A DNA stretch of 64,000 nt from positions 2,537 through 66,536 of the forward strand of contig CAWHDL010000011.1 in the NCBI GenBank assembly GCA_963828065.1. Direction: 5' to 3'. Source of the DNA: an uncultured Actinomycetota bacterium. Lineage in GTDB: Bacteria > Actinomycetota > Actinomycetes > Mycobacteriales > Mycobacteriaceae. The notes under the pieces are model-generated. The model was not told the DNA's origin. It worked only from the letters and a program-made list of their open reading frames with translations, and did not search any database. Below are positions 1-64,000 of this stretch, one piece after another. The position numbers and the translations under genes are program-made. How positions within the stretch are numbered: the first letter of the stretch is position 1; every line of letters begins with the position of its first letter.

Positions 1-50
1 TGCGGCCATACCTTGTCGACGCCCTCGACCGGGGCATGTCAGCGGTCATG

Positions 51-824
51 TCAGCGGTATAGCGGGCGATCGAGCCAGGAGTGCCGCGGTGCCGCGGGCG
101 CCAAGACGGCCGGATCACCGAGGGCGACCGGCGGCGAGGTGCGCACCTCGGCCGCCACGGTGAACAAGAATCGGCCATCACGCCGCCACCAGCCGGGAAA
201 AACCCGGCCCTCAACGGCGCGGACGGTCAATCCGCCCCACCCGTCGTCGCCCGGCGGGTCCAGCGCGACCTCAACGGAGCGGGTGTCCCGGCGCAGTCCG
301 GTGCGCAGCACCTTCAACGCGCTTTCCTTCGCCGACCAGATCAAGTTCGCCGCCGCGTCGCGCTCCCCACCCACCGGATAGGCGGCGACCAGGCGCTGCT
401 CGGCCGGGGTGAGGAAATCGGCGACGAAGCCAGGCGTTCGCGACTCCACCAACTCCAGGTCGCAGCCGACCGCCGGGGCGTGGATCGGGGATGTCACGCA
501 CACCGCCCAGCCGGCCCTGTCGGAAATCGATACGCCCAAAGCCAGTCGCGTGTCGTCCACGCACACGTACGGCGCGCCGCTGGGCTCATTGCGCACCTCG
601 ATGCCGGCGAGCGCCGTCGGGTCGGTGGCGTGCCCGATCACAGCCGCGACGGCGTGCTTGGTGACCAGCCGGCGCAGGAGGTACTCGGTGCGCCGCTTGG
701 TGTACCGCAGCCCGGCCAGCACGTCCGCCTCACCGGGCGCCAGCCACTGTTGTCCGGGAGGTAGCGCGTCCTCGCCCAGCGCGAGCCACCGATGCCCGCC
801 CGGATCGGCCGGGGGCTGTGGCAT
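51..824 (-). CDS. Sfp-type 4'-phosphopantetheinyl transferase
   Basis: ORF 51..944(-). C-terminal WSAKESALK motif (W/F-x-x-KE-S/A-x-x-K of the PPTase superfamily) and acidic GCDLELVE region. Start placed at ATG 824 (MPQPPADPGG). Confidence 0.7.
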   Translation of the reverse strand: MPQPPADPGGHRWLALGEDALPPGQQWLAPGEADVLAGLRYTKRRTEYLLRRLVTKHAVAAVIGHATDPTALAGIEVRNEPSGAPYVCVDDTRLALGVSISDRAGWAVCVTSPIHAPAVGCDLELVESRTPGFVADFLTPAEQRLVAAYPVGGERDAAANLIWSAKESALKVLRTGLRRDTRSVEVALDPPGDDGWGGLTVRAVEGRVFPGWWRRDGRFLFTVAAEVRTSPPVALGDPAVLAPAAPRHSWLDRPLYR

Positions 825-906
825 GGGCGCCTCCAGGGACAGTCCTTTCCGCCGAATGTGCTGCGGCAACGTGTCCTTTCGTCGGGTCAAGCCGCGTTGG
901 CGGCGG

Positions 907-2229
907 CTAGGTAACAGCGCTGACCGCCGGGGCTGGCACCTCAAGCGGGTCGAGCGAGTTGCCGGGCGGGATCGACAAACAGTTCTGCAGCGCCGGCAGG
1001 CCGGTGAAGCGCTGCTTGATCCAGGAGATCGCGTTGCGTAGCCAGATCCCGGTGCTCGTGATGTGGCTGAGGGCGTCGTACTGCTCGTAGTGGACCTTCG
1101 TGCCCTTCGCGCAGTAGCGGCGGGCCAGCGTGCGCACGTCGCCGGCGATCATCACCCCGTCGCCGGCGCCGATGCCCGGTTTGTCGCCCGGCGTCCACTC
1201 GAGATCACCATTGGCGCCCTGGCCGATGAACAGCGGAATCGTCGGTGTCCCGCCGGCGTCCATGATCAGCTTGTTGGCCATCCTGGCGTAGAGCGGCAGG
1301 CTCTCAGGCGTCGGGTAGTCGGGGCTGACCAGATCGGCCCACGTCAGACCCCCGTACCGGCCGAGGGCGTTGACGATCGACGCGGTCTGCATGTCGTGGT
1401 AGACCCTCGCGCCGTGGTCGCTGAGATAGGGCGTGAAATCGACCTCGAACGCGCGCGCAATGCCGATGAGCGCCATCGGCATGACGCCGGCCCAGAGGTA
1501 GCTGCCCTCGACGTATTGCAGGTTGTGCGCCGGGTGGACAAGCAATCCGCCCATCGCCGCGCCGATCATGCGCCGGTCGAGGTCGGGCGCGTACGCCGGG
1601 GCGAGCTCGGCGGCCCACTCGGTAGCGAGCGCACCGCCGGAGTAGCCGAGCATCGCAACCTTCGCGTTGGGCGGGAGCCCGACGGTCGACGAGTTGAACG
1701 CGGCGCGGATCGAGTCCAGCGTGTTCATCCCGTACTCGGGGCCCGCGGCGAAGTCCGCGCGCTGGCCCTCGGTATCGGGCACGATGACCGTGTATCCGTC
1801 GGCGATGAACAGACCGAAGACCGCGAGCTCGACGGTGGGGACAACTCCGCCGAGCGTGAGTCCGCCCGAGATCGCATACGACGGCTCGTCGTTGCGGTTG
1901 AGCGAGTCGTAGGCGGACTGATACGAGAGCACCTTCGTCTTGTTGCGCTGCACCAGCGGCTGAATGACCGAGGTGACGTTGGCGGTCGGGGTACCGGTTT
2001 GGCTGGTCGACCGGTAGAGCAGCTGTGTGGTTTTCAGCGATGTCGGGACACCCAAGATGTGGTAGGCAATGCTGCGCGTGGCCAGCACCGTTCCCGGCGC
2101 GATGCTCTTCAGCGGCGTGTTGCCGGTGTACGAGTAGAACGGATCATCCTTCGGCTGCGGCATGGCCACCGGGGCGGGCGCGCCACTCGGATCGGGGTAC
2201 CAACCAGTTCGTTGCAGTGGTGCAGTCAT
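907..2229 (-). CDS. secretory lipase (LIP family alpha/beta hydrolase)
   Basis: ORF 907..2346(-). KDDPFYSY...PGTVLATR N-terminal LIP-type signature and GYSGG nucleophile elbow. Start placed at ATG 2229 (MTAPLQRTGWYPDP). Confidence 0.7.
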   Translation of the reverse strand: MTAPLQRTGWYPDPSGAPAPVAMPQPKDDPFYSYTGNTPLKSIAPGTVLATRSIAYHILGVPTSLKTTQLLYRSTSQTGTPTANVTSVIQPLVQRNKTKVLSYQSAYDSLNRNDEPSYAISGGLTLGGVVPTVELAVFGLFIADGYTVIVPDTEGQRADFAAGPEYGMNTLDSIRAAFNSSTVGLPPNAKVAMLGYSGGALATEWAAELAPAYAPDLDRRMIGAAMGGLLVHPAHNLQYVEGSYLWAGVMPMALIGIARAFEVDFTPYLSDHGARVYHDMQTASIVNALGRYGGLTWADLVSPDYPTPESLPLYARMANKLIMDAGGTPTIPLFIGQGANGDLEWTPGDKPGIGAGDGVMIAGDVRTLARRYCAKGTKVHYEQYDALSHITSTGIWLRNAISWIKQRFTGLPALQNCLSIPPGNSLDPLEVPAPAVSAVT

Positions 2230-2405
2230 CGCTCCCCTTTTATCCGTCAACACCCATGTTGCCCGCCAGGGAGCCCCCACAACAGGGACTTTCGACCTTG
2301 CGATAGGTGCCTGAAACCCTAAGAAGCGGCCGGAAACGGACGCCACATCCGCGGGAGGCCGCCGAATTGGCGCCGGTGCGGGTGGCAGGCCGACGTTAGG
2401 GTGTC

Positions 2406-5400
2406 GTGGTGACGACGCAGCCTTTTGTGCCGCCGGGGGAGCCGGCCGCGCCGCCGGGCACCGGTGGCGGCAAGATCGCGGTGGATCCGCCGATCAACGC
2501 GCCGATCCCGCCGCAGCGCAGCGTGTGGGCGATCGTGCTGCCGATCACGCTCGTGGTGGGTGTGGTCGGGTTCATCATCTCGATGTACGCCACCGGGATG
2601 CGCAGCTTCGGCAGCTATGGGCTGTTCGGCGGCATGATGGCGTTCGGTCTGGTCGGCACGCTGATCCGCGGGCGCGGGGCGTCCAACAAGATGTCGCACA
2701 GTGAGCTCACCTCCTACCGGCGGTCGTGGTTCTCCCGGCTGGACGAGGTGCGCGACGAGGTCGACGTGCAGCGCCACCACCAGTGGCAGCACCGCACCCA
2801 TTTCCATTGGGAGCCGAGCCGTTTGGTGGGGGTGGGCGGGTCCGCCCGGATGTGGGAGCGCAGCCCGCGCAGCGACGAGTTCGCGGTGGTACGGGTGGGG
2901 GTGGGCAAGGTCGCACTCGCGATGCAGATCGAGAAGCCCAAGATTCCCGACGCCGCGCACATCGAGCCGGCCACCGGACATGCGTTGCGTAAGTTCCTCA
3001 TTGAGCAGGAATACATCGACGACGTTCCGAAAACGATCTGGCTGCGCCGCTTTCCGGGGCTGTCGCTGATCGGTGAGATGGACGCCGTGCGCGCGGTGGC
3101 GCGGGCGATGATCTGTCAACTGGCGGCCTTTCACAGCCCCGCCGACGTGCAGATCATTGTGGTCAGTTCAGCTCCGTCACAATGGGATTGGGTTAAATGG
3201 CTGCCGCACGTGCAGCACGGCTTGGCCCGCGACGGCTGCGGGGAGCGGCGGCTGGTGTTCTCCTCGCCGGCCAAGCTGGAGGCGTTTCTCGACGAGGCCG
3301 AACCACCGCGCGCCGAGTGGTCGCCGCCGCCGTCGGGCCCGCACGGCGCCGATGGCGGGGGCGCGCTGCCGCTGCGGGTGATCATCGACGATCAGTGCGC
3401 CACCGCCGAGGACTGGGCCGGGCTGACCGGCAACAGCGGCTATGACGGCACCTGCTTTGTCCGGCTGGCGCCGTCGGTGCCGGCATCGCCGGCGTCGGCG
3501 GGCGGCTTCTCGCCGCGCACCTGGGTGGGTTTCGACTCCTCCACGACGTACCGGCTGGCCGACGGGGTGCTGCGCAAGCGGGTGGCCGCCGATGAGCCGG
3601 CGCTGTTCAACGCGTCGCGGCGGCCCGGCGACGAGCTCGACGACGCGTTTTATGCCACCGCCGACCAGATGAGCCTCGCCCGGGCCGAGCAGTTCGCGCG
3701 GGCGTTGGCGCGCTGGCGCGCCCCCGGCGCCGCGGTGGCCGCACCCAGCAGCGACGTTGAGCGGCGCACATTGTTCGACGCGCTGGGGGTCGCCGATCCG
3801 GAGCGGATGGATCTGGACCGGCTGTGGGCGCCGCGGCGCACCCAGGGCCGCGACTGGCTGCGCTTCCCGGTCGGGGTGGACCCGTCGGGTCAGGTGGTGG
3901 AGTTCGACCTCAAGGAGGGCAGTCAGCAGGGCATGGGGATGCACTCGCTGTTCGTCGGGACCACTGGCGCCGGCAAGTCCGAGGGCATCATCACCCAGGT
4001 GGCGTCGCTGGCATTGACCCACTCCCCAGAGGTGGTCAACGTGGTGTTCACCGACTTCAAGTTGAAGTCGGCCGCCGGTGTGCTGGAACGGTTTCCGCAC
4101 GTGGTCGCCTCGGTGAGCAACCTCGCCGACGAACGCCATCTGGTGGGCCGGATGTATGAGGCACTGGACGGGGAGCTGGATCGTCGCGGCGCGCTGTGCG
4201 CGGCGCTGCCGGACTGCCCGGATTTGACCGCCTACAACCAGAAGCGGCTGACCGATCCGTCGCTGCCGCCGGTGCCGGCGCTGTTCATCATCTGCGACGA
4301 GTATCCAGAGCTGCTCTCCGATGAGCAGTGGGGCCCGAAGTATCAGGAGCTGTTCTGGCGGATCGTGCGGCTTGGCCGCGCCTATCACATGTTTTTGCAG
4401 CTGGTCGGTCAGACGGTGGACACCCAGAAGCTGCGCAACGTGCGCAAGCTGCTGGGCTTCACCATCGCCGCGCGCACCGGGCGCGAGGAGGACTCGCGCG
4501 AGGCGATCGGCACCAAGGTGGCTGCCCACCTGCCCGAGACCGGCGCGGAGGGCACCGCGTATCTGCGGGTGGCCCAACGCCAGCCGCGCGAGTACCGGTT
4601 CTTTTTCTCCTCGGCGCCCTACGTGCCGCGGGCCCAGAGCGCTCCGGAGGCGGCGTCGCGGCGGGCGGGCACCTGGTTTGAGCCGCGCCCGTTCATCGCG
4701 ACGCCTGCCGACGACCCCGACGGTCTGCTGGCCGCCCCGGAGCAAGCCCGACCGGCGCCCGCGTCGCCCGCGACCGGCGCGAACCCGGGTCAGCGGGTCC
4801 GCAAGCTTGTCGACGTGGTGATCGAGTCGGCGCAGGCGACCGGGGTGTGGCCGCCGCGCCAGCTGTGGTTGCCGCCGCTGGGGGAGCCGCCGACCGCCGA
4901 CGAGCTGGTGGCGCGGCTGCGTGGGCGGCCCTGGGAGGTCGGCTACGGCGACAACGACGGGCTGCTGATGCCGATCGCGCTCGAGGACCGGCCGCGCGAG
5001 CACCGCCAGGATGTGTATTGCCTTGACCTGCTGAACGATAACGCGCTGATCGTGTGTGCCCCGCAGCGCGGCGCCACCAACGCGGTGATGACGATGGTCA
5101 CCACCGGGTCGCTGATGTATCGCCCGGACCGGGTGCAGTTCTACTGCATCGCCGCCAGCGGACCGCAGCTGGCGGCGATGGCGTCGCTGCCGCACGTGGC
5201 CGCGGTGGCCCCGTTGCTGGACCGCGAGGGCGTCAACCGGCTCATCGCCACGGTGCAGGGCATCGTCGCCGAGCGGGAGCAGATCTTCGCCCGGGAGGGA
5301 CTGAGCATGGATCGGGTGCGGCGGGCCAAGTTCGGGCCAAGCCAACCCGATGGCGGCCGCGCCTATGACGCGGCGCGGCGGGTCGCCGGCGGCGATGTGG

Positions 5401-6560
5401 TGCTGATCGTGGACGGCTGGGCCAACTTCGGTGAGGCCATGCCGGCGCAGACCGATGCGATCGTGGCGCTGATGCGGGCCCGCAACTACGGGGTGCGGGT
5501 GGTGGTGACCCACACCAGCTGGATTTCCGGGCTGCGGATCGCGCTGAAGAATGAGTGCCGTCAGCGCCTGGAGATGGTGCTCACCGACTGGCAGGAATCC
5601 CAAGTCCCCCGCATCGGGGGGCGCCAGCCGGCCCGGGAGGTGCCCGACAGGCCGGGCCGCGGCGTCAGCGCCGACGGGCATCACCTGATGGTGGGGATCT
5701 CGCAGCTGGATGCACCGGCCGGGCGGGTGCCGGCCGAGGAGGTCGGCGAGGTGGTGGCCAGGGTGGCCGGGGCGGACCGCGCCGCCGAGGTGCTGCGGCT
5801 GCCGGAATCGGTTGCGCTGCAGGAGGTTTTGGCCCGCACCAACACGTCGCTGCCGCACACCATGGTGCCGTTCGGGCTGTCGGAATCCACCCTGGCGCCG
5901 GCCTACGTCGACTTCGCCGAGGCGCCGCACATCGTGGCGGTCGGGCAGGGCCAGTCCGGGCGGACCAATTTCCTGCGCACCATGTGCCGGGCGATCATGT
6001 CCCGCTACTCGGCCGACGAGGCGACGATCGCGGTGTTCGATCCGCGCCGCAAGCTGATCGGGGTGGTGCCCGACGACTGGCTGACGGTCTACGCGTACAG
6101 CAGCACCGACATTCGGGAGGCCGTCAAGCAGCTCGGGCAGCTGTTCGCCGGGCGCATGCCGCCGCCGGGTACCAACCAACAGGACATGCTCACCCGCCAA
6201 TTCTGGACCGGGAGAAGGATTTTCGTGCTGGCCGATGACATCACGTCGTGGACCATGATGGACAACCCGTTGCTGGGGCTGGCCGAGCACGTGGAGCGCG
6301 CCGGGGAGATCGGCCTGCATGTGCTCGCCACCGCCGACATCCGCAGCTGGTCCCAGCATTCCCAGGGGCTGGGCACGCTGGGCCGCATCGCCGGCTCGCT
6401 GGCCCCGGTGCTGATCCTGGACGGGCGCCGCCAGCACGGGGTGATCGCGTTCGACCTGCATGCCGAGCCGCAGCGGCCGGGCAAGGGCATCTACGCCACC
6501 GCGGCGGGCACCGACGGGGTGCTGGTGGGCTGGTCGGAGCCGCCGCGGCGAACGCCGTGA
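2406..6560 (+). CDS. eccC: ESX/type VII secretion FtsK-SpoIIIE-type ATPase EccC (single chain, three P-loop domains)
   Basis: 1384 aa, GTG start. N-terminal TM helices, Walker A GTTGAGKSE in domain 1, degenerate P-loops (PQRGATN, GQGQSGRTN) in domains 2 and 3. Lies in a locus with eccB/D/E and mycP. Confidence 0.9.
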   Translation: MVTTQPFVPPGEPAAPPGTGGGKIAVDPPINAPIPPQRSVWAIVLPITLVVGVVGFIISMYATGMRSFGSYGLFGGMMAFGLVGTLIRGRGASNKMSHSELTSYRRSWFSRLDEVRDEVDVQRHHQWQHRTHFHWEPSRLVGVGGSARMWERSPRSDEFAVVRVGVGKVALAMQIEKPKIPDAAHIEPATGHALRKFLIEQEYIDDVPKTIWLRRFPGLSLIGEMDAVRAVARAMICQLAAFHSPADVQIIVVSSAPSQWDWVKWLPHVQHGLARDGCGERRLVFSSPAKLEAFLDEAEPPRAEWSPPPSGPHGADGGGALPLRVIIDDQCATAEDWAGLTGNSGYDGTCFVRLAPSVPASPASAGGFSPRTWVGFDSSTTYRLADGVLRKRVAADEPALFNASRRPGDELDDAFYATADQMSLARAEQFARALARWRAPGAAVAAPSSDVERRTLFDALGVADPERMDLDRLWAPRRTQGRDWLRFPVGVDPSGQVVEFDLKEGSQQGMGMHSLFVGTTGAGKSEGIITQVASLALTHSPEVVNVVFTDFKLKSAAGVLERFPHVVASVSNLADERHLVGRMYEALDGELDRRGALCAALPDCPDLTAYNQKRLTDPSLPPVPALFIICDEYPELLSDEQWGPKYQELFWRIVRLGRAYHMFLQLVGQTVDTQKLRNVRKLLGFTIAARTGREEDSREAIGTKVAAHLPETGAEGTAYLRVAQRQPREYRFFFSSAPYVPRAQSAPEAASRRAGTWFEPRPFIATPADDPDGLLAAPEQARPAPASPATGANPGQRVRKLVDVVIESAQATGVWPPRQLWLPPLGEPPTADELVARLRGRPWEVGYGDNDGLLMPIALEDRPREHRQDVYCLDLLNDNALIVCAPQRGATNAVMTMVTTGSLMYRPDRVQFYCIAASGPQLAAMASLPHVAAVAPLLDREGVNRLIATVQGIVAEREQIFAREGLSMDRVRRAKFGPSQPDGGRAYDAARRVAGGDVVLIVDGWANFGEAMPAQTDAIVALMRARNYGVRVVVTHTSWISGLRIALKNECRQRLEMVLTDWQESQVPRIGGRQPAREVPDRPGRGVSADGHHLMVGISQLDAPAGRVPAEEVGEVVARVAGADRAAEVLRLPESVALQEVLARTNTSLPHTMVPFGLSESTLAPAYVDFAEAPHIVAVGQGQSGRTNFLRTMCRAIMSRYSADEATIAVFDPRRKLIGVVPDDWLTVYAYSSTDIREAVKQLGQLFAGRMPPPGTNQQDMLTRQFWTGRRIFVLADDITSWTMMDNPLLGLAEHVERAGEIGLHVLATADIRSWSQHSQGLGTLGRIAGSLAPVLILDGRRQHGVIAFDLHAEPQRPGKGIYATAAGTDGVLVGWSEPPRRTP

Positions 6561-6567
6561 GGCCATG

Positions 6568-6590
6568 ACGCTGCCGTATGCGACAGCGTC
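6568..6590 (+). terminator. possible stem-loop just after the eccC stop
   Basis: gacgctg-N9-cagcgtc inverted repeat with a 7-bp stem, starting 8 nt after the TGA. No U tract. Confidence 0.2.
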
Positions 6591-6734
6591 GACACGAACA
6601 CGCCAACCCTGATCGCAAAGCACCGCCCGTTTGCGGAAGCACAGCGCTGCCAACCACGTCGACGTAGAATCCGGGCACGGCGGCCGGGCCCAAGAGGTGG
6701 TCGCGACAACGACAACGCGATCGCGATCAAAGGA

Positions 6735-7826
6735 GTGGCCGCCATGGGCATGCTCAACGAGGCTCGGCGCGAATTCATCGCCGCGCCCGACTCTTCCAAG
6801 GGTCAAATGGTCTACAAGTGGCCCGACCACAACATCCGCAAGTACGCCAGGGTCATCGTCGAACCCGACGCGCTGGCTGTCTTCATGAACCAGGGCCGCG
6901 TGATGGGCGTGCTTGCCCCGGGTCAGCATGTCCTCGATGCCAGCGAGCTCCCGTTCCTCGGCATGTTCGTCGACTGGGCCACGAACAGCAACGCATTCAA
7001 GGCCGAGCTTTACTTCGTCGGCAACCGGGAGTATCCGCAATGCCGGTTCGGCGGACGGCTCGACGAGGTCCAGGACCCGCATACCGGCCTGATCGTCACG
7101 CTGCGCATGTTCGGGGAATACGCCCTGCGAGTCACCGATCCCGCACGGCTGATCCTCAACCTCGTCGGGACCGTGGACGTGACCGACAACGAGGCCATCA
7201 CGGGCTGGGTGGCCCAGCAGCTGCTGAAGGTCACCCGCACCGAGGTGACCACGCACCTCATGTCGGGCGAGTGGGCGATTCTGGGCCTGTCGGTGCACAC
7301 TCCCGAGATCGAGACGGCCGCGATGCGCGACTCCAACGAACATCTGGCCGGCTACGGGCTGGCCATCGCCCGATTCGGCAACGTCGACATCAACCTCGAG
7401 GACGAGGACAACGACCGGCTGAGGAAGCTGGCCGGCGACACCGCCTACAGCCGCCTGGCCGGAGGGTTCCTCCAGGCCGCCCAGGCCGAAGCCCTTCAGG
7501 GTGCTGGTGAGGGGATGGCCAAGGGTGGCGGCGCCGTGGGCCCCATGTTCGTCGGCGCCGGTTTGGGCATGGCCGGCCAGATGATGACGCCGCCGCAGGC
7601 GCCCACCCAGGCCCCGCCGTCCGGTCCAGGGTTTGCCGGCGGTGGACCTGGCTTTGTGCAACCAGCCACCCCGCCGCCGGCCCCAGCTCCTGAGGCGACC
7701 GCACCCGCTGCGGCCGAGACCGTCGAGTGCCCGAGTGCCACAGCCAGGTTCGCGCCGGTGCGAAATTCTGCGACGCCTGCGGAACGCCCATGGCCAGGCA
7801 CTGCGCCAACTGCAACGCCGAACTGA
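6735..7826 (+). CDS. SPFH/band-7 domain protein (COG4260, YdjI-like); its C-terminal double zinc ribbon is out of frame
   Basis: 363-aa ORF with an SPFH-like N-terminal two thirds. The expected Zn-ribbon tail (CHSQVRAGAKFCDACGTPMARHCANCNAELSGTAKFCSECG) reads in another frame from ~7733 to a TAA at 7883-7885, implying a 1-nt frameshift near 7731-7735. Confidence 0.65.
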   Translation: MAAMGMLNEARREFIAAPDSSKGQMVYKWPDHNIRKYARVIVEPDALAVFMNQGRVMGVLAPGQHVLDASELPFLGMFVDWATNSNAFKAELYFVGNREYPQCRFGGRLDEVQDPHTGLIVTLRMFGEYALRVTDPARLILNLVGTVDVTDNEAITGWVAQQLLKVTRTEVTTHLMSGEWAILGLSVHTPEIETAAMRDSNEHLAGYGLAIARFGNVDINLEDEDNDRLRKLAGDTAYSRLAGGFLQAAQAEALQGAGEGMAKGGGAVGPMFVGAGLGMAGQMMTPPQAPTQAPPSGPGFAGGGPGFVQPATPPPAPAPEATAPAAAETVECPSATARFAPVRNSATPAERPWPGTAPTATPN

Positions 7827-7965
7827 GCGGCACTGCGAAGTTCTGCTCCGAGTGCGGTACGTCGATCACCCCGCCTTCGGCGTAATCCCGCCCTGCCGCC
7901 ACCGAACCCACCCGACCGCTTCACGGCGGCGAACCGCATCGACACCGATCGAAGGGCTCTGCTAG

Positions 7966-8759
7966 ATGGACCGGATTGAATGTCAGTGGTGTAAGGCCCA
8001 GAACGAGCCGGACCGCACCAGTTGCACGACGTGCGGCGCACCACTGGACGTCAAGAATCGCGTCAGCGAGTCCGGCTGGACCGAGGCGCCTCGGTTGCGC
8101 GACATGACGGAGTTTCGGTTTTCCAACTCGACGTGTCAGATCGAGGGCGAGATCGTCCCGGTGGCCGAGCTGGCGCTGGCGCAGGGCGATGCGGTGTTCT
8201 TCGAGCACCACGTGATGCTCTGGAAAGAGCCCAATGTGCCCTCTCACTGATGAACACCGGTGGCGGGATGAAACGCCTGCTCGGCGGGATGCCGCTGGTT
8301 GTGCATGTCGCCCAGGGGCCGGGCCGCATTGCGCTGTCGCGCGACGCCAGCGGCGAGGTCGTGGTGCTGCCGCTGCACCCTTCGATGGAAATCGACGTGC
8401 GCGAGCACGCCTTCCTCGCCGCGACGCACTCGTTGACCTATTCCTTCGTCCGCATCAAGGGTCTGGCCAACGTGCTCCACGGTGGGAGTGGCATGTACAT
8501 GGATCGGTTCGTTACCCAGTCGTGGCCCGGGCTGCTGCTTCTGCACGGCTACGGCAATGTGTTCCAAAAGACACTGCAGCCCGGGGAGAAGATCCTGGTG
8601 GAGCCGGGGGGCTTTCTCTACAAGGACTCGTCGGTGACGATGAACGCGGTCAAACTCAACGTCAAAACGGGGCTCATGAGCTCGATGTACATGGCCGAGG
8701 TCACCGGGCCCGGTCGGGTGGGAATCCAGTCCATGTATGTCCACCACGGTTCCGGGTAG
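7966..8759 (+). pseudogene. AIM24/TIGR00266-family protein with N-terminal zinc ribbon, split by a frameshift near 8240
   Basis: ORF 7966..8250 (CQWC...CTTCG ribbon, ..FFEHHVMLWKEPNVP) continues as LSLMNTGGGMKRLLGGMPLVV... in the frame of ORF 8022..8759. The two halves are collinear with the intact paralog at 8767-9672. Confidence 0.65.
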
Positions 8760-8766
8760 CACGGCG

Positions 8767-9672
8767 ATGTCGGTGCCGCCGCCCCAAGCCGCCTACACCT
8801 GTCCCTACTGCCGGATGGGCAGTGATGGCACGGATCGAGCCTGTCCGCACTGCGGTGCCCCGGTGAACGTGAGCCTGCGCGTATCTGATTCCGGTTGGAT
8901 CGAGCAACCGCCGATCCGCGACATGGCACGCATCCGGTTCGGCCGTTCGACCTGCCAGATCACCGGCGCGTACGTGCCGGTCGCGGAGATGGAGCTGCAC
9001 GACGACGACTGGGTGTATTTCTCTCATCACGCCCTGTTGCACGCCGATCCGACCGTGCGCCTGGCCACCCTGCCGATGAAGGGCGGCTGGAACCGGATGT
9101 TGGCCGGTATGCCGCTGATAATGATGCGCGCCCAAGGTCCCGGGCACATCGCGTTCAGTGCCGACAAGCCGGGGGAGACGCTGGCCGTGCCGCTGGCTCC
9201 CGGCTGGGGCATCGATGTCGTCGAGCACCGTTTCCTTGTCGCCACCGGCAACGTCGGCTACACCTGGCAACCGGCCAGCGTGTGGTTCACGACGCGTTCC
9301 GGTGACGAAAAGGAGACGCACTATCCGCTGGGCATGTCCATGGACCGCTTCGCGGCCGCGGACAGCAACGGCCTGCTGCTCCTGCACGCCCACGGCAACA
9401 CGTTCATCCGGGACTTGCAAGTCAATCAGCAGATTCTGGTGCAGCCGAGCGCGTTGGTGTGGAAGGACCAGTCGGTCAGCATGTTCCTGCACTTTGAGTA
9501 CGCCAGTACCGCTTCGTGGGCCGGTTCACCGTTCTCAACGTATTACGACCCCAAGACCGTCTGGTTGGCGCTGCAGGGACCGGGCCGGGTGGCCATCAAG
9601 TCGGTGTTCCAACATCCCGAACCGGTCGGCCCGGTCTATCAAGCGTCGGCGCACACGACGGCGGCCTGGTAG
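8767..9672 (+). CDS. AIM24/TIGR00266-family protein with N-terminal zinc ribbon (intact paralog)
   Basis: ORF 8737..9672. CPYC...CPHCG ribbon, then an AIM24-like body (GGWNRMLAGMPLIMMRAQGPGHIAF). ATG 8767 chosen because 8737 overlaps the upstream gene. Confidence 0.7.
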   Translation: MSVPPPQAAYTCPYCRMGSDGTDRACPHCGAPVNVSLRVSDSGWIEQPPIRDMARIRFGRSTCQITGAYVPVAEMELHDDDWVYFSHHALLHADPTVRLATLPMKGGWNRMLAGMPLIMMRAQGPGHIAFSADKPGETLAVPLAPGWGIDVVEHRFLVATGNVGYTWQPASVWFTTRSGDEKETHYPLGMSMDRFAAADSNGLLLLHAHGNTFIRDLQVNQQILVQPSALVWKDQSVSMFLHFEYASTASWAGSPFSTYYDPKTVWLALQGPGRVAIKSVFQHPEPVGPVYQASAHTTAAW

Positions 9673-9681
9673 CCGATCCGC

Positions 9682-10347
9682 TCAGGGCATACGCGAGTAG
9701 GAGGAGCCGTAGAACCGAGACCTCCAGGGTCTCCAGCCCAGCCGCCACTTCATCGTCCAGGCGATCAGCAGGACGACGAAGCTGGCGAGGATGAGAAAGG
9801 CGCCGAGGCCGAGGAGGCCCCAGGTCATCGGCTGTACCTTCGCGATCTGAGCCGCGCAGGCTGCCCTCAGGCTGCCGCCGCCGCCGAACTGGTAGTAGGC
9901 ATCGTGACCAAACTTGGCGTCGAAAACGTTCCCACACCGCGCTGTCTGCCCGCCCTGGGACACTCGCTGGATCTTGACGCCGACGCTGAAGCCGTAAATG
10001 AGAGCACCGATCCCCCCGATAAAGAGGACGGTGCGCAAGAACCCGATGAGGCGCAGGCCGAAGCTGCTCTTACCGGCTGACCAGAAGGCCGCCGGACCCG
10101 GCGGCTGGGCGAGTGGTGAACCAAATGGTGCCCCGGGAAACGGCTGGCCAACTGGCGAACCAATTTGTGGCCCCGGAACCAGCAGTGGCGCGGGAAACGA
10201 GGGTTGTGGTGGCGCCGGAAACGAGGCGTGCGCGGCGGCGGGGTCGGCCGGCTGCGCGGGCATTTCCTGGTCGTGAGCCGCCGCCTTCGCGTCGGCGAGT
10301 TGACGTTCCAGCTCGGCGATGCGTTGCTCGGCGTCGTCCTGGGTCAT
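9682..10347 (-). CDS. hypothetical membrane protein (coiled-coil N-terminus, Pro-rich linker, two TM segments)
   Basis: ORF 9682..10470(-). Start placed at ATG 10347 (MTQDDAEQRIAELERQLADAK). Hydrophobic segments LRLIGFLRTVLFIGGIGALIYGF and WGLLGLGAFLILASFVVLLIAW. Confidence 0.5.
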   Translation of the reverse strand: MTQDDAEQRIAELERQLADAKAAAHDQEMPAQPADPAAAHASFPAPPQPSFPAPLLVPGPQIGSPVGQPFPGAPFGSPLAQPPGPAAFWSAGKSSFGLRLIGFLRTVLFIGGIGALIYGFSVGVKIQRVSQGGQTARCGNVFDAKFGHDAYYQFGGGGSLRAACAAQIAKVQPMTWGLLGLGAFLILASFVVLLIAWTMKWRLGWRPWRSRFYGSSYSRMP

Positions 10348-10544
10348 CGGCAAATGTTCCCACACCGAAGCCACGGCGGCAGCAAATCGAGCTGTCCCGC
10401 AAACGCTCTGTGCTCGGCACGACGTACTCCATCGCGGGGTTGGGCGCCGAGAAGTTCGCGCAGCGACCACTGCTGCGGTGTGCTTACGATAGGCGCACGT
10501 GCCGTTGCCGGGCGCGCCTCACATGTCCTCGGGGAGGCATTTCG

Positions 10545-10850
10545 ATGTCAGGTTTGATCGGTGTCGATCCGGCGGTGCTCGCCGCGTCGGCGGGTGTGGA
10601 GAACGCAGGAGCTGCGACAATGGCCAGCGTGATGGCGTCGGCGGCACCGCTGGTGTGCTCGGTGCTGCCGCCCGGCGGCGACACCGTCTCCGCGGCCGCC
10701 GCGGCCGGGCTCAACGCCCGCGGGGCCGCGACCGAGGCCATGATGACCGAGCTGACCGCGATGCGCGCGCTGTTCGGCGACACCATCGGGGTGAACGGGG
10801 TGAGTTACGCCGCCACCGACACGATCGGTCAGGCGATCCTGTCGGCCTAG
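10545..10850 (+). CDS. PE-like ESX substrate (about 100 aa)
   Basis: ATG 10545 preceded by GGGGAGG. Ala-rich helical ~100-aa protein immediately upstream of a PPE-like gene. YxxxD motif (SYAATD) near the C-terminus. Residues 8-9 are DP rather than PE. Confidence 0.65.
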   Translation: MSGLIGVDPAVLAASAGVENAGAATMASVMASAAPLVCSVLPPGGDTVSAAAAAGLNARGAATEAMMTELTAMRALFGDTIGVNGVSYAATDTIGQAILSA

Positions 10851-10868
10851 CGGTCGGCAAGCGTCCCA

Positions 10869-12095
10869 ATGATTCTCGGTGATTTCGCGGCCAACACGCC
10901 GCAGGCCAACTACTACACCCTGATCGCCGGCGACCACGCCGCCAGCACCGAGGCCGCCGCGGCGGCGTATCAGGCCCTGTCGGACGCGCTGGCCGCCGAG
11001 ATCGCGGTGATGGGCGCCAACACGACGATGACCGCCGCCGAGGGTTGGACGGGCCTGGGCGGGTCGGCGATGACGATGACCGCCGGCATGTTCAGCGGCG
11101 CAATGAGTTTGGCGGTGGCCTGGCTCAACGAGGCGGTGGTTGCGGCCACCAACATCTCGTCGGCCTATCACGGCGCGGAGACCGGCATGATTCCCGGCCC
11201 GGTGTCCGACACCAACCGCGCCACCCAACTGGCGCTGGTGATGACCAACTGGGGCCAGAACACCCCGGCGATTAATGCCCTCGACGGCGAATACCTCCAC
11301 CACTGGATGCAGAACGCCTCCTGGATGGGCACCTTCCAGGCGGCGGTGACCGCGGCGCTGGCGGTGCTGGCCACCCCGCCGCCGCTCGCACCGATGACCG
11401 GGGACCCTGCCGTGGCCGCGGCGGCCGCGACCCAGGTGGCCGCCGACCCCGCCATCAACGCGCTGTCGCAGGGCACCCAGTCGATGACCGAGGCGGTCAG
11501 CGGCCCGGCCAGCCAGGCCGGCACCCCGGCCGCCGCCAGCACCGACATGATGCAGACCGCCCTACCCGCGGTGATGTCGACCGCCGGACAGATACCGCAG
11601 CTGATATCACAAGCACCGCAGGCACTTTCGTCGCTGCCGCAGATGCTCAGCCAGGGCGCCGGGCAGTTTGGCGGCCTTCTGGGGCCGCTGTCCGGTGCCG
11701 GCGCGCTGAGCGGTTCCACCCCCGCCGAGATCGCCCCGCTCGCGGGTCTGGGCGCCGGACCCGGCGCCGGCGCGCTGAGCCCGGCGCTTTCCGGAGGGCT
11801 GTCGGCTGCCGCCGGGCCGAGCAACGGGGTGCTGTCGGCGTTCACCAAACCCGTCAACAGCTTCAGCCCGCCCAACCAGCCGCGGCTGCCCGGCGCATGG
11901 AAGGTCCCCAACGAGGATGCGATCCCAGCGCCGGTCTCCGGGTCGCCGGCGGGGGCGGGCACCGGCGGCCTGTACGGGGCGCCGGCGGCGATGGCCCGCG
12001 ACGGCGCCACCGGGCAGGGTATGCGCGCCCCGACCCGCACCTTGCAGCTGACCGGACGCCCGACGGCGAACAGGGGGGACGATCCGAAAATTTAG
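10869..12095 (+). CDS. PPE-like ESX substrate
   Basis: 408 aa. The N-terminal ~180 aa resemble a PPE domain (..NTPAINALDGEYLHHWMQNASWM.. compared with the canonical GQNTPAIA..E..Y..MWAQDA). Ala/Gly/Pro-rich C-terminus. Confidence 0.75.
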   Translation: MILGDFAANTPQANYYTLIAGDHAASTEAAAAAYQALSDALAAEIAVMGANTTMTAAEGWTGLGGSAMTMTAGMFSGAMSLAVAWLNEAVVAATNISSAYHGAETGMIPGPVSDTNRATQLALVMTNWGQNTPAINALDGEYLHHWMQNASWMGTFQAAVTAALAVLATPPPLAPMTGDPAVAAAAATQVAADPAINALSQGTQSMTEAVSGPASQAGTPAAASTDMMQTALPAVMSTAGQIPQLISQAPQALSSLPQMLSQGAGQFGGLLGPLSGAGALSGSTPAEIAPLAGLGAGPGAGALSPALSGGLSAAAGPSNGVLSAFTKPVNSFSPPNQPRLPGAWKVPNEDAIPAPVSGSPAGAGTGGLYGAPAAMARDGATGQGMRAPTRTLQLTGRPTANRGDDPKI

Positions 12096-12178
12096 TGCAC
12101 TGCGGGGCCGCTGCGCCGCCCTAAACTCAAACCAGCAGAAGAACTTCCGTCGACTTCGAGAGAGAAGGAACATCCGTT

Positions 12179-12499
12179 ATGCCACTTGTTGATCAGGATG
12201 CCGTCCACACGGCCGCCAACGGATTCGAAGGCCAGATGCACGCGGCGTGCGACGTGATGCAGCGCTACATGGCGTCGGTGAACAACGTGAGCGCTCCCGG
12301 GTCGTGGCGCGGCCCGGCGGTGCAGTCGAGCACCGTTACCGGTGAAGAGATCCACTCGGCTCAGCGGCGGTTGCAGGCCAAATTCGAGCTGGCGATCCAG
12401 ACACTGCGCGGCAACGTGCACGGGTTCGGCGATGTCGATGCCCACAGCACCTCCAACCTTCAATCCGTCACCAGCCACATCAACCTGCGCCACGTCTGA
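12179..12499 (+). CDS. WXG100 (Esx) family protein
   Basis: 106 aa with a central W-x-G (SWRGPA). Size and position downstream of PE/PPE fit an Esx protein. Confidence 0.8.
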   Translation: MPLVDQDAVHTAANGFEGQMHAACDVMQRYMASVNNVSAPGSWRGPAVQSSTVTGEEIHSAQRRLQAKFELAIQTLRGNVHGFGDVDAHSTSNLQSVTSHINLRHV

Positions 12500-12533
12500 G
12501 CGCGGCTACACCTAACCGGAAAGGACACACGCT

Positions 12534-12848
12534 ATGCCTGTACCCGGCGGCGACCCGACTCTCGAGTACAACCCGGCCATGATCGGCGAGTTCGTCACCC
12601 AAGTGGTGAGCTGCAGCTCCGAGCTCGAACAGATTCGCGCGACCTGCATGCAGATCGTCGCGGGGCTGCCCGACGGCTTCAAGGGCCAAAACGCCGACGC
12701 GCTCAACGACGTGATGGCCTACATCAACCAGGGCATCGACGAAGGCCAGCAGGTCATCCGCATGCACGGCGATGCCGCCGACACCGCGCTCGGCCACTTC
12801 ATGGGCCAGGATGCCGCGGGCGCGGCGAGCATGAACTCCGTCATCTGA
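12534..12848 (+). CDS. WXG100-family (Esx) partner protein
   Basis: 104 aa helical protein adjacent to the first esx gene. GFKGQN stands where WxG is expected. Confidence 0.65.
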   Translation: MPVPGGDPTLEYNPAMIGEFVTQVVSCSSELEQIRATCMQIVAGLPDGFKGQNADALNDVMAYINQGIDEGQQVIRMHGDAADTALGHFMGQDAAGAASMNSVI

Positions 12849-12874
12849 ACGTCCTTGGCGGGTAAGCAGTTCCG

Positions 12875-13738
12875 ATGGCGTTAACGACGACAGCCAACGG
12901 GATGTGGGTGTTGCAGGCGCTGCTGGAAGTGGAAACGCTGCCGGTCGCGTTGCGGCTGCGCCCGTTCATCCCGTCGCTGCATGACGATGCGTTGATGGTG
13001 TCGACCACGGCGGGCCCGGTCCCGGTGGCGCAGACCGCCGAATACGCGAGCCTGGCCGCCGCCGGTGTCATCGACTCGTCGGGGGCGGTGGATCACACTG
13101 TGCGCGACTGGATGACGGTGTTGGGCCGCGCCGAGCGCCAGGTCGTGCTGGCGATCCGGCGCCCCGACCCGGCCACCGCCGGAGCGGCCTCGCCGACGGT
13201 GGCCGAAAGGGTGCTGGTGGTGTGCCGGCATCGGCGGTGGATGGCAATGGCCGCCCGCGACGGCGACGAGGTCGTCATAGACGCCGTGGGGGAGTCCGAT
13301 TCACGCGACGAGCAGGTCGACCTGATCTGCAACGCCATGCTGCCGGCGTTCGGGGACGCGGCGCCCGCCGACGTCGAGGGCGTCAACATCCCTGCCGGGC
13401 TGATGTATTCGACGCTGGCCAACGCCGCCCCGCACGGGCGCGATGTGCTGACCGCCGCACTGGCGCGACTGGGGCTGGCGCCCCCGCTGACCGAGGTGCT
13501 CACCGCGGCCGCGCGTTTCGACGAGTCGGCGATGGCGGTGGTGTCGTTGATCGACACCGGGGTCACCCCGCACGTGCACCCGCGGGTGCTCACGATCGCC
13601 GACACCGACCACGGCCGCGTGAGCATCACCACCTGCGCGTCGGCCGACGGCAAGGAGTGGATGACGATCTGGCCGACCACGCCCGCGGGGCTGCGCGACG
13701 ATTTGGCTGCGCTGCTGGCGGTGCCGCAGGCGGCGTGA
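12875..13738 (+). CDS. espG: EspG-family ESX chaperone
   Basis: 287 aa, immediately after the esx pair as in ESX-1/2/3/5 loci. The EspG-like N-terminus (LPVALRLRPFIP) supports the call. Confidence 0.65.
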   Translation: MALTTTANGMWVLQALLEVETLPVALRLRPFIPSLHDDALMVSTTAGPVPVAQTAEYASLAAAGVIDSSGAVDHTVRDWMTVLGRAERQVVLAIRRPDPATAGAASPTVAERVLVVCRHRRWMAMAARDGDEVVIDAVGESDSRDEQVDLICNAMLPAFGDAAPADVEGVNIPAGLMYSTLANAAPHGRDVLTAALARLGLAPPLTEVLTAAARFDESAMAVVSLIDTGVTPHVHPRVLTIADTDHGRVSITTCASADGKEWMTIWPTTPAGLRDDLAALLAVPQAA

Positions 13739-13840
13739 CTCTGGGGTTATCCCCGCCCGCGATCTGTCCCCACCCCGTTCGGTAGTGGTCTCGGGAATAC
13801 TCAGCTGCAACCAAAGCCACCAGCAGAGAGGAACCCAGCG

Positions 13841-14089
13841 ATGGTCACGTCACATGCCGAAGCCGCGCAATACCTTAAGGATGCCGGAGGCTTGAAGCTT
13901 GTCGTCTTCGGAGCGGATGGACACGAGGTCGCGGCGATGTTCGTGCAAGGATCGGTGACATTCGACGCCGAGGAAGCCACCTTCATTGCGGTCGCGGAGG
14001 ACGGCCACGCGGTTGGGCAACTATTCGTGGACGAAACGGTCGTTTACGACGAGAACATAGACGCCTTTGTCATCCATCCCGCGCATTAG
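13841..14089 (+). CDS. small hypothetical protein
   Basis: 82-aa acidic ORF with balanced composition and no recognisable motif. Confidence 0.35.
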   Translation: MVTSHAEAAQYLKDAGGLKLVVFGADGHEVAAMFVQGSVTFDAEEATFIAVAEDGHAVGQLFVDETVVYDENIDAFVIHPAH

Positions 14090-14139
14090 CAACCCGGCCT
14101 GGCAACGGATGTCGTGCCCCCGACGGCCGACCCGCACTC

Positions 14140-14898
14140 TCAGGGGATCCTCGCCCCTTCGTCGGCGTGTCGCCGTGTCCGCTGCCACGGCCAGGTCATC
14201 AGGGCCCACACGACGAGGACGATCGCCACCTCGGTGAGCAGGTACACCGGCCACGGGCCCAATACGTCCAGCAGACTCGCGACGGGGGGTTTCCTATTGA
14301 GATAGCCGTAGTTGGTTCCCGTGATCGCGTTGAAGGTGAACGTGAATGCCGCCCACGCGAGGGTCGCGATGATCGCGAAGCGATAGCTGCGCCAGGTTGG
14401 CCGCATCCGACGCCCCCACGTCAGATAGATGGCCGCCCACACAACAAGCACGTGAAGCGTAAAGAACGTGACGAAAAGATGGCTGGGGAAATCTGGCGCG
14501 CCTTCCTCTGGCGTGCCTATGTCCGGTGTGATCAACGCCTGAGAGCTTAGGACGAGGCCCCAATAGTAGGTGAGCACAAAGGCCCAATGTCGCTGCGACC
14601 ACAAAGCATAGGCCGCCGTGATTTCTGCGAGATCGCATAGCTGCAGCGGCACCGAACCGTCAAGGGTGGGCCGGATCAGTTTGTAGACCAGCGCGACGCC
14701 GATTGCCGCCAGCATCAGAACCGCCAGGACGCGGCCGAGGAACCGGGCCTGCGATTCGGTCTGCCGACGTCCGATCCAGACCAGAAGCGCAGCGCCTATC
14801 GCGAACACCGCGAGCACCACCCAGTGTGATGGGCCGTACGCCGAGAACTCCCGTTGTGCAGAGAACAGCTCAATCACCTCCGTGGTTTCGTCGCACAC
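14140..14898 (-). CDS. integral membrane protein, YwaF/TIGR02206-like
   Basis: 252 aa with ~7 TM segments and a PLQLCDLAEI motif typical of the YwaF/TMEM164-like family. Confidence 0.55.
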   Translation of the reverse strand: MCDETTEVIELFSAQREFSAYGPSHWVVLAVFAIGAALLVWIGRRQTESQARFLGRVLAVLMLAAIGVALVYKLIRPTLDGSVPLQLCDLAEITAAYALWSQRHWAFVLTYYWGLVLSSQALITPDIGTPEEGAPDFPSHLFVTFFTLHVLVVWAAIYLTWGRRMRPTWRSYRFAIIATLAWAAFTFTFNAITGTNYGYLNRKPPVASLLDVLGPWPVYLLTEVAIVLVVWALMTWPWQRTRRHADEGARIP

Positions 14899-15017
14899 TA
14901 TTGCCTACGGGTCTGCGCCGGCCCAACTTGGTCAGATCAACTGAGAAATCGATTACCGCTGATCTCAGGATGCGCGCCAAGAATCCTCCAAGGCGTTCGC
15001 CGCAAGCTTTACCTTCC

Positions 15018-15443
15018 ATGAGAATCGCAGCGATAGCGGTGGCTGGCCTGCTGGCCGGCACGCTGATGACAGCGAGTGCCGCGCAGGCCGAGATGACGGC
15101 CCAACCCGCGCTGAGTCACTTCCACCCGCTGCAGCCGCCGCCTAGCCCGAGCCCGTCCGATCCCAGGTCGGAGGTGCAGGAGCTGCAGCGGCAGATCTCC
15201 GAATTGCATGACAGCTGGGACGGTCTCAGCCCGGAGCAGCGAAATCAGCAGATAGCACAGCTACAGCAGCAGGTCACCACGGTCGATAAGGACACCCAAA
15301 ATCTGCCTCCCGATCAACGGGCGGAGGTGGAAGCGCCGTTGTTCTCGTCGGCTATCGAGCTGACTGACCTCCTGAGGAAAGCTCAGTCGTCGGCACCTCA
15401 GCCGTGCGTACTCTTCTTCGGCCCCCCGCCGTGCGGGATCTAG
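15018..15443 (+). CDS. secreted hypothetical protein (Sec signal peptide)
   Basis: ATG 15018 inside ORF 14703..15443. MRIAAIAVAGLLAGTLMTASAAQA signal followed by a Gln/Glu-rich helical region. Confidence 0.5.
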   Translation: MRIAAIAVAGLLAGTLMTASAAQAEMTAQPALSHFHPLQPPPSPSPSDPRSEVQELQRQISELHDSWDGLSPEQRNQQIAQLQQQVTTVDKDTQNLPPDQRAEVEAPLFSSAIELTDLLRKAQSSAPQPCVLFFGPPPCGI

Positions 15444-15599
15444 CAGGCGTCGAGGTTGCACGAACGGTGGCGCCGAGGCGCACGGCCCAGCTATGGGCAC
15501 TGACGGTCCGATGGCTACGCAGCCATTCCGCCCAACGTTGCTGCGCCGATCTTGCAAACTGATGACGTTGAACCCGCGGCGATCGATTTGAGGGAGCCA

Positions 15600-16148
15600 G
15601 TGAGCAAACCATTACCTGCCGCCGGCTGGTATCCCGATCCTGCCGGCGCACCGATGCTGCGCTACTTCGACGGCACTGACTGGACCGAGCATCGCGCGCC
15701 CGTGGCGGCCGCCCCGTCGGCCGTCGGCGTGATGACGAATCCACGGCCGAGTGGTGCAACCGCTGTGATCGCTGGCGTGATGGCGATACTGGGGGGCCTA
15801 CTATGGGCGATCCCGATTAAAGAGGCTGGCCGCTGGATCGGCTACACGAGAGACCACCACCAACTATCGGATCAGGCCAGGTCATGGTTCAACGCTGCCG
15901 CCCTCGTGTTTACCGTGGTTCTGTTGCTGTCGGGCGCGGCACTGCTCCTGGCCCGCAAACGGGTGGGTCGGCTACTTATCGTCATCGGCTGCGGTATCAA
16001 CATCGCCATGCTCATCGTCCAAGCGTTGTTCCCGGCTAGTGACGCGATCGCTGAGATCGCGTTCCCGCCCCTTGCGGTGTTCCCGCTTGTCACCATCGTG
16101 CTGGCGCTCGCACCGTCGACCAGACGATGGTGCAAATCTTCCGTGTAA
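15600..16148 (+). CDS. DUF2510-domain membrane protein
   Basis: GWYPDPAGAPMLRYFDGTDWTEH motif followed by 4 TM segments. GTG 15600 follows GAGGGAG (ORF track start is TTG 15552). Confidence 0.6.
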   Translation: MSKPLPAAGWYPDPAGAPMLRYFDGTDWTEHRAPVAAAPSAVGVMTNPRPSGATAVIAGVMAILGGLLWAIPIKEAGRWIGYTRDHHQLSDQARSWFNAAALVFTVVLLLSGAALLLARKRVGRLLIVIGCGINIAMLIVQALFPASDAIAEIAFPPLAVFPLVTIVLALAPSTRRWCKSSV

Positions 16149-16328
16149 AAATCTCTGCCTATCGCCGGTCGCGAAGGCCCCTATTTCCCAATACATTTCC
16201 CAATCCCTGGCGATACCCATTGAGTTCGGCGACAGGGGAAATTGTCAAGTGTGGACCGACCAGACGAAGAGGGTCGTTCGGGCGCGCGTTTGCGGGTTAG
16301 GGTGTGCCGATGCAGGACCGGTGTGTGG

Positions 16329-17432
16329 ATGGGCGGTTGGATGCCACTTTCTCGGCGTGATGTGCTGAAATATGCTGCCGCCGTCCCTGGTGTTGTCGGC
16401 CTGAGCACCCTGGTAGCGACACCGGCCGCGGCGGAGGCCGCAAGCGCAACCTGGATGGCCGACATGACGCAGCAGATCGGCGATGTGCCGCTGTGTCGGG
16501 TCGCGCTGCCCGGTACGCACGATTCCGGCACGTATGGGATGACGACGCGGTCAGCACTCGACCCGTACAACGAGGGTGCTCGCCTTCGGGTCGTCGACTC
16601 GGCGGAGCGTGTGGCGCAGCAGCGCGGGACCAGCGCCAGGCCACTGATTTTGCGCTGGTCGAAGGCTCAGGACCTGAGCATCGGCGATCAGCTCCAGGCG
16701 GGGATCCGCTACCTGGATCTTCGCGTTTCGTTGGTGGATTCGGCTTACGTGCTCGGCCATGTCCTGATATGCGGGACCCTGGATGACGCGTTGCAGCAGG
16801 TCGTGATGTTCACCCAGCGGTATCCCAGCGAGCTGATCATCGTCGACGTTAATCATGCCTACGGGATGGAAACCACCGAGTCCCAAGTGGATCTCATTAA
16901 TTTCATCGCCGGGATTCTTGATGGCCGCCTGGTTCAGGGCCCCCCGACTGTCGGCCCGAACAACACTGTCAATGAGATCCTTCACCACGATCCCGACGAC
17001 AAGGCCCGGGTGATTGTGCTCTTCGCTTCCGCCGCCGCCGTCGCAGCGTCCGGGCGTTCTGACGTCTGGTGTTCGGAGGCGGAGAACTTCCCTCCGTGCG
17101 AGTCGAGCCAGATCATTTCGCTGTGGCCCGATCAGCCCACCGCGTCGGGTGTGCTCGAGCACATCAGGTCGCAGCCAGAGCGAGACCTCAACCGGTTCTA
17201 CGTCTCGCAGGGACAGATCACCCCGAGCGAAGAACTGATGGATGATGTCGGGCTGGGTCTGTCGTCGCGTCCGGGCAGCCTGCGGGAGGCGGCCGAACTG
17301 TCCAATCCCGGGGTTCTCGCTATGGCTGCCCGAGAATGGCAGGGCACGGGTGCCAATATCATCATCCTGGACTTCTTTGAGCTCCCCCCTCGGGGACTGC
17401 TCGACGTCTGCCGACTCCTGAATGGTGCATAG
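16329..17432 (+). CDS. PI-PLC X-domain-like phosphodiesterase with twin-arginine signal
   Basis: LPGTHDSGTY and IRYLDLRV motifs of the PLC-like phosphodiesterase fold. MPLSRRDVLKYAAAVPGVVGLS...AAEA Tat-type signal. Start is ATG 16329 or 16341. Confidence 0.7.
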   Translation: MGGWMPLSRRDVLKYAAAVPGVVGLSTLVATPAAAEAASATWMADMTQQIGDVPLCRVALPGTHDSGTYGMTTRSALDPYNEGARLRVVDSAERVAQQRGTSARPLILRWSKAQDLSIGDQLQAGIRYLDLRVSLVDSAYVLGHVLICGTLDDALQQVVMFTQRYPSELIIVDVNHAYGMETTESQVDLINFIAGILDGRLVQGPPTVGPNNTVNEILHHDPDDKARVIVLFASAAAVAASGRSDVWCSEAENFPPCESSQIISLWPDQPTASGVLEHIRSQPERDLNRFYVSQGQITPSEELMDDVGLGLSSRPGSLREAAELSNPGVLAMAAREWQGTGANIIILDFFELPPRGLLDVCRLLNGA

Positions 17433-17500
17433 CCACTGCGACGGGCCGCGGGGAAAACTGACGCCAATTTCACCATGTCAGCATCGGTAAGGTTGGCCGC

Positions 17501-19009
17501 ATGCCGCTGAATCTGACGTCGCGGTTGCAGGTGACGGCGCACCACTTCTGGAACCGCCGCAACGCCGCAGCGCTGAGCCACCACGGCGTGCGCCTGGAGT
17601 ACGACCCCGAGCAGCGCCGTTCTGCGGCACTGATTTTGGGCTTCACGTTCACGATCCTGGCCGTGGCACTGATGTTCGTCCTGTCCTGGTTCAAACCCGC
17701 CGGGCAGGTGGGCAGCTCGGCCATCCTGGCCGACCGAGACACCGGCGCCATCTACGTTCTGGTCGACGGCCGGCTGCATCCGGCGCTCAATCTGATCAGC
17801 GCCCGCCTGGTGGCCGGGGAAGCCAAGAACCCGACGTTCGTCAAAGCCGATGAGCTGGCCAAATATCCGAGCGGTCCGACGGTGGGCATCGTCGGCGCGC
17901 CGGCGGCGATGCCGATCCGCGCGGCAGGCACCTCGCAGTGGACGGTCTGCGACACGGCGCCGGCGGCCACCTCGACCGCGTCGGCGGCCAAGGAGCCGAT
18001 GGTGACCGCGATCGCGGGTGCGCTCACAGTCGGGCAGCGCTCCGCGCCGCTGCGGATGCCCGACGCGATTCTGGCCGGCCACCTCGACAAGACCTATGTC
18101 ATCTGGGCCGGGCACCGCTCGGAGATCGACCTGTCCAACAAGGCAGTCGTGCTGGCGCTGGGGGTGGATTCGGCGGCTCCGGCGCCGGTGCGGCTGTCCA
18201 ATGCGGTGTTTGACGCGCTGCCCGCCACCGACGCGTTGACCAGCCCGGCGGTCGCCGGGGCGGGTTCGCCGCCGGGCTGGGACTTCGGCCCGGGCGTGGT
18301 GGTGGGTTCGGTGCTGTCGGTGCACGACCTGCAGCAGCCCGGCGAGCAGACCTTCTATGTGGTGTTATCCAATGGGGTGCAACGGATTTCGCCGTTCGTG
18401 GCGGCCCTGCTGCGCAGCGCGAACTCGTTCGGTGACACCACCCCCACGGTGGTGGCGCCCGACCGGCTGGCGAAGGTTCCGGTGGTCGACAGCCTGCCGG
18501 TGCAGTACTACCCGCCCACCCGGCTTCATCTGCTGGACACCGCGGTCAACGGCACCACGTGTTTGACGTGGTCGAAGGGAGCCACCGATCGGGCCGCGCA
18601 GATCGCGGTGCTCTCCGGGCAGGGACTGCCGATCCCGATCGGTGCCGATCCGCAGATTCAGCACGTGGTCAAGGACTCCCGCACCCCGGGTGCAGTGGAG
18701 GCCGATCAGGTGTTCGTCGACCGGTCCGCGCCGAACCTGGTGATGGCCACCAGCGCCGCCGCGGCCGCAGACAGCAAGGAATCACTGTGGTGGCTTTCCG
18801 ATCAGGGGGTGCGCTACGGGATCGAACTCGACGATCAGACCCTGAAGGCACTGGGCGTGTCACCGGCGTCGGCGCTGCAGGCGCCGTGGCCGTTGATCCG
18901 CACCTTCCCGCCGGGTTCCACGCTGTCCCGCCAGGACGCGTTGACCCAACACGACACGTTGGCGCCGGTGATCGGCGCCGAGGCGCTGCCCACGGAGGGC
19001 GAGCGCTGA
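17501..19009 (+). CDS. eccB: ESX membrane component EccB
   Basis: 502 aa. N-terminal TSRLQVTAHHFWNRR motif, a single TM (LILGFTFTILAVALMFVL) and a large extracytoplasmic domain. Confidence 0.85.
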   Translation: MPLNLTSRLQVTAHHFWNRRNAAALSHHGVRLEYDPEQRRSAALILGFTFTILAVALMFVLSWFKPAGQVGSSAILADRDTGAIYVLVDGRLHPALNLISARLVAGEAKNPTFVKADELAKYPSGPTVGIVGAPAAMPIRAAGTSQWTVCDTAPAATSTASAAKEPMVTAIAGALTVGQRSAPLRMPDAILAGHLDKTYVIWAGHRSEIDLSNKAVVLALGVDSAAPAPVRLSNAVFDALPATDALTSPAVAGAGSPPGWDFGPGVVVGSVLSVHDLQQPGEQTFYVVLSNGVQRISPFVAALLRSANSFGDTTPTVVAPDRLAKVPVVDSLPVQYYPPTRLHLLDTAVNGTTCLTWSKGATDRAAQIAVLSGQGLPIPIGADPQIQHVVKDSRTPGAVEADQVFVDRSAPNLVMATSAAAAADSKESLWWLSDQGVRYGIELDDQTLKALGVSPASALQAPWPLIRTFPPGSTLSRQDALTQHDTLAPVIGAEALPTEGER

Positions 19010-19078
19010 CCCCGGAACATATTTGATAATGAAACAACCAGCGCGGACATCGTCCATCAGCGGTGTGAGGATGACAAT

Positions 19079-20401
19079 GTGACCGATCGCGACAGCGACG
19101 ACTCCAAAGAGCAGCCCGAAGAGCAGCCATCGGCCGACCCGGCACCAGAAGAATCCCCGCCGGGGTTTGCGCCGGCCCCTCGGCATACGGCGAGCGCGGT
19201 ACCGGAGCCGCCCACGACCGAACTCCCGCAGCCGGCGTTCGGGCCCAGCGTGCTCCCGTCGGAAGTCAAGACCACGGAAATCAAGACCACGGAGGCCAAG
19301 ACCGCGGAGCTTCGCCAGCGCCCGCACCCGCCGGCACCCGCACCGGCGCGCAACGGCGGCGGCTCCGGGTGGCCGACCGCGGCGGCAGAACCGCGGCCCG
19401 GCCAGCGCGGTGAAGCCCCGCCCCCGCCGGCGCCCGCGCCAACGGCCACGAACTGGTCGTACGTCGAGGGGCTGCGGGCCAGCGAGCTGGTGCCCACCCG
19501 CAAGGTGCCGCCCGGCCGGGGCTGGCGGCGGACGCTGCACTCGGCGTCGTTCGGGCTGATCAACCTGGGGCCGTCGGCCGACGAGCGTCGCCAGGCCGAG
19601 TTGGAGAACAGGATCCGGTCGCTGCTGCGCGGCCACTACAAGATCGGGGTGCTGGGCAAGGGCGGCACCGGCAAGACCACCGTCGCCGCGGTGGTCGGCT
19701 CGATTTTGGCGTCGCTGCGCCAGGACGACCGGGTGGTGGCCATCGACGCGGACACCGCGTTCGGCAAGCTGGCCAGCCGGGTGGATCCGCGGGCGGCGGG
19801 CTCCTACTGGGAGCTGGCCGCCGACCAGCACCTGCACAGCTTCGCCGACATCCGCTCGCGGGTCGGCAACAACGCCGCCGGGCTGTTCGTGCTCTCCGGC
19901 GAGGCCGCCACCGCGCGCCGCCGGGTGCTCAACCCGCAGATCTACCGGGAGGCCACCGCGCGGCTGGACAACCACTTCACCATTTCGGTGGTGGACTGCG
20001 GATCGACGATGGATTCGGCGGTCACCGCCGAGGTGCTGCGTGACCTGGATGCGCTGATCGTGGTGTCCAACCCGTGGGTGGACGCCGCGTCGGCGGCCGG
20101 GCAGACGATGGAATGGCTGGCCAACCACGGCTACACCGGGCTGCTGCACCGAACGGTGGTGGTGCTCAACGACTCTGACGGGCACGCGGACAGGCGGACC
20201 CGCTCGGTGCTCGTCGAACAGTTCTCCCGGCGCGGCCAGGTCGTCATCGAGGTGCCCTATGACGGGCATCTGCGCCCCGGCGGGGTGATCGACGTCGACC
20301 ATGAACTGGGCCGCATCACCCGGCGGCGGTTCACCGAGATCGCCGCCGCGATCGCCGAGCACTTCGTCACCACCACCGACGGGCCGCGGGAGCGCCGGTG
20401 A
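19079..20401 (+). CDS. ParA/MinD-type ATPase with Pro-rich disordered N-terminus (EspI-like)
   Basis: 440 aa, GTG start. Deviant Walker A VLGKGGTGKTTVAA. Located between the espG-side genes and eccD, as EspI-like genes are in ESX-1/ESX-2. Confidence 0.7.
   Translation: MTDRDSDDSKEQPEEQPSADPAPEESPPGFAPAPRHTASAVPEPPTTELPQPAFGPSVLPSEVKTTEIKTTEAKTAELRQRPHPPAPAPARNGGGSGWPTAAAEPRPGQRGEAPPPPAPAPTATNWSYVEGLRASELVPTRKVPPGRGWRRTLHSASFGLINLGPSADERRQAELENRIRSLLRGHYKIGVLGKGGTGKTTVAAVVGSILASLRQDDRVVAIDADTAFGKLASRVDPRAAGSYWELAADQHLHSFADIRSRVGNNAAGLFVLSGEAATARRRVLNPQIYREATARLDNHFTISVVDCGSTMDSAVTAEVLRDLDALIVVSNPWVDAASAAGQTMEWLANHGYTGLLHRTVVVLNDSDGHADRRTRSVLVEQFSRRGQVVIEVPYDGHLRPGGVIDVDHELGRITRRRFTEIAAAIAEHFVTTTDGPRERR
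19262..19306 (+). repeat. 3 x 15-bp in-frame tandem repeat
   Basis: gaagtcaagaccacg / gaaatcaagaccacg / gaggccaagaccgcg, encoding EVKTT-EIKTT-EAKTA in the disordered N-terminus of the ATPase. Confidence 0.6.
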
Positions 20402-21909
20402 CGTCCACTCGGCGCGGCCCGATGTCCACCCCGAGCAGCCAGGCTCCCCTGGTCCCGTCCTCGGGCCGGGTGTCGATCCTGGTGGGTGAGTCGCACCAGA
20501 TCGACGTGGTGCTGCCGGCGGCGGTGCCGTTGGCAGCGCTGGTCGGTCCGGCGCGCGAGGCGGTCAACCGCGACATGCGGGCCCGCGACGAGGAGGAATT
20601 GCCGCACGGGAGTTACGAATTCGTGCGCGCAGTCGGGATGACCGCGCTGTCGGGAGACGCCTCGCTGGCGGCTCAGGGTGTGGTCGACGGGGATCTACTG
20701 GCGCTGGTGCCAGCCGGTTCCGGGCAGCGTTACGGGCCCAACATCGAGAACGTCTCCACCGCGCTGGCGCGATGGGCCAAGGACCAGTTCCCGCCGGTGT
20801 CGGCGGGCGACGCCGCGCTGGTCGCGGTGGCGTTGACCGGCGCCGCGCTGGGGGTGGCGGCGCTGCTGGTGTGGCGGATGCGCTGGGCCGGCGGGGTCAC
20901 GATGCTGCCGGCGGCGGTGTTCGGCGGCGCGGCGGTGCTGCTGGCGATCGCGGCGCTGCTGTGCGGGCGCCTGGGCGCGCCGCGCGCGGCGGTCGACGGT
21001 GCAGCGTGGGCGGCTGTGATCGGCGCGGTGCTGGCCGGGGCGAGCGCGCCACCCGGCGCGCATCCGGCTGCGGCGCACGGGTTTTTGGCGGCGTTGGTGG
21101 CGTGCGTGGGGGCGCTGATGCTGGCCCGGTTCACCGGCCGGTATCAAATGGCCGCCGCCGCGGTGATCACCGTCGGGGTGGCCGCGCTGGGCACGGCCGC
21201 GACCCGGATGTTCTGGGCGGTTCCCGGGCAGCGCATCGCGGTGGTGATGCTGATCGCCGTGCTGGTGGCCGCGCGGGTCGCGCCGACGCTGGGGCTGTGG
21301 ATGGCGCGGGTGCCGCGGCAGAGCTTCGGCTCGATCACCGGCCGTGACCTGTTCGCGCGGGCTCCCGGGCAGCCCGAGGACACGCTCTCGCCGGTGGAGT
21401 CGGCGCCCCATGACATCACGTTGCGCGGCGAGCAGGTGGGTGCGGTGGCGCGCCGGTCGCACCGGGTGCTGGCCGGGGTGCTGGCCGGGATCGCGGTGGT
21501 GGAGGTGGCGGCCTCGATCGCGGCGATCACCCCCGGGCACGGCCGGCAGTGGCCGCAGGTCGCCGTCGTGGCGGTGGTGGCGCTGATCCTGGTGCTGCGG
21601 GCGCGCGCGTTTCGGGCCCGCGGCCACGCCATCACGATGGTTCTCGGGGCCGGCGCTTCGCTGTTGGCGATCCCGGCGCACTACGGGTTCGCCGCCGATC
21701 CCTCCGCCACCGCGACCGGGTTGTGGTGCGCCGCGGCGGTGCTGGCGGTGGCGGCGGGGGCGCTGGTGGCCGGCGGCGTGGTGCCGTCGCACATCTTCTC
21801 CGAGCCGGTCCGTGAGGCGGTGGAATACCTCGAGTACGTGGGCTATGCGCTGGTCGTGCCGTTCGCGGCGTGGGCGATCGGGCTGCTGCACTACGTGAGG
21901 TATCACTGA
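20398..21909 (+). CDS. eccD: ESX membrane channel component EccD
   Basis: 503 aa. N-terminal ubiquitin-like (YukD-type) segment VSILVGESHQIDVVLPAAVPLAAL followed by ~11 TM helices. GTGA overlap with the upstream gene. Confidence 0.85.
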   Translation: MTSTRRGPMSTPSSQAPLVPSSGRVSILVGESHQIDVVLPAAVPLAALVGPAREAVNRDMRARDEEELPHGSYEFVRAVGMTALSGDASLAAQGVVDGDLLALVPAGSGQRYGPNIENVSTALARWAKDQFPPVSAGDAALVAVALTGAALGVAALLVWRMRWAGGVTMLPAAVFGGAAVLLAIAALLCGRLGAPRAAVDGAAWAAVIGAVLAGASAPPGAHPAAAHGFLAALVACVGALMLARFTGRYQMAAAAVITVGVAALGTAATRMFWAVPGQRIAVVMLIAVLVAARVAPTLGLWMARVPRQSFGSITGRDLFARAPGQPEDTLSPVESAPHDITLRGEQVGAVARRSHRVLAGVLAGIAVVEVAASIAAITPGHGRQWPQVAVVAVVALILVLRARAFRARGHAITMVLGAGASLLAIPAHYGFAADPSATATGLWCAAAVLAVAAGALVAGGVVPSHIFSEPVREAVEYLEYVGYALVVPFAAWAIGLLHYVRYH

Positions 21910-23564
21910 TGGGCCCTCGCCGCGCTGCGCTGCGGGTGGGTGCGGCGCTGGCGGCGGGCGCGCTGCTGGCCGGGCATCTGCTTGCCGCCCCGGTCGCGCT
22001 GGCGGTGGCCCCTCCGGTGATCGATCCCGCGGCGCTGCCGCCCGACGACGCCCCCGGTCCGCCCGAGGAGATGCGGCAGAACCAGGCGTGCGCGCTGCCG
22101 GTGGTGGTGGCCGACCCGGACCTGACCCAGTCGGCGCCGGGCAACACCATGCTCGACGTCACCGCGGCCTGGCAGTATTCGACCGGGGCCGGGGTGACGG
22201 TGGCGCTGATCGACACCGGGGTCACCCCCAACCCGCGGTTTCCGGCGCTGTCGGCCGGCGGCGACTACGTGCAGGGGTTGCCCAACGGCGGGCTGACCGA
22301 CTGCGAAAGCCACGGCACGGTGGTGGCATCGATCATCGCCGGCGCCCCGTCGAGCCCGGCGGCCAGGCCCGTTCCGCGGCCGGCCGGGGTGGGCGCCCCG
22401 GTACTGCCGCCGCCCCCGCCGGCAAACCCGGCGCCGACCAGTGCGCCGCCGACCACACCGCCGCCATCGACGGTGACGGTGACCGCCCCCCCACCGCCTC
22501 CACCACCGCCGCCACCTGAGGAGGACGCGCCGCCGCCGCCGGATGCGCCGGCGTCAGGTCCCGCCGACGGCAAGCAGCCGCTGATCCCCGGCCCCGCGCC
22601 GGGCGCGCCGGACGGCATCGTCGGGGTCGCCCCGGACGCGGCGCTGATCTCGATCAGGCAGTCCTCGGTGGCGTTCAGTCCGGCCCGGCCCACCCCGGAG
22701 GAGGCCCAGGGCCGCCGCAAGGCCGGGGACATCATCACGCTGGCCCGCGCGATCCGGCACGCCGCCGATCTGGGGGCCAAGGTGATCAACGTGTCGCTGG
22801 CGTCGTGCATCAACGCCGCGACCCCGGTCAACCAGGACCCGTTGGGCGCCGCGGTGCGCTACGCGGCGGTGGAGAAGGACGCGGTGATCGTGGCCGCCGC
22901 CGGCAACCAGGGCGACCCCGATCAGCCCGATTGCGGGCAGAACCCGGCGTTTAACCCGCTGGACCCGGCCGATCCGCGGGACTGGGCCGGGGTGCGCACC
23001 ATCGTGACGCCGGCGTGGTTCTCCGACTACGTGCTTTCGGTGGCCGCGGTCACCCCCGACGGGCGGCCGATGCCCGATTCCATCAACGGTCCGTGGGTAT
23101 CGGTGGCCGCGCCGGGATTCCGGATCATGGGCTTGTCCAGCGTCAACGGAGCGCCGGTCAACGCGCTGCCGGACCGCGACCCGGGGATGGGTGACGGCTT
23201 CTGGGGTACCAGCTTCTCGGCGGCCTACGTGTCGGGGGTGGTGGCGCTGGTGCGCGCCAAGTTCCCCAATTTGACTGCCCACCAAGTGATCCGGCGCATC
23301 ACCGAGACCGCGCACAATCCACCGCGCGGCGTGGATAACCAGGTCGGCCACGGGGTGGTCGATGCGGTGGCGGCGCTGACCTTCGACGTTGCACCCGGCG
23401 ACCCGAGGCCCGCCGAGCGGCTCAACACCGCGCTTCATCCGTCGCCAGGGCCGCCGCGCCCGGATCTGCGGCCGCGCAACACCGCGCTGATCGGCGGGGC
23501 CGCGGTGCTGGTGGCCGCCGGTGTGATCGCGGTGGTGGTCGCGGTGCGCCGGAGGATGTCGTGA
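21909..23564 (+). CDS. mycP: mycosin (subtilisin-like ESX protease) MycP
   Basis: ATG 21909 (ATGA overlap with eccD). Signal peptide, catalytic D (ALIDTGV), H (HGTVVAS) and S (GTSFSAAYVSG), and a C-terminal TM anchor. Confidence 0.9.
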   Translation: MGPRRAALRVGAALAAGALLAGHLLAAPVALAVAPPVIDPAALPPDDAPGPPEEMRQNQACALPVVVADPDLTQSAPGNTMLDVTAAWQYSTGAGVTVALIDTGVTPNPRFPALSAGGDYVQGLPNGGLTDCESHGTVVASIIAGAPSSPAARPVPRPAGVGAPVLPPPPPANPAPTSAPPTTPPPSTVTVTAPPPPPPPPPPEEDAPPPPDAPASGPADGKQPLIPGPAPGAPDGIVGVAPDAALISIRQSSVAFSPARPTPEEAQGRRKAGDIITLARAIRHAADLGAKVINVSLASCINAATPVNQDPLGAAVRYAAVEKDAVIVAAAGNQGDPDQPDCGQNPAFNPLDPADPRDWAGVRTIVTPAWFSDYVLSVAAVTPDGRPMPDSINGPWVSVAAPGFRIMGLSSVNGAPVNALPDRDPGMGDGFWGTSFSAAYVSGVVALVRAKFPNLTAHQVIRRITETAHNPPRGVDNQVGHGVVDAVAALTFDVAPGDPRPAERLNTALHPSPGPPRPDLRPRNTALIGGAAVLVAAGVIAVVVAVRRRMS

Positions 23565-25267
23565 AGGCGCGGACCGTGGCGCTGCGTCCACGGTTGGCCG
23601 CGGTGGTGACCGCCGAGGTGGTGGCGCTGGCGGCGTTCGTGGCGCTGCCGCCGCACCGGGCGGGCTGGTGGCCGGCCACCGTGATCTCGTTGGCCGCGCT
23701 GCTGCTGCTGGTGGTGACGGTGCACGGCCGCAACGCGCCCGGCTGGGTGGCGGCGTGGGCGCGCCACCGGCGCCGGCTGCGCAGGCCCGCGCCGGTGGGT
23801 GCGGCGGTCGACGTTCCGCACGGTGCACTGGTGTGTGGGGTGCGCGTCGAGGAGCACGAGGCCCTCACCATGGTCCGGGTCAGCGGGCGACCCTATGCCC
23901 CAACGCTTTTGCGGGGCTCGACGCGGTCGGTGAGCACCAACGTCGTGCCGCTTTCGGTGCTGGTCGGGCTGTTGGATCAGCCCGGCGGTCTGCGCCTGGC
24001 CGGTATCGACGTGGTGTCCTCGGGGCAGCGGGTGCGCCGCGCCGAGGGCTACCCGCCGCTGTACAGCACGCTGCTGGCCGACCGGCCCGCGGCGGGCCGG
24101 CGAGCGACCCGGCTGGTCGTGCGCCTCGACATCACCGGCTCGGCGCCGGGTCTGGCGTACCGCTCCTCGATCGGCGCGGCCGCGGCCGCGGCCACCGAAC
24201 GCATCGTGAATGCGCTGCGCCAGCGGGGGATTCGGGCCACCGCGCTCAGCGCCGAGGAACTCGACGCCGCGCTGGCCGAACTGGGCGCGGGTCTGGTGCG
24301 CGCCCCGGCGCGCACCAGACCCGACAGTGAGGCCGACGCCGCGGACCGGCCAGCGCCCGTGCCAGTCGGTGCGGCCGCGCCCGGGTACGGCTCGGCGCCG
24401 GGCCCGCGGTCGCGCTGGCGCACCGTGCAGACCACGGCGGGGTATCTGTCGAACTACTACTTTTCCCCAGAGGACATCACGACCGCCGCGCTGAATCAGA
24501 TGTGGGCGCTGCGCAGCGACGACGTCGTTCAGACCACCAGCCTGCGCAAGGACCGCACCGGTCACCGTGATGACGATGCCGCGGTGCTGGTGTCGGCGCT
24601 GGTGCGCACCGGTGATCCGCAGCCCCCGCCGCAGCCCCCGACGCTGAACCTCAACCCGCTGCCCGGGGACCAGTACGCGGCGACCCTGCGCGCCGCGCCG
24701 ACCGCGCGCCCGCACCTGAACGTGCCGGCCCGGGACCTGGATGGCGGTGAGCCGCTGGACATTCCGATCGGCGCGACCGGGATCCTGGTCGGCGCTGCGC
24801 GCTACGACGACCCGGCCGCCAACCCACCGGTTCACGCCGACGACCTTGTGATGCTGGCGTTGACCGACCCGGACCGCGCGACTCGCATCAGCATGCAGGC
24901 CTCCGAATTCTATGTGCGCCAGCTTTTGATCCGCGCCGCGGCGGTGGGGGAGCGCATCGCGATTTACTCCCATCAGCCCGACCGGTGGAACTCGTTGACC
25001 CAGCCCAACATCGCGGTGGCCGAACGGCGCCGGCCGCCGCCGTTCGTGCCGACCATCACGGTCAACGACCGCCCCACCGCGCTGGCCGCCGCCGGGTTGT
25101 CGGCCACCGTCATCACGCTGGGCGCCGTCGGTGACGCCGGACTGGCACCGGATCTTCGCTTCGTGCAGACCTCGCCGACCACCGTGCTGATCGCCACCCC
25201 GACGCAGGAGTTGGAGGTGGCGATCGTGGCGTTCCGCCAGGAGCAGGCCTGGATGGGTCTGGCCTAG
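23561..25267 (+). CDS. eccE: ESX membrane component EccE
   Basis: 568 aa, GTGA overlap with mycP. Two N-terminal TM helices and an Arg-rich juxtamembrane segment. Position after mycP is canonical. Confidence 0.75.
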   Translation: MKARTVALRPRLAAVVTAEVVALAAFVALPPHRAGWWPATVISLAALLLLVVTVHGRNAPGWVAAWARHRRRLRRPAPVGAAVDVPHGALVCGVRVEEHEALTMVRVSGRPYAPTLLRGSTRSVSTNVVPLSVLVGLLDQPGGLRLAGIDVVSSGQRVRRAEGYPPLYSTLLADRPAAGRRATRLVVRLDITGSAPGLAYRSSIGAAAAAATERIVNALRQRGIRATALSAEELDAALAELGAGLVRAPARTRPDSEADAADRPAPVPVGAAAPGYGSAPGPRSRWRTVQTTAGYLSNYYFSPEDITTAALNQMWALRSDDVVQTTSLRKDRTGHRDDDAAVLVSALVRTGDPQPPPQPPTLNLNPLPGDQYAATLRAAPTARPHLNVPARDLDGGEPLDIPIGATGILVGAARYDDPAANPPVHADDLVMLALTDPDRATRISMQASEFYVRQLLIRAAAVGERIAIYSHQPDRWNSLTQPNIAVAERRRPPPFVPTITVNDRPTALAAAGLSATVITLGAVGDAGLAPDLRFVQTSPTTVLIATPTQELEVAIVAFRQEQAWMGLA

Positions 25268-25280
25268 CTTCAAAGTCCGC

Positions 25281-25357
25281 TGTAGGTTCCCATTTTGAGT
25301 GTCATATTCCCATTCCGGATGTCATCCCGATGTCATTTATGACATGGAAATGGGAAT
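25281..25357 (+). repeat. tnsA-proximal (Tn7R-type) end with three putative TnsB-binding sites
   Basis: Direct sites at 25285-25305 and 25306-25325 (TTCCCATTnnnnnTGTCAT) and an inverted site at 25339-25357. Palindrome ATGTCAT-TT-ATGACAT at 25330-25345. Confidence 0.65.
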
Positions 25358-25665
25358 TGTTGAAATGGAGCTGAGGTCGGCGGCGGCGAACTGGCACTGG
25401 TAACCCTCGGCCCGGAGGTGGTGACGTTTTCGTTCTGAGCTGTGGTCGCGCCGCTGTGGCCGTAGGCGCTCTCTTTGCCGCGTTGTGATCGGCTAAGGTC
25501 CCAGTGCGAGTCGGGTGTGATTTCCCGGCCCGGTGTATTGAACTGCCACATGAAATCTATGGCGTCAGTGACTGTATGGAACAACGCACGTGGGTTTGAC
25601 AACAAATTGGCGAGCACCGGAAACCCACGGATGTTGGTCTCGATCCAGGTTCACTTCGGTAAAGA

Positions 25666-26484
25666 TTGTGGTCCAGGGATTTACTGATGCCGCCTCCCAG
25701 ATCGACGATCGCAGACGCCGGTGTGGGTGTGACGAAGGCGCGGCCGATGAAGAAAAATGCCAAGAGTGTCGCTGGTTCTGCTGAGGCGTGCTTTAAGCGA
25801 TCCGACGGCCAGGTCGAGGTAGTGGCGTGGAACGACTTGGACCCCAACGCCGTAGCCGAAGGCCGGCCATGGCGGACTTTCCCTTGGTATCTCGGGCAGA
25901 AGAACTATTCAGGGCTGTATTGGTGCGCCACTGAATCCCGATTGGTCGGATACGAGTCGCGTTTGGAGTTGACTCGGCTGGTGATGGCCGACTTCGACGT
26001 GGCGGCAAAGCGGATCGTAAGTCAACCATTTCGGCTCACCGCCACCAACGGCGAAGAGCGCATTCGCCGGGTCCCCGACTATCTCGTGATTACCGAGGCC
26101 GGTGTGTTTGTAATCGACGTGACGCGCGCAAGCAAGTTGGAGAGACCCGAATTTGCTGGAGTCTTGGAGCAGACGCGCCAGATCGTGGAGTCCCGGGGGT
26201 GGATCTACGAGATCGCCAGCGAGCCCGCACGAGTCGAGTACAGCAACATCCGTTTCCTTGCCGGCTATCGGCGGCCCTGGTTGTTCAAGCCCGAAGTTCT
26301 GGCTGAGGTGAGGCAGGTCGCGCAGACGGTTCCTGAACTAACCATAGGGGAGATCAGCTCGCGTACAACGCTTCCCAGGCCGACTGCATTGCCGGCCCTG
26401 ATGCATCTGCTGTGGCGGCAAGAGTTCCGTGTTGATTTGACGCACAGACTCTCGCCGCACACGATGGTCCGGACGATGGCATGA
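25666..26484 (+). CDS. tnsA: TnsA-like transposase endonuclease subunit
   Basis: E/D/K restriction-endonuclease-like motifs (GYESRLE, VPDYLV, VIDVTRASK). ATGA overlap with tnsB. Start uncertain (TTG 25666, ATG 25687 or 25747). Confidence 0.7.
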   Translation: MWSRDLLMPPPRSTIADAGVGVTKARPMKKNAKSVAGSAEACFKRSDGQVEVVAWNDLDPNAVAEGRPWRTFPWYLGQKNYSGLYWCATESRLVGYESRLELTRLVMADFDVAAKRIVSQPFRLTATNGEERIRRVPDYLVITEAGVFVIDVTRASKLERPEFAGVLEQTRQIVESRGWIYEIASEPARVEYSNIRFLAGYRRPWLFKPEVLAEVRQVAQTVPELTIGEISSRTTLPRPTALPALMHLLWRQEFRVDLTHRLSPHTMVRTMA

Positions 26485-28661
26485 CCAATCAGGCGCCAAG
26501 TGCTCGGCGTGCCCGCTCCGCAGTGCCGGTTGGTGTCGGTACCACTTTCGCCTACGACGGCGAAACCGTCACCGTCGTCGAGATGCTCCCGACGAGTCGC
26601 GGCAACGAAGTCATGGTCGCCGACCGCGGCGGTGAACGTCGCTACCGGCTGTCGCTGCGTGAGCTGCTGGCTTCGGGGCGCGCTTCGATCATCACCATCG
26701 ACGACGGCCCGCGCAGCGACGACGACCTCGAAGTCGCCGGCGTGGTGCTGTCCAATCTCAGCAGCAGCCAACTGCGGGAGGTCACGCAGAAGGCAGACCA
26801 TGTGAGGGAGGTGCTGACCGGCTACAAATCCGGGTCTGCCAATACCGCCGCGCCGGGTGAGCCGCGAAATGAGTATGCCCCGGAGTTGTCCTTGGGTCAG
26901 CGCTACCTCGCCAAGGCACGCGAGGTCGGCCGCTCACACCGCACGGTCCGGCGGTGGGTGGCTGCCTACCTCGAGCACGGCGAGGCGGGGATCGCCGCAA
27001 CGATGTGCAGCAATCCGCTGGGGCGCACTGATCAGCGGTGGCTGGACACGGCCACCGAGATCATGATGGAGAACGCGGCGATGTCGCGGCCGAACAGGAA
27101 AAGCATCTTGATGCAAACCCGTGCCCGGTTGGCCTTGATCTATGGACCCGGTGTGGTACCCATCCCACCGAGGACGACCGCCTACAAGCGACTCGAGCAG
27201 ATCAACCGGCGCGTACCAACCTTTGACGGCAGCCGGGAACGCAATCGCGATGTCGCCGCCAGGGCGGATCGAGAGTACGGGCAGCTGCTCCCCTCTCGGC
27301 CCGGTGAATATGTGGTGATGGACACCAACTGCCTCGACGTGTTCGCGTTGGACCCGGTCACGCTGCGGTGGGTATCCGTTGAGGCTACGGTCGCGATGGA
27401 CGCCTACACCCGATGCGTCGTCGGGCTTCGCGTCACACCGACAACGAAGTCACTCGACGTCGCCGCAACTCTTTTTCAGGCGTTTCGGCCCCTCCCGGCG
27501 CCCGACTACTGGCCCGAGCATGCCGTGTGGCCCGAACACGGCATCCCGCGGGTCGTCTTCCCTGACGCAGACGCGTTGGCGGGCCGTCAGGCCGGTGTCG
27601 CCAACCCGGCGATCGTGCCGGAAACGATCGTGGTCGACCATGGCCGACCGTTCAAATGCCAACACATCAACAGCGTGTGCCAGCGGATGGGCATCTCCAT
27701 TCAGCCGGCCCGGCTCAGGCAAGGGCAGGACAAAGGAATCCTTGAGCGCTTGTTCCTGACTCTGCGGCTGGATCTACTCCAGCACCTGCCGGGCTATAAA
27801 GGACCCGATGTGTATTCGCGCGGTGTCGCGCCGGAATCCGATGCGTTCTTCTTTCTCGATGAGATCGAACAGCTGATCCGGCAATGGATCGCGGCGGTGT
27901 ATCACCACCGTCCCCACGACAGCCTGTTCGACCCCAGCGTGCCGAGGCACCGCCTGTCTCCGGCGCAGATGTTCCAGCACGGCGTGGAACGCGCCGGCTA
28001 CATCGAAGCACCGCGCGATCCCGACCTCGCCTTCGAATTTCTGCGACCGGTCAGACGCCAAATCCATCACTACGGGGTGGATATCGACAGACGCAGGTAC
28101 AACGGTCCAGGCCTGAACGGGTTCCGGGAAACTGACAGCGACTATCTCGGACAGACGCAGCGCCGCTGGCATCTGCACGTCAACCCCGACGACATCACGC
28201 GCGTGTTCTTTCGCCGCCCCGACACCCGCAAGTGGCACACCCTGCTCTGGACGAAGGCTCCGGCCGCAGAACTGCCCATGAGCGAGGATGCAGCCAAGTA
28301 CGCCCGCCGGCTTGCCGCCGCTCGCGGCACCTCCACGGAGCCCGACGCCGCGCTGGCGGCGATGTTGGAGCAATGGAATCTGGGATTGGGGATGAGCCCA
28401 GCCGAGCGACGCATCGCCCTTCGGGTGGCCCGGGAACGGGCGAGCCTTCTCGCGGACCTCGCCACCGACGACGAGTCGCAGGCCCGCGCATTCATCGCCG
28501 AGTTGCTCGCCGCCACCGCTGAGAAATCGCCACCAGCGGCAGAGGAATCGGACAGCACCGAAACACAGGACGATCTCGACAGCTACAGCGATGACACGGC
28601 CGAAAGCGACGACGACATGGACGACGACACCTACTACGCGGATGCGTTTGAAGAGTCATGA
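26481..28661 (+). CDS. tnsB: TnsB-like DDE (Mu/rve-type) transposase
   Basis: 726 aa. N-terminal HTH regions, DDE core (YVVMDTNCLDVF, IVVDHGRPFKC) and an acidic C-terminal tail. Sits between tnsA and tnsC. Confidence 0.85.
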   Translation: MTNQAPSARRARSAVPVGVGTTFAYDGETVTVVEMLPTSRGNEVMVADRGGERRYRLSLRELLASGRASIITIDDGPRSDDDLEVAGVVLSNLSSSQLREVTQKADHVREVLTGYKSGSANTAAPGEPRNEYAPELSLGQRYLAKAREVGRSHRTVRRWVAAYLEHGEAGIAATMCSNPLGRTDQRWLDTATEIMMENAAMSRPNRKSILMQTRARLALIYGPGVVPIPPRTTAYKRLEQINRRVPTFDGSRERNRDVAARADREYGQLLPSRPGEYVVMDTNCLDVFALDPVTLRWVSVEATVAMDAYTRCVVGLRVTPTTKSLDVAATLFQAFRPLPAPDYWPEHAVWPEHGIPRVVFPDADALAGRQAGVANPAIVPETIVVDHGRPFKCQHINSVCQRMGISIQPARLRQGQDKGILERLFLTLRLDLLQHLPGYKGPDVYSRGVAPESDAFFFLDEIEQLIRQWIAAVYHHRPHDSLFDPSVPRHRLSPAQMFQHGVERAGYIEAPRDPDLAFEFLRPVRRQIHHYGVDIDRRRYNGPGLNGFRETDSDYLGQTQRRWHLHVNPDDITRVFFRRPDTRKWHTLLWTKAPAAELPMSEDAAKYARRLAAARGTSTEPDAALAAMLEQWNLGLGMSPAERRIALRVARERASLLADLATDDESQARAFIAELLAATAEKSPPAAEESDSTETQDDLDSYSDDTAESDDDMDDDTYYADAFEES

Positions 28662-29863
28662 CCAGATCAGTCGCGAAACCATCGCACCGGCAGCGTAGTT
28701 CGCAAGACCCTCCACTGCGCAGCCGCAATTCCGAGAACCACGACCCAGTGGGCGCGCCAAAGGTCACGCTGGACAACCTCACAGTGTCTCGCAAGGAAGG
28801 GTTCCAAGCCAAGGCAGAGGCACCCAAGCGTGAACAACCGGAACTGTTGACAACCAGACAGCTCGCAGCGTTCAGCACCCATGCTCGCCGTGAGTACAAC
28901 GAGCAGCGCAACCTCTGGCACGCGAACCTGCCGACCATCAACACCTCACAGCTGCTCCAATTGCGCGAGGATCTCACCGACATCGTGGCCAGCAACCAGC
29001 ACGACGGTGACAAAGCCAAGGGCGCGATCGCCATCGAAGGCAGCGCCGGGATCGGGAAGACCTTCGCAACACTGGATTTCGCGTACGGCTACCACAACGA
29101 CCAGATTGCCCAGCATGGCCGCCTGACCAGGGACGGAAACGAACGATGGCCGGTCTGCCGCGTCGGTATGTCGGGCAACACCGGCATTAAGGACTTCAAC
29201 AGAGCGATGCTCGGGTTTTACAACCACGCAGGCATCAAGCGCGGCACCGCCGTGGACTTCGCCAACCGGGCACTGGACTGCGTGCTGTCGTGCGAGACGA
29301 AGCTGCTCATCGTCGACGAACTGCACTTCCTCAAACAGCGGACCACGAGCGTGCAGATCAGCAACCAGTTCAAATACATCAGCAACGAATTCCCCGTCAC
29401 CATCATCTTCATCGGTATCGGGCTGCGACAACGCGGCCTCTACAGCGACGGCACCTATGCCGACGGCATACTCGGCCAAAGCGGACGACGCATCACAGCA
29501 TTGAGGCTGCGCGAATTCACGATCGACACCCCCGAGCATCGCCGTGAATGGCGCCAACTGTTGCTGGCCATTGAGAAGCGCGTCGTACTGGCACGCAAGC
29601 ACCGGGGGATGCTGGTCGATCTGTCGTACTACCTGTTCGAACGAAGTTCGGGCCGCATCGGCCCGCTGACCACCTTGATCAATCGTGCCTGCCAACGCGC
29701 GGTCCGCACCGGCGTCGAAGGTATCGATCAGGATCTGTTCGACAGGGTCCGCACCGACGCGGCCTCCGAGCAGCAACGCCCGGAGATGCGGGTCAAGATC
29801 CGACATGCTCAGCGGGAGTTGCTGACGCCACGATCGCGCAGGCCGCGGCCGCGACCTTCGTGA
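28658..29863 (+). CDS. tnsC: TnsC-like AAA+ ATPase
   Basis: 401 aa. Walker A GSAGIGKT, Walker B LLIVDELHF. ATGA overlap with tnsB. Confidence 0.8.
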   Translation: MTRSVAKPSHRQRSSQDPPLRSRNSENHDPVGAPKVTLDNLTVSRKEGFQAKAEAPKREQPELLTTRQLAAFSTHARREYNEQRNLWHANLPTINTSQLLQLREDLTDIVASNQHDGDKAKGAIAIEGSAGIGKTFATLDFAYGYHNDQIAQHGRLTRDGNERWPVCRVGMSGNTGIKDFNRAMLGFYNHAGIKRGTAVDFANRALDCVLSCETKLLIVDELHFLKQRTTSVQISNQFKYISNEFPVTIIFIGIGLRQRGLYSDGTYADGILGQSGRRITALRLREFTIDTPEHRREWRQLLLAIEKRVVLARKHRGMLVDLSYYLFERSSGRIGPLTTLINRACQRAVRTGVEGIDQDLFDRVRTDAASEQQRPEMRVKIRHAQRELLTPRSRRPRPRPS

Positions 29864-29915
29864 ACCCCCACTCGGATCGGCCCTGGGCGCCGGGACCGGA
29901 ATCGAGCCGCGCTCG

Positions 29916-32276
29916 GTGAGACGGACACTGCCCGTGCGAGTCGAGCCCATGCCCGGCGAAGCGTTGGAGTCGTGGTTGGCCGCATTCGCCACCCGTATGA
30001 ACGCCACCTGGGGCGAGGTCCTCGACGCCGTGCTCCCCGTCGGTGCGGACGGGATCGCCAGCACCCACCGCGGAGCGGTATTGACCACAGGCCTGACCGT
30101 CGAAGAGCGGGAGAGTATCTCGACCGCCACGGAAGTCAACGTCGCTGATCTCGACGCGATGACCTTGATGGGCCATTACGGCAGCCCGATGATGACGACC
30201 GACGCGCGCACCGGCCGGGCACGGACCCCGTGGGGCTTGGTGTATCGGCAGCGGTTCTGCCCCTTCTGCATGAAGGCTGCTCCGGGCCGCCGCAAGCTCG
30301 AATGGTTCCTGCCGTGGATCGCGACCTGCATTGAACATCGCTGCTTTCTGGTCGATTCGTGCCCGCAGTGCGCTCAGCTGCAGCTCGCCGCGGACTGGTT
30401 CAGCCGCCGGCTGTATCCACATCCGGACCGCTGCTCCCGGTTGGTCAAGGGCGAGCCGCATAATCGCCGGTGCACAGCGCGGCTGTCGCGCGCTCGCCCC
30501 GATAAGCTACGACCGGGACATCCCGTGCTGACCATGCAGCAGACGCTCACCGAGCTCCTCGCCGCGGATGCAGTCGATGCGGGCGTCTACCGCGTAGCGC
30601 CGGTGTCAGCGGAGCAGCTGCTCATCGATGTGCGCGTGCTCGGGAACTGGATAGTCAGAGCACCCAACCCCACTGACGTGATCGAACTATTCGGAGGCCG
30701 CGCGACCGATCACGAGATCGGCCTGTGGCGCCGACGCCTGCACCTGCTGGCGAACACAACTCACACCTACGACGAGAACCAGGACGTGGCGAGCGCGACG
30801 CGGGTAGCGCTCGCCGCGCCGGCGGCATGGGTCGGCACCGGAGTGGCCGCAGCCCTGACCGTGCTGATGCGGCCCTCGCTCGAGGATGCCGGTCGCGCCT
30901 TCCGGGCAGCCACGTCCTCTGCACCGGCCAGGGAGATTCGATATCGGACCCGAGTCTCTGGACTGACCCACAGCGCGGCGGTGACCGCCGTGGATCTCAA
31001 GGCTAGGGCCGCGGACTTCACGGTGATCGAGGAGTTGCGCTACCGGACGTTTACTCATCTGCCGCGGCTGCCCGACACCCGGCGGTTTGCAACCAAACAC
31101 GCGATGCTGCACGCGGTGCCCACACTGTTCTGGCCCGAGTGGGCGTTCCGGCTCGACACGGAAGACTTACCGTGGGGCACCGCCCGGCAAGTGATGTCAC
31201 GGCTGCTACTCACGATCGGCTGCGTCATGTCGACACCCGAACTAGAACGACACCTGCACTCCACCGTCGGAGCTCAGCGCATCGCCGAAGCAGCCAACAA
31301 CTTTCGCGCCCATCCGAATTGGGAAGGGATCATCACCGCGCTGCTGCGGCTGCACGAACACCTGCAGGCACACCCACCGCCGATCGACTACCAGCGTCGC
31401 CGCACCCTGAACTACGATCACCTGCTGCCCGAGCAACAGTGGACACACCTGGTCGCCGAAGAAGGTCTGCGCACATCGCCGACGACCGCGGCCGCCGCGC
31501 GACTGTGGCTCATCGAACAGCTCAGCGGCGCCCCGGTGCCCAATACGCCGCAGGCGTTGCACTGCCGGGGAGTGTGCACCGACCGGATGAGGACAACCCT
31601 CACACCCCAGCTGGTCCGAGCACTTAATGCAGTCAGCGCCGACTATTTAGGAAAACAGGGAGTCTCGGGTGAGCCCCTGACCTGGGTACCGCCGCTGAGT
31701 CTCCTCGAGGGTCTGAATCTGCCTGGGAAACCGCCGGAGACGATTGAGCCGAACTCAATGTACAAACTCCTCGACGCCGGCCTTACCGTGACTGCCCTTG
31801 CCCACAGACTCGACGCATCCGTGTGGAAGGTCCGCTACCAGCTCGAACACCACCCCATTCCTAGCGCCGACGTCCGAACCTGGTCACCGAAACGGATCAA
31901 AGGACGCCGTCGAATCGGCACCCGCGAACGCGTGCGGGCATTGCTGCCCGAACAGAAGCTGCGCGACCTCCACGAACATCAAGGGTTAACCTTCGCGCAG
32001 ATCGCCGGCCGCCTCGAGCTTCCGCTGTCCTCGGGCTACTTGGCTCGGGTGGTGTCCCACCTAGCCATCGAGTACGGAATCCACCATCGTCGCCAACCGC
32101 TAGGAGAATTGATCACCGCGGATTGGATCCACCAACGCCACGTCGTCGAGCGCAGAACGCTTGGTGTGATGGCCGACGAAATCGGCGTTTCTGACTCGAC
32201 CATCGGGAAGTGGGCCCGAAAATTCGGAATCCCGGTTCTCATTGGAAGCGGCGCCCTCTGCTCGACCCGCGTGTGA
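29916..32276 (+). CDS. tniQ: TniQ/TnsD-family target selector (786 aa)
   Basis: N-terminal TniQ signature (VEPMPGEALESWLAAFA) and Cys cluster CPFC...CIEHRC...CPQC. C-terminal HTH-like segments (LTFAQIAGRL, MADEIGVSDSTIGKWARKFGI). Confidence 0.8.
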   Translation: MRRTLPVRVEPMPGEALESWLAAFATRMNATWGEVLDAVLPVGADGIASTHRGAVLTTGLTVEERESISTATEVNVADLDAMTLMGHYGSPMMTTDARTGRARTPWGLVYRQRFCPFCMKAAPGRRKLEWFLPWIATCIEHRCFLVDSCPQCAQLQLAADWFSRRLYPHPDRCSRLVKGEPHNRRCTARLSRARPDKLRPGHPVLTMQQTLTELLAADAVDAGVYRVAPVSAEQLLIDVRVLGNWIVRAPNPTDVIELFGGRATDHEIGLWRRRLHLLANTTHTYDENQDVASATRVALAAPAAWVGTGVAAALTVLMRPSLEDAGRAFRAATSSAPAREIRYRTRVSGLTHSAAVTAVDLKARAADFTVIEELRYRTFTHLPRLPDTRRFATKHAMLHAVPTLFWPEWAFRLDTEDLPWGTARQVMSRLLLTIGCVMSTPELERHLHSTVGAQRIAEAANNFRAHPNWEGIITALLRLHEHLQAHPPPIDYQRRRTLNYDHLLPEQQWTHLVAEEGLRTSPTTAAAARLWLIEQLSGAPVPNTPQALHCRGVCTDRMRTTLTPQLVRALNAVSADYLGKQGVSGEPLTWVPPLSLLEGLNLPGKPPETIEPNSMYKLLDAGLTVTALAHRLDASVWKVRYQLEHHPIPSADVRTWSPKRIKGRRRIGTRERVRALLPEQKLRDLHEHQGLTFAQIAGRLELPLSSGYLARVVSHLAIEYGIHHRRQPLGELITADWIHQRHVVERRTLGVMADEIGVSDSTIGKWARKFGIPVLIGSGALCSTRV

Positions 32277-32611
32277 CCCGCCTCCTCGAGGCACTCTCCA
32301 CTGAGCCGGGAGACTTTCCAGCAGGGATGCAGACGGCCGCCGCATGGGTGCACATCCCGCGTTTCGCCGTCGCCGGCAGCTATGGCAAGTTCACACGCGT
32401 CGCCGAGGCACTCGGATGCCGCAAAGAGCGGTTGAGCGAGCAGATCGGTCGCATCGAAGCCGATTTGGGGCACACCCTCGTCGAGCGCGCCGTGTCACGC
32501 CAACATCCGATGACGCTGACCAGCTTGGCGAGGAACTCGCACAGGCCGCCAGACGCATCGATGGACCGTGACCTCCGCGACGCGCAGGAAGAGGATTTCG
32601 CCGAACGCTAA
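32273..32611 (+). CDS. small LysR-type winged-HTH-only protein
   Basis: FAVAGSYGKFTRVAEALGCRKERLSEQIGRIEADLGHTLVER matches the LysR N-terminal HTH, but there is no effector domain. GTG 32273 overlaps the tniQ TGA (GTGA); the alternative start is ATG 32327. Confidence 0.45.
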   Translation: MTRLLEALSTEPGDFPAGMQTAAAWVHIPRFAVAGSYGKFTRVAEALGCRKERLSEQIGRIEADLGHTLVERAVSRQHPMTLTSLARNSHRPPDASMDRDLRDAQEEDFAER

Positions 32612-32761
32612 CGGGATCGCCCCGCATCGACGTCGGCGGCGGACTGAGATGTAAATCCCAACTTGAGTTCCTTACGAGGCTATAGCGGGCTCAGGCAACT
32701 ACCGGGCATACGCAGCGTCCGATCAAATGCCGCGCACATACGCGCATAGGCGTGCTAGTCT

Positions 32762-33355
32762 GTGCATATGGATGGATCGACGGCTCCCGCACTAGGCGCT
32801 CTACTGGCTAAGCACCAGATTGACCTGAGTGTCGAAGAGGTCCTCGACGAGCTGGACTCCGCGTTTGCGGCAATCCCCGGGGCAATCACCCTGTCCGCGA
32901 CAGAGGTGGATTTCCTCCGCGAGCACGCCGGACCCGGTGCAGCAGCGGTGATCGACACATGGTCGGCAGACAATGAACGTCAGGCCCGCGCCCGCATTGC
33001 GTTGCGGCAACTCACCAGCGCGGTCTCAGGATCGGTCAGCATCAAAGAAGCCGCCGCGATCCTCGGCGTCGACCGGTCCCGCGTATCGCGGCGCATCACT
33101 GGAAAAGCCTTATGGGCCTTCGACCTTCAAGGAACCCGACGCATCCCTCGCTGGCAGTTCCTTGGTGACGAACTGCTTCCCGGGTTGGACGTGATTGTGC
33201 CCGCGATACCACGTGGCACCACGCCCGCGGTTCTGGATGTGTTCATGCACACCCCACAGCCCGACTTCGACGACCGGACGCCGATCGAGCATCTGGCCGC
33301 CGGCGGCGACCCCGCATTAGTTGCCGGATTCATCGAGGATCTCGGGCGCTGGTGA
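32762..33355 (+). CDS. Xre-HTH antitoxin with C-terminal MbcA/ParS (DUF2384-like) toxin-binding domain
   Basis: HTH SIKEAAAILGVDRSRVSRRI. C-terminal ..TPIEHLAAGGDPALVAGFIEDL. GTGA overlap with the downstream RES gene. Confidence 0.75.
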   Translation: MHMDGSTAPALGALLAKHQIDLSVEEVLDELDSAFAAIPGAITLSATEVDFLREHAGPGAAAVIDTWSADNERQARARIALRQLTSAVSGSVSIKEAAAILGVDRSRVSRRITGKALWAFDLQGTRRIPRWQFLGDELLPGLDVIVPAIPRGTTPAVLDVFMHTPQPDFDDRTPIEHLAAGGDPALVAGFIEDLGRW

Positions 33356-33984
33356 ACCCACGGCCCAAACCCAAGGCGCCACGAACACCGCCCGAACAGC
33401 TCATCAGCGAACCTCACGACATCACCGACTACACCGACACGCTCTGGCGGGTCCACCGCACCGAAGGCGAGCACGTGCTGCCCTGGAACACGCTGCGCAC
33501 CCACGGGCCGCTGCCGTCGATGCGCTGGGACCCACACCCCGGTCCTCATCCGACCTCGGGGGCTGAGGCCGTCCTGTACGCCGCAGCCGATGTCGCAACC
33601 AGCCTTGCCGAGGTCTACCAGACAACGCGCGTGATCGACACCCGCGCCGGCGCGCCGACTCTCACCGCGTGGCAACCCCAACGCAGACTGCGGCTACTCG
33701 ACTTGTCGGGCACGTGGCTGCTCCGCAACACCGCATCCACTGGGTTGCTGGCCGCACCCCGATCCACATGCCGACGGTGGGCCCGCGCCATCTACACGAC
33801 CTGGCCTGAACTCGACGGTCTCTACGTCCCGTCGACTATGACCGGGCGCCCGAACATTGTGCTGTGGAATGCCGCCGCAGACTCGATACCCGCGATGCCG
33901 TTGTTCTCCCGCCCGCTCGCTCACCCGCTCGTATGGTCCATCACGCACGCGGCAGCCGCAGAGATCGGATACCACATCCTGTAA
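33352..33984 (+). CDS. RES-domain toxin (MbcT/ParT-like NAD-targeting family)
   Basis: 210 aa with conserved R (LWRVHR), E (SLAEVY) and S (LYVPSTM) positions. Paired with the Xre antitoxin. Confidence 0.8.
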   Translation: MNPRPKPKAPRTPPEQLISEPHDITDYTDTLWRVHRTEGEHVLPWNTLRTHGPLPSMRWDPHPGPHPTSGAEAVLYAAADVATSLAEVYQTTRVIDTRAGAPTLTAWQPQRRLRLLDLSGTWLLRNTASTGLLAAPRSTCRRWARAIYTTWPELDGLYVPSTMTGRPNIVLWNAAADSIPAMPLFSRPLAHPLVWSITHAAAAEIGYHIL

Positions 33985-34381
33985 CCAGTCCAGAGAAGGG
34001 GACGTCATCGCCCACAACACAACCGCCGCCGAAGGCTACGGGACCACACCCGTCGAGCGGGCACAGTTCATCGTCGACACCATCCGAATCCCCCTGGGCC
34101 GCCAGGCATGCACGCACCACCTCGACGAACTCTCATCGATCGAAGCCATCCTCGGCACGGAGGTGCTGTGGTGCCCAGCCTGCGGCACCCGCCTGGGAAG
34201 ACGGTAGGACCTGGCAGCATCGAACGAATCCGCTGTAGCCGACGGAACTGACAACGCGGAAACACCTGTGCCCAATCAAGTAGCGAAGATAAGGAGCTCC
34301 GGCGCCGACATATCGCGACATTATCGGCGGCGGCGAACGACCCGAGGAGCGCTTAGCGCAGGCTCGCGGCGATGCGAGTTG

Positions 34382-35143
34382 CTAGAACAGGTAAGCCCCG
34401 TATGGGCCAACATTGGTTGCGCCCGGCGCCATCGGGGCCACATCGATCAGATAGTCGGGCTGAGATGCCGTGAGCACTGAAAGCTCCTCTTTGACCAGTT
34501 CTTTGAGAGCATCGGTGTCATCGGGCGAATCAGTCCAGTACAGGCGCGGTTGAGAACTGTCGATGATCCCCTCGTCACGCTTGACTGCCTTTCCAAGCAA
34601 GTAGTGCAACTCGGACCCGTTGTGATACTTGATGTCTTTCTTCAGACCGACGTAGGCGACCATAGGCCGTGGTGCAGGTCGTGGCGGTGGACGTTGCGAC
34701 TGTGGAACCAATATGCCCATCTGTCTGAAACCCATGATGGCCGCTTCGCGGCCACGCTCGGCGCCCGGATTGATTTGGCTGGCTTTGCCCAGCCGCGACC
34801 TGTCGCTTCGTAGATAGGGACACACGATCGCTGAATAGACGGCGCAGGAGAAGTGAAGCGGCCCAGCATCGTCGAGTGAACGCTCGCGCTGGTACCGACG
34901 GATGTCTTCGGCATCGCCTTGCCCCCAGACTCGGTAGACAAGCGTCCCCTCCGGCATCTCGTATCCGCACACAGCGCATGCACGACGCAGCGCCAGAGCA
35001 ACAGTGCGATCATTGTCGACTTGCGCAAGCACGGGCTGGCCAGAGACCCAGCCGGCTTCGGCGAGCGCGTGGAATCCATGAGCGTCCTCGGGTAGGTCCG
35101 CGATCCACGCAGGCGGCGTCGGTGCGTCTAGGGACATGAACAA
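34382..35143 (-). CDS. hypothetical protein with Cys/His cluster (third gene of the PIN operon)
   Basis: 253 aa. CAVCGY...(37 aa)...HFSCAVYSAIVCPYL suggests a metal-binding site. Pro-rich linker, then a Lys/Asp-rich C-terminal domain. Family not recognised. Confidence 0.55.
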   Translation of the reverse strand: MFMSLDAPTPPAWIADLPEDAHGFHALAEAGWVSGQPVLAQVDNDRTVALALRRACAVCGYEMPEGTLVYRVWGQGDAEDIRRYQRERSLDDAGPLHFSCAVYSAIVCPYLRSDRSRLGKASQINPGAERGREAAIMGFRQMGILVPQSQRPPPRPAPRPMVAYVGLKKDIKYHNGSELHYLLGKAVKRDEGIIDSSQPRLYWTDSPDDTDALKELVKEELSVLTASQPDYLIDVAPMAPGATNVGPYGAYLF

Positions 35144-35176
35144 GGAGCGTACGGGCGCCTTATGGTAGCCATGGCC

Positions 35177-36067
35177 TTAACTGGTAGGAGGCTCGACGAA
35201 TGGTAGACCGGCTACGTGCAACTTCGTCTGTAAGTTGATGTCGCTCGTCGCCACGTGAAGCGCCGAGCCGGGGTGTTGAGATTGCAACAGCAGGGCTGCG
35301 GCGACTAACCGATCATCAGGTACTGCAAGGTCCAGCCAGTCGGGCAGATTGGTTCCGCGGGGTTCGACATGTTCGAACTTGGCAACGACCTGACCCTCGA
35401 CGCGGACACCCTCAAGTGCGTTGCCATTGTTGCGGATGCCTTTGAGGCCGGCCACCGCCCGCTGCGCACCGGTGCGCACCATTTCGTTGCGCCCAGCGCG
35501 CTTGAGATCGTCAAGTTCGCCGAGAACAACCGGCAGTAGATGGACCATGTACTTCGGTCCGAGGGCGTCGATGTACGCGGCGACATTCGGATTGTCGATC
35601 AGCGCATTCGTGTCCACGATCAGCCGAGTGGGGTAGTCGTCCGCCGGAAGTAAGGCGAATAGGCCGCGGATGTCGTCGATGGTTGCGATTAGCCTCTGTT
35701 GCGCCGTAGCTATGTCTCGGGGAATGGAGTGGTCATAGCTGTCGGGACGGATGAGCCATCGTTCAAGATGTTCGAGGTCGTGCTTGACGCGCTTGCTAAT
35801 GGTCGGAGTTGGATTTGGGAATAGGAGGCGAAATCGTGGCTCCCAACCGCGAAGCGTTCCGAGTAGGGCCATCCGCGCCGCCTCGAGTTCGATGTCGCTA
35901 TCGGTCCAGCCCCAGTCGGAAGCACCCATGAAGATCACCATCGATCCGGGGCTATTTGGATTGACGTACCTAATGCCACTTGCGGCCAGGACTGCAGCGT
36001 AGTGCTCGGCGATCCCGCCAAGCTCCTCGAGTAGCTGCTCTGCGTAACTTTGTCTTGGTGTGGGCAT
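35177..36067 (-). CDS. PIN-domain nuclease with an unknown ~150-aa N-terminal domain
   Basis: 296 aa. The C-terminal half carries PIN acidic residues in context: LIVDTNALID, LLPVVLGELDDLK, DDRLVAAALL, VATSDINLQTK (PIN_4/YacL-like pattern). Confidence 0.7.
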   Translation of the reverse strand: MPTPRQSYAEQLLEELGGIAEHYAAVLAASGIRYVNPNSPGSMVIFMGASDWGWTDSDIELEAARMALLGTLRGWEPRFRLLFPNPTPTISKRVKHDLEHLERWLIRPDSYDHSIPRDIATAQQRLIATIDDIRGLFALLPADDYPTRLIVDTNALIDNPNVAAYIDALGPKYMVHLLPVVLGELDDLKRAGRNEMVRTGAQRAVAGLKGIRNNGNALEGVRVEGQVVAKFEHVEPRGTNLPDWLDLAVPDDRLVAAALLLQSQHPGSALHVATSDINLQTKLHVAGLPFVEPPTS

Positions 36068-36083
36068 TCCGTCAGGCCACGAC

Positions 36084-36758
36084 TCAGGCGTTTGCTACGC
36101 GATAGTGTTCCCGAATGCGTCGCGGATCTCGGGTGCATCCGAGCGCGATGCAGTACGTGACGACGAAGTCGTCGTTGAGCCCGGCGCCGCCAAATGTTCG
36201 CATGTATTCATGGACGTATTGGCGGTCGCTCCCGCTCTTGGGCGGAGACGATAGCCAGTCATCCCGAAAGAGCATGCTGATGAACTCGTCATGCAGCGAG
36301 GCTTCCAGCGGCGGCGTCGGTTCGCCGGTCTCGGCGTTGAACGCGCCGGTCGCGGTCGCCCACCCCAGAACCCCAGGAGCCTTACCCCATTCGAAAACTG
36401 TCAGGGTGGATTCTCCGACGCGTGACACACACTTGATTAACGATTCCTCAGTTGGCCACGCTGCAACCACGGGGCCGCCCCACGGCTCGCCATCAGATCG
36501 AGCGGACACCCACGTCGATGTCTCGGCCAGCGCCGCCAGAACCGGTGGGTTGTCGATCGCGTTGCCCGACTTCTGCGGCGTCATGATGATTCGCGTCGAC
36601 CGGCCGCGTCGCTCGTTGTCGTTGAGCCACTTCGCGAGCCGCTGCCCTGCGCGCTCGTCCGGCCTTGCTTCGAAGGGCATCCATGCCGCGTTGTATATGG
36701 GTTGGACGACGTGCATCTTCGGAAATCTACTCGCCGGCGCCGACAATGAGCGCGCCAC
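36084..36758 (-). CDS. hypothetical protein (first gene of the PIN operon)
   Basis: 224 aa with balanced composition and alternating beta/alpha-like pattern (RIIMTPQKSG, PVVAAWPTEE, LTVFEWG). 16-nt gap to the PIN gene. Alternative start ATG 36716. Confidence 0.5.
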   Translation of the reverse strand: MARSLSAPASRFPKMHVVQPIYNAAWMPFEARPDERAGQRLAKWLNDNERRGRSTRIIMTPQKSGNAIDNPPVLAALAETSTWVSARSDGEPWGGPVVAAWPTEESLIKCVSRVGESTLTVFEWGKAPGVLGWATATGAFNAETGEPTPPLEASLHDEFISMLFRDDWLSSPPKSGSDRQYVHEYMRTFGGAGLNDDFVVTYCIALGCTRDPRRIREHYRVANA

Positions 36759-37199
36759 TCTGATTTCCCATCGTCACACGTCGCTCGAGCGTGCGATACG
36801 GGTTCCTGGATTGCTGGCAACCGGCCATTTCAGAGCTGAAGAACATATTGGTGCGACTGCTTGAAGCACGGTGCACTTCAGATCTCCCAATCCCTTACAG
36901 CATCAACCCATTCCTGCTGAGAACGCAGGATCCCGGTGACGAGCATGACTGCCTTCAGAGCTTTTGGGCGAGCGGGAGCGGGATGCGCGTTCCCGTGGGC
37001 GCGGACGGCGAATCCAACGAGTTACCGCACACCTCCGCTTGAAGATGTACGCGAGGGTCGCGGTGTGTCACAGTGACAGATTGCGCGTGCTGATGGAGCG
37101 ACACTCGTCCACGAGCAAAGCGACTTCAAAGGCACACTGAACCGCCGACTTATATCAGATGCGCGGGACTGGAGGCTAGTTGATCTAGCGTCCCGTCGT

Positions 37200-37296
37200 G
37201 GCGCCGACCGGTCTGACTCGTGAACCGCATGCCGCCTACGGGCTGGCTCTGCCGGGGTTTGTCGAGCCGGTCGGCGCCGTGGCCGCGGTCTGACTC
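37200..37296 (+). ncRNA. candidate IS110 bridge-RNA-like structured element
   Basis: Perfect 12-bp inverted repeat GGCGCCGACCGG (37200-37211) / CCGGTCGGCGCC (37267-37278) enclosing 55 nt. 11-nt direct repeat cggtctgactc at 37209-37219 and 37286-37296. Located in the non-coding left end upstream of the recombinase. Confidence 0.25.
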
Positions 37297-37367
37297 AACA
37301 GAGGACTGATCGTCACCGGGAGCTTGAAGTCGGCGTGTCGTCCGCGGTCTCCTACTTGTGCCGTCGG

Positions 37368-38546
37368 ATGAAAGGTTCAACCGCATTGGTCACCATCGGA
37401 GTCGATCCTCACAAGCGCACCCACACCGCGAGCGTCGTCGAAACGGGCACCGACAAAGTGCTGGCAACGTTGCAAATCGACGCGTCGCTTGCGGGCTACC
37501 GACGACTCCTGAAGTGGGCGTCGGGTTTCGAGCAGCGCCGGTGGGCAGTGGAAAACGCTCGGGGGTTGGGGCGGCATTTGGCGCAATGGTTGGTCGCGCG
37601 AGAGGAGGTCGTCGATGACGTGCCCTCGATAGCAACGGCGCGTGTTCGCGAGTTGTCTCGGGGCGGACGACGCAAGAACGATGTCATCGACGCCGCAGCG
37701 GCGGCCAGCGTGGCCGCGCTACGCGGTGACGCAAACCCTGTCGTGGCCGACGATCTCACCACGGTTCTGGCCCTGCTCGACGAGCGCCGCGACAACGTGG
37801 TCACCCAACGCACCAGGCTGATCAACCAATTGCATGCGCTGCTGCGTGATCTCCTGCCCGGTGGCGCGCCGACCGATCTAACCGCTGGTGACGCGTCGCG
37901 ACTGCTCACCGGCGTGCGTCCGGCGGGTCCCGTCGAAGCTGCTCGCAAACAACTGGCCCGCGAGCTGGTCGCCGAGATCCGCGACACCGATCAGCGGCTG
38001 AAGGCGCTCACAGCCCAAATCACAGACACTCTCGACGCGCACGGCACCCGACTGCGAGAGGTCCCCGGCATCGGTCCCGTCATCGCGGGGCGGTTGCTCG
38101 GACGGACTCGTCGTGCGGGCAGGTTCCGCAGCGCCTCCGCGTTCGCCAGCTATGCCGGCGTCGCACCGATCGAGGTCGCCAGCGGCGACCACGCGCGACA
38201 TCGATTGCCACGCGGTGGTGATCGGCAACTCAACCTCGCGCTGCACATCGTCGCGCTCACCCAGGTACGCATGCGCGAGAGCACCGGTCGGGCCTACTAC
38301 GACACGAAGGTCGTGGCTGGCAAGTCGCATAACGAAGCAATGCGTTGTTTGAAACGCCGGCTGGCCGACCGGGTTTGGCGACTCATGCTCTCTGACGAGC
38401 ACCGTTTGGCGGCAGGCCCGGGAGGACACTCGGGGGCGACTCTGACATCCAGCGCGGCTGGCTCAACCCCGACCACCAGCTCTTCGGACAAGTCACTTCC
38501 CGGACCCGCCGATCGCAACTCTACGACGCCCAGCCCAGCGGCTTGA
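37368..38546 (+). CDS. IS110-family (DEDD) transposase
   Basis: N-terminal VTIGVDPHKRTHTA.. and C-terminal ..VPGIGPVIAGRLLG.. motifs. ATG 37368 lies inside ORF 37335..38546. Confidence 0.85.
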   Translation: MKGSTALVTIGVDPHKRTHTASVVETGTDKVLATLQIDASLAGYRRLLKWASGFEQRRWAVENARGLGRHLAQWLVAREEVVDDVPSIATARVRELSRGGRRKNDVIDAAAAASVAALRGDANPVVADDLTTVLALLDERRDNVVTQRTRLINQLHALLRDLLPGGAPTDLTAGDASRLLTGVRPAGPVEAARKQLARELVAEIRDTDQRLKALTAQITDTLDAHGTRLREVPGIGPVIAGRLLGRTRRAGRFRSASAFASYAGVAPIEVASGDHARHRLPRGGDRQLNLALHIVALTQVRMRESTGRAYYDTKVVAGKSHNEAMRCLKRRLADRVWRLMLSDEHRLAAGPGGHSGATLTSSAAGSTPTTSSSDKSLPGPADRNSTTPSPAA

Positions 38547-38556
38547 CAAACACAGA

Positions 38557-38985
38557 GGAACCCCGGCATGTCCGGAGACTCCACTTCTTGGGAGGGTTGG
38601 AGTCATGTCAGGTGGTTCGTCGAGGAGGTATCCGCCGGAGCTGCGTGAGCGCGCGGTGCGGATGGTCGCCGAGATCAGCGATCAGCACAATTCGGAGTGG
38701 GCGGCGATCAGCGAGGTCGCTCGCCTGCTCGGGTCGGGTGCGCAGAGACGGTACGCAAGTGGGTCCGCCAGAGGCAGGTCGATGCCGGCTCGCGGCCGGG
38801 GACCACGACCGAGGAGCCCGCTGAGCTCAAACGGCTGAAGCGGGAGAACGCTGAATTACATAGGGCTAACGCTATTTTGAAGACGGCGTCGGCTTTTTTC
38901 GCGGCCGAACTGTGCGCCACGAGGCGCCGGGTTAATCGAGAGGTGGTGAGAGACCGTCTCCTTCGGGTCGTCGCAGCGGCCTGAA
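38557..38985 (+). pseudogene. IS6110-like (IS3 family) remnant: left IR plus frameshifted orfA, with orfB missing
   Basis: GGAACCCCGGCATGTCCGGAGACTCCA resembles the IS6110 terminal IR. orfA begins MSGGSSRRYPPELRERAVRMVAEI.. (ATG 38605) and shifts frame near 38737-38740 (..ARLLG / CAETVRKWVRQ..). Similarity is lost after ..TASAFFAAEL. A possible right-IR vestige (gagagaccgtctcc) lies near 38950. Confidence 0.7.
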
Positions 38986-39405
38986 TGAAGCTGCGGGGCA
39001 GCCAGTTGCCGTGGACATTGGTCTAACTTCTCGGACTCAGCTAATAGACTGTGCAGCAACATAGTTCGCGACGGATAAGGATCTGTATCAACTGCAGGTC
39101 ATCCCGCGCGAGCCTTCCGTTCGCACCCCTTCCGGCCTGATCCGACGGCTGACTTGGTTTAGGCCCGATTGCAGCTAGCAGGTACGCGCACGGTGCCGGT
39201 GGCTGGAAAATGTGATGGGGGTCACCCGTGCAGACATCGTCCACGTGCGCTGGCCACGATGAAGTCATTCTTCTGGTGCTCAGGGTCGACGCCACGCAGC
39301 GACCGTGATCGCCCCGGGGAATGCGTTGCAGCCCATACCGTGTGCCCTGCTACTCGAGGCGGGGTGGCGCACATGCTGTTTGATCCATCACCGAGAGGTA
39401 CGACG

Positions 39406-40128
39406 ATGACCCACACCCACCCCACACCGACAACAACGGGCGCCGGCGCCCCGATCGAGAGCGGCGAGCAGTTGCTCACCGGCTCCGGGGCTGCTCAGAC
39501 CATCGCCGGGATCACCATCCCCGACACCCCGCTGGTGCGGGACGTCACCACGCTGATCCGGGCGGCCGAGGAGGATCTGCTCTTCGATCATTCCCGCCGG
39601 GTGTTCCTCTTCGGCGCGCTGCAGGGCCGGCGCCGCGGTCTGCAGCCCGACCTGGAGCTGCTCTACGTGGGGGCAATGTTTCACGACATCGGGCTGACCC
39701 AGCGCTACCGCACCTCAAGCCTGCGCTTTGAAGTTGACAGTGCCAACGCGGCCCGCGACTTCCTGCTCGACCACGGCGTTGACGAAGCTGCCGCGCGCAA
39801 GGTGTGGCTTTCCATCGCGCTGCACACCACCCCGGGGGTGCCCGAATTCCTCGACCCCGAGATCGCGCTCGTCACCGCAGGCGTAGAAACCGACGTGCTG
39901 GGCATCGAACGCGACGACCTGCCCGCGGAAGCGCTCGCCGCCGTCACCGCCGCGCACCCGCGACCCAATTTCAAAGACCGTATCCTGCAGGCCTTTACGG
40001 ACGGCATGGCGCACCGGCCGCGCAGCACCTTCGGCACCGTCAACGCCGACGTGCTGGAACACTTCGACGACTCCTTCGTCCGAGACGACTTCGTGGAAAT
40101 CATCCGCAACAACACCTGGCCCGAATAA
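39406..40128 (+). CDS. HD-domain phosphohydrolase
   Basis: MFHDIGL HD motif. ATG 39406 lies inside ORF 39169..40128. Confidence 0.7.
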   Translation: MTHTHPTPTTTGAGAPIESGEQLLTGSGAAQTIAGITIPDTPLVRDVTTLIRAAEEDLLFDHSRRVFLFGALQGRRRGLQPDLELLYVGAMFHDIGLTQRYRTSSLRFEVDSANAARDFLLDHGVDEAAARKVWLSIALHTTPGVPEFLDPEIALVTAGVETDVLGIERDDLPAEALAAVTAAHPRPNFKDRILQAFTDGMAHRPRSTFGTVNADVLEHFDDSFVRDDFVEIIRNNTWPE

Positions 40129-40169
40129 GCCCGCGCGCACTGGCAGCCTACGAATCTGAGAGGAACGCT

Positions 40170-41018
40170 ATGAACGAGGCGTTGAGGCTAGCGGCCGACG
40201 AGAGAGCTCCTGCAAGCTTCACTGACGGCGACGTGTATTTCATCGGCAACGCAACGACTTTGATCCGGTTTGCCGGTTTCACGATCCTGACGGACCCGGC
40301 GTTTCTGCACAAGGGCAATCACGTGGATCTCGGTCACGGGATCTATGCACGGCGCGAGGTCGAGCCTGCCTGTCAGGTCTCGGATCTACCACCGCTGGAT
40401 TTGATCGTGCTCTCGCACTATCACGGCGATCACTTCGACGACGTCGCGGCCCGAGATCTCGACCGTGCCATCCCGATCCTGACCACCGACCATGCGGTCG
40501 GCCAGCTCCGTGAGCTCGGGTTCACCCAAGGTCTGGCCTTGGATACGTGGGACTCGGTGACCGTGGAAAAGGGGGAGGCACGGCTGGTGGTCACGGCGAT
40601 GCCCGCCAAGCACTCCACCGATGATGAGGTGGCGCTGATGCTGATGCCCGTGAACGGATCCATGCTCGACTTCTACCGCGGTGAGGATCGATTGTTCCGG
40701 CTCTACATCACCGGCGACACGATGCTGCACGACAGGCTGCGCGACATCCCCCGCTGGTATCCCGACATCGACCTCGGCCTGATCCACGCCGGGGGCACCA
40801 CACTGTTCTTGACGGTGGTGACCATGACCGGGGCCCAGGCTGTGCGGGCCGTGGAGATCACCAAACCCCGGACGGCCATCCCCATCCACTACAACGACTT
40901 CTCGGTATTCATGTCCGGCCTCGACGACTTCAAGCAGGCCGCCGCCCAGTCGCCCGCGAAGACCGAATTCCACTATCTCTCCCATGGCGAGACCTACAAC
41001 TTCGAGCCGCTCAGCTAA
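40170..41018 (+). CDS. MBL-fold metallo-hydrolase
   Basis: LSHYHGDHFD (HxHxDH) motif. ATG 40170 follows GAGAGGA; the longer ORF from 39804 overlaps the HD gene. Confidence 0.75.
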   Translation: MNEALRLAADERAPASFTDGDVYFIGNATTLIRFAGFTILTDPAFLHKGNHVDLGHGIYARREVEPACQVSDLPPLDLIVLSHYHGDHFDDVAARDLDRAIPILTTDHAVGQLRELGFTQGLALDTWDSVTVEKGEARLVVTAMPAKHSTDDEVALMLMPVNGSMLDFYRGEDRLFRLYITGDTMLHDRLRDIPRWYPDIDLGLIHAGGTTLFLTVVTMTGAQAVRAVEITKPRTAIPIHYNDFSVFMSGLDDFKQAAAQSPAKTEFHYLSHGETYNFEPLS

Positions 41019-41316
41019 CGGCGTCGTCGCGCCACAACCCAAACGCCGCTCGCCGGCGGACCCGTCTCCAACGGTGTGACCAGAAGATCATCAATCCCTC
41101 CTCGATCGGTTATGCGGTGCAACCACTTTCGAGCCCGAGGACACCCGGCGACAACCTAATGGATCAGTGCTCAACCGGCACGACATCCCACCAGAGCTAC
41201 AGGCGGCCTCACCAACCGGCCGGGGCACGATCTAGAACTAGGAATCGACCATCACTCCAGGATCCGACAGTAGAGTAGGAACTTTAAAAGCTGGGCCGCC
41301 ATCGCGAAGGGGGCGG

Positions 41317-44300
41317 ATGAGTCAAGGCGCGATAATTCCGAACCGAGGTCCGCCCGTTCGGACCCAGGTCGTGCATGAGAGCCGACGCACCCGCATCACG
41401 CGGCTGTTCTTTCCTGAGCGCACGCTGATCTGCAAGGAGCCGCTGGGGCCGGACGCGCAGCGGCGGCTGCGGCATGAGGTGGAGATGCTTCAGCGGCTGC
41501 GCGGTGTGGATGGCGTCGCGCACCTGGTGCCCGCTCCGCCTGACGCGGGGTCGATCGTGCTGGAGGATGCAGGCGCCAGCAGCCTACGGGAGTCGGCGAC
41601 GCCGCTGGCCAGTGATGAGCTGATCGAGCTTGCGGTGTGCTTGGCGCAAGCGGTGTCGGGGATGCACCGTCGTGGCGTGATGCATGGTGACATCACGCCG
41701 GCCAACATCGTGGTGTCCGGCGAGGGTGCACCATGCCTGGTGGACTTCGCCTTGGCGACGTCGCTGGCCGAAATCCGCCCGGACTTCACCCATCACACCG
41801 AAATTGTCGGAACGCTGGCGTACCTGGCCCCGGAGCGGACGGGCCGTACCGGCCGGGTAGTGGATCAGCGCGCCGACCTATACGCGTTGGGCGCCACGCT
41901 GTTTGAGCTGGCGACGGGTGAACCGCCGTTCGGGTCTGAGGACCCGCTGCGGCTCACCCATGATCACCTGGCGCGCGTGCCGGTCGCGCCGCATGAGTTG
42001 AATGCGACCGTGCCCGCGGCGCTGTCGGCGATCATCCTGCATCTGTTGGAGAAGGAGCCCGATAACCGCTACCAGAGCGCCGACGGGTTGATCTATGACC
42101 TGCAGCGTCTCCAGGATGCTCCGCTGGGTCCGGGAGCAGCGCCACCGCCGGTCGGCTGGCATGATCTTCCGGCGCGGCTGCTGCCGCCGTCACGACTGGT
42201 GGGTCGTGACAACGAAATGACTTCGCTGCGCGCGGCGTTTGATGGCGCGTTAGCCGGCGATTGCCGCGCGGTTTTGATCGGCGGTGTGCCTGGCGTCGGC
42301 AAGACCGCACTGGTTGATCAGCTGCGCGCCGTGGTGACCCGCAGCGATGGCTGGTTCGTGGCGGGCAAGTCAGACATGTATCGGCGGGATCTGGAGTTCG
42401 ACGCCATCAACCAGGCACTTCGTGCACTGGGTCGGCTGCTGCTGGCCGAGCCGGAAGATCAGTTGGCGCAGTTTCGCCAACGGATCTCGTTGACCGCTGG
42501 TGCCAACGCCGGTCTGCTGACCGCGATATTGCCGGAGTTCGCGGCGCTGCTGGCGGTGCCCCCCGATCCGGGCAATCCGCTGACCGCCCAGATGCGGGCG
42601 CAGCGCGCCGAAATGGAGGTGCTGCGGGCGGTCGCCTCGCGGAGTCGGCCCCTGGTGGTGTTCCTCGACGACCTGCAATGGGCTGGGCGCACCTCGCTGG
42701 GTTTCGTCGATCTCGTGTCGAGCGAGGAGCATCTCGAGGGCCTGCTTCTCGTGGGCGCCTACCGCGACGACGAGGTGGAAACGTCTCATCCGCTGGCGCC
42801 GATGGTGGCGCGGTGGCGGCAGCATCCGCGAATACAGAGTGTGTGGCTGGACAATCTGCCCGGATCCGGCTCCGTGACCATGGTCGCTGAGATGCTGCAC
42901 ATTGACAGGTCGGGGGCTGCGGCCCTTGCCGAGCTGATCGAGCCACTGTCCCGCGGTAATCCGTATGAGATCGTGGAGTTGCTCAACGCGCTGCGCCGCG
43001 ACGACATCTTGACGGCGACAGCCGACGGATGGCGGTGGGACGCCGCCGCGGTGCGCGCGCATCTGGGCCAGTCAGAGCTTGCCGGGCTGCTCGCGGCTCG
43101 CGTTGCGGCCATGCCGGCGTCGTCGCAAGCGATCGTGGAGGCGATGGCCTGCCTTGGCGGGCGGGTCGAACTGGGCATGCTCCAGACGGCCACCGCCGAG
43201 CCGCTCAGCGTGGTGGAACAGATGCTAGCGCCCGCCCTCGAGGATGGACTTCTGGTGATCGAGCCCGGGTTTCATGAGGCGGTGCAATTTCGCCACGACC
43301 GCACCCGCGAGGTAGTCCTGGGCGGGTTGCAGCCGCAGCAGCGAGGCACCCTGCAGTTGGCGATGGCGCGCCGACTCGCCGAAGTGCCGGAGCTGTTCGC
43401 CGTCGCGGCAGAGCAATACCTGCCCGTGATCGACGTGGTCGACGACGCAGCCGAGCGGGGCTGCGTGGTGGCGCTGCTGCGCCGCGCCGCCGACCAGGCG
43501 GCGCTGACCGGCGACTACTCCCTGCTGGATTCGCTTCTCGCTGCCGCTCTGGGACTGATCGACCCGAGCGAGACGGCCACGCTCGTCGAGGTGCACACCG
43601 GCCGCCACGCCGCGCTCTACAGCCTCGGGCGCTTTGACGAGGCAGACGAGGAGTACCGGGTAATCGAGGAACTATGCACGACCGCAACGCAGCGCGCGGA
43701 CGCAACGGTGGTGCAACTGCTCAGCCTTACCCAGCGCGGCCGCCTTATGGACGCGGTTGGCTTCGGCCTGGAGTCGCTGGCTGAGCTCGGCATCATCGTT
43801 CCAGGCGTCGACCGACTCGCCACCGAGCTCGACAACCAATTCGACCATCTGTATCGGTGGCTGGACCGCACCGACGTCAAGGATGATCTGGCTCGCCCCC
43901 CCATCACCGACCCGACGCTGATCGCCGCGACGCGTCTGATGAACGCGATCCTGCCGTGCCTCTTTGTTGGCGACCACGCCAAGAACGTCTGGCTCAGCTT
44001 GGAAGCGCTACGCGTCTGGCTCGAGGACGGCCCAGGCCCGACCCTCGTCGGGCCGGCCAGCACCGCAGCTATCGCCACTGTGACACAGCGCGGCGACTAT
44101 GCCGCCGCGTATCGGGCGGTGCGACGGATTCTGACGTTCGGCGAGGCCCGCGGCTACGAGCCCGACACTTCGCATGCGCGGTTCTTGTTCTCGGTCCTGT
44201 GTTCCTGGTTCGAGCCGGTCGAACACTGCGTGCAGGCAGGTCAATTGGCCCGGGACGGATTGATTGCCGGCGGCGACCTGACATACGCGGGATACGCCTG

Positions 44301-46767
44301 GCAGTCGATCGTGGCCGGACTGCTCGACTGCGCGCCGTCGCTGGACACCTTCGTCGCCGAGGTCGACGCCGGGCTGGCGTTCGCGCGGCGAATCGGCGCC
44401 GAATCAACCATCGAGTGTCTCGACAGTTATCGGTGGCTGGCCGGTGCGCTGAGCGGCGAAAACCCGGCCACGGTCGCCGTCGAGCGCTACGCCGGCAACC
44501 CGCAGACGCTGTTCTTCGCGCACATCACCCGCGCCGTCGGCGCCGCAATCTCCGCGGATCCTGTCGGTCTCGCGCGCCACACTGCCGCAGCGATGCCGCT
44601 GCTGACGACAGTGATAGGCCACTATGTGGGCGCCGTGGCCCACGTGCTGCACGCGCTGGCCGTTGCCGGGCAGGCGCGCGAAACCGACGGCGAGGAGCGC
44701 GACGCGTTGCTTCGCGAACTCGACGAGGTGACGCGGTGGCTGGCCGCCCGCGCCGCCGATGCGCCGACAAATTTTCTGCATCTGCTGCGGCTGGTGGAGG
44801 CCGAGCGCGCGTGGGCGGTCAGCGACTTTCGTGCCGCCGTTCTTGCCTTCGACGCAGCCCGCCGCGAGGCCGGGCGCCATCAACGCCCGTGGCATCGGGC
44901 CCTGATCGCTGAACGTGAGGCCCGTTTGTACCTCGCCCACGGCGTGGAGCACACGGGCTATGAGCTCTTGGCTGAAGCTCGTCAGCACTACCTCGCGTGG
45001 GGCGCGACCGCCAAGGTCGACCAGCTGGACTGGGCCTACCCGGTCCTACAGATAACAGCGGACGCGAGCGCCGATCACGGCGACGATCAGCTCGCTGAGC
45101 GTGCCCATCGCCGATCGGCGGTGACGACCGGCATGATCGACATGCTCGGCATCGTGTCGGCATCGCAGGCGCTGAGCTCGGAGACCGATATCGACGGGCT
45201 GCAAGCCCGCGTGGCCGAGGTCCTCAGCGCGATGACCGGGGCCACCGGCGTACACCTGCTGTTGTGGAGCGACGACCAACGAGACTGGCTGCCGCCCGCG
45301 CCGGGCGACGCTGACGCCGTAGCGGTCGATGGCCTGGACCCGGAACGTGCGCTGCCGATGTCGGTGCTGCGCTACGTCCAACGCACCCGTGAGCCGCTCG
45401 TCGTCGACGACGCGCGCCACGACGACCGCTTTGCGCGCGACCCCTACTTCGCCGACATCAGCTGTTGCTCGGTGTTGGCCGTTCCCATTGTCAGCCGAGG
45501 TGCGTTACAAGCGGTGCTGGTGCTGGAAAACTGCCTGATGCGCGGCAGCTTCACCGCCGAACGGCTCGACGCGGTCAAGCTCATCGCCGGCCAGCTCGCC
45601 GTTTCGGTCGACAACGCCCAGCTGTACACCGAGTTCCGCCAGATCGCAGACGACCAGGCCGCGCTGCGGCGGGTGGCTACCCTGGTGGCGCGTGGGGCAA
45701 GTCCGTCGGAGGTGTTCGCGGTGGTGACCGAGGAACTGGCCCGATGCCTGCATGTGTTCAACGCGGGGCTACTCCGCTTTGAGCCCGACGGCACCGGGTT
45801 AGTCGTCGCTGTTCAGTACGTGCCGGGGGTAAAGAACATGCCCGTCACCGGCGAGCGCATTCCGTTGGCGGGCGACGACGTCGGGGCGTTGGTGTTACGC
45901 ACCGGCCGCGCCGCCAGGATTGACAACCACGACAACGTCTCTGGCCCGGAAGCCGCCCGCATCCGCGAGGACAGGATCGGTTCGATCGTAGGAGTCCCCG
46001 TTATTGTCGACGGCCGATTATGGGGCGCCGCTATTGTCGGATCGATGCTCCGCGAGCCCTTGGCGGTGGACACCGAGGCGCGTATCGGCGATTTCGCCGA
46101 CCTGGTTGCTACCGCGATCGCCAACGCTGCAACCCGCGACGAACTCATCAAGTCCCGTGGGCGCATCGTCGCAGCCGGCGATGAGACGCGGCGGCGCCTG
46201 GAGCGCAATCTGCACGACGGGGCGCAGCAGCGCGCCGTCTCACTGGGGCTGCAGCTGCGCCTGGCCGAACAGCGAGTGCCACCCGAACTCAGTGAGCTAA
46301 CCCAACAGCTATCCGAGATCGGGTCGGCAGTGGCGGAACTATCTGAGGAGCTGCGCGAAATCTCACACGGACTCCATCCCGCCGCCCTGGCCAGGGCAGG
46401 ACTCGGTCCGGCGATCAAGGCGCTGGCGCGACGCTCGACGCTGCCGGTAACCCTCGATGCCACAGTGCCCCGTCGATTGCCGGAGAGCGTCGAGGTCGCC
46501 GCGTACTACGTGGCCGCCGAGGCGTTGACCAACGCCGCCAAGCACGCGCAGGCCTCAGAGGTCATCGTGACCGTCACGGACGACGCAGAAGTCCTGAATC
46601 TCCAAGTCCGAGATAACGGCGTCGGCGGAGCCGATTTCGGCAACGGTTCTGGGCTCATCGGCCTCAAGGACCGTGTGGAAGCGCTGGGCGGCCAGCTTGC
46701 GATGTCCAGTCCCGTTGGCGACGGCACGTCGCTAACTGCCACCATCCCGCTGCACCAGGCCGGATGA
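41317..46767 (+). CDS. multidomain sensor: Ser/Thr protein kinase - AAA/STAND-like ATPase - helical repeats - 2x GAF - HisKA_3/HATPase histidine kinase
   Basis: 1816 aa. Kinase motifs HGDITPANIVV, VDFALA and GTLAYLAPE; P-loop GGVPGVGKTALV. GAF-like regions at ~aa 1270-1600. H-box NLHDGAQQRAVSL, N-box EALTNAAKHA and G-boxes DNGVGG / GSGLIGL. Confidence 0.85.
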   Translation: MSQGAIIPNRGPPVRTQVVHESRRTRITRLFFPERTLICKEPLGPDAQRRLRHEVEMLQRLRGVDGVAHLVPAPPDAGSIVLEDAGASSLRESATPLASDELIELAVCLAQAVSGMHRRGVMHGDITPANIVVSGEGAPCLVDFALATSLAEIRPDFTHHTEIVGTLAYLAPERTGRTGRVVDQRADLYALGATLFELATGEPPFGSEDPLRLTHDHLARVPVAPHELNATVPAALSAIILHLLEKEPDNRYQSADGLIYDLQRLQDAPLGPGAAPPPVGWHDLPARLLPPSRLVGRDNEMTSLRAAFDGALAGDCRAVLIGGVPGVGKTALVDQLRAVVTRSDGWFVAGKSDMYRRDLEFDAINQALRALGRLLLAEPEDQLAQFRQRISLTAGANAGLLTAILPEFAALLAVPPDPGNPLTAQMRAQRAEMEVLRAVASRSRPLVVFLDDLQWAGRTSLGFVDLVSSEEHLEGLLLVGAYRDDEVETSHPLAPMVARWRQHPRIQSVWLDNLPGSGSVTMVAEMLHIDRSGAAALAELIEPLSRGNPYEIVELLNALRRDDILTATADGWRWDAAAVRAHLGQSELAGLLAARVAAMPASSQAIVEAMACLGGRVELGMLQTATAEPLSVVEQMLAPALEDGLLVIEPGFHEAVQFRHDRTREVVLGGLQPQQRGTLQLAMARRLAEVPELFAVAAEQYLPVIDVVDDAAERGCVVALLRRAADQAALTGDYSLLDSLLAAALGLIDPSETATLVEVHTGRHAALYSLGRFDEADEEYRVIEELCTTATQRADATVVQLLSLTQRGRLMDAVGFGLESLAELGIIVPGVDRLATELDNQFDHLYRWLDRTDVKDDLARPPITDPTLIAATRLMNAILPCLFVGDHAKNVWLSLEALRVWLEDGPGPTLVGPASTAAIATVTQRGDYAAAYRAVRRILTFGEARGYEPDTSHARFLFSVLCSWFEPVEHCVQAGQLARDGLIAGGDLTYAGYAWQSIVAGLLDCAPSLDTFVAEVDAGLAFARRIGAESTIECLDSYRWLAGALSGENPATVAVERYAGNPQTLFFAHITRAVGAAISADPVGLARHTAAAMPLLTTVIGHYVGAVAHVLHALAVAGQARETDGEERDALLRELDEVTRWLAARAADAPTNFLHLLRLVEAERAWAVSDFRAAVLAFDAARREAGRHQRPWHRALIAEREARLYLAHGVEHTGYELLAEARQHYLAWGATAKVDQLDWAYPVLQITADASADHGDDQLAERAHRRSAVTTGMIDMLGIVSASQALSSETDIDGLQARVAEVLSAMTGATGVHLLLWSDDQRDWLPPAPGDADAVAVDGLDPERALPMSVLRYVQRTREPLVVDDARHDDRFARDPYFADISCCSVLAVPIVSRGALQAVLVLENCLMRGSFTAERLDAVKLIAGQLAVSVDNAQLYTEFRQIADDQAALRRVATLVARGASPSEVFAVVTEELARCLHVFNAGLLRFEPDGTGLVVAVQYVPGVKNMPVTGERIPLAGDDVGALVLRTGRAARIDNHDNVSGPEAARIREDRIGSIVGVPVIVDGRLWGAAIVGSMLREPLAVDTEARIGDFADLVATAIANAATRDELIKSRGRIVAAGDETRRRLERNLHDGAQQRAVSLGLQLRLAEQRVPPELSELTQQLSEIGSAVAELSEELREISHGLHPAALARAGLGPAIKALARRSTLPVTLDATVPRRLPESVEVAAYYVAAEALTNAAKHAQASEVIVTVTDDAEVLNLQVRDNGVGGADFGNGSGLIGLKDRVEALGGQLAMSSPVGDGTSLTATIPLHQAG

Positions 46768-47199
46768 ATGTGACTATGACGCCGACCTCCGCAAGCCAAA
46801 AAACCAGTTAAGCGAGTCGCACGAGGCATTTCCAGGTCGGCGTCGCCGAGGCCGGGCACCTGCAGGTCTGTCCGCCTGTCGTCGGTATCGATATGCGGAC
46901 GCTTTCGGCGACGTCGACTGCGTCGAGTATCAACGCCAGGCCACCATCTGCCCGTCGCCCACGGATCATGACCAGCCTCGGCGTCATCGCCATGCCGTTC
47001 TGTGTCTACTGCGCCACTCGATGCTGAATTCGTCGATCCTGGTCCAGGACGTCGTTGCGCTCGAGTTCATCGATGTAGCCGGCCAATTCATGGATCGCAG
47101 CCGGCGACAGACCGCACAGGCGCTCCACGATCCGTCGCACCGCGGGCTCGCGCAGCCGAGGGTTCAAGGTCAACTCGGCCGCCAACGTGTGGCAATGGC

Positions 47200-47534
47200 G
47201 ATCGTCGGCGAAGCATGCGGCGATCGCGCCACGTCACCTCGGTCTGCGGGCTGTCATCGCCAAGTCCTTCGCCCGCATCCACTGGCAGAACCTCGCCAAC
47301 TACGGGGGTGTTGGCCCTCGAGTTCGAGAATCCCGGCGACTACGACACGATCGACCAGGGCGACACACTGGCATTCAACAACTTCGTGACGCCCTTGCGA
47401 ACAAGGACACCCTGCAGGTTGACAATCTCACCAAGAAGTCGACCTTCACTGTGCGCCAAAGGCTTTCATCACGACAGGTGCAGGATGTGTTAGCGGGCGG
47501 ATTGATTGCCCGGCTGGCACAAGAAGAGAACTGA
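47200..47534 (+). pseudogene. frameshifted C-terminal fragment of an aconitase-family gene
   Basis: Collinear with 53465-53829 (..[30 protein letters not shown].. and ..[28 protein letters not shown]). It has a 1-nt insertion (tacggggg) and a 1-nt deletion (ctggcattc) relative to the intact copy. Confidence 0.7.
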
Positions 47535-47772
47535 CGCGGATACCGCGGTCAGTACGCTGCTTTCGTTCTGTTCGCATCTGCTTGCGGCATAATCGGCCGC
47601 CGCATGTAACCCGCTCAGCGCCGTCGGCACATCGCAGTCACGTGACGAAAGAGTGCTTGTGGGTCGGCCCTACGCGTGTCGGCGGAGGCGAGCCCACCGA
47701 AGAGCGGTCGAAAGGCATGCCGACCACCTCTGAAGAAATGACACGAATCTGAGACGAAATCCCGATGACATC
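47200..47772 (+). repeat. direct repeat copy A (aconitase 3' end plus inner part of the transposon distal end)
   Basis: Near-identical by eye to 53465-54072. Identity stops at ..cccgatgacatc (47772 / 54072). Confidence 0.8.
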
Positions 47773-48061
47773 TGCGCCGGCCGGGTCGCCTCGGCATTGA
47801 ACCGCGAGGTGTCGTAAAACACACCCTGTCCCGCGGTCCAATGATCGCTTCTCGGGTTGGTCGTGTCTTTACCGCCAGCGCCGGATTCCAGTACCGGTCA
47901 GCACCAGCCCGAGGATTGCCGTTAGCGGCAGCCCATGACGGGCGCTCGTGGTGATGTGTTACCCCGTCATCGATGCCACGCTCTCGTTGTGAATGGATCG
48001 TCCGGCTCGGCGGGCGACGAACCATCAAAAGACATAGCCACCCGACCAGGAGACCCCCCAG

Positions 48062-49195
48062 ATGACGAAGTCGACAGATGAGTTGGATGCCGTCCACACG
48101 TCCAACCAGATGTGGGGTAAGCGCCCCGACATGATTGTGCGGGGACGGCTACCGTTTAACGCCGAGCCGCCGCCGTCAGTCTTGGCCGGCAATGAGATCA
48201 CCGCGGTGGATACGTTCTATGCGCGCAATCACGGCCCGTTTCCGGACATCCCCGCCGACCAGTGGCGGTTGAGCATCAACGGGCGGGTCGACAACCCGCT
48301 CACCTTGACCTACGACGAACTGACTACCGACTTCGAGCAACATCGCGTGGTAGCGACGCTGGCGTGTGCCGGCAACCGGCGCGCCGAACTGCTAGCGGTG
48401 CGCCCAATCCCGGGCAAGGACCCGTGGGAGCACGGGGCGATCTCAACCGCCGAGTGGCGCGGTGTGCGGCTGGCCGACGTGCTGGCCGCAGCCGGCGTGC
48501 GTCGAGAGGACGGACTGCATGTGGAGTTCCTCGCCCCCGACGTGGCCCAGGAGGCTCGGCCGGTGCAGTCCTACGGCAGCTCGATCCCGCTGAGCAAGGC
48601 GATGTCCGAGGAGGTGCTGCTGGCATGGCAGATGAATGGCCAGCCGTTGCCGCGGGCGCACGGCGGCCCAGTGCGGGTTGTGGTGCCCGGCTACATCGGG
48701 GCCCGCAGCGTCAAATGGGTCACCACAATCACCGTGCAACCCGCGCCCTCGGAGAACTACTTCCAGGCCCTGGACTACCGGATCCTGCCGCCAGAGGCCG
48801 ACGCCGACACCATCCCCGAGGGCGAAGGCATCTCGCTGTCGAGCCTGCCGCTCAACTGCGACATCCTCGTGCCCACCGACGGTGAACCTGTCACCGCCGG
48901 TGCGCTGACTGTCCGCGGCTGGGCGATCGCCGGCGACGGCCACAGCGTCGAGCGTGTCGACGTGTCGCTCGACGGTGGCCACAGTTGGCGCCAAGCCGAC
49001 CTGCGCCCGGCAGCTAGCCCGTGGGCGTGGTCGCTATGGTCGCTGACCGTCGATGTGGAACCTGGACCGCTGAGCATCACCGCCCGCGCCTGGGAGGACA
49101 CCGGCGTCACCCAACCCGAATCGCCGGCATCACTATGGAATCCGCGCGGATACGGCAACAACGCCTGGGCCCACATCACAGCGTCTGCCATATAA
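48062..49195 (+). CDS. sulfite-oxidase-family molybdopterin oxidoreductase
   Basis: 377 aa. Moco-binding Cys context TLACAGNRRAEL and a C-terminal dimerisation-like domain. Confidence 0.8.
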   Translation: MTKSTDELDAVHTSNQMWGKRPDMIVRGRLPFNAEPPPSVLAGNEITAVDTFYARNHGPFPDIPADQWRLSINGRVDNPLTLTYDELTTDFEQHRVVATLACAGNRRAELLAVRPIPGKDPWEHGAISTAEWRGVRLADVLAAAGVRREDGLHVEFLAPDVAQEARPVQSYGSSIPLSKAMSEEVLLAWQMNGQPLPRAHGGPVRVVVPGYIGARSVKWVTTITVQPAPSENYFQALDYRILPPEADADTIPEGEGISLSSLPLNCDILVPTDGEPVTAGALTVRGWAIAGDGHSVERVDVSLDGGHSWRQADLRPAASPWAWSLWSLTVDVEPGPLSITARAWEDTGVTQPESPASLWNPRGYGNNAWAHITASAI

Positions 49196-49676
49196 GCGAC
49201 GCGTGATCCGACAGATCGGTTCGCGCGTTCAGTGGATCGAGCACTGCGGTCCTGGGGGAACCGTACGGGTAGGGCCGACCGCGGTCAGCGCCAGACACGC
49301 CGCGAATTATTCACCGGCGGCTCAAGCCCAGTGATGGCGACGGCGAGACTGACTGCGACCAGTTCGTGATGCTAACGGGACCCATGAACCGGGCACGGCC
49401 CGGACGCGTTGAGGCTGGAGGGAGCGTCAGGCGAGGTCTGGCGCGGCGCCGCCGGCGCCCATTCTCATCTGCCAGGCGTCAGTTGTCGTGGTTGACCGGG
49501 TATGGCGACCCGGTGATGACTGGCGGTGTGCGACCACGAGTCTCTTGCTAGATCTAATCCGACGCTCGCTCATTGGCCTTGCGTTGATTGGACGCGGTGG
49601 CGAGCGCGCGGTGACACGATATTGACGTGAGCGAGCGCCGGGGGCGGACCCGACAAACGCCATCCAGGAGGGCGCA

Positions 49677-50567
49677 ATGATGAATTCGAGCGAGACGGTG
49701 GGCACGGTGCGCACGCTGTGGCGGTTCCCCGTCAAGTCGATGCTGGGCGAGCAGGTCGACGTGGTCGAGGTGGGGGAGGGCGGGATCGTCGGCGACCGCG
49801 CCTACGCGGTGCGAGACCGGCAGACGGGCAAGGTCGCGAGCGCGAAGAACCCGAAGGCGTGGCCCGGCCTGCTCGCGTGCCGGGCGGCGTTCATCGAGCC
49901 GCCGCGCCCGGGCGACGAGCTGCCGCCGGTGCGGATCGACCTCGCGGACGGCGACTCGGTGCTCAGCGACGCGCCCGATGTCGACGCCGTCCTGTCGCGC
50001 TTCTTCGGGCGCGACGTTGAGCTGGCGCGCGCTGCGCGGCACGGCTACACGATCGATCAATACCACCCCGACGAGGAGAACTACGATCCCGACGGACATC
50101 GGGACGAGGTCGTCGAAGCGCGGCTCGGCGCGGCATTTTTCATCGAGCGCGGGCTGCCCTCCGCCGTCCCCGAAAGGTCGTTCTTCGACCTCTTCCCGCT
50201 CAGCGTGCTCACGACGTCGAGCCTCGAGCAGCTCGGTGAGTTCGAGCCGCAGAGCCGCTTTGACGCCCGCCGGTTCCGCATGAACGTGATCGTCGACACC
50301 ACGGAGCCAGGGTTCGTCGAAAACGAGTGGGTGGGGCGCACGCTCGCGATCGGCGACGAGGTGCGGATCGGCGTGGCCATGCCCGACCCCCGCTGCGTGA
50401 TGCCGAGCCTGGCCCAGGGCGACCTTCCCCGGGACACCGGGATCCTCAAGGCACTCGGGCACAACAGGATCGACGTCGCGGGTTCGCTCTACCCCTGCGC
50501 CGGCATCTACACCGTCGTCGAAGCGACGGGCACGATTCGCGGGAATGATCGTGTCAGCCTGATCTGA
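49677..50567 (+). CDS. MOSC-domain protein (with N-terminal beta-barrel)
   Basis: 296 aa. WRFPVKSMLGE N-terminal barrel and conserved Cys context MPDPRCVMPS. Confidence 0.8.
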   Translation: MMNSSETVGTVRTLWRFPVKSMLGEQVDVVEVGEGGIVGDRAYAVRDRQTGKVASAKNPKAWPGLLACRAAFIEPPRPGDELPPVRIDLADGDSVLSDAPDVDAVLSRFFGRDVELARAARHGYTIDQYHPDEENYDPDGHRDEVVEARLGAAFFIERGLPSAVPERSFFDLFPLSVLTTSSLEQLGEFEPQSRFDARRFRMNVIVDTTEPGFVENEWVGRTLAIGDEVRIGVAMPDPRCVMPSLAQGDLPRDTGILKALGHNRIDVAGSLYPCAGIYTVVEATGTIRGNDRVSLI

Positions 50568-50893
50568 GCGCTGATGCTCGACTCGTAGCCGACGTTCCGG
50601 CTCCACATGAGGTCCCCGCGAACCGGTGCGCTTGTAGACGCATTCATTCGCTAGCGGCATGTGCGGTTCGCGAACGGCGCCGTCCCCACCGCATACGTCG
50701 CGCGTTCGAGACGGCGCTCGTATCGGGACATCCATACGGGTCTACCGCCTGATCGCGAGATGGCGGACACCAACAAACCGTTCAACGAGTATCTCAGATA
50801 AGCCACGGGTGTGCCGCCATTTAGCGCTTCCGGAGACCGGCGACGATCACCGCCGCGTCCTCGCAGCGTTTGTTGGTTGGCCTCCGGTGGTTG

Positions 50894-51379
50894 TCAGATT
50901 TTCCGGTTCTCGGCTTTGAGCATCCAGGCTTGCTTTTCCAGGTCGTCGATGATGACGTGCAGCAGGTCGGCGGTGGAGGGGTCGGCGGCGTCGACATCGT
51001 CGTGGACGGTGCGGACGGTGTCGACTGCCGCGTAGATCCGGGTGGTGATGAGGTCGACCGTGTCGATGGTGCTGCGCTCCGCCGGCGGGAAGGCCGGCAG
51101 TGTGGTGGACGCCGTGACGGTGTCGGATCGTCCGTCGGGGACCGCGTCGAGGGCGCGCATGCGTTCGGCGATGGTGTCACTGGCTTCGCGTGCGGTGTCG
51201 ACGATGTCGTCAAGTTGTAGGTGCAGATCGCGGAAGTTGGTGCCGACCAGATTCCAGTGGGCCTGTTTGCCCTGCAGATGCAGCTCGATGAGATCGACGA
51301 GGACCTTCTGCAGGTTCTGCGGCAGGCTGGGCGGGGCATCGAACTCCCGGACTTCATCGTCGGACCGACGATTAGTCAT
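50894..51379 (-). CDS. dps: Dps (DNA-binding ferritin-like protein)
   Basis: LHLQGKQAHWNLVG and DTIAERMRAL ferroxidase-site motifs. ATG 51379 is spaced from GGAGAAAGGA (alternative start 51385). Confidence 0.85.
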   Translation of the reverse strand: MTNRRSDDEVREFDAPPSLPQNLQKVLVDLIELHLQGKQAHWNLVGTNFRDLHLQLDDIVDTAREASDTIAERMRALDAVPDGRSDTVTASTTLPAFPPAERSTIDTVDLITTRIYAAVDTVRTVHDDVDAADPSTADLLHVIIDDLEKQAWMLKAENRKI

Positions 51380-51873
51380 GACCATTCCTTTCTCCGTGTC
51401 CTCGTGCACACCGCTGATGCGTTGATACACAATTTGTCTTGTTCATGGGTCCAAACCGTACGCCCGCGAGTGGTCGCGGGACCCCCAAGTTCGCGGTAAA
51501 CGGGATTCAGCCATGGGTCCCGCCGGGGAGGCGCTCCTAGATCGGGGCGAGGTTGACGGTTCTACTTCGTTATTCCTCGCCCAACAACACGCCCGCTGGG
51601 CTGGTTTTGACGAGCGCAAGAAGCGCTCGGTGGTCGCCAATGCAGCAATCGCCGGCGAACTCGCCGGCCAGGCGTAGGCCGGCAACTCGAAAAGGGACAC
51701 CGATCGCGCCTGCGGCGTCCCCATCGCCAGCGCGTCGGGGAACGTGGCGCCGACATCGAACCACATTTCCTGCCAGCAGGGTGGTCAAGCCGATGGCGCC
51801 GGGGGCAGCATCGCATAGGTCTACGCGGCGAGCGCCTGACGCGATAGCCATTGCCGTTAGGAGGGAGCGAGGC

Positions 51874-53829
51874 ATGTCTTTTAACGTCACCCGCAAGCTG
51901 ATCGGCTCGCACCTGGTGTCCGGTGAGATGACGCCGGGCGAGGAGATCGCTATACACATCGATCAGACGCTGACGCAGGATGCGACCGGGACGCTGGTGA
52001 TGCAGGAACTCGAGGCGCTGGGGCTCGATCGGGTTCGCACCGAGGTGAGCGTGCAGTACGTCGATCACAACCTGCTGCAGACCGATGAGAAAAACGCCGA
52101 GGATCACGAATACCTGCGCACCGCGGCGGAGCGATTCGGCCTGTGGTTCTCCAAACCCGGTAACGGGGTGTCACACCCGACGCACATGCAGCGGTTCGGG
52201 ATTCCGGGCAAGACGATGGTGGGGTCGGATTCGCACACCCCGGCCGCCGGTTCGCTGGGCATGCTGGCGATCGGTGTGGGTGGGCTGGAGGTGGCGTTGG
52301 CGATGTCTGGGCGACCGCTGCACATTCGCATGCCGCAGGTGTGGGGTGTGCGGGTCGACGGCGAGCTGCCGGAGTGGTGTTCGGCCAAGGACGTGATTCT
52401 GGAGATGTTGCGCCGTCACGACGTCAAGGGTGGGGTGAACCGGATCATCGAGTACCACGGACCCGGTTTGGCGAGTCTGACCGCGATGGACCGCCATGTG
52501 ATCGCCAACATGGGCGCCGAACTGGGTGCGACCACGACGGTGTTTCCCAGTGACGAGGCCGTGCGTGAGTTCCTGCGCGCCGAGGGGCGCGAGGGCGACT
52601 GGGTCGAGGTGGTGTCCGACGAGGGCGCCGGCTACGACATCGAGGAGACTATCGACCTGTCAAAGATCGAGCCGCTGATCGCAATGCCGTCCTCGCCGGG
52701 CAACGTGGTGCCGGTGCGCGAGATCGCCGGCGAGGAGATCGCGCAGGCGGTGATCGGATCCAGCGCCAATCCCGGACTTCGCGACTTCGCGATCGCGGCG
52801 GCGATCGTGGCCGGACGGCAGACCGCACCGCAGGTCAGCTTTGACGTCAACCCGACATCCCGCGAAATACTGGCCGACCTGACGAAGATGGGCGCAATGA
52901 CCCAACTGGTGATCGCTGGGGCAAGGATCCATCAGGCGGGGTGCATGGGTTGCATCGGCATGGGCGAAGCCCCGGCGTCGGGTCGTAACTCGCTGCGCAC
53001 CATGCCACGCAACTTCCCCGGCCGGTCGGGCACCAAGGAGGACTCGGTCTGGTTGTGTTCGCCGGAAACCGCTGCCACATCGGCGTTGACGGGGGTGATC
53101 ACCGATCCGCGAGACTGGGCGCGTCAGGCGCAGATGGACTATCCCAAGCTCGATCTACCCGAGCAACATTCGGTGAACACCGCGATGTTCGTGGCTCCAC
53201 TGGATGCCGAGCAGGCACGCCACGTCGAGCTGGTGAAGGGATCCAACATCTCGAGTCTGCCGGAGTTGTCGCCGCTGCCCGACGAGGTAGAGGCGCCGGT
53301 GCTGCTCACGGTCGGCGACAATATCTCCACCGACGAGATCTCCCCGGCCGGCGCGCGAGCGCTGCCGTTTCGCTCCAACATCCCCAAGCTAGCGATGTTC
53401 AGCTTCACCCAGATCGACGAGTCCTATCCTGAGCGGGCACAGCAGGCCGAGGGAACCGGTCACATCGTCGTCGGCGGCGAGAACTACGGTCAGGGTTCTT
53501 CTCGCGAGCATGCGGCGATCGCGCCACGTTACCTCGGGCTGCGGGCTGTCATCGCCAAGTCCTTCGCCCGCATCCACTGGCAGAACCTCGCCAACTACGG
53601 AGTGTTGGCCCTCGAGTTCGAGAATCCCGGCGAGTACGACACGATCGACCAGGGCGACACGCTGCGCATTCAACAACTTCGTGACGCCCTTGCGAACAAG
53701 GACACCCTGCAGGTCGACAATCTCACCAAGAAGTCGACCTTTACTGTGCGCCACAGGCTTTCACCACGACAGGTCCAGGATGTGTTAGCGGGCGGATTGA
53801 TTGCCCGGCTGGCACAAGAAGAGAACTGA
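51874..53829 (+). CDS. aconitase-family hydratase (~650 aa)
   Basis: ATG 51874 follows GGAGGGAG. Motifs MVGSDSHTP, Fe-S Cys ligand context GCMGCIG, and swivel-domain GENYGQGSSREHAA. Confidence 0.8.
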   Translation: MSFNVTRKLIGSHLVSGEMTPGEEIAIHIDQTLTQDATGTLVMQELEALGLDRVRTEVSVQYVDHNLLQTDEKNAEDHEYLRTAAERFGLWFSKPGNGVSHPTHMQRFGIPGKTMVGSDSHTPAAGSLGMLAIGVGGLEVALAMSGRPLHIRMPQVWGVRVDGELPEWCSAKDVILEMLRRHDVKGGVNRIIEYHGPGLASLTAMDRHVIANMGAELGATTTVFPSDEAVREFLRAEGREGDWVEVVSDEGAGYDIEETIDLSKIEPLIAMPSSPGNVVPVREIAGEEIAQAVIGSSANPGLRDFAIAAAIVAGRQTAPQVSFDVNPTSREILADLTKMGAMTQLVIAGARIHQAGCMGCIGMGEAPASGRNSLRTMPRNFPGRSGTKEDSVWLCSPETAATSALTGVITDPRDWARQAQMDYPKLDLPEQHSVNTAMFVAPLDAEQARHVELVKGSNISSLPELSPLPDEVEAPVLLTVGDNISTDEISPAGARALPFRSNIPKLAMFSFTQIDESYPERAQQAEGTGHIVVGGENYGQGSSREHAAIAPRYLGLRAVIAKSFARIHWQNLANYGVLALEFENPGEYDTIDQGDTLRIQQLRDALANKDTLQVDNLTKKSTFTVRHRLSPRQVQDVLAGGLIARLAQEEN

Positions 53830-54072
53830 CGCGGATACAGCGGTCAGTACGCTGCTTTCGTTCTGTTCGTATCTGCTTGCGGCATTTTCGGCCGTGCCAT
53901 CTAGCGCGCTCGGCGTCGTCGGCACATCGTCGTCACGTGACGAAATAGTACTTATGGGGGTGTGTCGGCCAACCCGTGTCGGCGGAGGCGAGCCACCAAA
54001 GGGGCGGTCGAAAGGCATGCCGACCACCTCTGAAGAAATGACACGAATCTGAGACGAAATCCCGATGACATC
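53465..54072 (+). repeat. direct repeat copy B (intact aconitase 3' end plus inner part of the distal transposon end)
   Basis: Partner of 47200-47772. Confidence 0.8.
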
Positions 54073-54139
54073 ACCTGGGACAACCTGCATCACAGCAGGT
54101 CAAGGAACCGCGCGATGACACGAAATTTGCGACCCTACA
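54038..54139 (-). repeat. distal (Tn7L-type) end of the element
   Basis: Terminal site atgacacgaaatttgcgaccctaca (54115-54139) ends in ACA. Further ..TTCGTGTCAT-type half sites lie at 54038-54072. Confidence 0.6.
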
Positions 54140-54144
54140 GCCAC

Positions 54145-54222
54145 TGTCGGTTCCCATTTCGGATGTCCAATTCCCATTTCAAATGTCCACCAGATGTCCA
54201 CAGTTGGACACGAAAGTGGGAT
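54145..54222 (+). mobile_element. solo, diverged second copy of the tnsA-proximal Tn7-like end (remnant of a neighbouring element)
   Basis: TGTCGGTTCCCATTTCGGATGTCCA (54145-54169), ATTCCCATTTCAAATGTCCA (54170-54189), palindrome TGTCCA-CAGT-TGGACA and an inverted site at 54205-54222. Same architecture and orientation as 25281-25357, with TGTCCA in place of TGTCAT. Confidence 0.6.
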
Positions 54223-54481
54223 GTGCACCGCGGATGGAGTGCTTGCCCAGTACCGCGCGTCGGGGCGGCCCTTCACCGCTGCCGGATATCGGCCAGGCCC
54301 ACGTGTTTCCGAGCACGACAGGGAGTCTCGGGTGAGCCCCTGATGTCGTATGTCTGTTGCTCAGGGCGTCCGCACGCGCCGCGAACGAACACATCAGCGG
54401 GCGACGCAGAATGGGGACCGGACTCTGCCACCAGTGTCGGCCCGTCTCCTTAACCAAGGCCTCTCAGCCCAGCGACCTCCT

Positions 54482-56980
54482 TCACACATGATCGATGACC
54501 GCGTGCCTTTCGGCCTGGTCCTCCCGGGTTTTCACCGGGTCGAGGATGCGGTAGGCGAGGAGTTTGATGCGGTCGCTGATGAGGAACCAGGCGAGGGCGT
54601 ATGCCCACACTGCGGCTGCCCACTTCCAGCCGAGTGGGGTCATGAACAGCCCGTACACAGCGATCAGCGTCGCGATTGCCTGGGTGCCGAGGACGGCGAT
54701 CAACAAGATGCGGGCCGGGCGGATGGACCAGAAGGGTCCTCGGGTTCGGGTCAAGAAGATGGTGAGGTGACCGGCGACGGACAGCAGGAGATACATCAGG
54801 GTCTGGACGCGCGGGTGGCCGAGGTCGAAGACGCGGTCACCCAGATAGAACAGGCCAAACGCAGCGATCGGTCCGACCACCCCCAGGACCGTGGCGATCC
54901 CGAGTACCAGGCGCATGTTCCAGGCTTCGGGCTTGTTGGCGTAGTGGACGTTGTCGTAGGAGATGGACAGGATGGCGCCGTCGTTGAGCAGGGCGAGCAT
55001 CACGATCATGATGGCGGTGAGTGGGTAGAAGTTGAAGACGAGGATCGCCAGGGTCACGAACAGCAGCACCCGCAGCGTCTCGGCGATGCGGTACATTGCG
55101 TAGCTGTTCATTCGCTGAAAGATCTTGCGGCTCTCCTTGATCGCGTCGATGATCACCGACAGGCCCGGGGTCAGCAGCACGATGTCGGCGGCCGCTCGGG
55201 CGGCGTCGGTGGCCCCGGATACGGCGATGCCGCAGTCCGCCTTTTTCAGCGCGGGGGCGTCGTTGACCCCGTCGCCAGTCATTCCGACGATGTGGCCGCG
55301 TTTCTGCAGCACGTCGATGATGTGGTACTTGTGCTCGGGAAAGACCTGGGCGAAACCGTCGGCCGCCTCGATGGACTCGCCCACCGCCGCCGATTCGCTC
55401 TTCTTCACCTCACCCAGGCCGGTGGCGTCGAGGATGTTGGTGCCCAGCCCGACCTTGGCGGCGGTTTCCTTGGCGATGGCCAGCGCGTCCCCGGTGACCA
55501 TTTTGACGGTGACGCCCATCGCTCGTGCGGTGGCGATGGTGGCTGCAGCGTCGTCGCGGGGCGGGTCGAACAGCGGCAGCACGCCGACGAACTGCCAGTC
55601 GCCGTCCCCGTCACGGCGTGCCACGCCCAGGGATCGGAATCCCCGGGCGGCGAAATCGTTGACTGCCCTGTCAGCGGCGGGTTTGATCTGCGCGGCGTTG
55701 GCGGCCAGTGCCAGGATGACCTGCGGGGCTCCCTTGGTGACGGTGAAGGTGGTTGCGTCGGGGCCGGTGACGGTGGCCTGGGTGCGTTTGTGCACCGGGT
55801 CGAAGGGTTGGAAGTGGGTGATCATGTAATCCTGCAGAGCCTTGGTGTCGTCGAGGCCGCCGAGGACGGCGAGGTCGATGGGGTCGTCGTTGTCCGCGCG
55901 GGAGGCCAGCGCGCCGTCGAGGACGACCGTCGCGGGGGTGACGGTGTCGATGCTGAACGGGGTGCCCAACGTCAAAGAATTCTGGGTCAGGGTGCCCGTC
56001 TTGTCCGCGCACAACACATCCACGCCGGCAAGTTCCTCGATGGCGACCAGCCGGCTCACGATGGCCTGTTTCTTGGCCAGCAGACGCGAGCCGACAGCCA
56101 TCGTCACCGACAGCACGGTGGGCATCGCCACCGGGATCGCCGCCACGGTCAAGACCAGGGCGAACTGCAGCGTGGTCAGGATTGCGTTACCGCGCAGCAG
56201 GGAGGCGACGACGATGACCGTGACCAGCGCGACGGCCAAGATGATCAGGTAGTTGCCGATCTTGAGCACGGCGCGTTGGAAATGGCTGACGGTGTGCGCG
56301 TCGGCCACCAGCTCGGCGGTCTTCCCGAAGTAGGTGTGGGTGCCGGTCGCATAGACCAGGGCACCGATCTCACCTTGCCTGATGATGGACCCGGAGAACA
56401 CGGCCTCACCCGCTGCACGGGTGGCGGGCAGCGACTCCCCGGTCAGCGCGGACTGATCGACCTCGACCTCGTCACCGTCGAGCAGCCGGGCGTCGGCGGG
56501 GACAATGTCACCCAGGCGCAGCCGGATGACATCACCGGGCACCAGCTCCCGCGCCGGCGCGTTGACCCATGCGCCGTCACGGGTGACGCGGGCGTTGATC
56601 GCCAGCTTCGCCTTCAGGGCGTCAATGGCGTTGCCGGCCTGCCGTTCGGAGGTATATCCGACCACCCCGTTGGCCAGCAAGAGCAGCAGGATGATGAAGA
56701 AATCCGGCCAGTGCCTGAGCGCGCCGGACAAGATGACGGCGATCTCGATCATCCACGGGATCGGGCCCCAAAAGTAGCGGAGGAACTTCAACAGCGGGTT
56801 GGTCTTGTGCTCGGCGATCTCATTGGGCCCGTACCGCTCCAACCGTGCCACCGCCTCAGCCTGACTCAACCCGCCCGGTGAGTAGCCCAACTCTGTTTCG
56901 ACCTCGGGCATGGGCGCCGACTTCAGATCGAGCTGCCCCGCCGGGGTGACGGGCCCAGACTGCGGGGCGTCAGTGGCCAT
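54482..56980 (-). CDS. P-type ATPase (plasma-membrane H+/Mg2+-type, P3-like)
   Basis: 832 aa. Motifs CADKTGTLT, MVTGD and GMTGDGVNDAPALKKAD, with ~10 TM helices. Confidence 0.9.
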   Translation of the reverse strand: MATDAPQSGPVTPAGQLDLKSAPMPEVETELGYSPGGLSQAEAVARLERYGPNEIAEHKTNPLLKFLRYFWGPIPWMIEIAVILSGALRHWPDFFIILLLLLANGVVGYTSERQAGNAIDALKAKLAINARVTRDGAWVNAPARELVPGDVIRLRLGDIVPADARLLDGDEVEVDQSALTGESLPATRAAGEAVFSGSIIRQGEIGALVYATGTHTYFGKTAELVADAHTVSHFQRAVLKIGNYLIILAVALVTVIVVASLLRGNAILTTLQFALVLTVAAIPVAMPTVLSVTMAVGSRLLAKKQAIVSRLVAIEELAGVDVLCADKTGTLTQNSLTLGTPFSIDTVTPATVVLDGALASRADNDDPIDLAVLGGLDDTKALQDYMITHFQPFDPVHKRTQATVTGPDATTFTVTKGAPQVILALAANAAQIKPAADRAVNDFAARGFRSLGVARRDGDGDWQFVGVLPLFDPPRDDAAATIATARAMGVTVKMVTGDALAIAKETAAKVGLGTNILDATGLGEVKKSESAAVGESIEAADGFAQVFPEHKYHIIDVLQKRGHIVGMTGDGVNDAPALKKADCGIAVSGATDAARAAADIVLLTPGLSVIIDAIKESRKIFQRMNSYAMYRIAETLRVLLFVTLAILVFNFYPLTAIMIVMLALLNDGAILSISYDNVHYANKPEAWNMRLVLGIATVLGVVGPIAAFGLFYLGDRVFDLGHPRVQTLMYLLLSVAGHLTIFLTRTRGPFWSIRPARILLIAVLGTQAIATLIAVYGLFMTPLGWKWAAAVWAYALAWFLISDRIKLLAYRILDPVKTREDQAERHAVIDHV

Positions 56981-57091
56981 GATGGGTGTCCGCCTTTGGG
57001 GTCGAGTGTCGGGTGTCGCGTGTGGCAGGTTGGAATGGACTCATCGATCGTCGGCTGCCGTGGTGGCCGGCGAGCGGCGGTTGCGGTCGGG

Positions 57092-59464
57092 TCATTGTGG
57101 GGGGTTCCAGGTCCAGTTGCGGATTTCGGGGTGGTCTTGGCCGTGGGTGTTGATGTAGAGGGTGTGTTCGACGAGTTTGTCGGCCATGGTCTGTTTGAGG
57201 TAGTCGCCGGTGGCGCCGAGTTGCGGGAGCCGGTCGATGACGTCGCTGACGAGGTGGTAGCGGTCGAGTTTGTTCTGCACCCGCATGTCGAAAGAGGTGG
57301 TGATGGTTCCTTCTTCGTTGTAGCCGCGCACGTGCAGGTTGTGGTTGGTGCGCCGGTAGGTGAGTCGGTGGATCAGGGTCGGGTAGCCGTGGAAGGCGAA
57401 GATGATGTGTTTGTCGGTGGTGAACAGCGCGTCGTAGTCGCGATCGCTCAGTCCATGGGGGTGCTCGCTGGCCGACTGCAACTTCATCAGGTCCACGACG
57501 TTGACGACGCGGATCTTCAACTCGGGCAAGTGTTCCCGCAGGATCGACACCGCCGCCAGCACTTCGAGGGTCGGAGTATCTCCGCAGCAGGCAAGTACCA
57601 CGTCCGGTTCGGTGCCGCGGTCGTTTCCGGCCCATTCCCAGATGCCGATGCCTTCGGTGCAGTGCACCTCGGCTTGCTCGATGCTCAGCCATTGCGGCAT
57701 CGCGCGTTTTCCGGCGACGATCACGTTGACGTAGTGGCGGCTGCGCAGGCAGTGGTCAGCCACCGACAGCAGGCAGTTGGCGTCCGGCGGCAGGTAGACC
57801 CGCACGACGTCAGCTTTTTTGTTGACGACGTGGTCCAGGAAGCCGGGGTCTTGGTGGGTGAAGCCGTTGTGGTCTTGCTGCCACACGTGGGAGGCGAGCA
57901 GGTAGTTCAGCGACGCGATGTCACGGCGCCACGGCAGTTGCGCGGTGACCTTGAGCCATTTGGCGTGCTGGTTGAACATCGAGTCGACGATGTGGATGAA
58001 CGCCTCATAGCAGTTGAACAGCCCGTGCCGTCCGGTGAGTAGATATCCTTCCAGCCAGCCTTCGCTTTGATGCTCACTGAGCATCGAATCCAACACTCGC
58101 CCCTGCAGGGCGAGGTATTCGTCGTTGGCGACGGTGCGGGCCTCCCATTGCCGGTCGGTGACCTCGAAGACCGCGCCGAGCATGTTCGACAGGGTTTCGT
58201 CGGGTCCGAAGAGCCGGAAGTTGCGTGCCTCGTCGTTGAGCCTGATGACGTCACGCAGGAAGGCACCGAGCACCCGGGTGTCTTCGGCGTCCACCGCGCC
58301 GGGCGAGGCCACCGCAACCGCGTAGACGCGAAAGTCGGGCATCCGCAGATCGCGCAGTACCAGCCCGCCGTTGGTGTGCGGGTTGGCGCCCATCCGCCGC
58401 TGCCCGCGAGGGGCGAGCGCAGCCAGGTCGGGCAACAGCCGCCCGGCCTGATCGAACAGCTCGGTGGGTTTGTAGCTGCGCATCCAGCTGTCGAGTAGTT
58501 CGACGTGCCCGGGATGCTGCTCGTCGACGAGCAACGGCACCTGGTGTGCCCGGAAGGTGCCCTCGATCTGCTGGCCGTCCACGACCTTGGGTCCGGTCCA
58601 GCCTTTCGGGGAGCGCAACACGATCATCGGCCACCGTGGGCGGGTGGTGTCGCCGGCGGTCCGCGCCTTGCGTTGGATGGCGTGGATGCCCTCGATGACG
58701 GTGTCGAGGGTGGTGGCCATCAGTTCGTGCATGTCTTCGGGGTCATCACCTTCGACGTAATGCGGGTCCCAGCCGCAGCCGCGCAGGAACTGGTCGAGCT
58801 CTTCGTGTTCGATGCGGGCCAGCACGGTGGGGTTGCTGATCTTGTAGCCGTTCAGATGCAGGATCGGCAGCACCGCCCCGTCGCCGACCGCGTTGAGGAA
58901 CTTGGTGGAATGCCAGGCGGTGGCCAGCGGGCCGGTTTCGGCCTCGCCGTCGCCGATCACGCACGCCACGACCAGGCCGGGATTGTCGAACACCGCGCCG
59001 AACGCGTGGCTCAGCGAGTAACCCAGTTCCCCGCCTTCGTGGATCGATCCCGGAGTCGTCGGTGCCACATGGCTGGAAATACCGCCGGGGAAAGAGAATT
59101 GGGTGAACAGCTTCTTCATCCCGGACTCGTCCTGACTCACGTCGGGATAGATCTCGGTGTAGGAGCCCTCGAGGTAGGTGTTGGCGACCAGCGCCGGACC
59201 GCCGTGGCCGGGGCCGGCGACGTAAAACATGTCCAGGTCGTACTTCGTGATGACCCGGTTCAGGTGCACGTAAATGAAGTTCTGCCCCGGCGTGGTGCCC
59301 CAATGCCCCACCACGAGCGGTTTCACATCCGAGAGCGCCAGCGGTCGCTTCAGCAACGGATTGTCATACAGATAGATCTGGCCGACCGACAGGTAATTCG
59401 CCGCCCGCCAGTACGCGTCCATCTTGCGCAGCAGTTCAGGTTCCAGCGTTCTAGTGCTCGTCAT
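57092..59464 (-). CDS. xfp: phosphoketolase (xylulose-5-P/fructose-6-P)
   Basis: ATG 59464 follows AAGGAG. Motifs [26 protein letters not shown] and [11 protein letters not shown]. The ORF track's 173-aa N-terminal extension was rejected. Confidence 0.9.
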
Positions 59465-59499
59465 GCGGTGCTCCTTTGGTCGACTCGCATGTACGCGGT

Positions 59500-59910
59500 T
59501 CAGACGGGGGAATGCTGAGCGTTGTGCTTGTTCGTGTGTGATCTGATGGTGGTGCCGGCGGTTCCGGCGAACAGGGCTGAAGGCTCGAAGAGTGCCCCGA
59601 TCCCGGCGCGGTGGTCGGTAGCGTTGACGCACCGGCGCCAGGATTCGATCTTGGGTGCCATGGACCCGGCGGGAAACCTCATCGCGCTCAGATCGTCGAG
59701 ACTGAGTTGGGCTGGCGGTGTGGCCGCCGCGGTCCCGAAATGCTCCATGACCGCGCCGACGTTGGTGAGCATGAGCAGCCGCTGAGCGTGCACGGTGACG
59801 GCCAGGAGCGACGCAACATAATCTTTGCCGACAACAGCTTCCACCCCCGCGGGGCGGCCGCCGCCGTCCTCGGTGACCGCCGCGCCGCCGCCTCCACCGC
59901 AGATCACCAC
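59500..59910 (-). pseudogene. carbamate kinase C-terminal fragment
   Basis: [31 protein letters not shown] and [12 protein letters not shown] match the C-terminal half of carbamate kinase. There is no N-terminal half in the 117 bp up to the USP gene. Confidence 0.55.
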
Positions 59911-60027
59911 TGTTCGGGCGCGGCCACAGGGTGGGTGATCGACTGCTGGGCGAACTGAACTGCCGGTATCTCCGAAGACTCAACCCAGCTGCCTGGGCAG
60001 CACACCGACATCATGTGGGGGGTTGCG

Positions 60028-60585
60028 CTAGCCGTTCGCTGCCCGCTGCGGGGCGGGGATGACCACCACGGGGCACCGCGAATGGGACACGACGTGTTGG
60101 CTGACCGAGCCGAGCACCGCCCCGACGAATCCGCCGTGTCCGTGAGAGCCGACCACCAGCATGTCGCCTCCGCTGACGCTGTCGAGCAGCACCTGGGCGG
60201 CGTGTCCTTCCACCGCCTCCTGCGTGATTCGGACCGGATCCGTCGCGCTGTCCGGGTCGGATTTGGTGGCCTCGCTGACGGCGGCGTCCAGCAGCTTTTC
60301 CACCGAAGCAGCTGCCTCAGCGAACGCGTCTTCAGGCACGCCGACCTCCGGCTGATAGCCCAACGGGAACATGCTGCCCAACCCGGGGTCCACCCAAGGT
60401 GGATAGTACTGCCAGGCAAAGACCGCGTGGACGGGGATCTTGCGTGCCCGTGCCTCCCCGAACGCCCACCGCAGGGCGTTCAACGATCCCTGCGACCCGT
60501 CGACGCCGACCACGATCCGCCCGCTCTGCTGCGGTCCATCGGCAGAAGCGAGCGGCTGCGAGGATGATCGTCCAGTACTGGCCAT
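60028..60585 (-). CDS. universal stress protein (UspA family)
   Basis: RIVVGVDGS... and GSHGHGGFVGAVLGSVSQHVVSHSRCPVVVI ATP-binding motif. Confidence 0.8.
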   Translation of the reverse strand: MASTGRSSSQPLASADGPQQSGRIVVGVDGSQGSLNALRWAFGEARARKIPVHAVFAWQYYPPWVDPGLGSMFPLGYQPEVGVPEDAFAEAAASVEKLLDAAVSEATKSDPDSATDPVRITQEAVEGHAAQVLLDSVSGGDMLVVGSHGHGGFVGAVLGSVSQHVVSHSRCPVVVIPAPQRAANG

Positions 60586-60785
60586 AGGGCCATTATGGGT
60601 GCGCGGCCGCCGAGAGGGACACTCCGCGCTCGGCGACTGTCATGAGCGTGCGCGAGACCGCCGCCGCGAGTACCGCCGCTCTCGATGCCAACCGATTCCT
60701 CGGGCCCCATCGCCTGGCTAGGAGGGAACGGCAAAACCGCGCTGGCATGACAAAGCGAAAGGCAGCACCGCGGCCATATGGGCCC

Positions 60786-61085
60786 ATGCCCGTCTTGCAC
60801 ATCGAACACCGGATCGCCGACCTCGACACGTGGCTGCAGGACGTCGCCAGCCGCGCGCCCGCGCGAAAGCAGCATGGCGTTACCGCGGCGCACGTCCTTC
60901 AAGCTAAGGACGATCCGCAGTACATCGTGGAACTTGTCTTTTCCGACACAGCCGACGACGCAAACAAATACCGGACGTTCATGCGCGAACAGGCGTGGTC
61001 ATCGTCGTCGCCGGGACTGGCCAGCAATCCGCACGCCGTCATCCTCAACGAGGTGGTGGAAACCACCTCTAAATCTAAAGCTTGA
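60786..61085 (+). CDS. small hypothetical protein
   Basis: ATG 60786 (MPVLHIEHRIADLDTW..) inside ORF 60642..61085. No motif recognised. Confidence 0.35.
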   Translation: MPVLHIEHRIADLDTWLQDVASRAPARKQHGVTAAHVLQAKDDPQYIVELVFSDTADDANKYRTFMREQAWSSSSPGLASNPHAVILNEVVETTSKSKA

Positions 61086-61248
61086 CGGTCGGCGTAGGGA
61101 TGCACCGATTCGGGCGTTAGACCCTTTGCCACACCGAGCGCTGTCTCGTTCCTGATACCACCTTGGTGTGTGAATCAGAGCCATCGAAGTGGCGAGTCCC
61201 CGTTACTGAGTTCACCCGGTTTTAGAGTCGGGTTGTCTTTGTTCGGAT

Positions 61249-62140
61249 TCAGTTGATCTGGCAGGCGACCGGGTGGTGGGTGTGCCTGCAAGTCGCAGCG
61301 TACTCGGCCGGCGTTCGGTAGCCCAGGGCCGAATGGCGGTGGCGGTGATTGTGCTCGTGTTTGAAGTCGCCGATGACCACCCGGGCCTCGAACAGACTGT
61401 TCCAGTGGTTGCGGTTGAGGCACTCCTTGCGGAGTCGGTTGTTAAACGATTCGATGTAGCCGTTGTCCCACGGCGATCCGGGCGGGATGTAGGACACTCC
61501 GACCTTGCCCTCGCAGAACCGTTGCAGCGCTTGGGAAACCAACTCCGGCCCGTTGTCCATCCGCAGCACCTTCGGCGGGCCGCCAGCGGCGGCGAACACC
61601 GCTTCGAGCTCGGTGACTAGCCGTTCGGCGGTGATCGAGCGTTCCACCACGTGCAGCAGCGAGACGCGGGTGTGCTCGTCGATCATCGACGCGATCTTGA
61701 TCGCCTTGCCGTCGATGGTGGAGTCGAACTGGAAATCGATCGCCCACACCACGTTCGGGGCATCGGCGTCGATCGGCGGGATCGAGGACACCCCGGCCCG
61801 TTTCCGCGGACTATGCACCCGCACCTGCAGGCCTTCCTCGCGCCACAGCCGGTGGACCTTCTTCTTGTTCACCTCACGGCGCTCGTCGTAGCGCAACGCC
61901 GCCCAGGCACGCCGGAACCCATGGCAAGGATGTTTGATGGCGTAGGCGCGCAGCCAGGCCCGCATCTCGGCGTCGGGATCGGCAGGGGTCTGCGCCAGTC
62001 GGCAGGCGCCGGTAGGTGGAGCGGGCCAGCCCAACCGCCTTGCACGCCAACCGTTCCGACATGCTCAAACTGGTGTCTTGAGCATGTCGACGGCGCGGCG
62101 CTTGGCAGCTGGGCTCAGAATTTTCCCTTGGCCACCTCAC
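61249..62140 (-). pseudogene. IS3-family orfB (integrase-core transposase) with an additional frameshift
   Basis: The N-terminal HTH part (SERLACKAVGLARSTYRRLP) is in the frame of ORF 61874..62140. The rest (..QTPADPDAEMRAWLRAY..DDE core) is in the frame of ORF 61249..62034. Confidence 0.6.
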
Positions 62141-62333
62141 GCAGCGCGTCCTTTTCCAGTTCGGCTTCGGCCAACAGCCGCTTCAGCCGCGCGTTCTGCT
62201 CGCGCAGTTCCTTGAGTTCCTTGGCGGCGTCGGTGTCCATCCCGCCGTAAGCGCGGCGCCAGTTGTACAGCGTCGCCGCCGACACGCCCAGCTCGGCGGC
62301 GATCTCCTCACCGATCTTGCCTTCGGCAGCCAA
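62115..62333 (-). CDS. IS3-family orfA (probably N-terminally truncated)
   Basis: ..IGEEIAAELGVSAATLYNWRRAYGG.. HTH. Only a TTG start is available, and a stop lies a few codons upstream. Confidence 0.5.
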   Translation of the reverse strand: MAAEGKIGEEIAAELGVSAATLYNWRRAYGGMDTDAAKELKELREQNARLKRLLAEAELEKDALREVAKGKF

Positions 62334-62349
62334 TTCGTCAGCTCGGACA

Positions 62350-62466
62350 TCGCTGGGTCGGTTGATCTTTTTCGATCAGCCGGGCACGGGCGCGTCCGAT
62401 CCGGTCTCGACGGGTGCATTGCCGACGTTGGAGCAATGGGCTGACAGCATCACCGCTAGCCGATGA
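62350..62466 (+). pseudogene. alpha/beta-hydrolase gene fragment
   Basis: ..RLIFFDQPGTGASDP..LEQWADSI.. resembles the region after strand 4 of alpha/beta hydrolases. No N-terminus (the IS abuts) and no continuation after 62466. Confidence 0.3.
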
Positions 62467-62593
62467 ATTCCCGGACGGTGTCTGGTCGGCCAGCTCACGG
62501 GCCCGGGCCCGCGACCCCGTCGGCCAGTGACATTGTCGCGTACAGGCTCATGGTGCGGGCCAGGCTCGAGTGCGACTCGAATACCGCCGCAGG

Positions 62594-63097
62594 TCAGCGG
62601 GACGAGGGCGGCCACAGACCGCGGGACAGGTCGCGATCGAGCAAACGAGCGCTGACATCGCCATCGTAGAAGAGGTTTGGGTCGAAAGCATCGCCGAAGT
62701 GCTTGGCCAGCAACGACGAGAACAGCAGGGCGGCCGACTGCGGCCGGTGATTCATGACTAGTTGACTGGTCTCGCCTGCGTCGTTGAAGTACACGACGAC
62801 GAAGTTGTAGATCTCGACTCCGGACGGATGGTAGGCCTCGCTGCCACGGATGCGGGAGCGGTAGTCCTCCAAAAAGAGGTCGCCGCGCATGCCGTAGAAG
62901 CGGAAGTCCTGGAACGCGTAGAGGCTCCGCGCGAAGCTCAGCATCTTCCCGACCTGTTCTGCACCACGCAATTCGCCGTTGAACACGGCGCCTTGGAGGA
63001 TGACATCGTCGGCGAGGTTGTCCAGCCAGTGTGGGTAGTAGTCCAGGTGTAGCGCCTGGTTTTCGAGCTTGCGGGTGGTCTCGTTCGGTGTGGTCAT
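62594..63097 (-). CDS. hypothetical protein (possibly NTF2/SnoaL-like)
   Basis: 167 aa with balanced composition and a good ATG. The family assignment is a guess from size and pattern only. Confidence 0.4.
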   Translation of the reverse strand: MTTPNETTRKLENQALHLDYYPHWLDNLADDVILQGAVFNGELRGAEQVGKMLSFARSLYAFQDFRFYGMRGDLFLEDYRSRIRGSEAYHPSGVEIYNFVVVYFNDAGETSQLVMNHRPQSAALLFSSLLAKHFGDAFDPNLFYDGDVSARLLDRDLSRGLWPPSSR

Positions 63098-63137
63098 GGC
63101 AGTTGTCTCCTCAGTTTCGTTTTCGGGTCTTGCGGCG

Positions 63138-63992
63138 TCAAGAGCCGCAGATGGGACTGATCAGCGTCCAAATACACCTACTGCCGCAACCATCAAATGT
63201 GCGGTGCCGATGTCGGAGCGCTGGCGGACGGTAGCGATCAAATTGCCCAGGAGTTTCGGCTGGCTGCCATCGGTAACCGGCTTCGTCTTCGTAGTCAATT
63301 GTGACGCTCAGCGTGTAATCCGGCCTCGCGGTTGTGTAGGCCATCACGGTGTGCTGATGGGGCGGCAGGACGCGCTGCCACTCTGTGGCGAAGTGACCAA
63401 TCAAAGCGTCCCGCAATGCTTGTGTGAACGCTTGCGGTTTTCGGCTACTTCGCTGCTGCGAAGCACCCGCCAAAGCCATCTCGCCGAATGGCGGCTGTTG
63501 AAGACTGCCGTCTAATGATCCCGATGGCGCCGCAAGGATGGACCGATCGAAAACTTGATCAAGCGTCGTAGTGTTGTCGACTTGCTCACAGCCATCGGGC
63601 ACTTCCAAACCGTTGGTATCTATGGCTTGGACCTCGACCGCAAGGATCGTCGCCATTGCGTTGCTTGCGTTATCGATACCGACCGTCCACCACGAACCGC
63701 CAAACATCGGGGTTCTCACACAAGAGGGAATTACCCTTCGAGCTTGAGCCGTAACACGTTTCCGATGCGCTCGCCGGAGCGCATCCATCTGTGCCTTATG
63801 GCGTCTGCTCTCTGCGACTGCTTTTCTGGGCTCCCGGATCGCGGCTACATATAGTGCGATGAGAACGCCGACAAGGGTTGCAACCGCCGAAATCGCTTGG
63901 ATTTCCTGAAGCCAAAGCGACGTTTGATTGACAACATCTGATGTGCCTTGTGCGCTGATACGCGCCACGGACAGTAGATCGTGATTTGTCAC
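63138..63992 (-). CDS. hypothetical membrane-anchored protein
   Basis: 284 aa with a single N-terminal TM (AISAVATLVGVLIALYVAAI). No motif recognised. Confidence 0.4.
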   Translation of the reverse strand: MTNHDLLSVARISAQGTSDVVNQTSLWLQEIQAISAVATLVGVLIALYVAAIREPRKAVAESRRHKAQMDALRRAHRKRVTAQARRVIPSCVRTPMFGGSWWTVGIDNASNAMATILAVEVQAIDTNGLEVPDGCEQVDNTTTLDQVFDRSILAAPSGSLDGSLQQPPFGEMALAGASQQRSSRKPQAFTQALRDALIGHFATEWQRVLPPHQHTVMAYTTARPDYTLSVTIDYEDEAGYRWQPAETPGQFDRYRPPALRHRHRTFDGCGSRCIWTLISPICGS

Positions 63993-64000
63993 TGCAGCTC

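Follow-up and report, generated by a model that had tools for sequence, protein, structure and literature searches.

Sequence comparisons support the 3' end of plasmid-type eccE as a genuine recurrent docking site for Tn7-like transposons. Within the 64,000-nt stretch of DNA that we analysed (the window), the Tn7-like element E1 (25281-54139, 28,859 bp) begins shortly past the eccE stop codon, and a Tn7-like proximal end lies behind eccE in six loci in all (the window, L152, L151, L150, L156 and L079). We think it likely that the window holds a plasmid-type ESX locus followed by an island of successive actinobacterial Tn7-like insertions, all at one docking site behind eccE.

Anatomy of the element behind eccE

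The eccE gene scored 291.7 bits in a profile search with TIGR03923 (cut-off 108) and closes a plasmid-type ESX locus, espG-eccB-MinD/ParA-eccD-mycP-eccE, whose gene order is that found on plasmids of M. branderi and M. vanbaalenii. Its TAG stop codon occupies 25265-25267, the insertion leaves the coding sequence whole, and the encoded C-terminus (...QEQAWMGLA, up to the stop) is the same in the window, L152 and L151. GC content falls from ~0.74 to ~0.63 across the junction between eccE and the transposon. The features of the region are listed below.

23561-25267, plus strand: eccE (Pfam EccE and TIGR03923)
25220-25253, plus strand: conserved 34-nt eccE coding motif GCGATCGTGGCGTTCCGCCAGGAGCAGGCCTGGA, a candidate recognition sequence that ends 27 nt before the insertion point
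25268-25280: 13-nt spacer CTTCAAAGTCCGC from the eccE stop to the transposon terminus
25281-25360, plus strand: tnsA-proximal end of E1 (Tn7R-type); homology with the dnaB-located L001 starts exactly at 25281
25666-26484, plus strand: tnsA (NCBIfam NF033179 TnsA_like_Actin, 218.4 bits, cut-off 110)
26481-28661, plus strand: tnsB, DDE transposase (phmmer matches to solved TnsB structures)
28658-29863, plus strand: tnsC, AAA+ regulator of the TniB family (Pfam TniB 39.4 bits, above cut-off)
29916-32611, plus strand: TnsD-like tniQ of the 'Q1' type, a pseudogene whose 786-aa ORF ends at 32276 (Pfam TniQ 64.7 bits, above cut-off)
32647-54029: cargo of E1 (Pfam)
47212-47772, plus strand: internal duplicate covering the 3' end of the aconitase gene and the inner portion of the distal end; it breaks off at 47772
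54030-54139, minus strand: distal end of E1 (Tn7L-type), terminating in ...CCTACA
54140-54144: 5-nt spacer GCCAC between E1 and the next end (E2)
54145-54222, plus strand: E2, a second tnsA-proximal-type end in direct orientation, starting 5 nt behind E1

The original prediction, made from the letters alone, had placed a Tn7-like terminus 13 nt behind the eccE stop, followed by two more copies of a ~20-nt motif, and both statements were borne out. The TGT terminus, TGTAGGTTCCCATTTTGAGTGTCAT, begins at 25281 and opens an array of two contiguous direct TnsB-type sites (the second at 25307-25325), a half-site (GATGTCAT, ~25330-25338) and one inverted site (25342-25360). Five matches to this motif occur in the window against 1.1 expected, a count reached by none of 100 shuffles. 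At the other end of E1, 54115-54139 forms a terminal inverted repeat with the proximal terminus (19 of 25 positions), and this distal end resembles those of many metagenome loci and of L139. The flanks, TCCGC on the left and GCCAC on the right, match at 3 of 5 positions and do not form the clean 5-bp target-site duplication of Tn7-like elements; L139 is likewise without one. Because the right flank of E1 adjoins the end of another element, later events may have masked a duplication.

By its genes, its TGT...ACA termini and its internal repeats, E1 is a TnsA-containing Tn7-like transposon. As predicted, tnsA, tnsB, tnsC and tniQ are contiguous and run in the same direction as eccE, and the tnsA/tnsB and tnsB/tnsC overlaps both read ATGA. 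No indels were observed in tnsABC. In phmmer searches TnsB matched chains of solved TnsB structures (E = 8e-12) and, at E = 4e-5, Tn7 TnsB, and scored 23.7 bits against Pfam rve, below the 32.6 cut-off. Our searches also agreed with the prediction that CRISPR arrays, cas genes and tnsE are lacking: no CRISPR-like array was detected in the window with Tandem Repeats Finder and a repeat search, and the cargo ORFs tested yielded neither cas domains among their Pfam matches nor a match to tnsE. Three of these ORFs (34382-35143, 36084-36758 and 49554-50735, all on the minus strand) gave no Pfam match at all.

The TniQ gene of the original prediction stood only in part. The 786-aa ORF at 29916-32276 does match Pfam TniQ, but it is the truncated remainder of a frameshifted TnsD-like gene of ~895 aa, the intact orthologs measuring 892-898 aa. 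A 1-nt deletion near 32238 shifts the C-terminal LysR-type HTH to another frame (32210-32611), and two extra indels (32524 and 32557) lie within the HTH region; a comparison with the PDB returned no match besides a LysR-type HTH. Furthermore, a second tniQ carried by L001, L139 and L155, among others, is missing from E1, where the junction 32626/32647 leaves out the tniQ2 region that parts tniQ1 from an Xre/RES pair in L139. A large TniQ/TnsD that is intact and keeps its C-terminal DNA-binding region is thus not encoded by E1. Because its sole tniQ is frameshifted and the second tniQ of its relatives is deleted, E1 is probably now defective and looks immobile by itself. Targeting by the TniQ seen here, as had been proposed, is doubtful given the frameshift and the loss of the second gene that intact relatives carry.

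Repeated occupation of the eccE 3' end

The eccE site has been occupied repeatedly and independently. Among the six occupied loci, in which EccE is 68-98% identical, at least four different types of Tn7-like end lie behind the gene, and all six share one orientation. Insertion points lie at a loosely fixed distance of 27-36 nt from the motif (27, 27, 28, 31, 27 and 36 nt), four of the six at 27-28 nt even though the spacers are unrelated and the stop-codon positions differ. L152 has the spacer of the window except for one base, and its insertion lies at the same position. In the window, L152 and L151, the eccE 3' ends are 97-98% identical and the adjoining transposon ends just 64-75%; conversely, L150 and L156 have transposon ends that are 99% identical behind eccE genes that are merely 80% identical, with different spacers. 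The original prediction had proposed the eccE 3' end, or the spacer behind it, as the attachment site, and had named a conserved neighbour other than eccE as evidence against this. In the comparisons eccE is the conserved neighbour of the insertion point, and the proposed site gains support from the several different elements that start there in both related and diverged loci.

Of the seven loci that differ from the 34-nt motif at no more than 3 positions, six are occupied, compared with none of the eight loci that differ at 4 or more (0-3 mismatches in the six occupied loci, 4-8 in the eight unoccupied), a correlation inflated because several occupied loci are close relatives. The M. branderi plasmid has a perfect motif, yet its site is empty. 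The site was unoccupied in all eight sequenced ESX plasmids examined, and no plasmid in PLSDB has eccE next to tnsA. The elements docked at eccE other than E1 are without tns genes, and E1 is the only autonomous-looking element among the eccE sites seen.

Several of the occupied sites are also layered. An empty-site join had been expected to the right of ~54227, which is wrong because 54145-54222 is another transposon end, E2; the far end of E1 lies at 54139. For ~78 nt E2 does not differ from an end in metagenome locus L033, after which the two diverge. It has no tns genes behind it, and a matching distal end was not found in 54223-64000. E2 may be what is left of an element, or it may open an older, non-autonomous one. 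The window reads distal end, 5 nt, proximal end, and the tandem pattern of distal and proximal ends recurs in L150, L151 and L156 and is common among metagenome junctions.

By analogy with TnsD at glmS, a TnsD-like TniQ would bind the motif conserved within the final ~60 nt of the eccE coding sequence and would recruit TnsC and the TnsA/TnsB transposase. Insertion would take place in one orientation, with the tnsA-proximal end beside eccE, ~27 nt past the motif in the post-stop spacer, so that eccE would stay intact. A newcomer would enter between eccE and the earlier resident, and since each newcomer would land next to eccE, older elements would be pushed outward and decay. E1 would be the newest layer and the end at 54145-54222 an older one.

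Relatives at dnaB and competing explanations

The nearest relative of E1, L001, is 94.9% identical at the nucleotide level from 25281 to 32626 (TnsA 92%, TnsB 96% and TniQ 92% identical in amino acids), and its left flank is entirely different. Both L001 and L111 sit behind chromosomal dnaB in rpsF-ssb-rpsR-rplI-dnaB synteny. Other elements docked at dnaB were found in L139, L065 and L089, and the plasmid dnaB genes of M. alvei and M. aubagnense also bear docked elements. Docking behind dnaB is equally precise, at 6-11 nt. More distant relatives lie behind plasmid dnaB, DEAD-box helicase, lytic transglycosylase and mce-associated genes. Orthologs at many unrelated loci, which the original prediction had named as evidence against homing to eccE, therefore exist in part: the closest is at chromosomal dnaB and distant relatives are elsewhere. 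Since the surviving TniQ of E1 is 92% identical to that of a dnaB-docked element, no eccE-specific selector was found.

Complete members of the E1 lineage encode two TniQ-family selectors, so dnaB and eccE are probably used in alternation as its docking sites. It is possible, though we lean somewhat against it, that in these members the 3' end of chromosomal dnaB is the target of one large TniQ and the 3' end of plasmid ESX eccE that of the other, by protein-only targeting. If so, dnaB would serve as a chromosomal safe harbour, and the element would board plasmids by reading a gene of the conjugation machinery rather than replication forks (TnsE) or guide RNAs (CASTs). It would also mobilise the tns-less mini-elements stacked behind eccE. 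Mycobacterial conjugative plasmids need their ESX secretion system for transfer.

The dnaB location of the closest relative would also fit a history in which E1 never recognised eccE and came in by landing beside a resident Tn7-like element or by exchange into it, only the older E2/L151/L079-type lineage being eccE-specific. Insertion next to the older end, mobilisation by the selector of a co-resident element or homologous recombination between E1 copies at different sites could have brought this about. The absence of a target-site duplication at the E1 flanks, the lack of an intact selector and the relatedness of the TGTCC-site ends (E2, L151 and L079, 72-84% identity), which form an eccE group, point the same way. 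We nevertheless consider this history unlikely, as the E1 terminus lies at the exact nucleotide used by the unrelated L152 mini-element, after the same spacer, and a gap of 5 nt before the older end is expected if one site is used again. Furthermore, we know of no mechanism by which Tn7-like elements target foreign ends, and Tn7 ends normally repel insertion via target immunity.

Two other explanations dispense with repeated homing. That mobile DNA of any kind simply gathers in a permissive intergenic hot spot behind eccE, free of sequence-specific homing, seems very improbable: at least four different Tn7-like ends share one orientation, four of six insertion points lie 27-28 nt past the motif although their spacers are unrelated, occupancy follows motif conservation, and the same family docks just as precisely behind dnaB. 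These regularities outweigh the Tn3-family transposon inserted 6 nt past the eccE stop in L157, the IS elements in and around the island, and the 27-36 nt range of distances, all of which a hot spot would accommodate. We give even less credence to a single ancient insertion inherited vertically with the ESX locus, of which the present ends would be diverged descendants. The window, L150, L151 and L152 are indeed close relatives (eccE 91-98% identical), but the divergence of the ends is decoupled from that of the backbone (97-98% with 64-75%, and 80% with 99%), the cargo differs wholly among loci, and tandem layers occur inside single loci.

Known systems and the cargo of E1

Recurrent docking behind eccE would represent Tn7-like homing of a known type, with a possible two-site chromosome/plasmid lifestyle, at sites that are new relative to the literature searched. 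Like Tn7 of E. coli, E1 combines a heteromeric TnsA/TnsB transposase with TnsC as regulator and a large TniQ-family selector, and it has TGT...ACA termini whose TnsB-type repeats are packed close together near tnsA and spaced out at the opposite end. As for Tn7 at glmS, insertion occurs in one orientation, shortly past a stop codon and next to a conserved sequence in the coding 3' end of the gene, and tandem arrays form at the attachment site. Unlike Tn7, whose target is glmS, E1 occupies plasmid-type eccE and its sister copies dnaB, no TnsE was found in the cargo ORFs tested, and the proteins are very distant, as the weak TnsB match illustrates.

A likeness to the 'res-site hunters' Tn5053/Tn402 (TniABQ) lies in their dependence on a TniQ-family protein and in their seeking a conserved plasmid function, which leads to plasmid spread. 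Unlike E1, these transposons are without TnsA; they require the resolvase of the target plasmid bound at res, and they insert in or near res, not at a constant distance beyond a protein-coding gene.

Dual tniQ-tnsD elements were surveyed across 1,048 loci by Faure et al. 2023 (PMC10293859), where the two genes are read as two target-selection options. L001, L139 and L155 likewise have two TniQ-family genes beside tnsC. In the relatives of E1 the two selector genes converge and each product is large (about 700-900 aa), compared with one large and one small in that survey, and E1 departs from the dual-selector elements described there in having lost one selector and broken the other. The main text of PMC10293859 contains no occurrence of dnaB, type VII or Mycobacteri. 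An Actinobacteria-dominated clade of Tn7-like elements was described by Benler et al. 2021 (PMC8649781), who state that no member had been characterised experimentally. E1 shares its host phylum, gene set and a cargo rich in toxin-antitoxin and accessory genes, and the fit of the NCBI TnsA_like_Actin model to E1 tnsA is in line with this clade. Neither dnaB nor 'type VII' appears in the main text and one supplementary file of PMC8649781, and EccE is absent from that supplementary file; the eccE and dnaB docking sites thus extend that work. The supposition that eccE is new among Tn7-like attachment sites held: no paper in the searchable literature describes this site or ties Tn7-like elements to eccE or dnaB.

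The cargo of E1, as annotated with Pfam, comprises an Xre/RES pair, a PIN protein, an IS110 transposase, HD and metallo-beta-lactamase proteins, a 1816-aa kinase/GAF/histidine-kinase protein, and molybdopterin oxidoreductase, MOSC, ferritin-like and aconitase-family genes. The dnaB-located L139 carries cargo that shares 93% identity with the Xre/RES stretch (32647-34325). The internal duplicate is 92-98% identical to 53507-54072 (repeat search), and its decapitated distal end at 47772 suggests that E1 arose when two tandem elements fused.

Architecture of the junction behind eccE

The eccE gene follows eccD and mycP and ends with a TAG stop codon at 25265-25267. The terminus TGTAGGTTCCCATTTTGAGTGTCAT begins 13 nt further on, at 25281, and opens the tnsA-proximal end of a Tn7-like element, hereafter E1. 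The tnsA, tnsB and tnsC genes and a TniQ-domain ORF (tniQ) all run in the same direction as eccE, with ATGA at both overlaps, and the GC content falls from ~0.74 in the ESX genes to ~0.63 in the element.

Features of the eccE junction and of the transposition module
19079-20401, + strand, MinD/ParA-like ATPase gene between eccB and eccD
23561-25267, + strand, eccE (Pfam EccE; TIGR03923, 291.7 bits against a cut-off of 108)
25307-25325, direct second copy of the ~20-nt end motif, then a half-site
25342-25360, inverted copy of the ~20-nt end motif
25666-26484, + strand, tnsA (NCBIfam TnsA_like_Actin, 218 bits against a cut-off of 110)
26481-28661, + strand, tnsB (matches solved TnsB structures, E = 8e-12)
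28658-29863, + strand, tnsC (Pfam TniB)
29916-32276, + strand, TniQ-domain ORF

In its degenerate form, the ~20-nt motif matches the window five times where 1.1 matches are expected, a count never reached in 100 shuffles. Together, the gene matches, the ATGA overlaps, the repeat enrichment and the GC drop confirm the original prediction that a Tn7-like element stands 13 nt behind the eccE stop codon. Furthermore, homology to L001, a Mycobacterium metagenome-assembled genome, extends exactly from 25281 to 32626 (94.9% identity). Chance was rejected as an explanation because the end motif and termini exceeded shuffled controls and because this homology starts exactly at the terminus. The MinD/ParA-like gene between eccB and eccD recurs in this position in every sequenced plasmid ESX locus that we examined and serves to mark the plasmid-type locus.

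Recurrent docking of Tn7-like ends at eccE

We scanned metagenomes with a terminus pattern of 17 specified bases; as many matches were distal-type ends or chance occurrences, only sequence-checked junctions were used. Among the matches listed, L079, a 1.1-kb soil contig whose EccE is 68% identical to that of the window, carries a different proximal end behind eccE. The terminus follows the stop codon by 13 nt in the window but by 19 nt in L079, and it follows the coding motif GCGATCGTGGCGTTCCGNCAGGAGCAGGCCTGGA by exactly 27 nt in both. The loci encoding the closest EccE homologues (L152, 98% amino acid identity; L151 and L150, 92%; L156, 73%) also have a Tn7-like proximal end directly behind eccE, and these ends belong to elements other than E1. 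A search for an exact match to the EccE of the window found no record. The empty site anticipated in close relatives was therefore missing from these four loci, whereas true empty sites were found on PLSDB plasmids. Across the six occupied eccE loci, the motif-to-terminus distances are 27, 27, 28, 31, 27 and 36 nt.

Several of these docked elements lack tns genes. A 2.8-kb mini-element of this kind occupies L152, L150 and L156, with a second mini-element in tandem in L150 and L156, and L151 contains a 9.4-kb element (11722-21155) behind which the proximal end of that element is repeated in truncated form. Overall, the tns-less elements docked at eccE measure 1.6, 2.8 and 9.4 kb (L150, 11704-16088; L156, from 11733; L151) and carry enoyl-CoA hydratase, glyoxalase, DUF4331 or redox genes. 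They must have been moved in trans by some autonomous element, and no such element was found.

Over the final 600 nt of eccE, the window, L152 and L151 share 97-98% identity, against only 64-75% for the transposon ends that adjoin the gene. L150 and L156 present the reverse situation, with ends that are 99% identical, eccE genes that are only 80% identical, and different spacers. Since the differences between eccE loci start at the first base of the terminus, the comparison points to transposition, and not to recombination or vertical descent, as the origin of the ends behind eccE.

A tblastn search of PLSDB plasmids using a chimeric query (EccE C-terminus plus TnsA) returned no eccE adjoining tnsA. 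We assembled nine unoccupied loci: eight sequenced ESX plasmids (M. branderi, M. vanbaalenii, M. poriferae, Aquia_216, ELW1, JS623, M. avium pP4-4a and CBMA213) and L157. On the majority of these plasmids, conjugation-type genes for an FtsK/SpoIIIE protein and a TraM-recognition coupling protein come next after eccE. L157 has a diverged eccE motif and, from 6 nt past the eccE stop codon, a Tn3-family transposon (11731-15349) encoding a DUF4158/DDE_Tnp_Tn3 transposase and a resolvase. We compared all loci over a 34-nt stretch of the eccE coding 3' end (25220-25253), the candidate recognition sequence. The six occupied loci differ from it by 0-3 mismatches and eight of the unoccupied ones by 4-8, while the M. 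branderi plasmid pJCM12687 has 0 mismatches and is thus a naturally unoccupied site whose motif is perfect. This correlation is compatible with sequence-specific recognition, and it is inflated by the kinship of several occupied loci and by the route of discovery. Taken as a whole, these comparisons identify eccE of the plasmid-type ESX locus as a recurrent docking site for Tn7-like elements.

Relatives behind dnaB and the selection of targets

A TniQ alignment scan covering one genome per species yielded 16 loci, none of which encodes EccE. To the left of the element, L001 carries the end of a dnaB gene with an intein, and 10 nt separate the stop codon of this gene from the terminus (L001 1038-1051). 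The same element was found in metagenome loci L082 and L111, the latter with the chromosomal order rpsF-ssb-rpsR-rplI-dnaB upstream. A more diverged element lies behind dnaB in L139 (~5651-5664) with the same chromosomal synteny, and other diverged elements do so in L065 and L089. Docking is also seen behind plasmid-borne dnaB genes of M. alvei and M. aubagnense; the plasmid loci compared were L144 (7095) and L145 (7039). The termini of the dnaB-docked elements fall 6-11 nt past the dnaB stop codon. The 3' end of dnaB, whether on the chromosome or on a plasmid, is thus a further recurrent docking site of this family. The proposal that E1 uses eccE as its attachment site thus stands in part: eccE recurs as a docking site, but the nearest relative of E1 is located behind dnaB.

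Other relatives occur behind a DEAD/DEAH helicase gene in M. avium pP7a, behind a lytic transglycosylase gene in an M. vanbaalenii plasmid and behind mce-associated genes in L155. The best PLSDB match to the TniQ protein of E1 (Q1, encoded next to tnsC) is only 34% identical and thus too distant to be informative. We also observed Tn7-like ends behind a gene ending ...GGCTTCACCCGCCC(stop), with the protein tail ...GFTRP, in L028, L067, L105, L120, L073 and L075.

TnsD homing at glmS is established for Tn7, and TnsD-style homing is the best reading of the eccE site. A large TniQ-family protein would bind a conserved motif in the 3' coding end of eccE, and TnsC and TnsAB would then be recruited. 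Insertion would occur in one orientation just past the stop codon, sparing eccE, and re-use of the site would stack elements, the newest adjoining eccE. The mechanism would thus be of the known TnsD type, with a new address. Gene content and end structure of E1 are those of a TnsA-containing Tn7-like transposon. CAST targeting and the TnsE pathway were both rejected, as array searches and domain searches of the cargo ORFs tested found no CRISPR arrays, cas genes or tnsE, in agreement with the original prediction. The accompanying expectation that targeting rests on the TniQ protein seen in E1 is doubtful, since that selector is frameshifted.

A second tniQ (tniQ2, encoding Q2), usually convergent, is located just past the first in L001, L139, L155 and several other relatives. 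Since sister copies occupy eccE (E1) and dnaB (L001) and the lineage has two TniQ genes when complete, we suggest that its complete members are two-address elements. In a tentative and rather doubtful extension of this idea, a protein-guided mechanism would switch the element between dnaB on the chromosome and eccE on plasmids and would also mobilise the mini-elements. There are hints, which are only a lead, that Q2 might serve dnaB and Q1, the one kept in E1, eccE. In the plasmid dnaB-docked L144 and L145, the one TniQ seen in each scores better with Q2 than with Q1. However, the L144 protein ends in a LysR-type tail such as Q1 typically has, and relatives with Q1 are found at other loci too.

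The value of Tn7-like elements lies in the predictability of their insertion addresses. With eccE of plasmid-type ESX loci and dnaB, mycobacteria would gain two natural docking sites that are new and that could allow single-copy, orientation-defined integration in these bacteria and their conjugative plasmids. If our reading is correct, recognition of a plasmid secretion/conjugation gene by a transposon would be a new sequence-specific route onto mobile plasmids, and docking at eccE would explain the growth of accessory-gene islands beside ESX loci.

Within the literature searched, eccE is apparently undescribed as a Tn7-like site, as originally suspected. Searches for Tn7 with eccE, and for Tn7-like elements with dnaB and TnsD, found nothing relevant, which is no proof of novelty. 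Faure et al. 2023 (PMC10293859) reported 1,048 loci with dual tniQ-tnsD genes, and the main text contains no mention of dnaB or type VII. Both terms are likewise absent from the main text and one supplementary file of Benler et al. (PMC8649781), and EccE from that supplementary file; according to this survey, no member of the actinobacteria-dominated Tn7-like clade has been studied experimentally. A 2024 preprint deals with Streptomyces Tn7-like elements at telomeres and does not cover the eccE and dnaB sites.

Probable composite structure and decay of the island, and its cargo

The distal end of E1 was located at 54139, where the last 25 nt (54115-54139) read TGTAGGGTCGCAAATTTCGTGTCAT on the minus strand and match the proximal terminus at 19 of 25 positions; E1 thus spans 25281-54139 (28,859 bp). 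After 5 nt (GCCAC), a second proximal-type end, E2, begins in direct orientation at 54145 (TGTCGGTTCCCATTTCGGATGTCCAATTCCCATTTCAAATGTCC...). The predicted empty-site join at ~54227 was consequently not borne out, as a second transposon end is located there and E1 stops earlier. Besides the window, this layout of distal end, 5 nt and proximal end is common among the metagenome scan matches listed. E2 and an end in metagenome locus L033 are identical over ~78 nt and then diverge. No tns genes lie behind E2 and no matching distal end was found within 54223-64000; a search with a 167-aa protein to extend the window rightwards yielded only contigs of 1.5-2 kb. E2 would be what remains of an element or else the beginning of an older one that lacks tns genes. 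Genes for a P-type ATPase, a phosphoketolase and a universal stress protein follow on the opposite strand (54482-60585, -). The phosphoketolase gene shares 74% nucleotide identity with a gene beside Tn7-like ends in L019/L069, and in view of this kinship the block may be cargo of the older element.

Within E1, 47212-47772 is a direct duplicate (560 bp, 92-98% identity) of 53507-54072. It comprises the 3' end of an aconitase-family gene and the inner part of the distal end, and stops abruptly at 47772, which identifies it as a decapitated internal distal end. E1 is therefore probably a fusion of two tandem elements.

The TniQ-domain ORF, initially read as a 786-aa gene, is broken. Its homologue P0001 (892 aa, 92% identical) has a C-terminal LysR-type HTH, and in the window this tail lies in another frame (32210-32611). 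Compared with L001, tniQ has 1-nt deletions at ~32238 and 32524 and a 1-nt insertion at 32557, and tnsA, tnsB and tnsC have no indels. Comparison with L001 also revealed no Q2 in the window. Because relatives carry Q2, and because L139 has its tniQ2 region between tniQ1 and an Xre/RES pair shared with E1, E1 most likely lost tniQ2 by deletion. No target-site duplication was found around E1 (flanks TCCGC and GCCAC) or around the L139 element. The missing duplication and the broken selector call for caution over E1 itself, which may owe its position to functions supplied in trans or may have been remodelled by recombination. This copy is probably a decaying passenger in a composite island, of value for indicating the site and not as a functioning element.

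The Xre/RES cargo of E1 (32647-34325; pair at 32762-33984) is 93% identical to that of L139 (16895-18577), while E1 and the L139 element share only ~70% identity in their transposition modules, indicating that cargo has been exchanged between elements.

Further cargo and insertion sequences
37335-38546, IS110-family transposase gene
~38606-38900, IS3 orfA-like fragment
41083-41271, non-coding stretch similar to the sequence that precedes an IS110-family transposase in metagenome locus L021
41317-46767, + strand, gene for a 1816-aa protein (Ser/Thr kinase, AAA_16 ATPase, GAF, HisKA_3/HATPase histidine-kinase module)
61249-62034, IS3-type integrase-core gene

The kinase domain of the 1816-aa protein matches the PADLOC PD-T4-6 defence models, which may reflect generic kinase similarity.

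Follow-up and report, generated by a model that had tools for sequence, protein, structure and literature searches.

The window analysed here, the whole stretch of 64,000 nucleotides, carries on its minus strand a block of three co-directional genes, which we call A (36084..36716, 210 aa), B (35177..36067, 296 aa, with an ATG start as in the ORF list) and C (34382..35137, 251 aa). In the ORF list A and C are longer, 36084..36758 with a GTG start (224 aa) and 34382..35143 with a TTG start (253 aa), and the gaps there are 16 nt between A and B and 33 nt between B and C. We set the start of A at the ATG at 36716 because its homologues begin at MHVV, and the alignment agrees with the called protein P0140 and with the sequence itself; alignment of homologues and the sequence likewise place the start of C at the ATG at 35137, so that the B–C gap becomes 39 nt. 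The GC content of A, B and C is 0.63, 0.59 and 0.60 and their GC3 0.74, 0.67 and 0.66, all below the values of the ESX genes of the window (0.74–0.75 and ∼0.9). A promoter scan found no sigma-70-like sites around the block, the single terminator-like site lies inside B on the opposite strand, and short repeats flanking the block, including a 12-nt direct repeat CCGGCGCCGACA at 34299 and 36734, occur at chance level only. None of these signals was considered meaningful.

The block lies downstream of the core genes of a Tn7-like element, whose left end and core occupy 25269..32276 on the plus strand. The end repeat (25269-25296) is followed, all in plus orientation, by an ORF of 272 aa with no family given (25666-26484), an rve/TnsB-like gene (26481-28661; a weak Pfam rve match of 23.7 bits, plus HTH_23), TniB (28658-29863; Pfam E = 5.7e-10) and TniQ (29916-32276; Pfam E = 1.9e-17), so that tnsB (rve), tniB and tniQ form an operon upstream of the cargo; EccE occupies 23561-25267. 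A probable distal end is tentatively placed at 54112..54140 on the minus strand, where an inverted GCTGTAGG(T/G)TC.CA..TTT..GTGTCAT is followed by inward (G/A)TGTCAT repeats. Compared with each other, 25269-25296 and 54140-54112 make up an inverted repeat, imperfect and ∼27 nt long, that begins TGTAGG and leads into (G/A)TGTCAT arrays; no target-site duplication was identified, and a second end-like array begins at 54148. Judged from these repeats the element may extend from about 25.27 to about 54.14 kb, and the distal inverted end would put A, B and C inside it. Its cargo also holds metabolic and signalling genes (Mo-oxidoreductase, aconitase, a large kinase). Convergent with C are an Xre-like gene (32762-33355, plus strand; Pfam HTH_17 E = 6.6e-4) and a RES gene (33352-33984, plus strand; Pfam RES E = 2.6e-16) that overlaps it by 4 nt. 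On the other flank an IS110 transposase gene (37335..38546, plus strand; DEDD_Tnp_IS110 E = 1e-22, Transposase_20 E = 5e-21) is divergent from A, 618 nt upstream of its start. The Xre/RES pair and IS110 are context and do not belong to the A–B cassette discussed below. The layout given in the preliminary description, that is three co-directional minus-strand genes with gaps of 16 and 33 nt, poorer in GC than the ESX genes, convergent with an Xre/RES pair, flanked by an IS element on the other side and located in a Tn7-like element, is thus borne out, with the starts of A and C revised and the distal end of the element placed only tentatively.

Gene B encodes a protein of two domains. The C-terminal one (residues 146-296 plus stop; 35177..35632, minus strand) is a PIN_4 nuclease domain, matching Pfam PF13638 at E = 9.7e-12 and 45.8 bits (gathering cut-off 21.9) over residues 149-289 and profile positions 1-127 of 132, and the motifs by which PIN_4 acidic positions had been recognised by eye (LIVDTNALID, VVLGELDDLK, DDRLVAAALL and TSDINLQ) are all found. 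No substitution is seen at D152, D186, D251, D252, D276 or N278 among 72 homologues, of which at least 90% keep E184 (invariant in a set of 13 sequences); the catalytic acidic residues are D152 (35612-35614), E184, D251/D252 and D276 (35240-35242). There is also a match to a PHROG PhoH-like PIN region (E = 2.6e-7). The AF2 model (pLDDT 88.2, pTM 0.80) has the α/β/α fold of PIN domains, and Foldseek connects it with the PIN domains of Nmd4, SMG6/EST1A, AF0591 and a T. thermophilus protein (TTHA) at E values of 1e-4 to 1e-3, probability 1.00 and target-normalised TM scores of 0.55-0.67, Nmd4 and SMG6 being the top matches; M. tuberculosis VapC-5 and Rv0301 are matched weakly (E about 0.07). By fold and catalytic residues B belongs to the structural class of SMG6, Nmd4 and PhoH2, and it would be expected to act as a metal-dependent PIN_4 endoribonuclease.

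The N-terminal domain of B (residues 1-145; 35633..36067, minus strand) is modelled as a helical bundle with a β-hairpin, its helices spanning residues 8-29, 59-80, 88-106 and 119-139. It is conserved across the family to the same degree as the PIN domain, with W54, R65, M66, L81, W104, L105 and R107 invariant. Foldseek matches span the PIN half only, and Pfam, NCBIfam, PADLOC, PHROG and PDB sequence and profile searches gave nothing, or nothing significant, for the N-terminal domain, so this part of the protein, described earlier as a domain without family assignment fused to PIN, keeps that status. Equally, the remark that the PIN protein is too big for a VapC holds for 296 aa with an extra conserved domain of 145 aa. 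We propose that the N-terminal domain is either a regulatory or sensor module with a cis-inhibitory function or a module for substrate recognition. It is predicted to pack against the PIN domain, and the solo occurrence of B together with the high pTM may point to autoinhibition in cis.

Gene A had been described as a protein without recognisable motif, and at its revised length of 210 rather than 224 aa it indeed matches nothing in Pfam, NCBIfam, PADLOC or PHROG; PDB sequence and profile searches were empty or below significance. The AF2 model (pLDDT 87.9, pTM 0.88) consists of an α/β domain (∼9-125) and a helical C-terminal domain (139-209), for which Foldseek gives no match at E ≤ 1e-3 in the PDB or BFVD. 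The α/β domain resembles RecA-like, helicase-domain-2 and PhoH-like folds weakly, below significance (PhoH-like in BFVD, E = 0.014, TM 0.30). A Walker A motif is absent: in the alignment of homologues the TPQKSGN loop is not kept as a P-loop and there is no conserved Walker A lysine. Conserved catalytic-type residues are absent too, as is a DNA-binding domain; Pfam and NCBIfam detect no HTH, RHH or AbrB domain, and by AF2 and Foldseek the fold matches no antitoxin fold. The family is rare and comprises 25 clusters.

Gene C contains CAVCGY and HFSCAVYSAIVCPYL, the cysteine- and histidine-rich cluster (CxxC...HxxCx7C) noticed at first reading. The putative zinc-binding positions (34820..34978, minus strand) are C56, C59, H97, C100 and C108 in the numbering of the 253-aa ORF (CAVCG ... 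HFSC ... VCP), residue numbers of the 251-aa protein running two below these. All five are invariant in 17 homologues; among 78 distant ones C98 and C106 (251-aa numbering) are invariant and C54, C57 and H95 at least 90% conserved. From this pattern the Cys3-His-Cys cluster probably binds zinc. Gene C has no match in Pfam, NCBIfam or PADLOC; its PHROG and PDB sequence searches were empty or below significance, and its PDB profile searches were empty. At profile level the family is large (620 representative clusters at E < 1e-3), and the 78 members scanned carry no Pfam domain except a SEC-C motif in four.

The preliminary description took the three genes for one multi-component, nuclease-based conflict system and named a failure to co-occur elsewhere as grounds for giving this up. 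The block by itself is suggestive: its three uncharacterised genes run in one direction with little space between them, and they sit in mobile cargo. The triad, however, is found in none of the 115 loci fetched. Searches by tblastn and family HMMs of A and C detect a C gene in none of the 80 genome loci with a B homologue and in none of the five other A–B co-occurrences, and an A-like gene in only one or two of the 80, both matches being weak, which leaves 78 without. C homologues are encoded alone, with neither A nor B, in four other contexts (L084-86, L102, L103/104 and L110-115), and DNA homology to other loci covers A and B only, stopping at the B stop. In another element (L081/82) a C-family gene of 34% identity does lie within 1.2 kb of an A homologue; there, however, it converges on A, its partner is another gene, of 351 aa, and B is absent. 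A looser association of A and C is possible from this case. On these grounds we reject the three-gene system, which we regard as very improbable. Only A and B travel together elsewhere and behave as a unit, and we therefore read the block as a patchwork of transposon cargo. C is a member of a separate family outside the conserved unit; here it has come to lie downstream of A and B and is probably co-transcribed by read-through from the A–B transcript.

The A–B unit is a discrete mobile cassette of two genes that moves between unrelated contexts. By blastn, DNA homology of the window to other loci is confined to 1.56 kb (35181..36745, minus strand); in four other A–B contexts it starts ∼30 nt upstream of the A start, stops at the B stop and includes nothing of C. 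Identity is 78% with L093, 72% with L087-89 and 69%, from within A, with L090-92, where A is truncated. The genes flanking the cassette are wholly different in each of these contexts and in the window, the gap between A and B is 3–20 nt, and protein identity between contexts is 70–79%. The settings known are Tn7-like cargo, both here and in M. goodii, where the homologue likewise adjoins rve/TniB/TniQ, and, in a mycobacterial contig from a metagenome, an island with SIR2-HerA on one side and QatABCD on the other. Beyond the tight arrangement, genes of the A and B families are at most 2 kb apart in six of about 15 A contexts. In a Kitasatospora locus (L024) an A-like gene (hhalign probability 95%, E = 2.4e-8; iterated HMM E = 4e-50) is convergent with B at a distance of 37 nt, and in L101 an A homologue of 31% identity (BLASTP E = 1e-22) is found 1.7 kb away from a full-length B (HMM E = 2.6e-159). 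The partner genes of two other A homologues, of 278 aa in L083 and 351 aa in L081, were considered as cryptic PIN proteins and found unrelated to B (hhalign probability <1%).

One could argue that A, B and C are independent orphans that landed in the same insertion hot spots, the adjacency of A and B being nothing but shared ancestry of a recently spread fragment. Each family is found solitary in several contexts, and the tight arrangement is seen only among B homologues of at least 70% identity. Against this, the cassette has been kept through 69–78% DNA and 70–79% protein identity amid entirely different flanks, and, as both families are rare, chance is a very unlikely cause of the distant co-occurrences in L024 and L101, so that we think this explanation quite improbable.

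A second possibility is that the cassette is a type II toxin–antitoxin module in which A is a non-canonical antitoxin neutralising B, the PIN toxin, and which serves the transposon for addiction or stabilisation. An upstream partner followed by a PIN gene after 3–20 nt suggests translational coupling, the cassette is mobile, it neighbours another toxin–antitoxin pair (Xre/RES), and PIN_4 members are counted among toxins of such systems (PMC5499597). However, B is intact without A in most loci and A occurs without B in nine of about 15 contexts; A, at 210 aa, has no HTH, RHH or AbrB domain; in M. goodii only the last 122 residues of A are left beside an intact B; and no operon is formed in L024 and L101, where A and B are convergent or divergent. 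We therefore consider a toxin–antitoxin pair unlikely.

The B family numbers more than 430 clusters, all in Actinomycetota, and is patchy: a search of 185,579 species genomes gave 86 matches. As a rule it is a solitary gene of variable regions and plasmids, with defence or mobile-element genes next to it, and the full-length ORF is intact in 56 of 80 loci, 30% of copies being truncated, frameshifted or interrupted. All-against-all clustering of ORFs within 3.5 kb shows no neighbour that recurs: outside B itself the largest cluster reaches 9 of 80 loci, and by GC3-based gene calling neighbours lie in both orientations. A recurrent divergent partner of B was ruled out by the same count, no cluster exceeding nine loci. 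Among the neighbours are ApeA HEPN genes (adjoining B in L001 and L090), SLFN/AlbA_2 (three loci), HerA, PD-Lambda-1, DndB, mREase IV, patatin, integrases, a resolvase and ParA; in L087 the cassette is flanked by SIR2_2 with DUF87 and by KAP_NTPase/QatB/TatD. B is carried by 12 Streptomyces or Actinacidiphila plasmids and three IMG/VR contigs, and is present in none of 50,697 phage genomes, a result that is neutral for a role in defence and offers no evidence of phage competition either. Relatives of A and C are missing from IMG/VR, and a phage origin was rejected. None of the three genes matches a PADLOC-DB v2.0.0 family even at E ≤ 1, in line with the initial impression that no named system fits, and we found no paper describing the B family; six Streptomyces systems reported recently (10.1101/2025.01.08.631966) are without PIN domains. 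The context of B, that is its low GC3 relative to the host, patchy spread, plasmids, defence neighbours and decayed copies, has the look of conflict, and by guilt by association a role in defence or conflict might be assigned to it.

Our preferred explanation, to which we give a probability of about 0.55, is that the transposon cargo is a mosaic of a mobile A–B cassette and a passenger, C, in which B is a self-contained PIN RNase acting in conflict and A its optional partner. We read B as self-contained because intact copies are mostly without a conserved neighbour and because its N-terminal domain, predicted to pack against the PIN domain, equals the latter in conservation. This domain would restrain the nuclease, or select its RNA substrate, until a trigger arrives, most likely invasion by a phage or another mobile element, and the ensuing RNA cleavage would lead to growth arrest or abortive infection. 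A might then be a modulator, sensor or adaptor of B rather than an obligatory antitoxin, used by one B sub-clade and found also beside other conflict genes, as in L095, where it adjoins DarT-Macro.

Ser/Thr kinase genes are found at most one gene away from A in three loci (L083, L098 and L101), an association that could point to a regulatory, non-defence function; in the window a kinase gene of 1816 aa is 4.5 kb from A. A non-conflict role of B in the accessory genome, with or without A, for example PhoH2-like processing or decay of RNA under stress, possibly under Ser/Thr-kinase signalling, would fit these neighbours. It would also fit the PIN_4 class shared by B and PhoH2 (PMC5499597), the weak likeness of A to RecA-like, helicase-domain-2 and PhoH-like folds, and the neighbours of a distant A subfamily, which are common chromosomal genes (P450 and DUF732, for example). 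The extremely patchy spread, the many copies on plasmids, on transposons or in defence islands and the 30% of decayed copies are, however, unlike a housekeeping gene, A lacks Walker A and a conserved P-loop, and its structural resemblances are below significance, with TM about 0.3. This role appears to us improbable.

The preferred reading, mosaic cargo with a self-contained B, can be taken further, though only tentatively. B, alone or with A, might be an anti-phage or anti-plasmid abortive-infection gene specific to Actinomycetota, in which an N-terminal sensor gates the PIN_4 nuclease in cis; A might be an accessory of new fold that couples the nuclease, and perhaps C-like or DarTG-adjacent effectors, to the trigger, the whole being a minimal cassette that spreads with Tn7-like transposons, linear plasmids and defence islands. 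If B is an autonomous, self-gated PIN RNase of defence, it would add an actinobacterial system of one or two genes to a repertoire established almost wholly in Proteobacteria and Firmicutes, and would be directly relevant to work on mycobacteriophages and Streptomyces phages, phage therapy and strain engineering included. Candidates for new sensor or regulatory modules are the N-terminal domain of B and the entire A protein, whose confidently predicted folds match nothing. It should also be noted that an operon in transposon cargo is not a system merely because its genes are tightly spaced and co-directional, since comparative genomics here splits a three-gene block into a two-gene cassette and an unrelated passenger.

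Among known systems, VapC of VapBC type II modules (PIN, PF01850) shares with B a PIN-like fold with four acidic metal-binding residues and carriage on mobile elements in mycobacteria, and its endoribonuclease activity is the one that might be expected of B from sequence. B differs from it in its length of 296 aa, in the conserved N-terminal domain of 145 aa, in scoring PIN_4 rather than PIN and in usually lacking an upstream partner. Where a partner is present, it is A, of 210 aa and without the fold of a DNA-binding antitoxin (RHH, AbrB, HTH or PhD), and 78 of 80 B loci have no A-like gene at all, unlike the obligatory gene pair of VapBC. The best Pfam and structural match of B is the PIN_4.COG1875 group, which comprises PhoH2 (PIN-PhoH) of mycobacteria and phages and the eukaryotic SMG6, Nmd4 and Swt1, enzymes that cleave single-stranded RNA in the presence of Mn2+/Mg2+ (Matelska et al. 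2017, PMC5499597). In contrast to PhoH2, B has no PhoH ATPase domain fused or adjacent (no PhoH Pfam match in B or A), and its PIN domain is C-terminal, whereas that of PhoH2 is N-terminal; moreover, the N-terminal helical domain of B has no counterpart in the group, and the B family, unlike the group, is confined to Actinomycetota and the accessory genome. With the defence-rich cargo of Tn7-like transposons (Benler et al. 2021, PMC8649781) the likeness is one of context, not of mechanism: the window genes likewise stand downstream of tniQ together with Xre/RES and IS elements, a typical site for defence and toxin–antitoxin genes. Conceptually closest, by their description, are two DefensePredictor systems validated in E. 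coli (PMC13092281): DS-3, a single PIN protein that defends without antitoxin and is proposed to be auto-inhibited until infection, and DS-5, a PIN RNase needing a second, non-antitoxin protein (DUF5830/AcrIF4-like). They parallel the solo-B and A–B arrangements, respectively, with the differences that the DS-5 partner has DUF5830 while A has no Pfam match, and that their hosts are Proteobacteria, while B belongs to Actinomycetota.

The three minus-strand genes at 34382-36758 lie as the preliminary description had them: the ORFs as listed (A, 36084-36758; B, 35177-36067; C, 34382-35143) are co-directional and separated by 16 nt (A-B) and 33 nt (B-C). Alignment of homologues, taken together with the sequence, moves the start of A to the ATG at 36716, giving 210 aa, and that of C to the ATG at 35137, giving 251 aa. 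All PIN motifs quoted for B were found, and Pfam places PIN_4 at residues 149-289 (E=9.7e-12). The surroundings also proved to be as described, with an HTH_17/RES pair (32762-33984) convergent with C, an IS110 transposase (37335-38546) divergent from A, rve/TniB/TniQ genes (26481-32276) and the ESX gene eccE, which ends at 25267. The impression of lower GC content holds, as A, B and C have GC of 0.59-0.63 (GC3 0.66-0.74) versus 0.74-0.75 (GC3 ~0.9) for the ESX genes. The homologue search with C returned no 100%-identical protein for the window itself, unlike the searches with A and B; the C gene may be uncalled on the source contig.

What did not stand is the claim that A, B and C form one three-component nuclease-based conflict system, which we reject because the three genes do not co-occur elsewhere. 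Among 80 genome loci fetched for their B homologue, tblastn found neither A nor C, and family HMMs added nothing beyond two weak A-like matches. Clustering of all ORFs within 3.5 kb of B yielded no partner common to more than 9 of these 80 loci, whose immediate B neighbours occur in every orientation, often divergent or convergent. From the other side, C has homologues in 19 clusters at the sequence level and 620 representative clusters at the profile level, and neither A nor B was found beside it in four other contexts (L084-86 of Mycobacterium sp. CBMA293, L102, L103/104 and L110-115). C is independent of A-B.

A and B, by contrast with the triad, do travel together. Every examinable B homologue of at least 70% identity has an A homologue directly upstream: relative to the window proteins, A and B are 83% and 79% identical in locus L093 (A-B gap of 3 nt), 74% and 70% in L087-89 (6 nt), and 80% and 70% in M. 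goodii (L090-92; ~20 nt), where only the last 122 residues of A are left. DNA homology to the window is confined to 36745..35181, beginning ~30 nt ahead of the start of A and ending with the stop of B, and the flanks are unrelated at the DNA level in each compared locus. The window cassette sits in Tn7-like cargo between Xre/RES and IS110, that of L087 between SIR2_2+DUF87 (SIR2-HerA) and KAP_NTPase/QatB/TatD (QatABCD), that of M. goodii beside an ApeA-like HEPN gene and a further group of rve/TniB/TniQ genes, and that of L093 near a Fic gene. More distant pairs exist as well. In Kitasatospora saccharophila (L024) an A-like gene (4223-4861; iterated HMM E=4e-50, hhalign probability 95%) is convergent with B at a distance of 37 nt, and on a metagenome contig (L101) 1.7 kb separates a full-length B (E=2.6e-159) from an A of 31% identity (E=1e-22). 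Altogether, 6 of ~15 A contexts have genes of the two families no more than 2 kb apart, which for two rare families is far above chance. A-B is a mobile two-gene unit, and the link is facultative on both sides.

Several A homologues have no B. One overlaps an unrelated 278-aa gene (L083), another follows DprA-like and PRTase-like genes (L094), a third is one of two convergent paralogues (334-978 and 1009-1671 of L096), and a fourth has a P63C-domain gene on one side and a DarT-Macro (DarTG) pair on the other (284-3931 of L095). DarTG is a validated toxin-antitoxin and defence module. The A family is wider, and less fixed in arrangement, than it seemed from the first search, since paralogues may stand convergently, as in L096, and A may be convergent with B rather than upstream of it, as in Kitasatospora. 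Loci L081/L082 (6001-8829) hold an 83%-identical A homologue in an integrase-bearing element, again without B; a 95-aa gene comes next and, ~400 nt downstream of A, a C-family gene in convergent orientation (34% identity; broad HMM E=2e-53), with an uncharacterised 351-aa gene before it. A-C proximity is seen here for a second time, in an arrangement unlike that of the window. Ser/Thr protein kinase genes were noticed no more than one gene away from A-family genes at three independent loci (L083, 7677-9257; L098, 3060-4559; L101, 6030-7763), a closeness that may not be accidental. The window itself has a 1816-aa Pkinase-AAA_16-GAF-HisKA gene (41317-46767) at 4.5 kb from A, with IS elements between.

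B is mostly encoded without a conserved partner and belongs to a family of more than 430 homologous clusters, conserved end to end (50-80% identity); every one comes from Actinomycetota, among them Mycobacterium, Mycolicibacterium, Mycobacteroides, Streptomyces, Kitasatospora, Nocardia, Amycolatopsis, Micromonospora and Gordonia. It has 86 matches among 185,579 species genomes, occurs on 12 Streptomyces or Actinacidiphila plasmids, with several copies near the ends of linear replicons, and on 3 IMG/VR contigs, and has no match in 50,697 phage genomes. Nearly a third of the genomic copies (24 of 80) are truncated, frameshifted or interrupted. A Streptomyces copy (L066) lies in N-terminal (3797-4582) and C-terminal (5968-6582) pieces ~1.4 kb apart, apparently split by an insertion, and seven other homologues are frameshifted into two pieces. 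The 138 immediate neighbours of B give heterogeneous Pfam and PADLOC matches, among them genes both of defence type (ApeA NTD plus HEPN, SLFN/AlbA_2 at three loci, HerA, PD-Lambda-1, DndB, mREase IV, patatin) and from mobile elements (integrases, resolvase, transposase, ParA at three loci); such a mix would fit an accessory or conflict gene with rapid turnover. ApeA-type HEPN genes adjoin B in M. terramassiliense (L001, 4270-5838; ApeA_NTD1 plus HEPN_Apea) and in M. goodii (L090, 9146-10504; a faint call).

The AF2 model of B (pLDDT 88, pTM 0.80) shows a helical bundle with a hairpin (residues 1-145) followed by a PIN domain, and the N-terminal domain is as conserved as the C-terminal one. Foldseek matched the PIN half only, to Nmd4, SMG6/EST1A and archaeal or Thermus PIN domains (E 1e-4 to 1e-3). 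Across 72 homologues the catalytic aspartates D152, D251/D252 and D276 never vary and the conservation of E184 is at least 90%; B has the PIN_4 fold, and its active site is intact. A is modelled with similar confidence (pLDDT 88, pTM 0.88) as an alpha/beta domain plus a helical domain. Foldseek returned nothing for it at E<=1e-3 in PDB or BFVD, while weak matches (TM ~0.3) recur to RecA-like helicase domain 2, NAT10/TmcA helicase modules, HGPRT and phage PhoH-like proteins. In its alignment no Walker A lysine and no constellation of acidic or histidine residues is conserved, pointing to a binding protein rather than an enzyme. The N-terminal half of C contains a Cys-x2-Cys ... His-x2-Cys-x7-Cys cluster that is almost invariant; C has no PDB match and no Pfam domain, the latter being absent even among 78 distant relatives. 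Neither A nor C matched Pfam, NCBIfam or PADLOC, and PHROGs gave nothing meaningful.

All three genes would lie inside an element of ~29 kb, tentatively bounded by imperfect inverted repeats starting TGTAGG at 25269-25296 (plus strand) and 54140-54112 (minus strand), with (G/A)TGTCAT arrays inward of both. The regions 25269-25360 and 54112-54225 resemble Tn7-like ends. Just outside the distal end, a second array (54148-54200) is a direct-orientation repeat of the 25275-25327 end, and TTCCCATT has 6 occurrences versus 0.8 expected. This points to another Tn7-like element in tandem, or to a leftover end, from ~54.15 kb; the ORFs beyond it (54350-59518) have no Pfam matches. Just past the IS110 copy, a short ORF (38605-38984, opening MSGGSSRRYPPELRERAVRMV; no Pfam match at E<=0.001) resembles IS3-family OrfA, and the region upstream of A therefore seems to have taken several insertions. 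Putative cargo at 39169-41018 and 48062-53829 includes an HD-domain gene with an overlapping metallo-beta-lactamase-fold ORF, a molybdopterin oxidoreductase and an aconitase, a metabolic load unusual for a Tn7-like element, if the distal end is rightly assigned.

By its homology with SMG6 and PhoH2, B would be a metal-dependent RNA-cleaving enzyme. Its N-terminal domain may gate or target the nuclease in cis, since intact B genes often stand alone and an unrestrained PIN toxin would have to be neutralised. Invasion by a phage or another mobile element would then activate B and lead to growth arrest. We infer that A is an optional modulator or sensor of B and not an antitoxin, given its large size, the absence of a DNA-binding fold, its dispensability in most lineages and its truncation in M. 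goodii, where B is intact.

Among known systems, B has the features of a PIN_4 family member, and the structural matches of its PIN half place it in the PIN_4.COG1875 group, to which PhoH2 belongs as well (PMC5499597). It is not a PhoH2, having no ATPase domain, nor half of a VapBC pair, as it lacks a partner of antitoxin type and pairing is not obligatory; it matches no PADLOC system, and we found no paper on the family. With the triad gone, an uncharacterised, widespread actinobacterial PIN family and a small cassette are left as a reasonable candidate for experiments. We read the finding as a putative PIN-nuclease conflict gene with two unmatched modules of confidently predicted fold, the N-terminal domain of B and the whole of A. 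Defence genes are known to abound in Tn7-like cargo (PMC8649781). Experimental precedents for the solo and the paired arrangement are DefensePredictor DS-3, a solo PIN without antitoxin that is proposed to be auto-inhibited, and DS-5, a PIN with a non-antitoxin partner (PMC13092281); their architectures differ from that of B, and the likeness is one of arrangement.

Follow-up and report, generated by a model that had tools for sequence, protein, structure and literature searches.

Genomic islands at attTn7 are reportedly built from successive Tn7-like insertions, as Parks and Peters are said to have described in J Bacteriol in 2007, with newer elements inserted on the target-gene side of older ones and with extra ends and degenerate elements left behind. 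Those islands differ from the locus that we describe here in phylum, target gene and end sequences. Stacking at one attachment site, together with degenerate derivatives, is already established for Tn7-like elements.

Tn7, which occupies attTn7 (glmS) in Escherichia coli, has a selector whose target sequence is offset from the insertion point and survives insertion (PMC11406308), and resident ends normally repel further insertion, a property called target immunity (PMC11406308; PMC11014353). In Acinetobacter baumannii, Tn6022/AbaR elements resemble our locus in that multiple insertions lie within or beside each other at one site, and rearranged derivatives build and diversify a genomic island (PMC11014353). 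Tn6022 differs from the element described below in targeting comM via TniQ plus TnsF and in showing strong immunity when tested (PMC11014353). Xer-type recombination additionally acts on Tn6022/AbaR (PMC11014353), whereas no recombinase or dif-like site was identified here. The actinobacterial Tn7-like clade is experimentally uncharacterized (Benler et al., 2021, PMC8649781). In a non-exhaustive literature search, neither dnaB nor Mycobacterium was mentioned in the full texts of PMC8649781 and PMC10293859, nor ESX in the full text of PMC10293859; the passages covered do not describe the stacking habit, and the literature on non-autonomous Tn7-like elements yielded nothing useful.

The window analyzed here is a 64-kb stretch of DNA, ending at position 64000, from an environmental Mycobacterium. 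We conclude, with a probability of roughly 0.7, that its positions 54115–54222 are the junction of two Tn7-like transposons of the same orientation, stacked at one site in the 3' flank of eccE. We call the gene-proximal element E1, with a tnsA-proximal end L1 and a distal end R1, and the gene-distal element E2, with the end L2. Our “L” end is the “right” end in Tn7 nomenclature, L1 corresponding to Tn7R and R1 to Tn7L.

E1 (25281–54139, 28.9 kb) is autonomous and carries tnsA, tnsB, tnsC and tniQ/tnsD, contiguous and in that order on the plus strand between 25666 and 32276. The product of tnsA (25666–26484) scores 218 bits against a cut-off of 110 with the curated NCBIfam model NF033179 TnsA_like_Actin, which assigns E1 to the actinobacterial Tn7-like clade. 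The DDE transposase gene tnsB (26481–28661) matches Pfam HTH_23 above cut-off and rve below cut-off. Its 1343 homologues at E<=1e-20, many of them named Mu transposase C-terminal domain protein, include Pfam PF09299 (Mu transposase C-terminal) proteins and a TnsA-TnsB fusion; they are widespread in Mycobacterium, Nocardia, Streptomyces and Kitasatospora, and the closest in the protein collection stands at 98%. The AAA+ regulator gene tnsC (28658–29863) matches Pfam TniB and AAA_22 above cut-off, as the target selector gene tniQ/tnsD (29916–32276) does Pfam TniQ.

Alignment with relatives L009 and L094 shows that the tniQ of the window is shortened relative to the dnaB-located copies, whose TniQ has 923 aa and a C-terminal LysR-like HTH. 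Owing to a 1-nt deletion in the window (GGTTCaTCATT), TniQ terminates at 32276, and the HTH part is displaced into another frame, in an open reading frame at 32210–32611; the LysR-type HTH matches are weak, far below the family cut-offs. This loss of frame could be decay, a split gene or an assembly error. Two more indels, which cancel each other, lie in the 3' region of tniQ (32100–32700), where L094 has different indels.

The cargo of E1 includes a RES-domain gene adjoining an HTH gene, a PIN-domain gene, an IS110 transposase, a 1816-aa kinase/GAF/histidine-kinase protein, a molybdopterin oxidoreductase and an aconitase. An orphan copy of the aconitase 3' end with two inner right-end sites lies on the plus strand at 47212–47773 and is 92–98% identical to 53507–54072. 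This 561-bp fragment has a break on either side, is missing the terminal 67 bp and matches the right-end profile at positions 6–54 only; it is a putative relic of another E1-like right end, which suggests that a further E1-like copy was once stacked or nested here. When we looked for the cargo genes of E1 and E2 in other loci of the family, none was found. A search of the plasmid collection with 53400–57000 gave distant ATPase homologues only, so the window is not a known plasmid.

Both ends of E1 can be placed to the base. L1 (25281–25357, plus strand) has a TGTAGG terminus, two direct TTCCCATT..TGTCAT sites, one partial site and one inverted site. The left boundary is fixed at 25281 because the homology of four independent relatives (L007, L008, L009 and L094; about 95% nucleotide identity overall) begins exactly there. 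R1 (54025–54139, plus strand; right-end profile E 2e-23) has three spaced ATGACA..GAGAC-type sites and stops at ...CCTACA. The two termini are inverted repeats (TGTAGGTTCCCA.. against TGTAGGGTCGCA..), and the sites, tightly packed in L1, are spaced out in R1.

Compared with Tn7, E1 shares the set of TnsA, TnsB, TnsC and a TniQ-domain selector, the TGT...ACA termini, the several transposase-type repeats per end, packed tnsA-proximally and spaced distally, and the insertion in a single orientation a short way behind a conserved gene, which the tnsA-proximal end adjoins. Its family also shares the 5-bp duplication, for which relative L022 is the example. E1 thus has the defining features of a Tn7-like transposon, save its own imperfect 5-bp duplication. 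It differs from Tn7 in its target gene, eccE (dnaB in sister copies), in the length of the selector (786–923 aa), in that no TnsE was detected in it, and in the inverted inner site of the proximal end.

The gene beside L1 is eccE (23561–25267, plus strand; Pfam EccE), which closes an ESX (type VII secretion) locus and has mycP, eccD and eccB upstream; eccE homologues at 92–98% identity occur in other contigs. A 13-bp gap (25268–25280) separates its stop codon from E1, and the last five bases of the gap, TCCGC (25276–25280), are the left flank of E1. GC content drops at 25281 from 73–76% to 57–68% and remains low over the rest of the window. The closest copy of E1, in L094, is 97–99% identical at the nucleotide level across tnsA–tniQ and sits 17 bp past the stop of an eccE only 56–60% identical in amino acid sequence to that of the window. 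Because near-identical elements follow two diverged eccE genes, the two insertions are independent and eccE is a genuine attachment site. Three further contigs (L088, L089 and L090), with ESX loci 89–97% identical in nucleotide sequence and EccE 92–98% identical, carry a left-type end at the same spot and no tns genes. In L088 this end heads a 4.4-kb tns-less element that closes with a right-type end. L090 has the same left end, at the same position after eccE (CTTCTAAGTCCGC directly followed by TGTAGG), and its contig ends before the position of the right end in L088. In L089 the left end heads a 9.4-kb tns-less element that likewise closes with a right-type end.

The sister copies L007–L009, which are 90–98% identical to E1 in nucleotide sequence, tniQ included, lie 10–12 bp past the stop of an intein-containing dnaB, and many further relatives are also inserted after dnaB. 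Insertion of the E1 family downstream of a conserved gene is thus site- and orientation-specific, and the comparison of these copies points to the use of two attachment sites, eccE and dnaB, by near-identical elements. The 3' ends of dnaB and eccE, compared by eye for a common sequence, gave nothing convincing.

Some features of the surrounding genes may be recorded here. The arrangement of ESX genes in the window looks unusual against the canonical ESX order: a ParA/MinD-like ATPase gene (Pfam CbiA, 19079–20401) lies between eccB and eccD, and several non-ESX genes break up the locus between espG and eccB. A subfamily with TGTCCC sites (L004, L005, L045, L056 and L065) has its insertion point at the extreme 3' end of a gene for a membrane protein, prepilin-peptidase-like by eye, with the C-terminus ..LPLGPF..; in L004 the element's own TGTAG appears to provide the stop codon of the target gene.

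At the junction itself, E1 terminates in ...gcgaccctaca, that is, ...GCGACCCTACA, with its last base at 54139. Positions 54140–54144 read GCCAC, a 5-bp spacer that separates E1 from the second element, and the first base of L2 is 54145, where the sequence opens with tgtcggttcccatttcggatgtcca (TGTCGGTTCCCATTTCGGATGTCCA) and a TGTCGG terminus. The sequence-only reading had given this junction exactly, with CCTACA up to 54139, then GCCAC, then TGTCGG from 54145. L2 is a complete tnsA-proximal-type end of 77 bp (54145–54221, plus strand) with TGTCCA sites. As had been claimed, it has two direct sites (54151–54169 and 54171–54189), a palindromic pair (GATGTCCA cagt TGGACAC), given by a partial third site, and an inverted site (54205–54221). 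Direct counting likewise bore out that the first 25 nt are identical to those of L1 (25281–25305) at 19 of 25 positions and that TGTCCA stands in L2 at all three positions where L1 has TGTCAT. The gene-distal element is related to E1 but of a distinct type.

The resemblance of L2 to L1 was also recovered by formal alignment: a repeat search paired 25277–25334 with 54141–54198 at 78% over 58 nt. Exact copies of the motif TTCCCATTNNNNRTGTC number four in the 64 kb, two in L1, two in L2 and none elsewhere; at <=2 mismatches the motif has six matches in the window, a count reached in none of 100 shuffles. Finding ends by regular expression was too noisy, and profiles were used instead. An nhmmer left-end profile, for which four left ends from other genomes and no sequence of the window were used, matched the window only twice, at 54145–54226 (E 5.6e-13) and 25281–25336 (E 3.8e-10), both on the plus strand and from model position 1. 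Judged by these comparisons, the similarity of L1 and L2 is far beyond chance.

L2 also recurs away from E1. The same 77 nt are found at L002:271–347 (77/77 identical) and L018:6947–7023 (76/77, 98.7%), behind different right ends: in L002 the right end reads ..GTGGACACGAACTTTGAGAATCTACA and the spacer is 12 bp, and in L018 these are ..GAGATGAAACGCAAACTGAGAAGCTACA and 11 bp. Right ends of the family stop at ...CTACA, followed by unrelated DNA, in L080, L070, L088 and L022. For these two reasons L2 is not part of E1. The idea that 54145–54222 is internal to a longer distal end of E1, or resembles L1 by chance, is refuted by the copies of L2 that lack E1 in L002 and L018 and by the right ends that stop at ...CTACA; left-end profile E-values of 1e-13 or lower also speak against chance, and we regard this alternative as practically eliminated. 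As the sequence-only reading had proposed, the ends at the junction are those of two distinct Tn7-like elements that share one attachment site and are arranged head to tail with the same orientation. This site, downstream of eccE, is a genuine one.

If the two elements were stacked in succession, a layer of the L2 type should also exist without E1, and L089 supplies it. This contig is 97% identical in nucleotide sequence to 13635–25323 of the window and has an L2-like end (TGTCGGTTCTCAT..TGTCCA..) directly after eccE, with no E1; it is the state expected before E1 arrived. Among relatives the layers vary independently: L089 has the L2-like layer without E1, L088 and L090 have another tns-less element, and L094 has E1 at another eccE.

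Junctions of the same kind, a right end followed after 4–7 bp by a left end, were found in L010, L022, L037, L056, L061, L063, L067, L068 and L076/77. L022 reads, in order, flank, CCGCT, an element with tnsA and tnsB, CCGCT, a 2.5-kb tns-less element with one caspase-TPR gene, CCGCT and flank, which is the classic signature of several insertions at a single position, with 5-bp duplication. Tns-less elements with both ends are frequent in such arrays and lie at L022:9806–12338, L063:8722–14100, L010:12912–13133, L088:11704–16088 and L089:11722–21155; examples include a single 1654-aa open reading frame without a Pfam match and a 222-bp mini-element. Stacking is therefore common in the actinobacterial Tn7-like family, and the junction of E1 and L2 is real but ordinary. 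New insertions here lie 4–7 bp from resident ends, whereas Tn7 shows strong target immunity (PMC11406308). [quoted passage not shown]

The sequence-only reading had taken the spacer as the 5-bp target duplication, and at this junction the claim is not supported. The family does make perfect duplications, as the three copies of CCGCT in L022 show, but the flanks of E1, TCCGC on the left and GCCAC on the right, are identical at three of five positions. Because of this mismatch, a clean in-situ insertion of E1 with a 5-bp duplication is not demonstrated. Simple mutation is one possible source of the mismatch.

The mismatch would also be expected if the pair of E1 and E2 had been built elsewhere, at another eccE-type site or another site altogether, and had arrived as a unit running from L1 to the distal end of E2, in which case GCCAC would be a leftover from that previous site. 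The left flank of the E1 copy in L094, GCCTC, agrees with GCCAC at four of five positions, and the presence of the same L2 in three different arrays indicates that such ends move. However, an L2-like element is already present at this eccE in L089, at a locus 97% identical, so that stacking in situ is the simpler account, and the genome scan returned no composite copy elsewhere and no locus with both ends. We consider arrival as a unit improbable.

The flanks could instead stem from two insertions offset by 3 bp, if an internal deletion had fused two stacked E1-like copies into the present E1. This would refine stacking in situ and not replace it; the pre-insertion site would have read ..AAGTCCGCCAC directly followed by TGTCGG, with TCCGC and GCCAC overlapping. 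The orphan right-end fragment with the aconitase 3' end at 47212–47773 is consistent with such a history, and the reconstructed 16-nt gap, CTTCAAAGTCCGCCAC, is similar to the real 17-nt gap of L089, CTTCTAAGTCCCTCCGC. Against it, the fusion is purely a reconstruction, and the orphan fragment is broken on both sides and fits other histories equally well. We hold the fusion to be possible but would not bet on it.

In-situ stacking, the reading that we prefer, would follow from the geometry of Tn7-type insertion. By analogy with Tn7, the TniQ/TnsD-type selector of E1 would read the end of the target gene, whereupon TnsC would recruit the TnsA/TnsB transposase and E1 would insert downstream at a short, fixed distance, its tnsA-proximal end facing the gene. 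Because the recognized sequence would outlive insertion, a later element would land on the gene side, between the gene and the resident, and the distal end of the newcomer would come to lie a few base pairs from the proximal end of the resident. At our locus the resident would be E2, a related but heterologous element with TGTCCA repeats and a complete 77-bp end with four transposase-type sites; its cognate distal end would be similar to ...GGGAACCGACA. Points against this reading are the mismatched flanks of E1, the failure to find a right end of E2 in 54223–64000 or a tns-bearing element with L2-type ends, the dnaB site of the nearest sister copies and the shortened tniQ of the window.

What L2 belongs to is a separate question. 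Similarity to the other copies of L2 ends at a breakpoint at 54222, beyond which those copies run on as ..GGGAATTGTCCTGGT; the copies in L002 and L018 share 11 nt beyond L2 and then diverge from each other too. The remainder of the window (54223–64000) is tns-less and low in GC (57–67%, island-like), encodes a P-type ATPase, a phosphoketolase, a Usp protein and an IS3 transposase, and does not match the DNA after eccE in three relatives. As had been noted from the sequence, nothing tns-like follows L2, and the neighboring gene is the convergent P-type ATPase gene (54482–56980, minus strand); neither tblastn nor Pfam searches of open reading frames found TnsA, TnsB, TnsC or TniQ downstream of 54145. 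A distal end of E2 was sought in 54223–64000 with a degenerate terminal pattern, the site motif and the right-end profile at permissive thresholds, and none was found. The closest ATPase homologues (92%) lie in a different neighborhood with no Tn7-type ends, and their homology to the window ends at 54343, a limit that is uninformative about E2. Intact relatives with TGTCCA ends were sought, as had been suggested: a genome scan and a metagenome scan with TnsB alignment yielded no tns-bearing element with L2-type ends, only tns-less copies, namely those of L002 and L018 and the L2-like end of L089. A cognate transposase for L2 is thus hypothetical.

The sequence-only reading had inferred that the older element is almost entirely deleted. 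On that account an older autonomous element was lost from +78 to past its distal end, and the DNA from 54223 onward is unrelated to it; the sharp loss of similarity at 54222 and the lack of both tns genes and a right end in the remaining 9.8 kb agree with this. Yet 54223–64000 is unlike the DNA after eccE in the three relatives and has an island-like GC content, and in L088 and L089 the corresponding ends still head cargo that is closed by a right end. Only the tns module is demonstrably missing. E2 is probably not a nearly erased relic. Given the same downstream DNA, its GC content and the cargo elements headed by the ends in L088 and L089, E2 is better read as a tns-less element that extends past the window. 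Most likely it is a cargo element, degenerate or mobilized in trans, and 54223–64000 is probably its cargo or further island DNA.

The tns-less left ends of the family share an inner limit. In every one of them all four sites are retained and similarity to relatives breaks off within +78 to +89 nt, with breakpoints at 54222 in the window, at L002:359/360 and L018:7035/7036, at about +79 in L006 and at about +88 in L088 and L090. Another full left end begins 15 or 142 bp past the breakpoint in L006 and L002. In the L2-like end of L089 (L089:11722–11880), about 80 bp are inserted at the center of the palindromic site pair; at L089:21155–21200 lie a right end, CCGA and then a 5'-truncated second copy of the same L2-like end. 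Left and right ends in L088 and L089 have different site types, which suggests hybrids across stacked elements.

One tentative interpretation, which may well prove wrong, is that L2 is the conserved end of tns-less, cargo-only hitchhikers that are mobilized in trans and share arrays with autonomous Tn7-like transposons at eccE, dnaB and further actinobacterial sites. It fits the occurrence of the same 77-nt end beside three different autonomous elements, the single-gene tns-less element of L022 with its perfect 5-bp duplication, and the four-site array that such ends keep before they break at +78 to +89. If it were true, the family would be modular, with ends and cargo exchanged across a defined inner boundary, and target immunity would be absent or type-specific.

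The same two features, the 77 nt directly behind three different right ends and the four-site array with its break at +78 to +89, could also mean that the 77–89-bp left-end module is functional as a landing pad or decoy that draws heterologous Tn7-like elements to insert beside it. We think this very unlikely. Resident end sites repel insertion in Tn7 (PMC11406308; PMC11014353), Tn7 geometry puts the selector on the tnsA-proximal flank, here the one that faces eccE rather than L2, and an eccE site that recurs at a fixed distance from the stop codon suffices for placement.

Since stacked Tn7-like elements are an established route to genomic islands, a single junction adds little. The value of the locus is as an entry point to an uncharacterized actinobacterial Tn7-like family, for which it provides an intact element with base-exact ends. 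The use of both eccE and dnaB by near-identical elements would allow tests of how target choice evolves. Arrays that combine autonomous with tns-less elements are the rule in the family, which implies that immunity to further insertion is weak or specific to element type, and the 3' flank of the ESX locus is a hot spot of gene gain in environmental mycobacteria.
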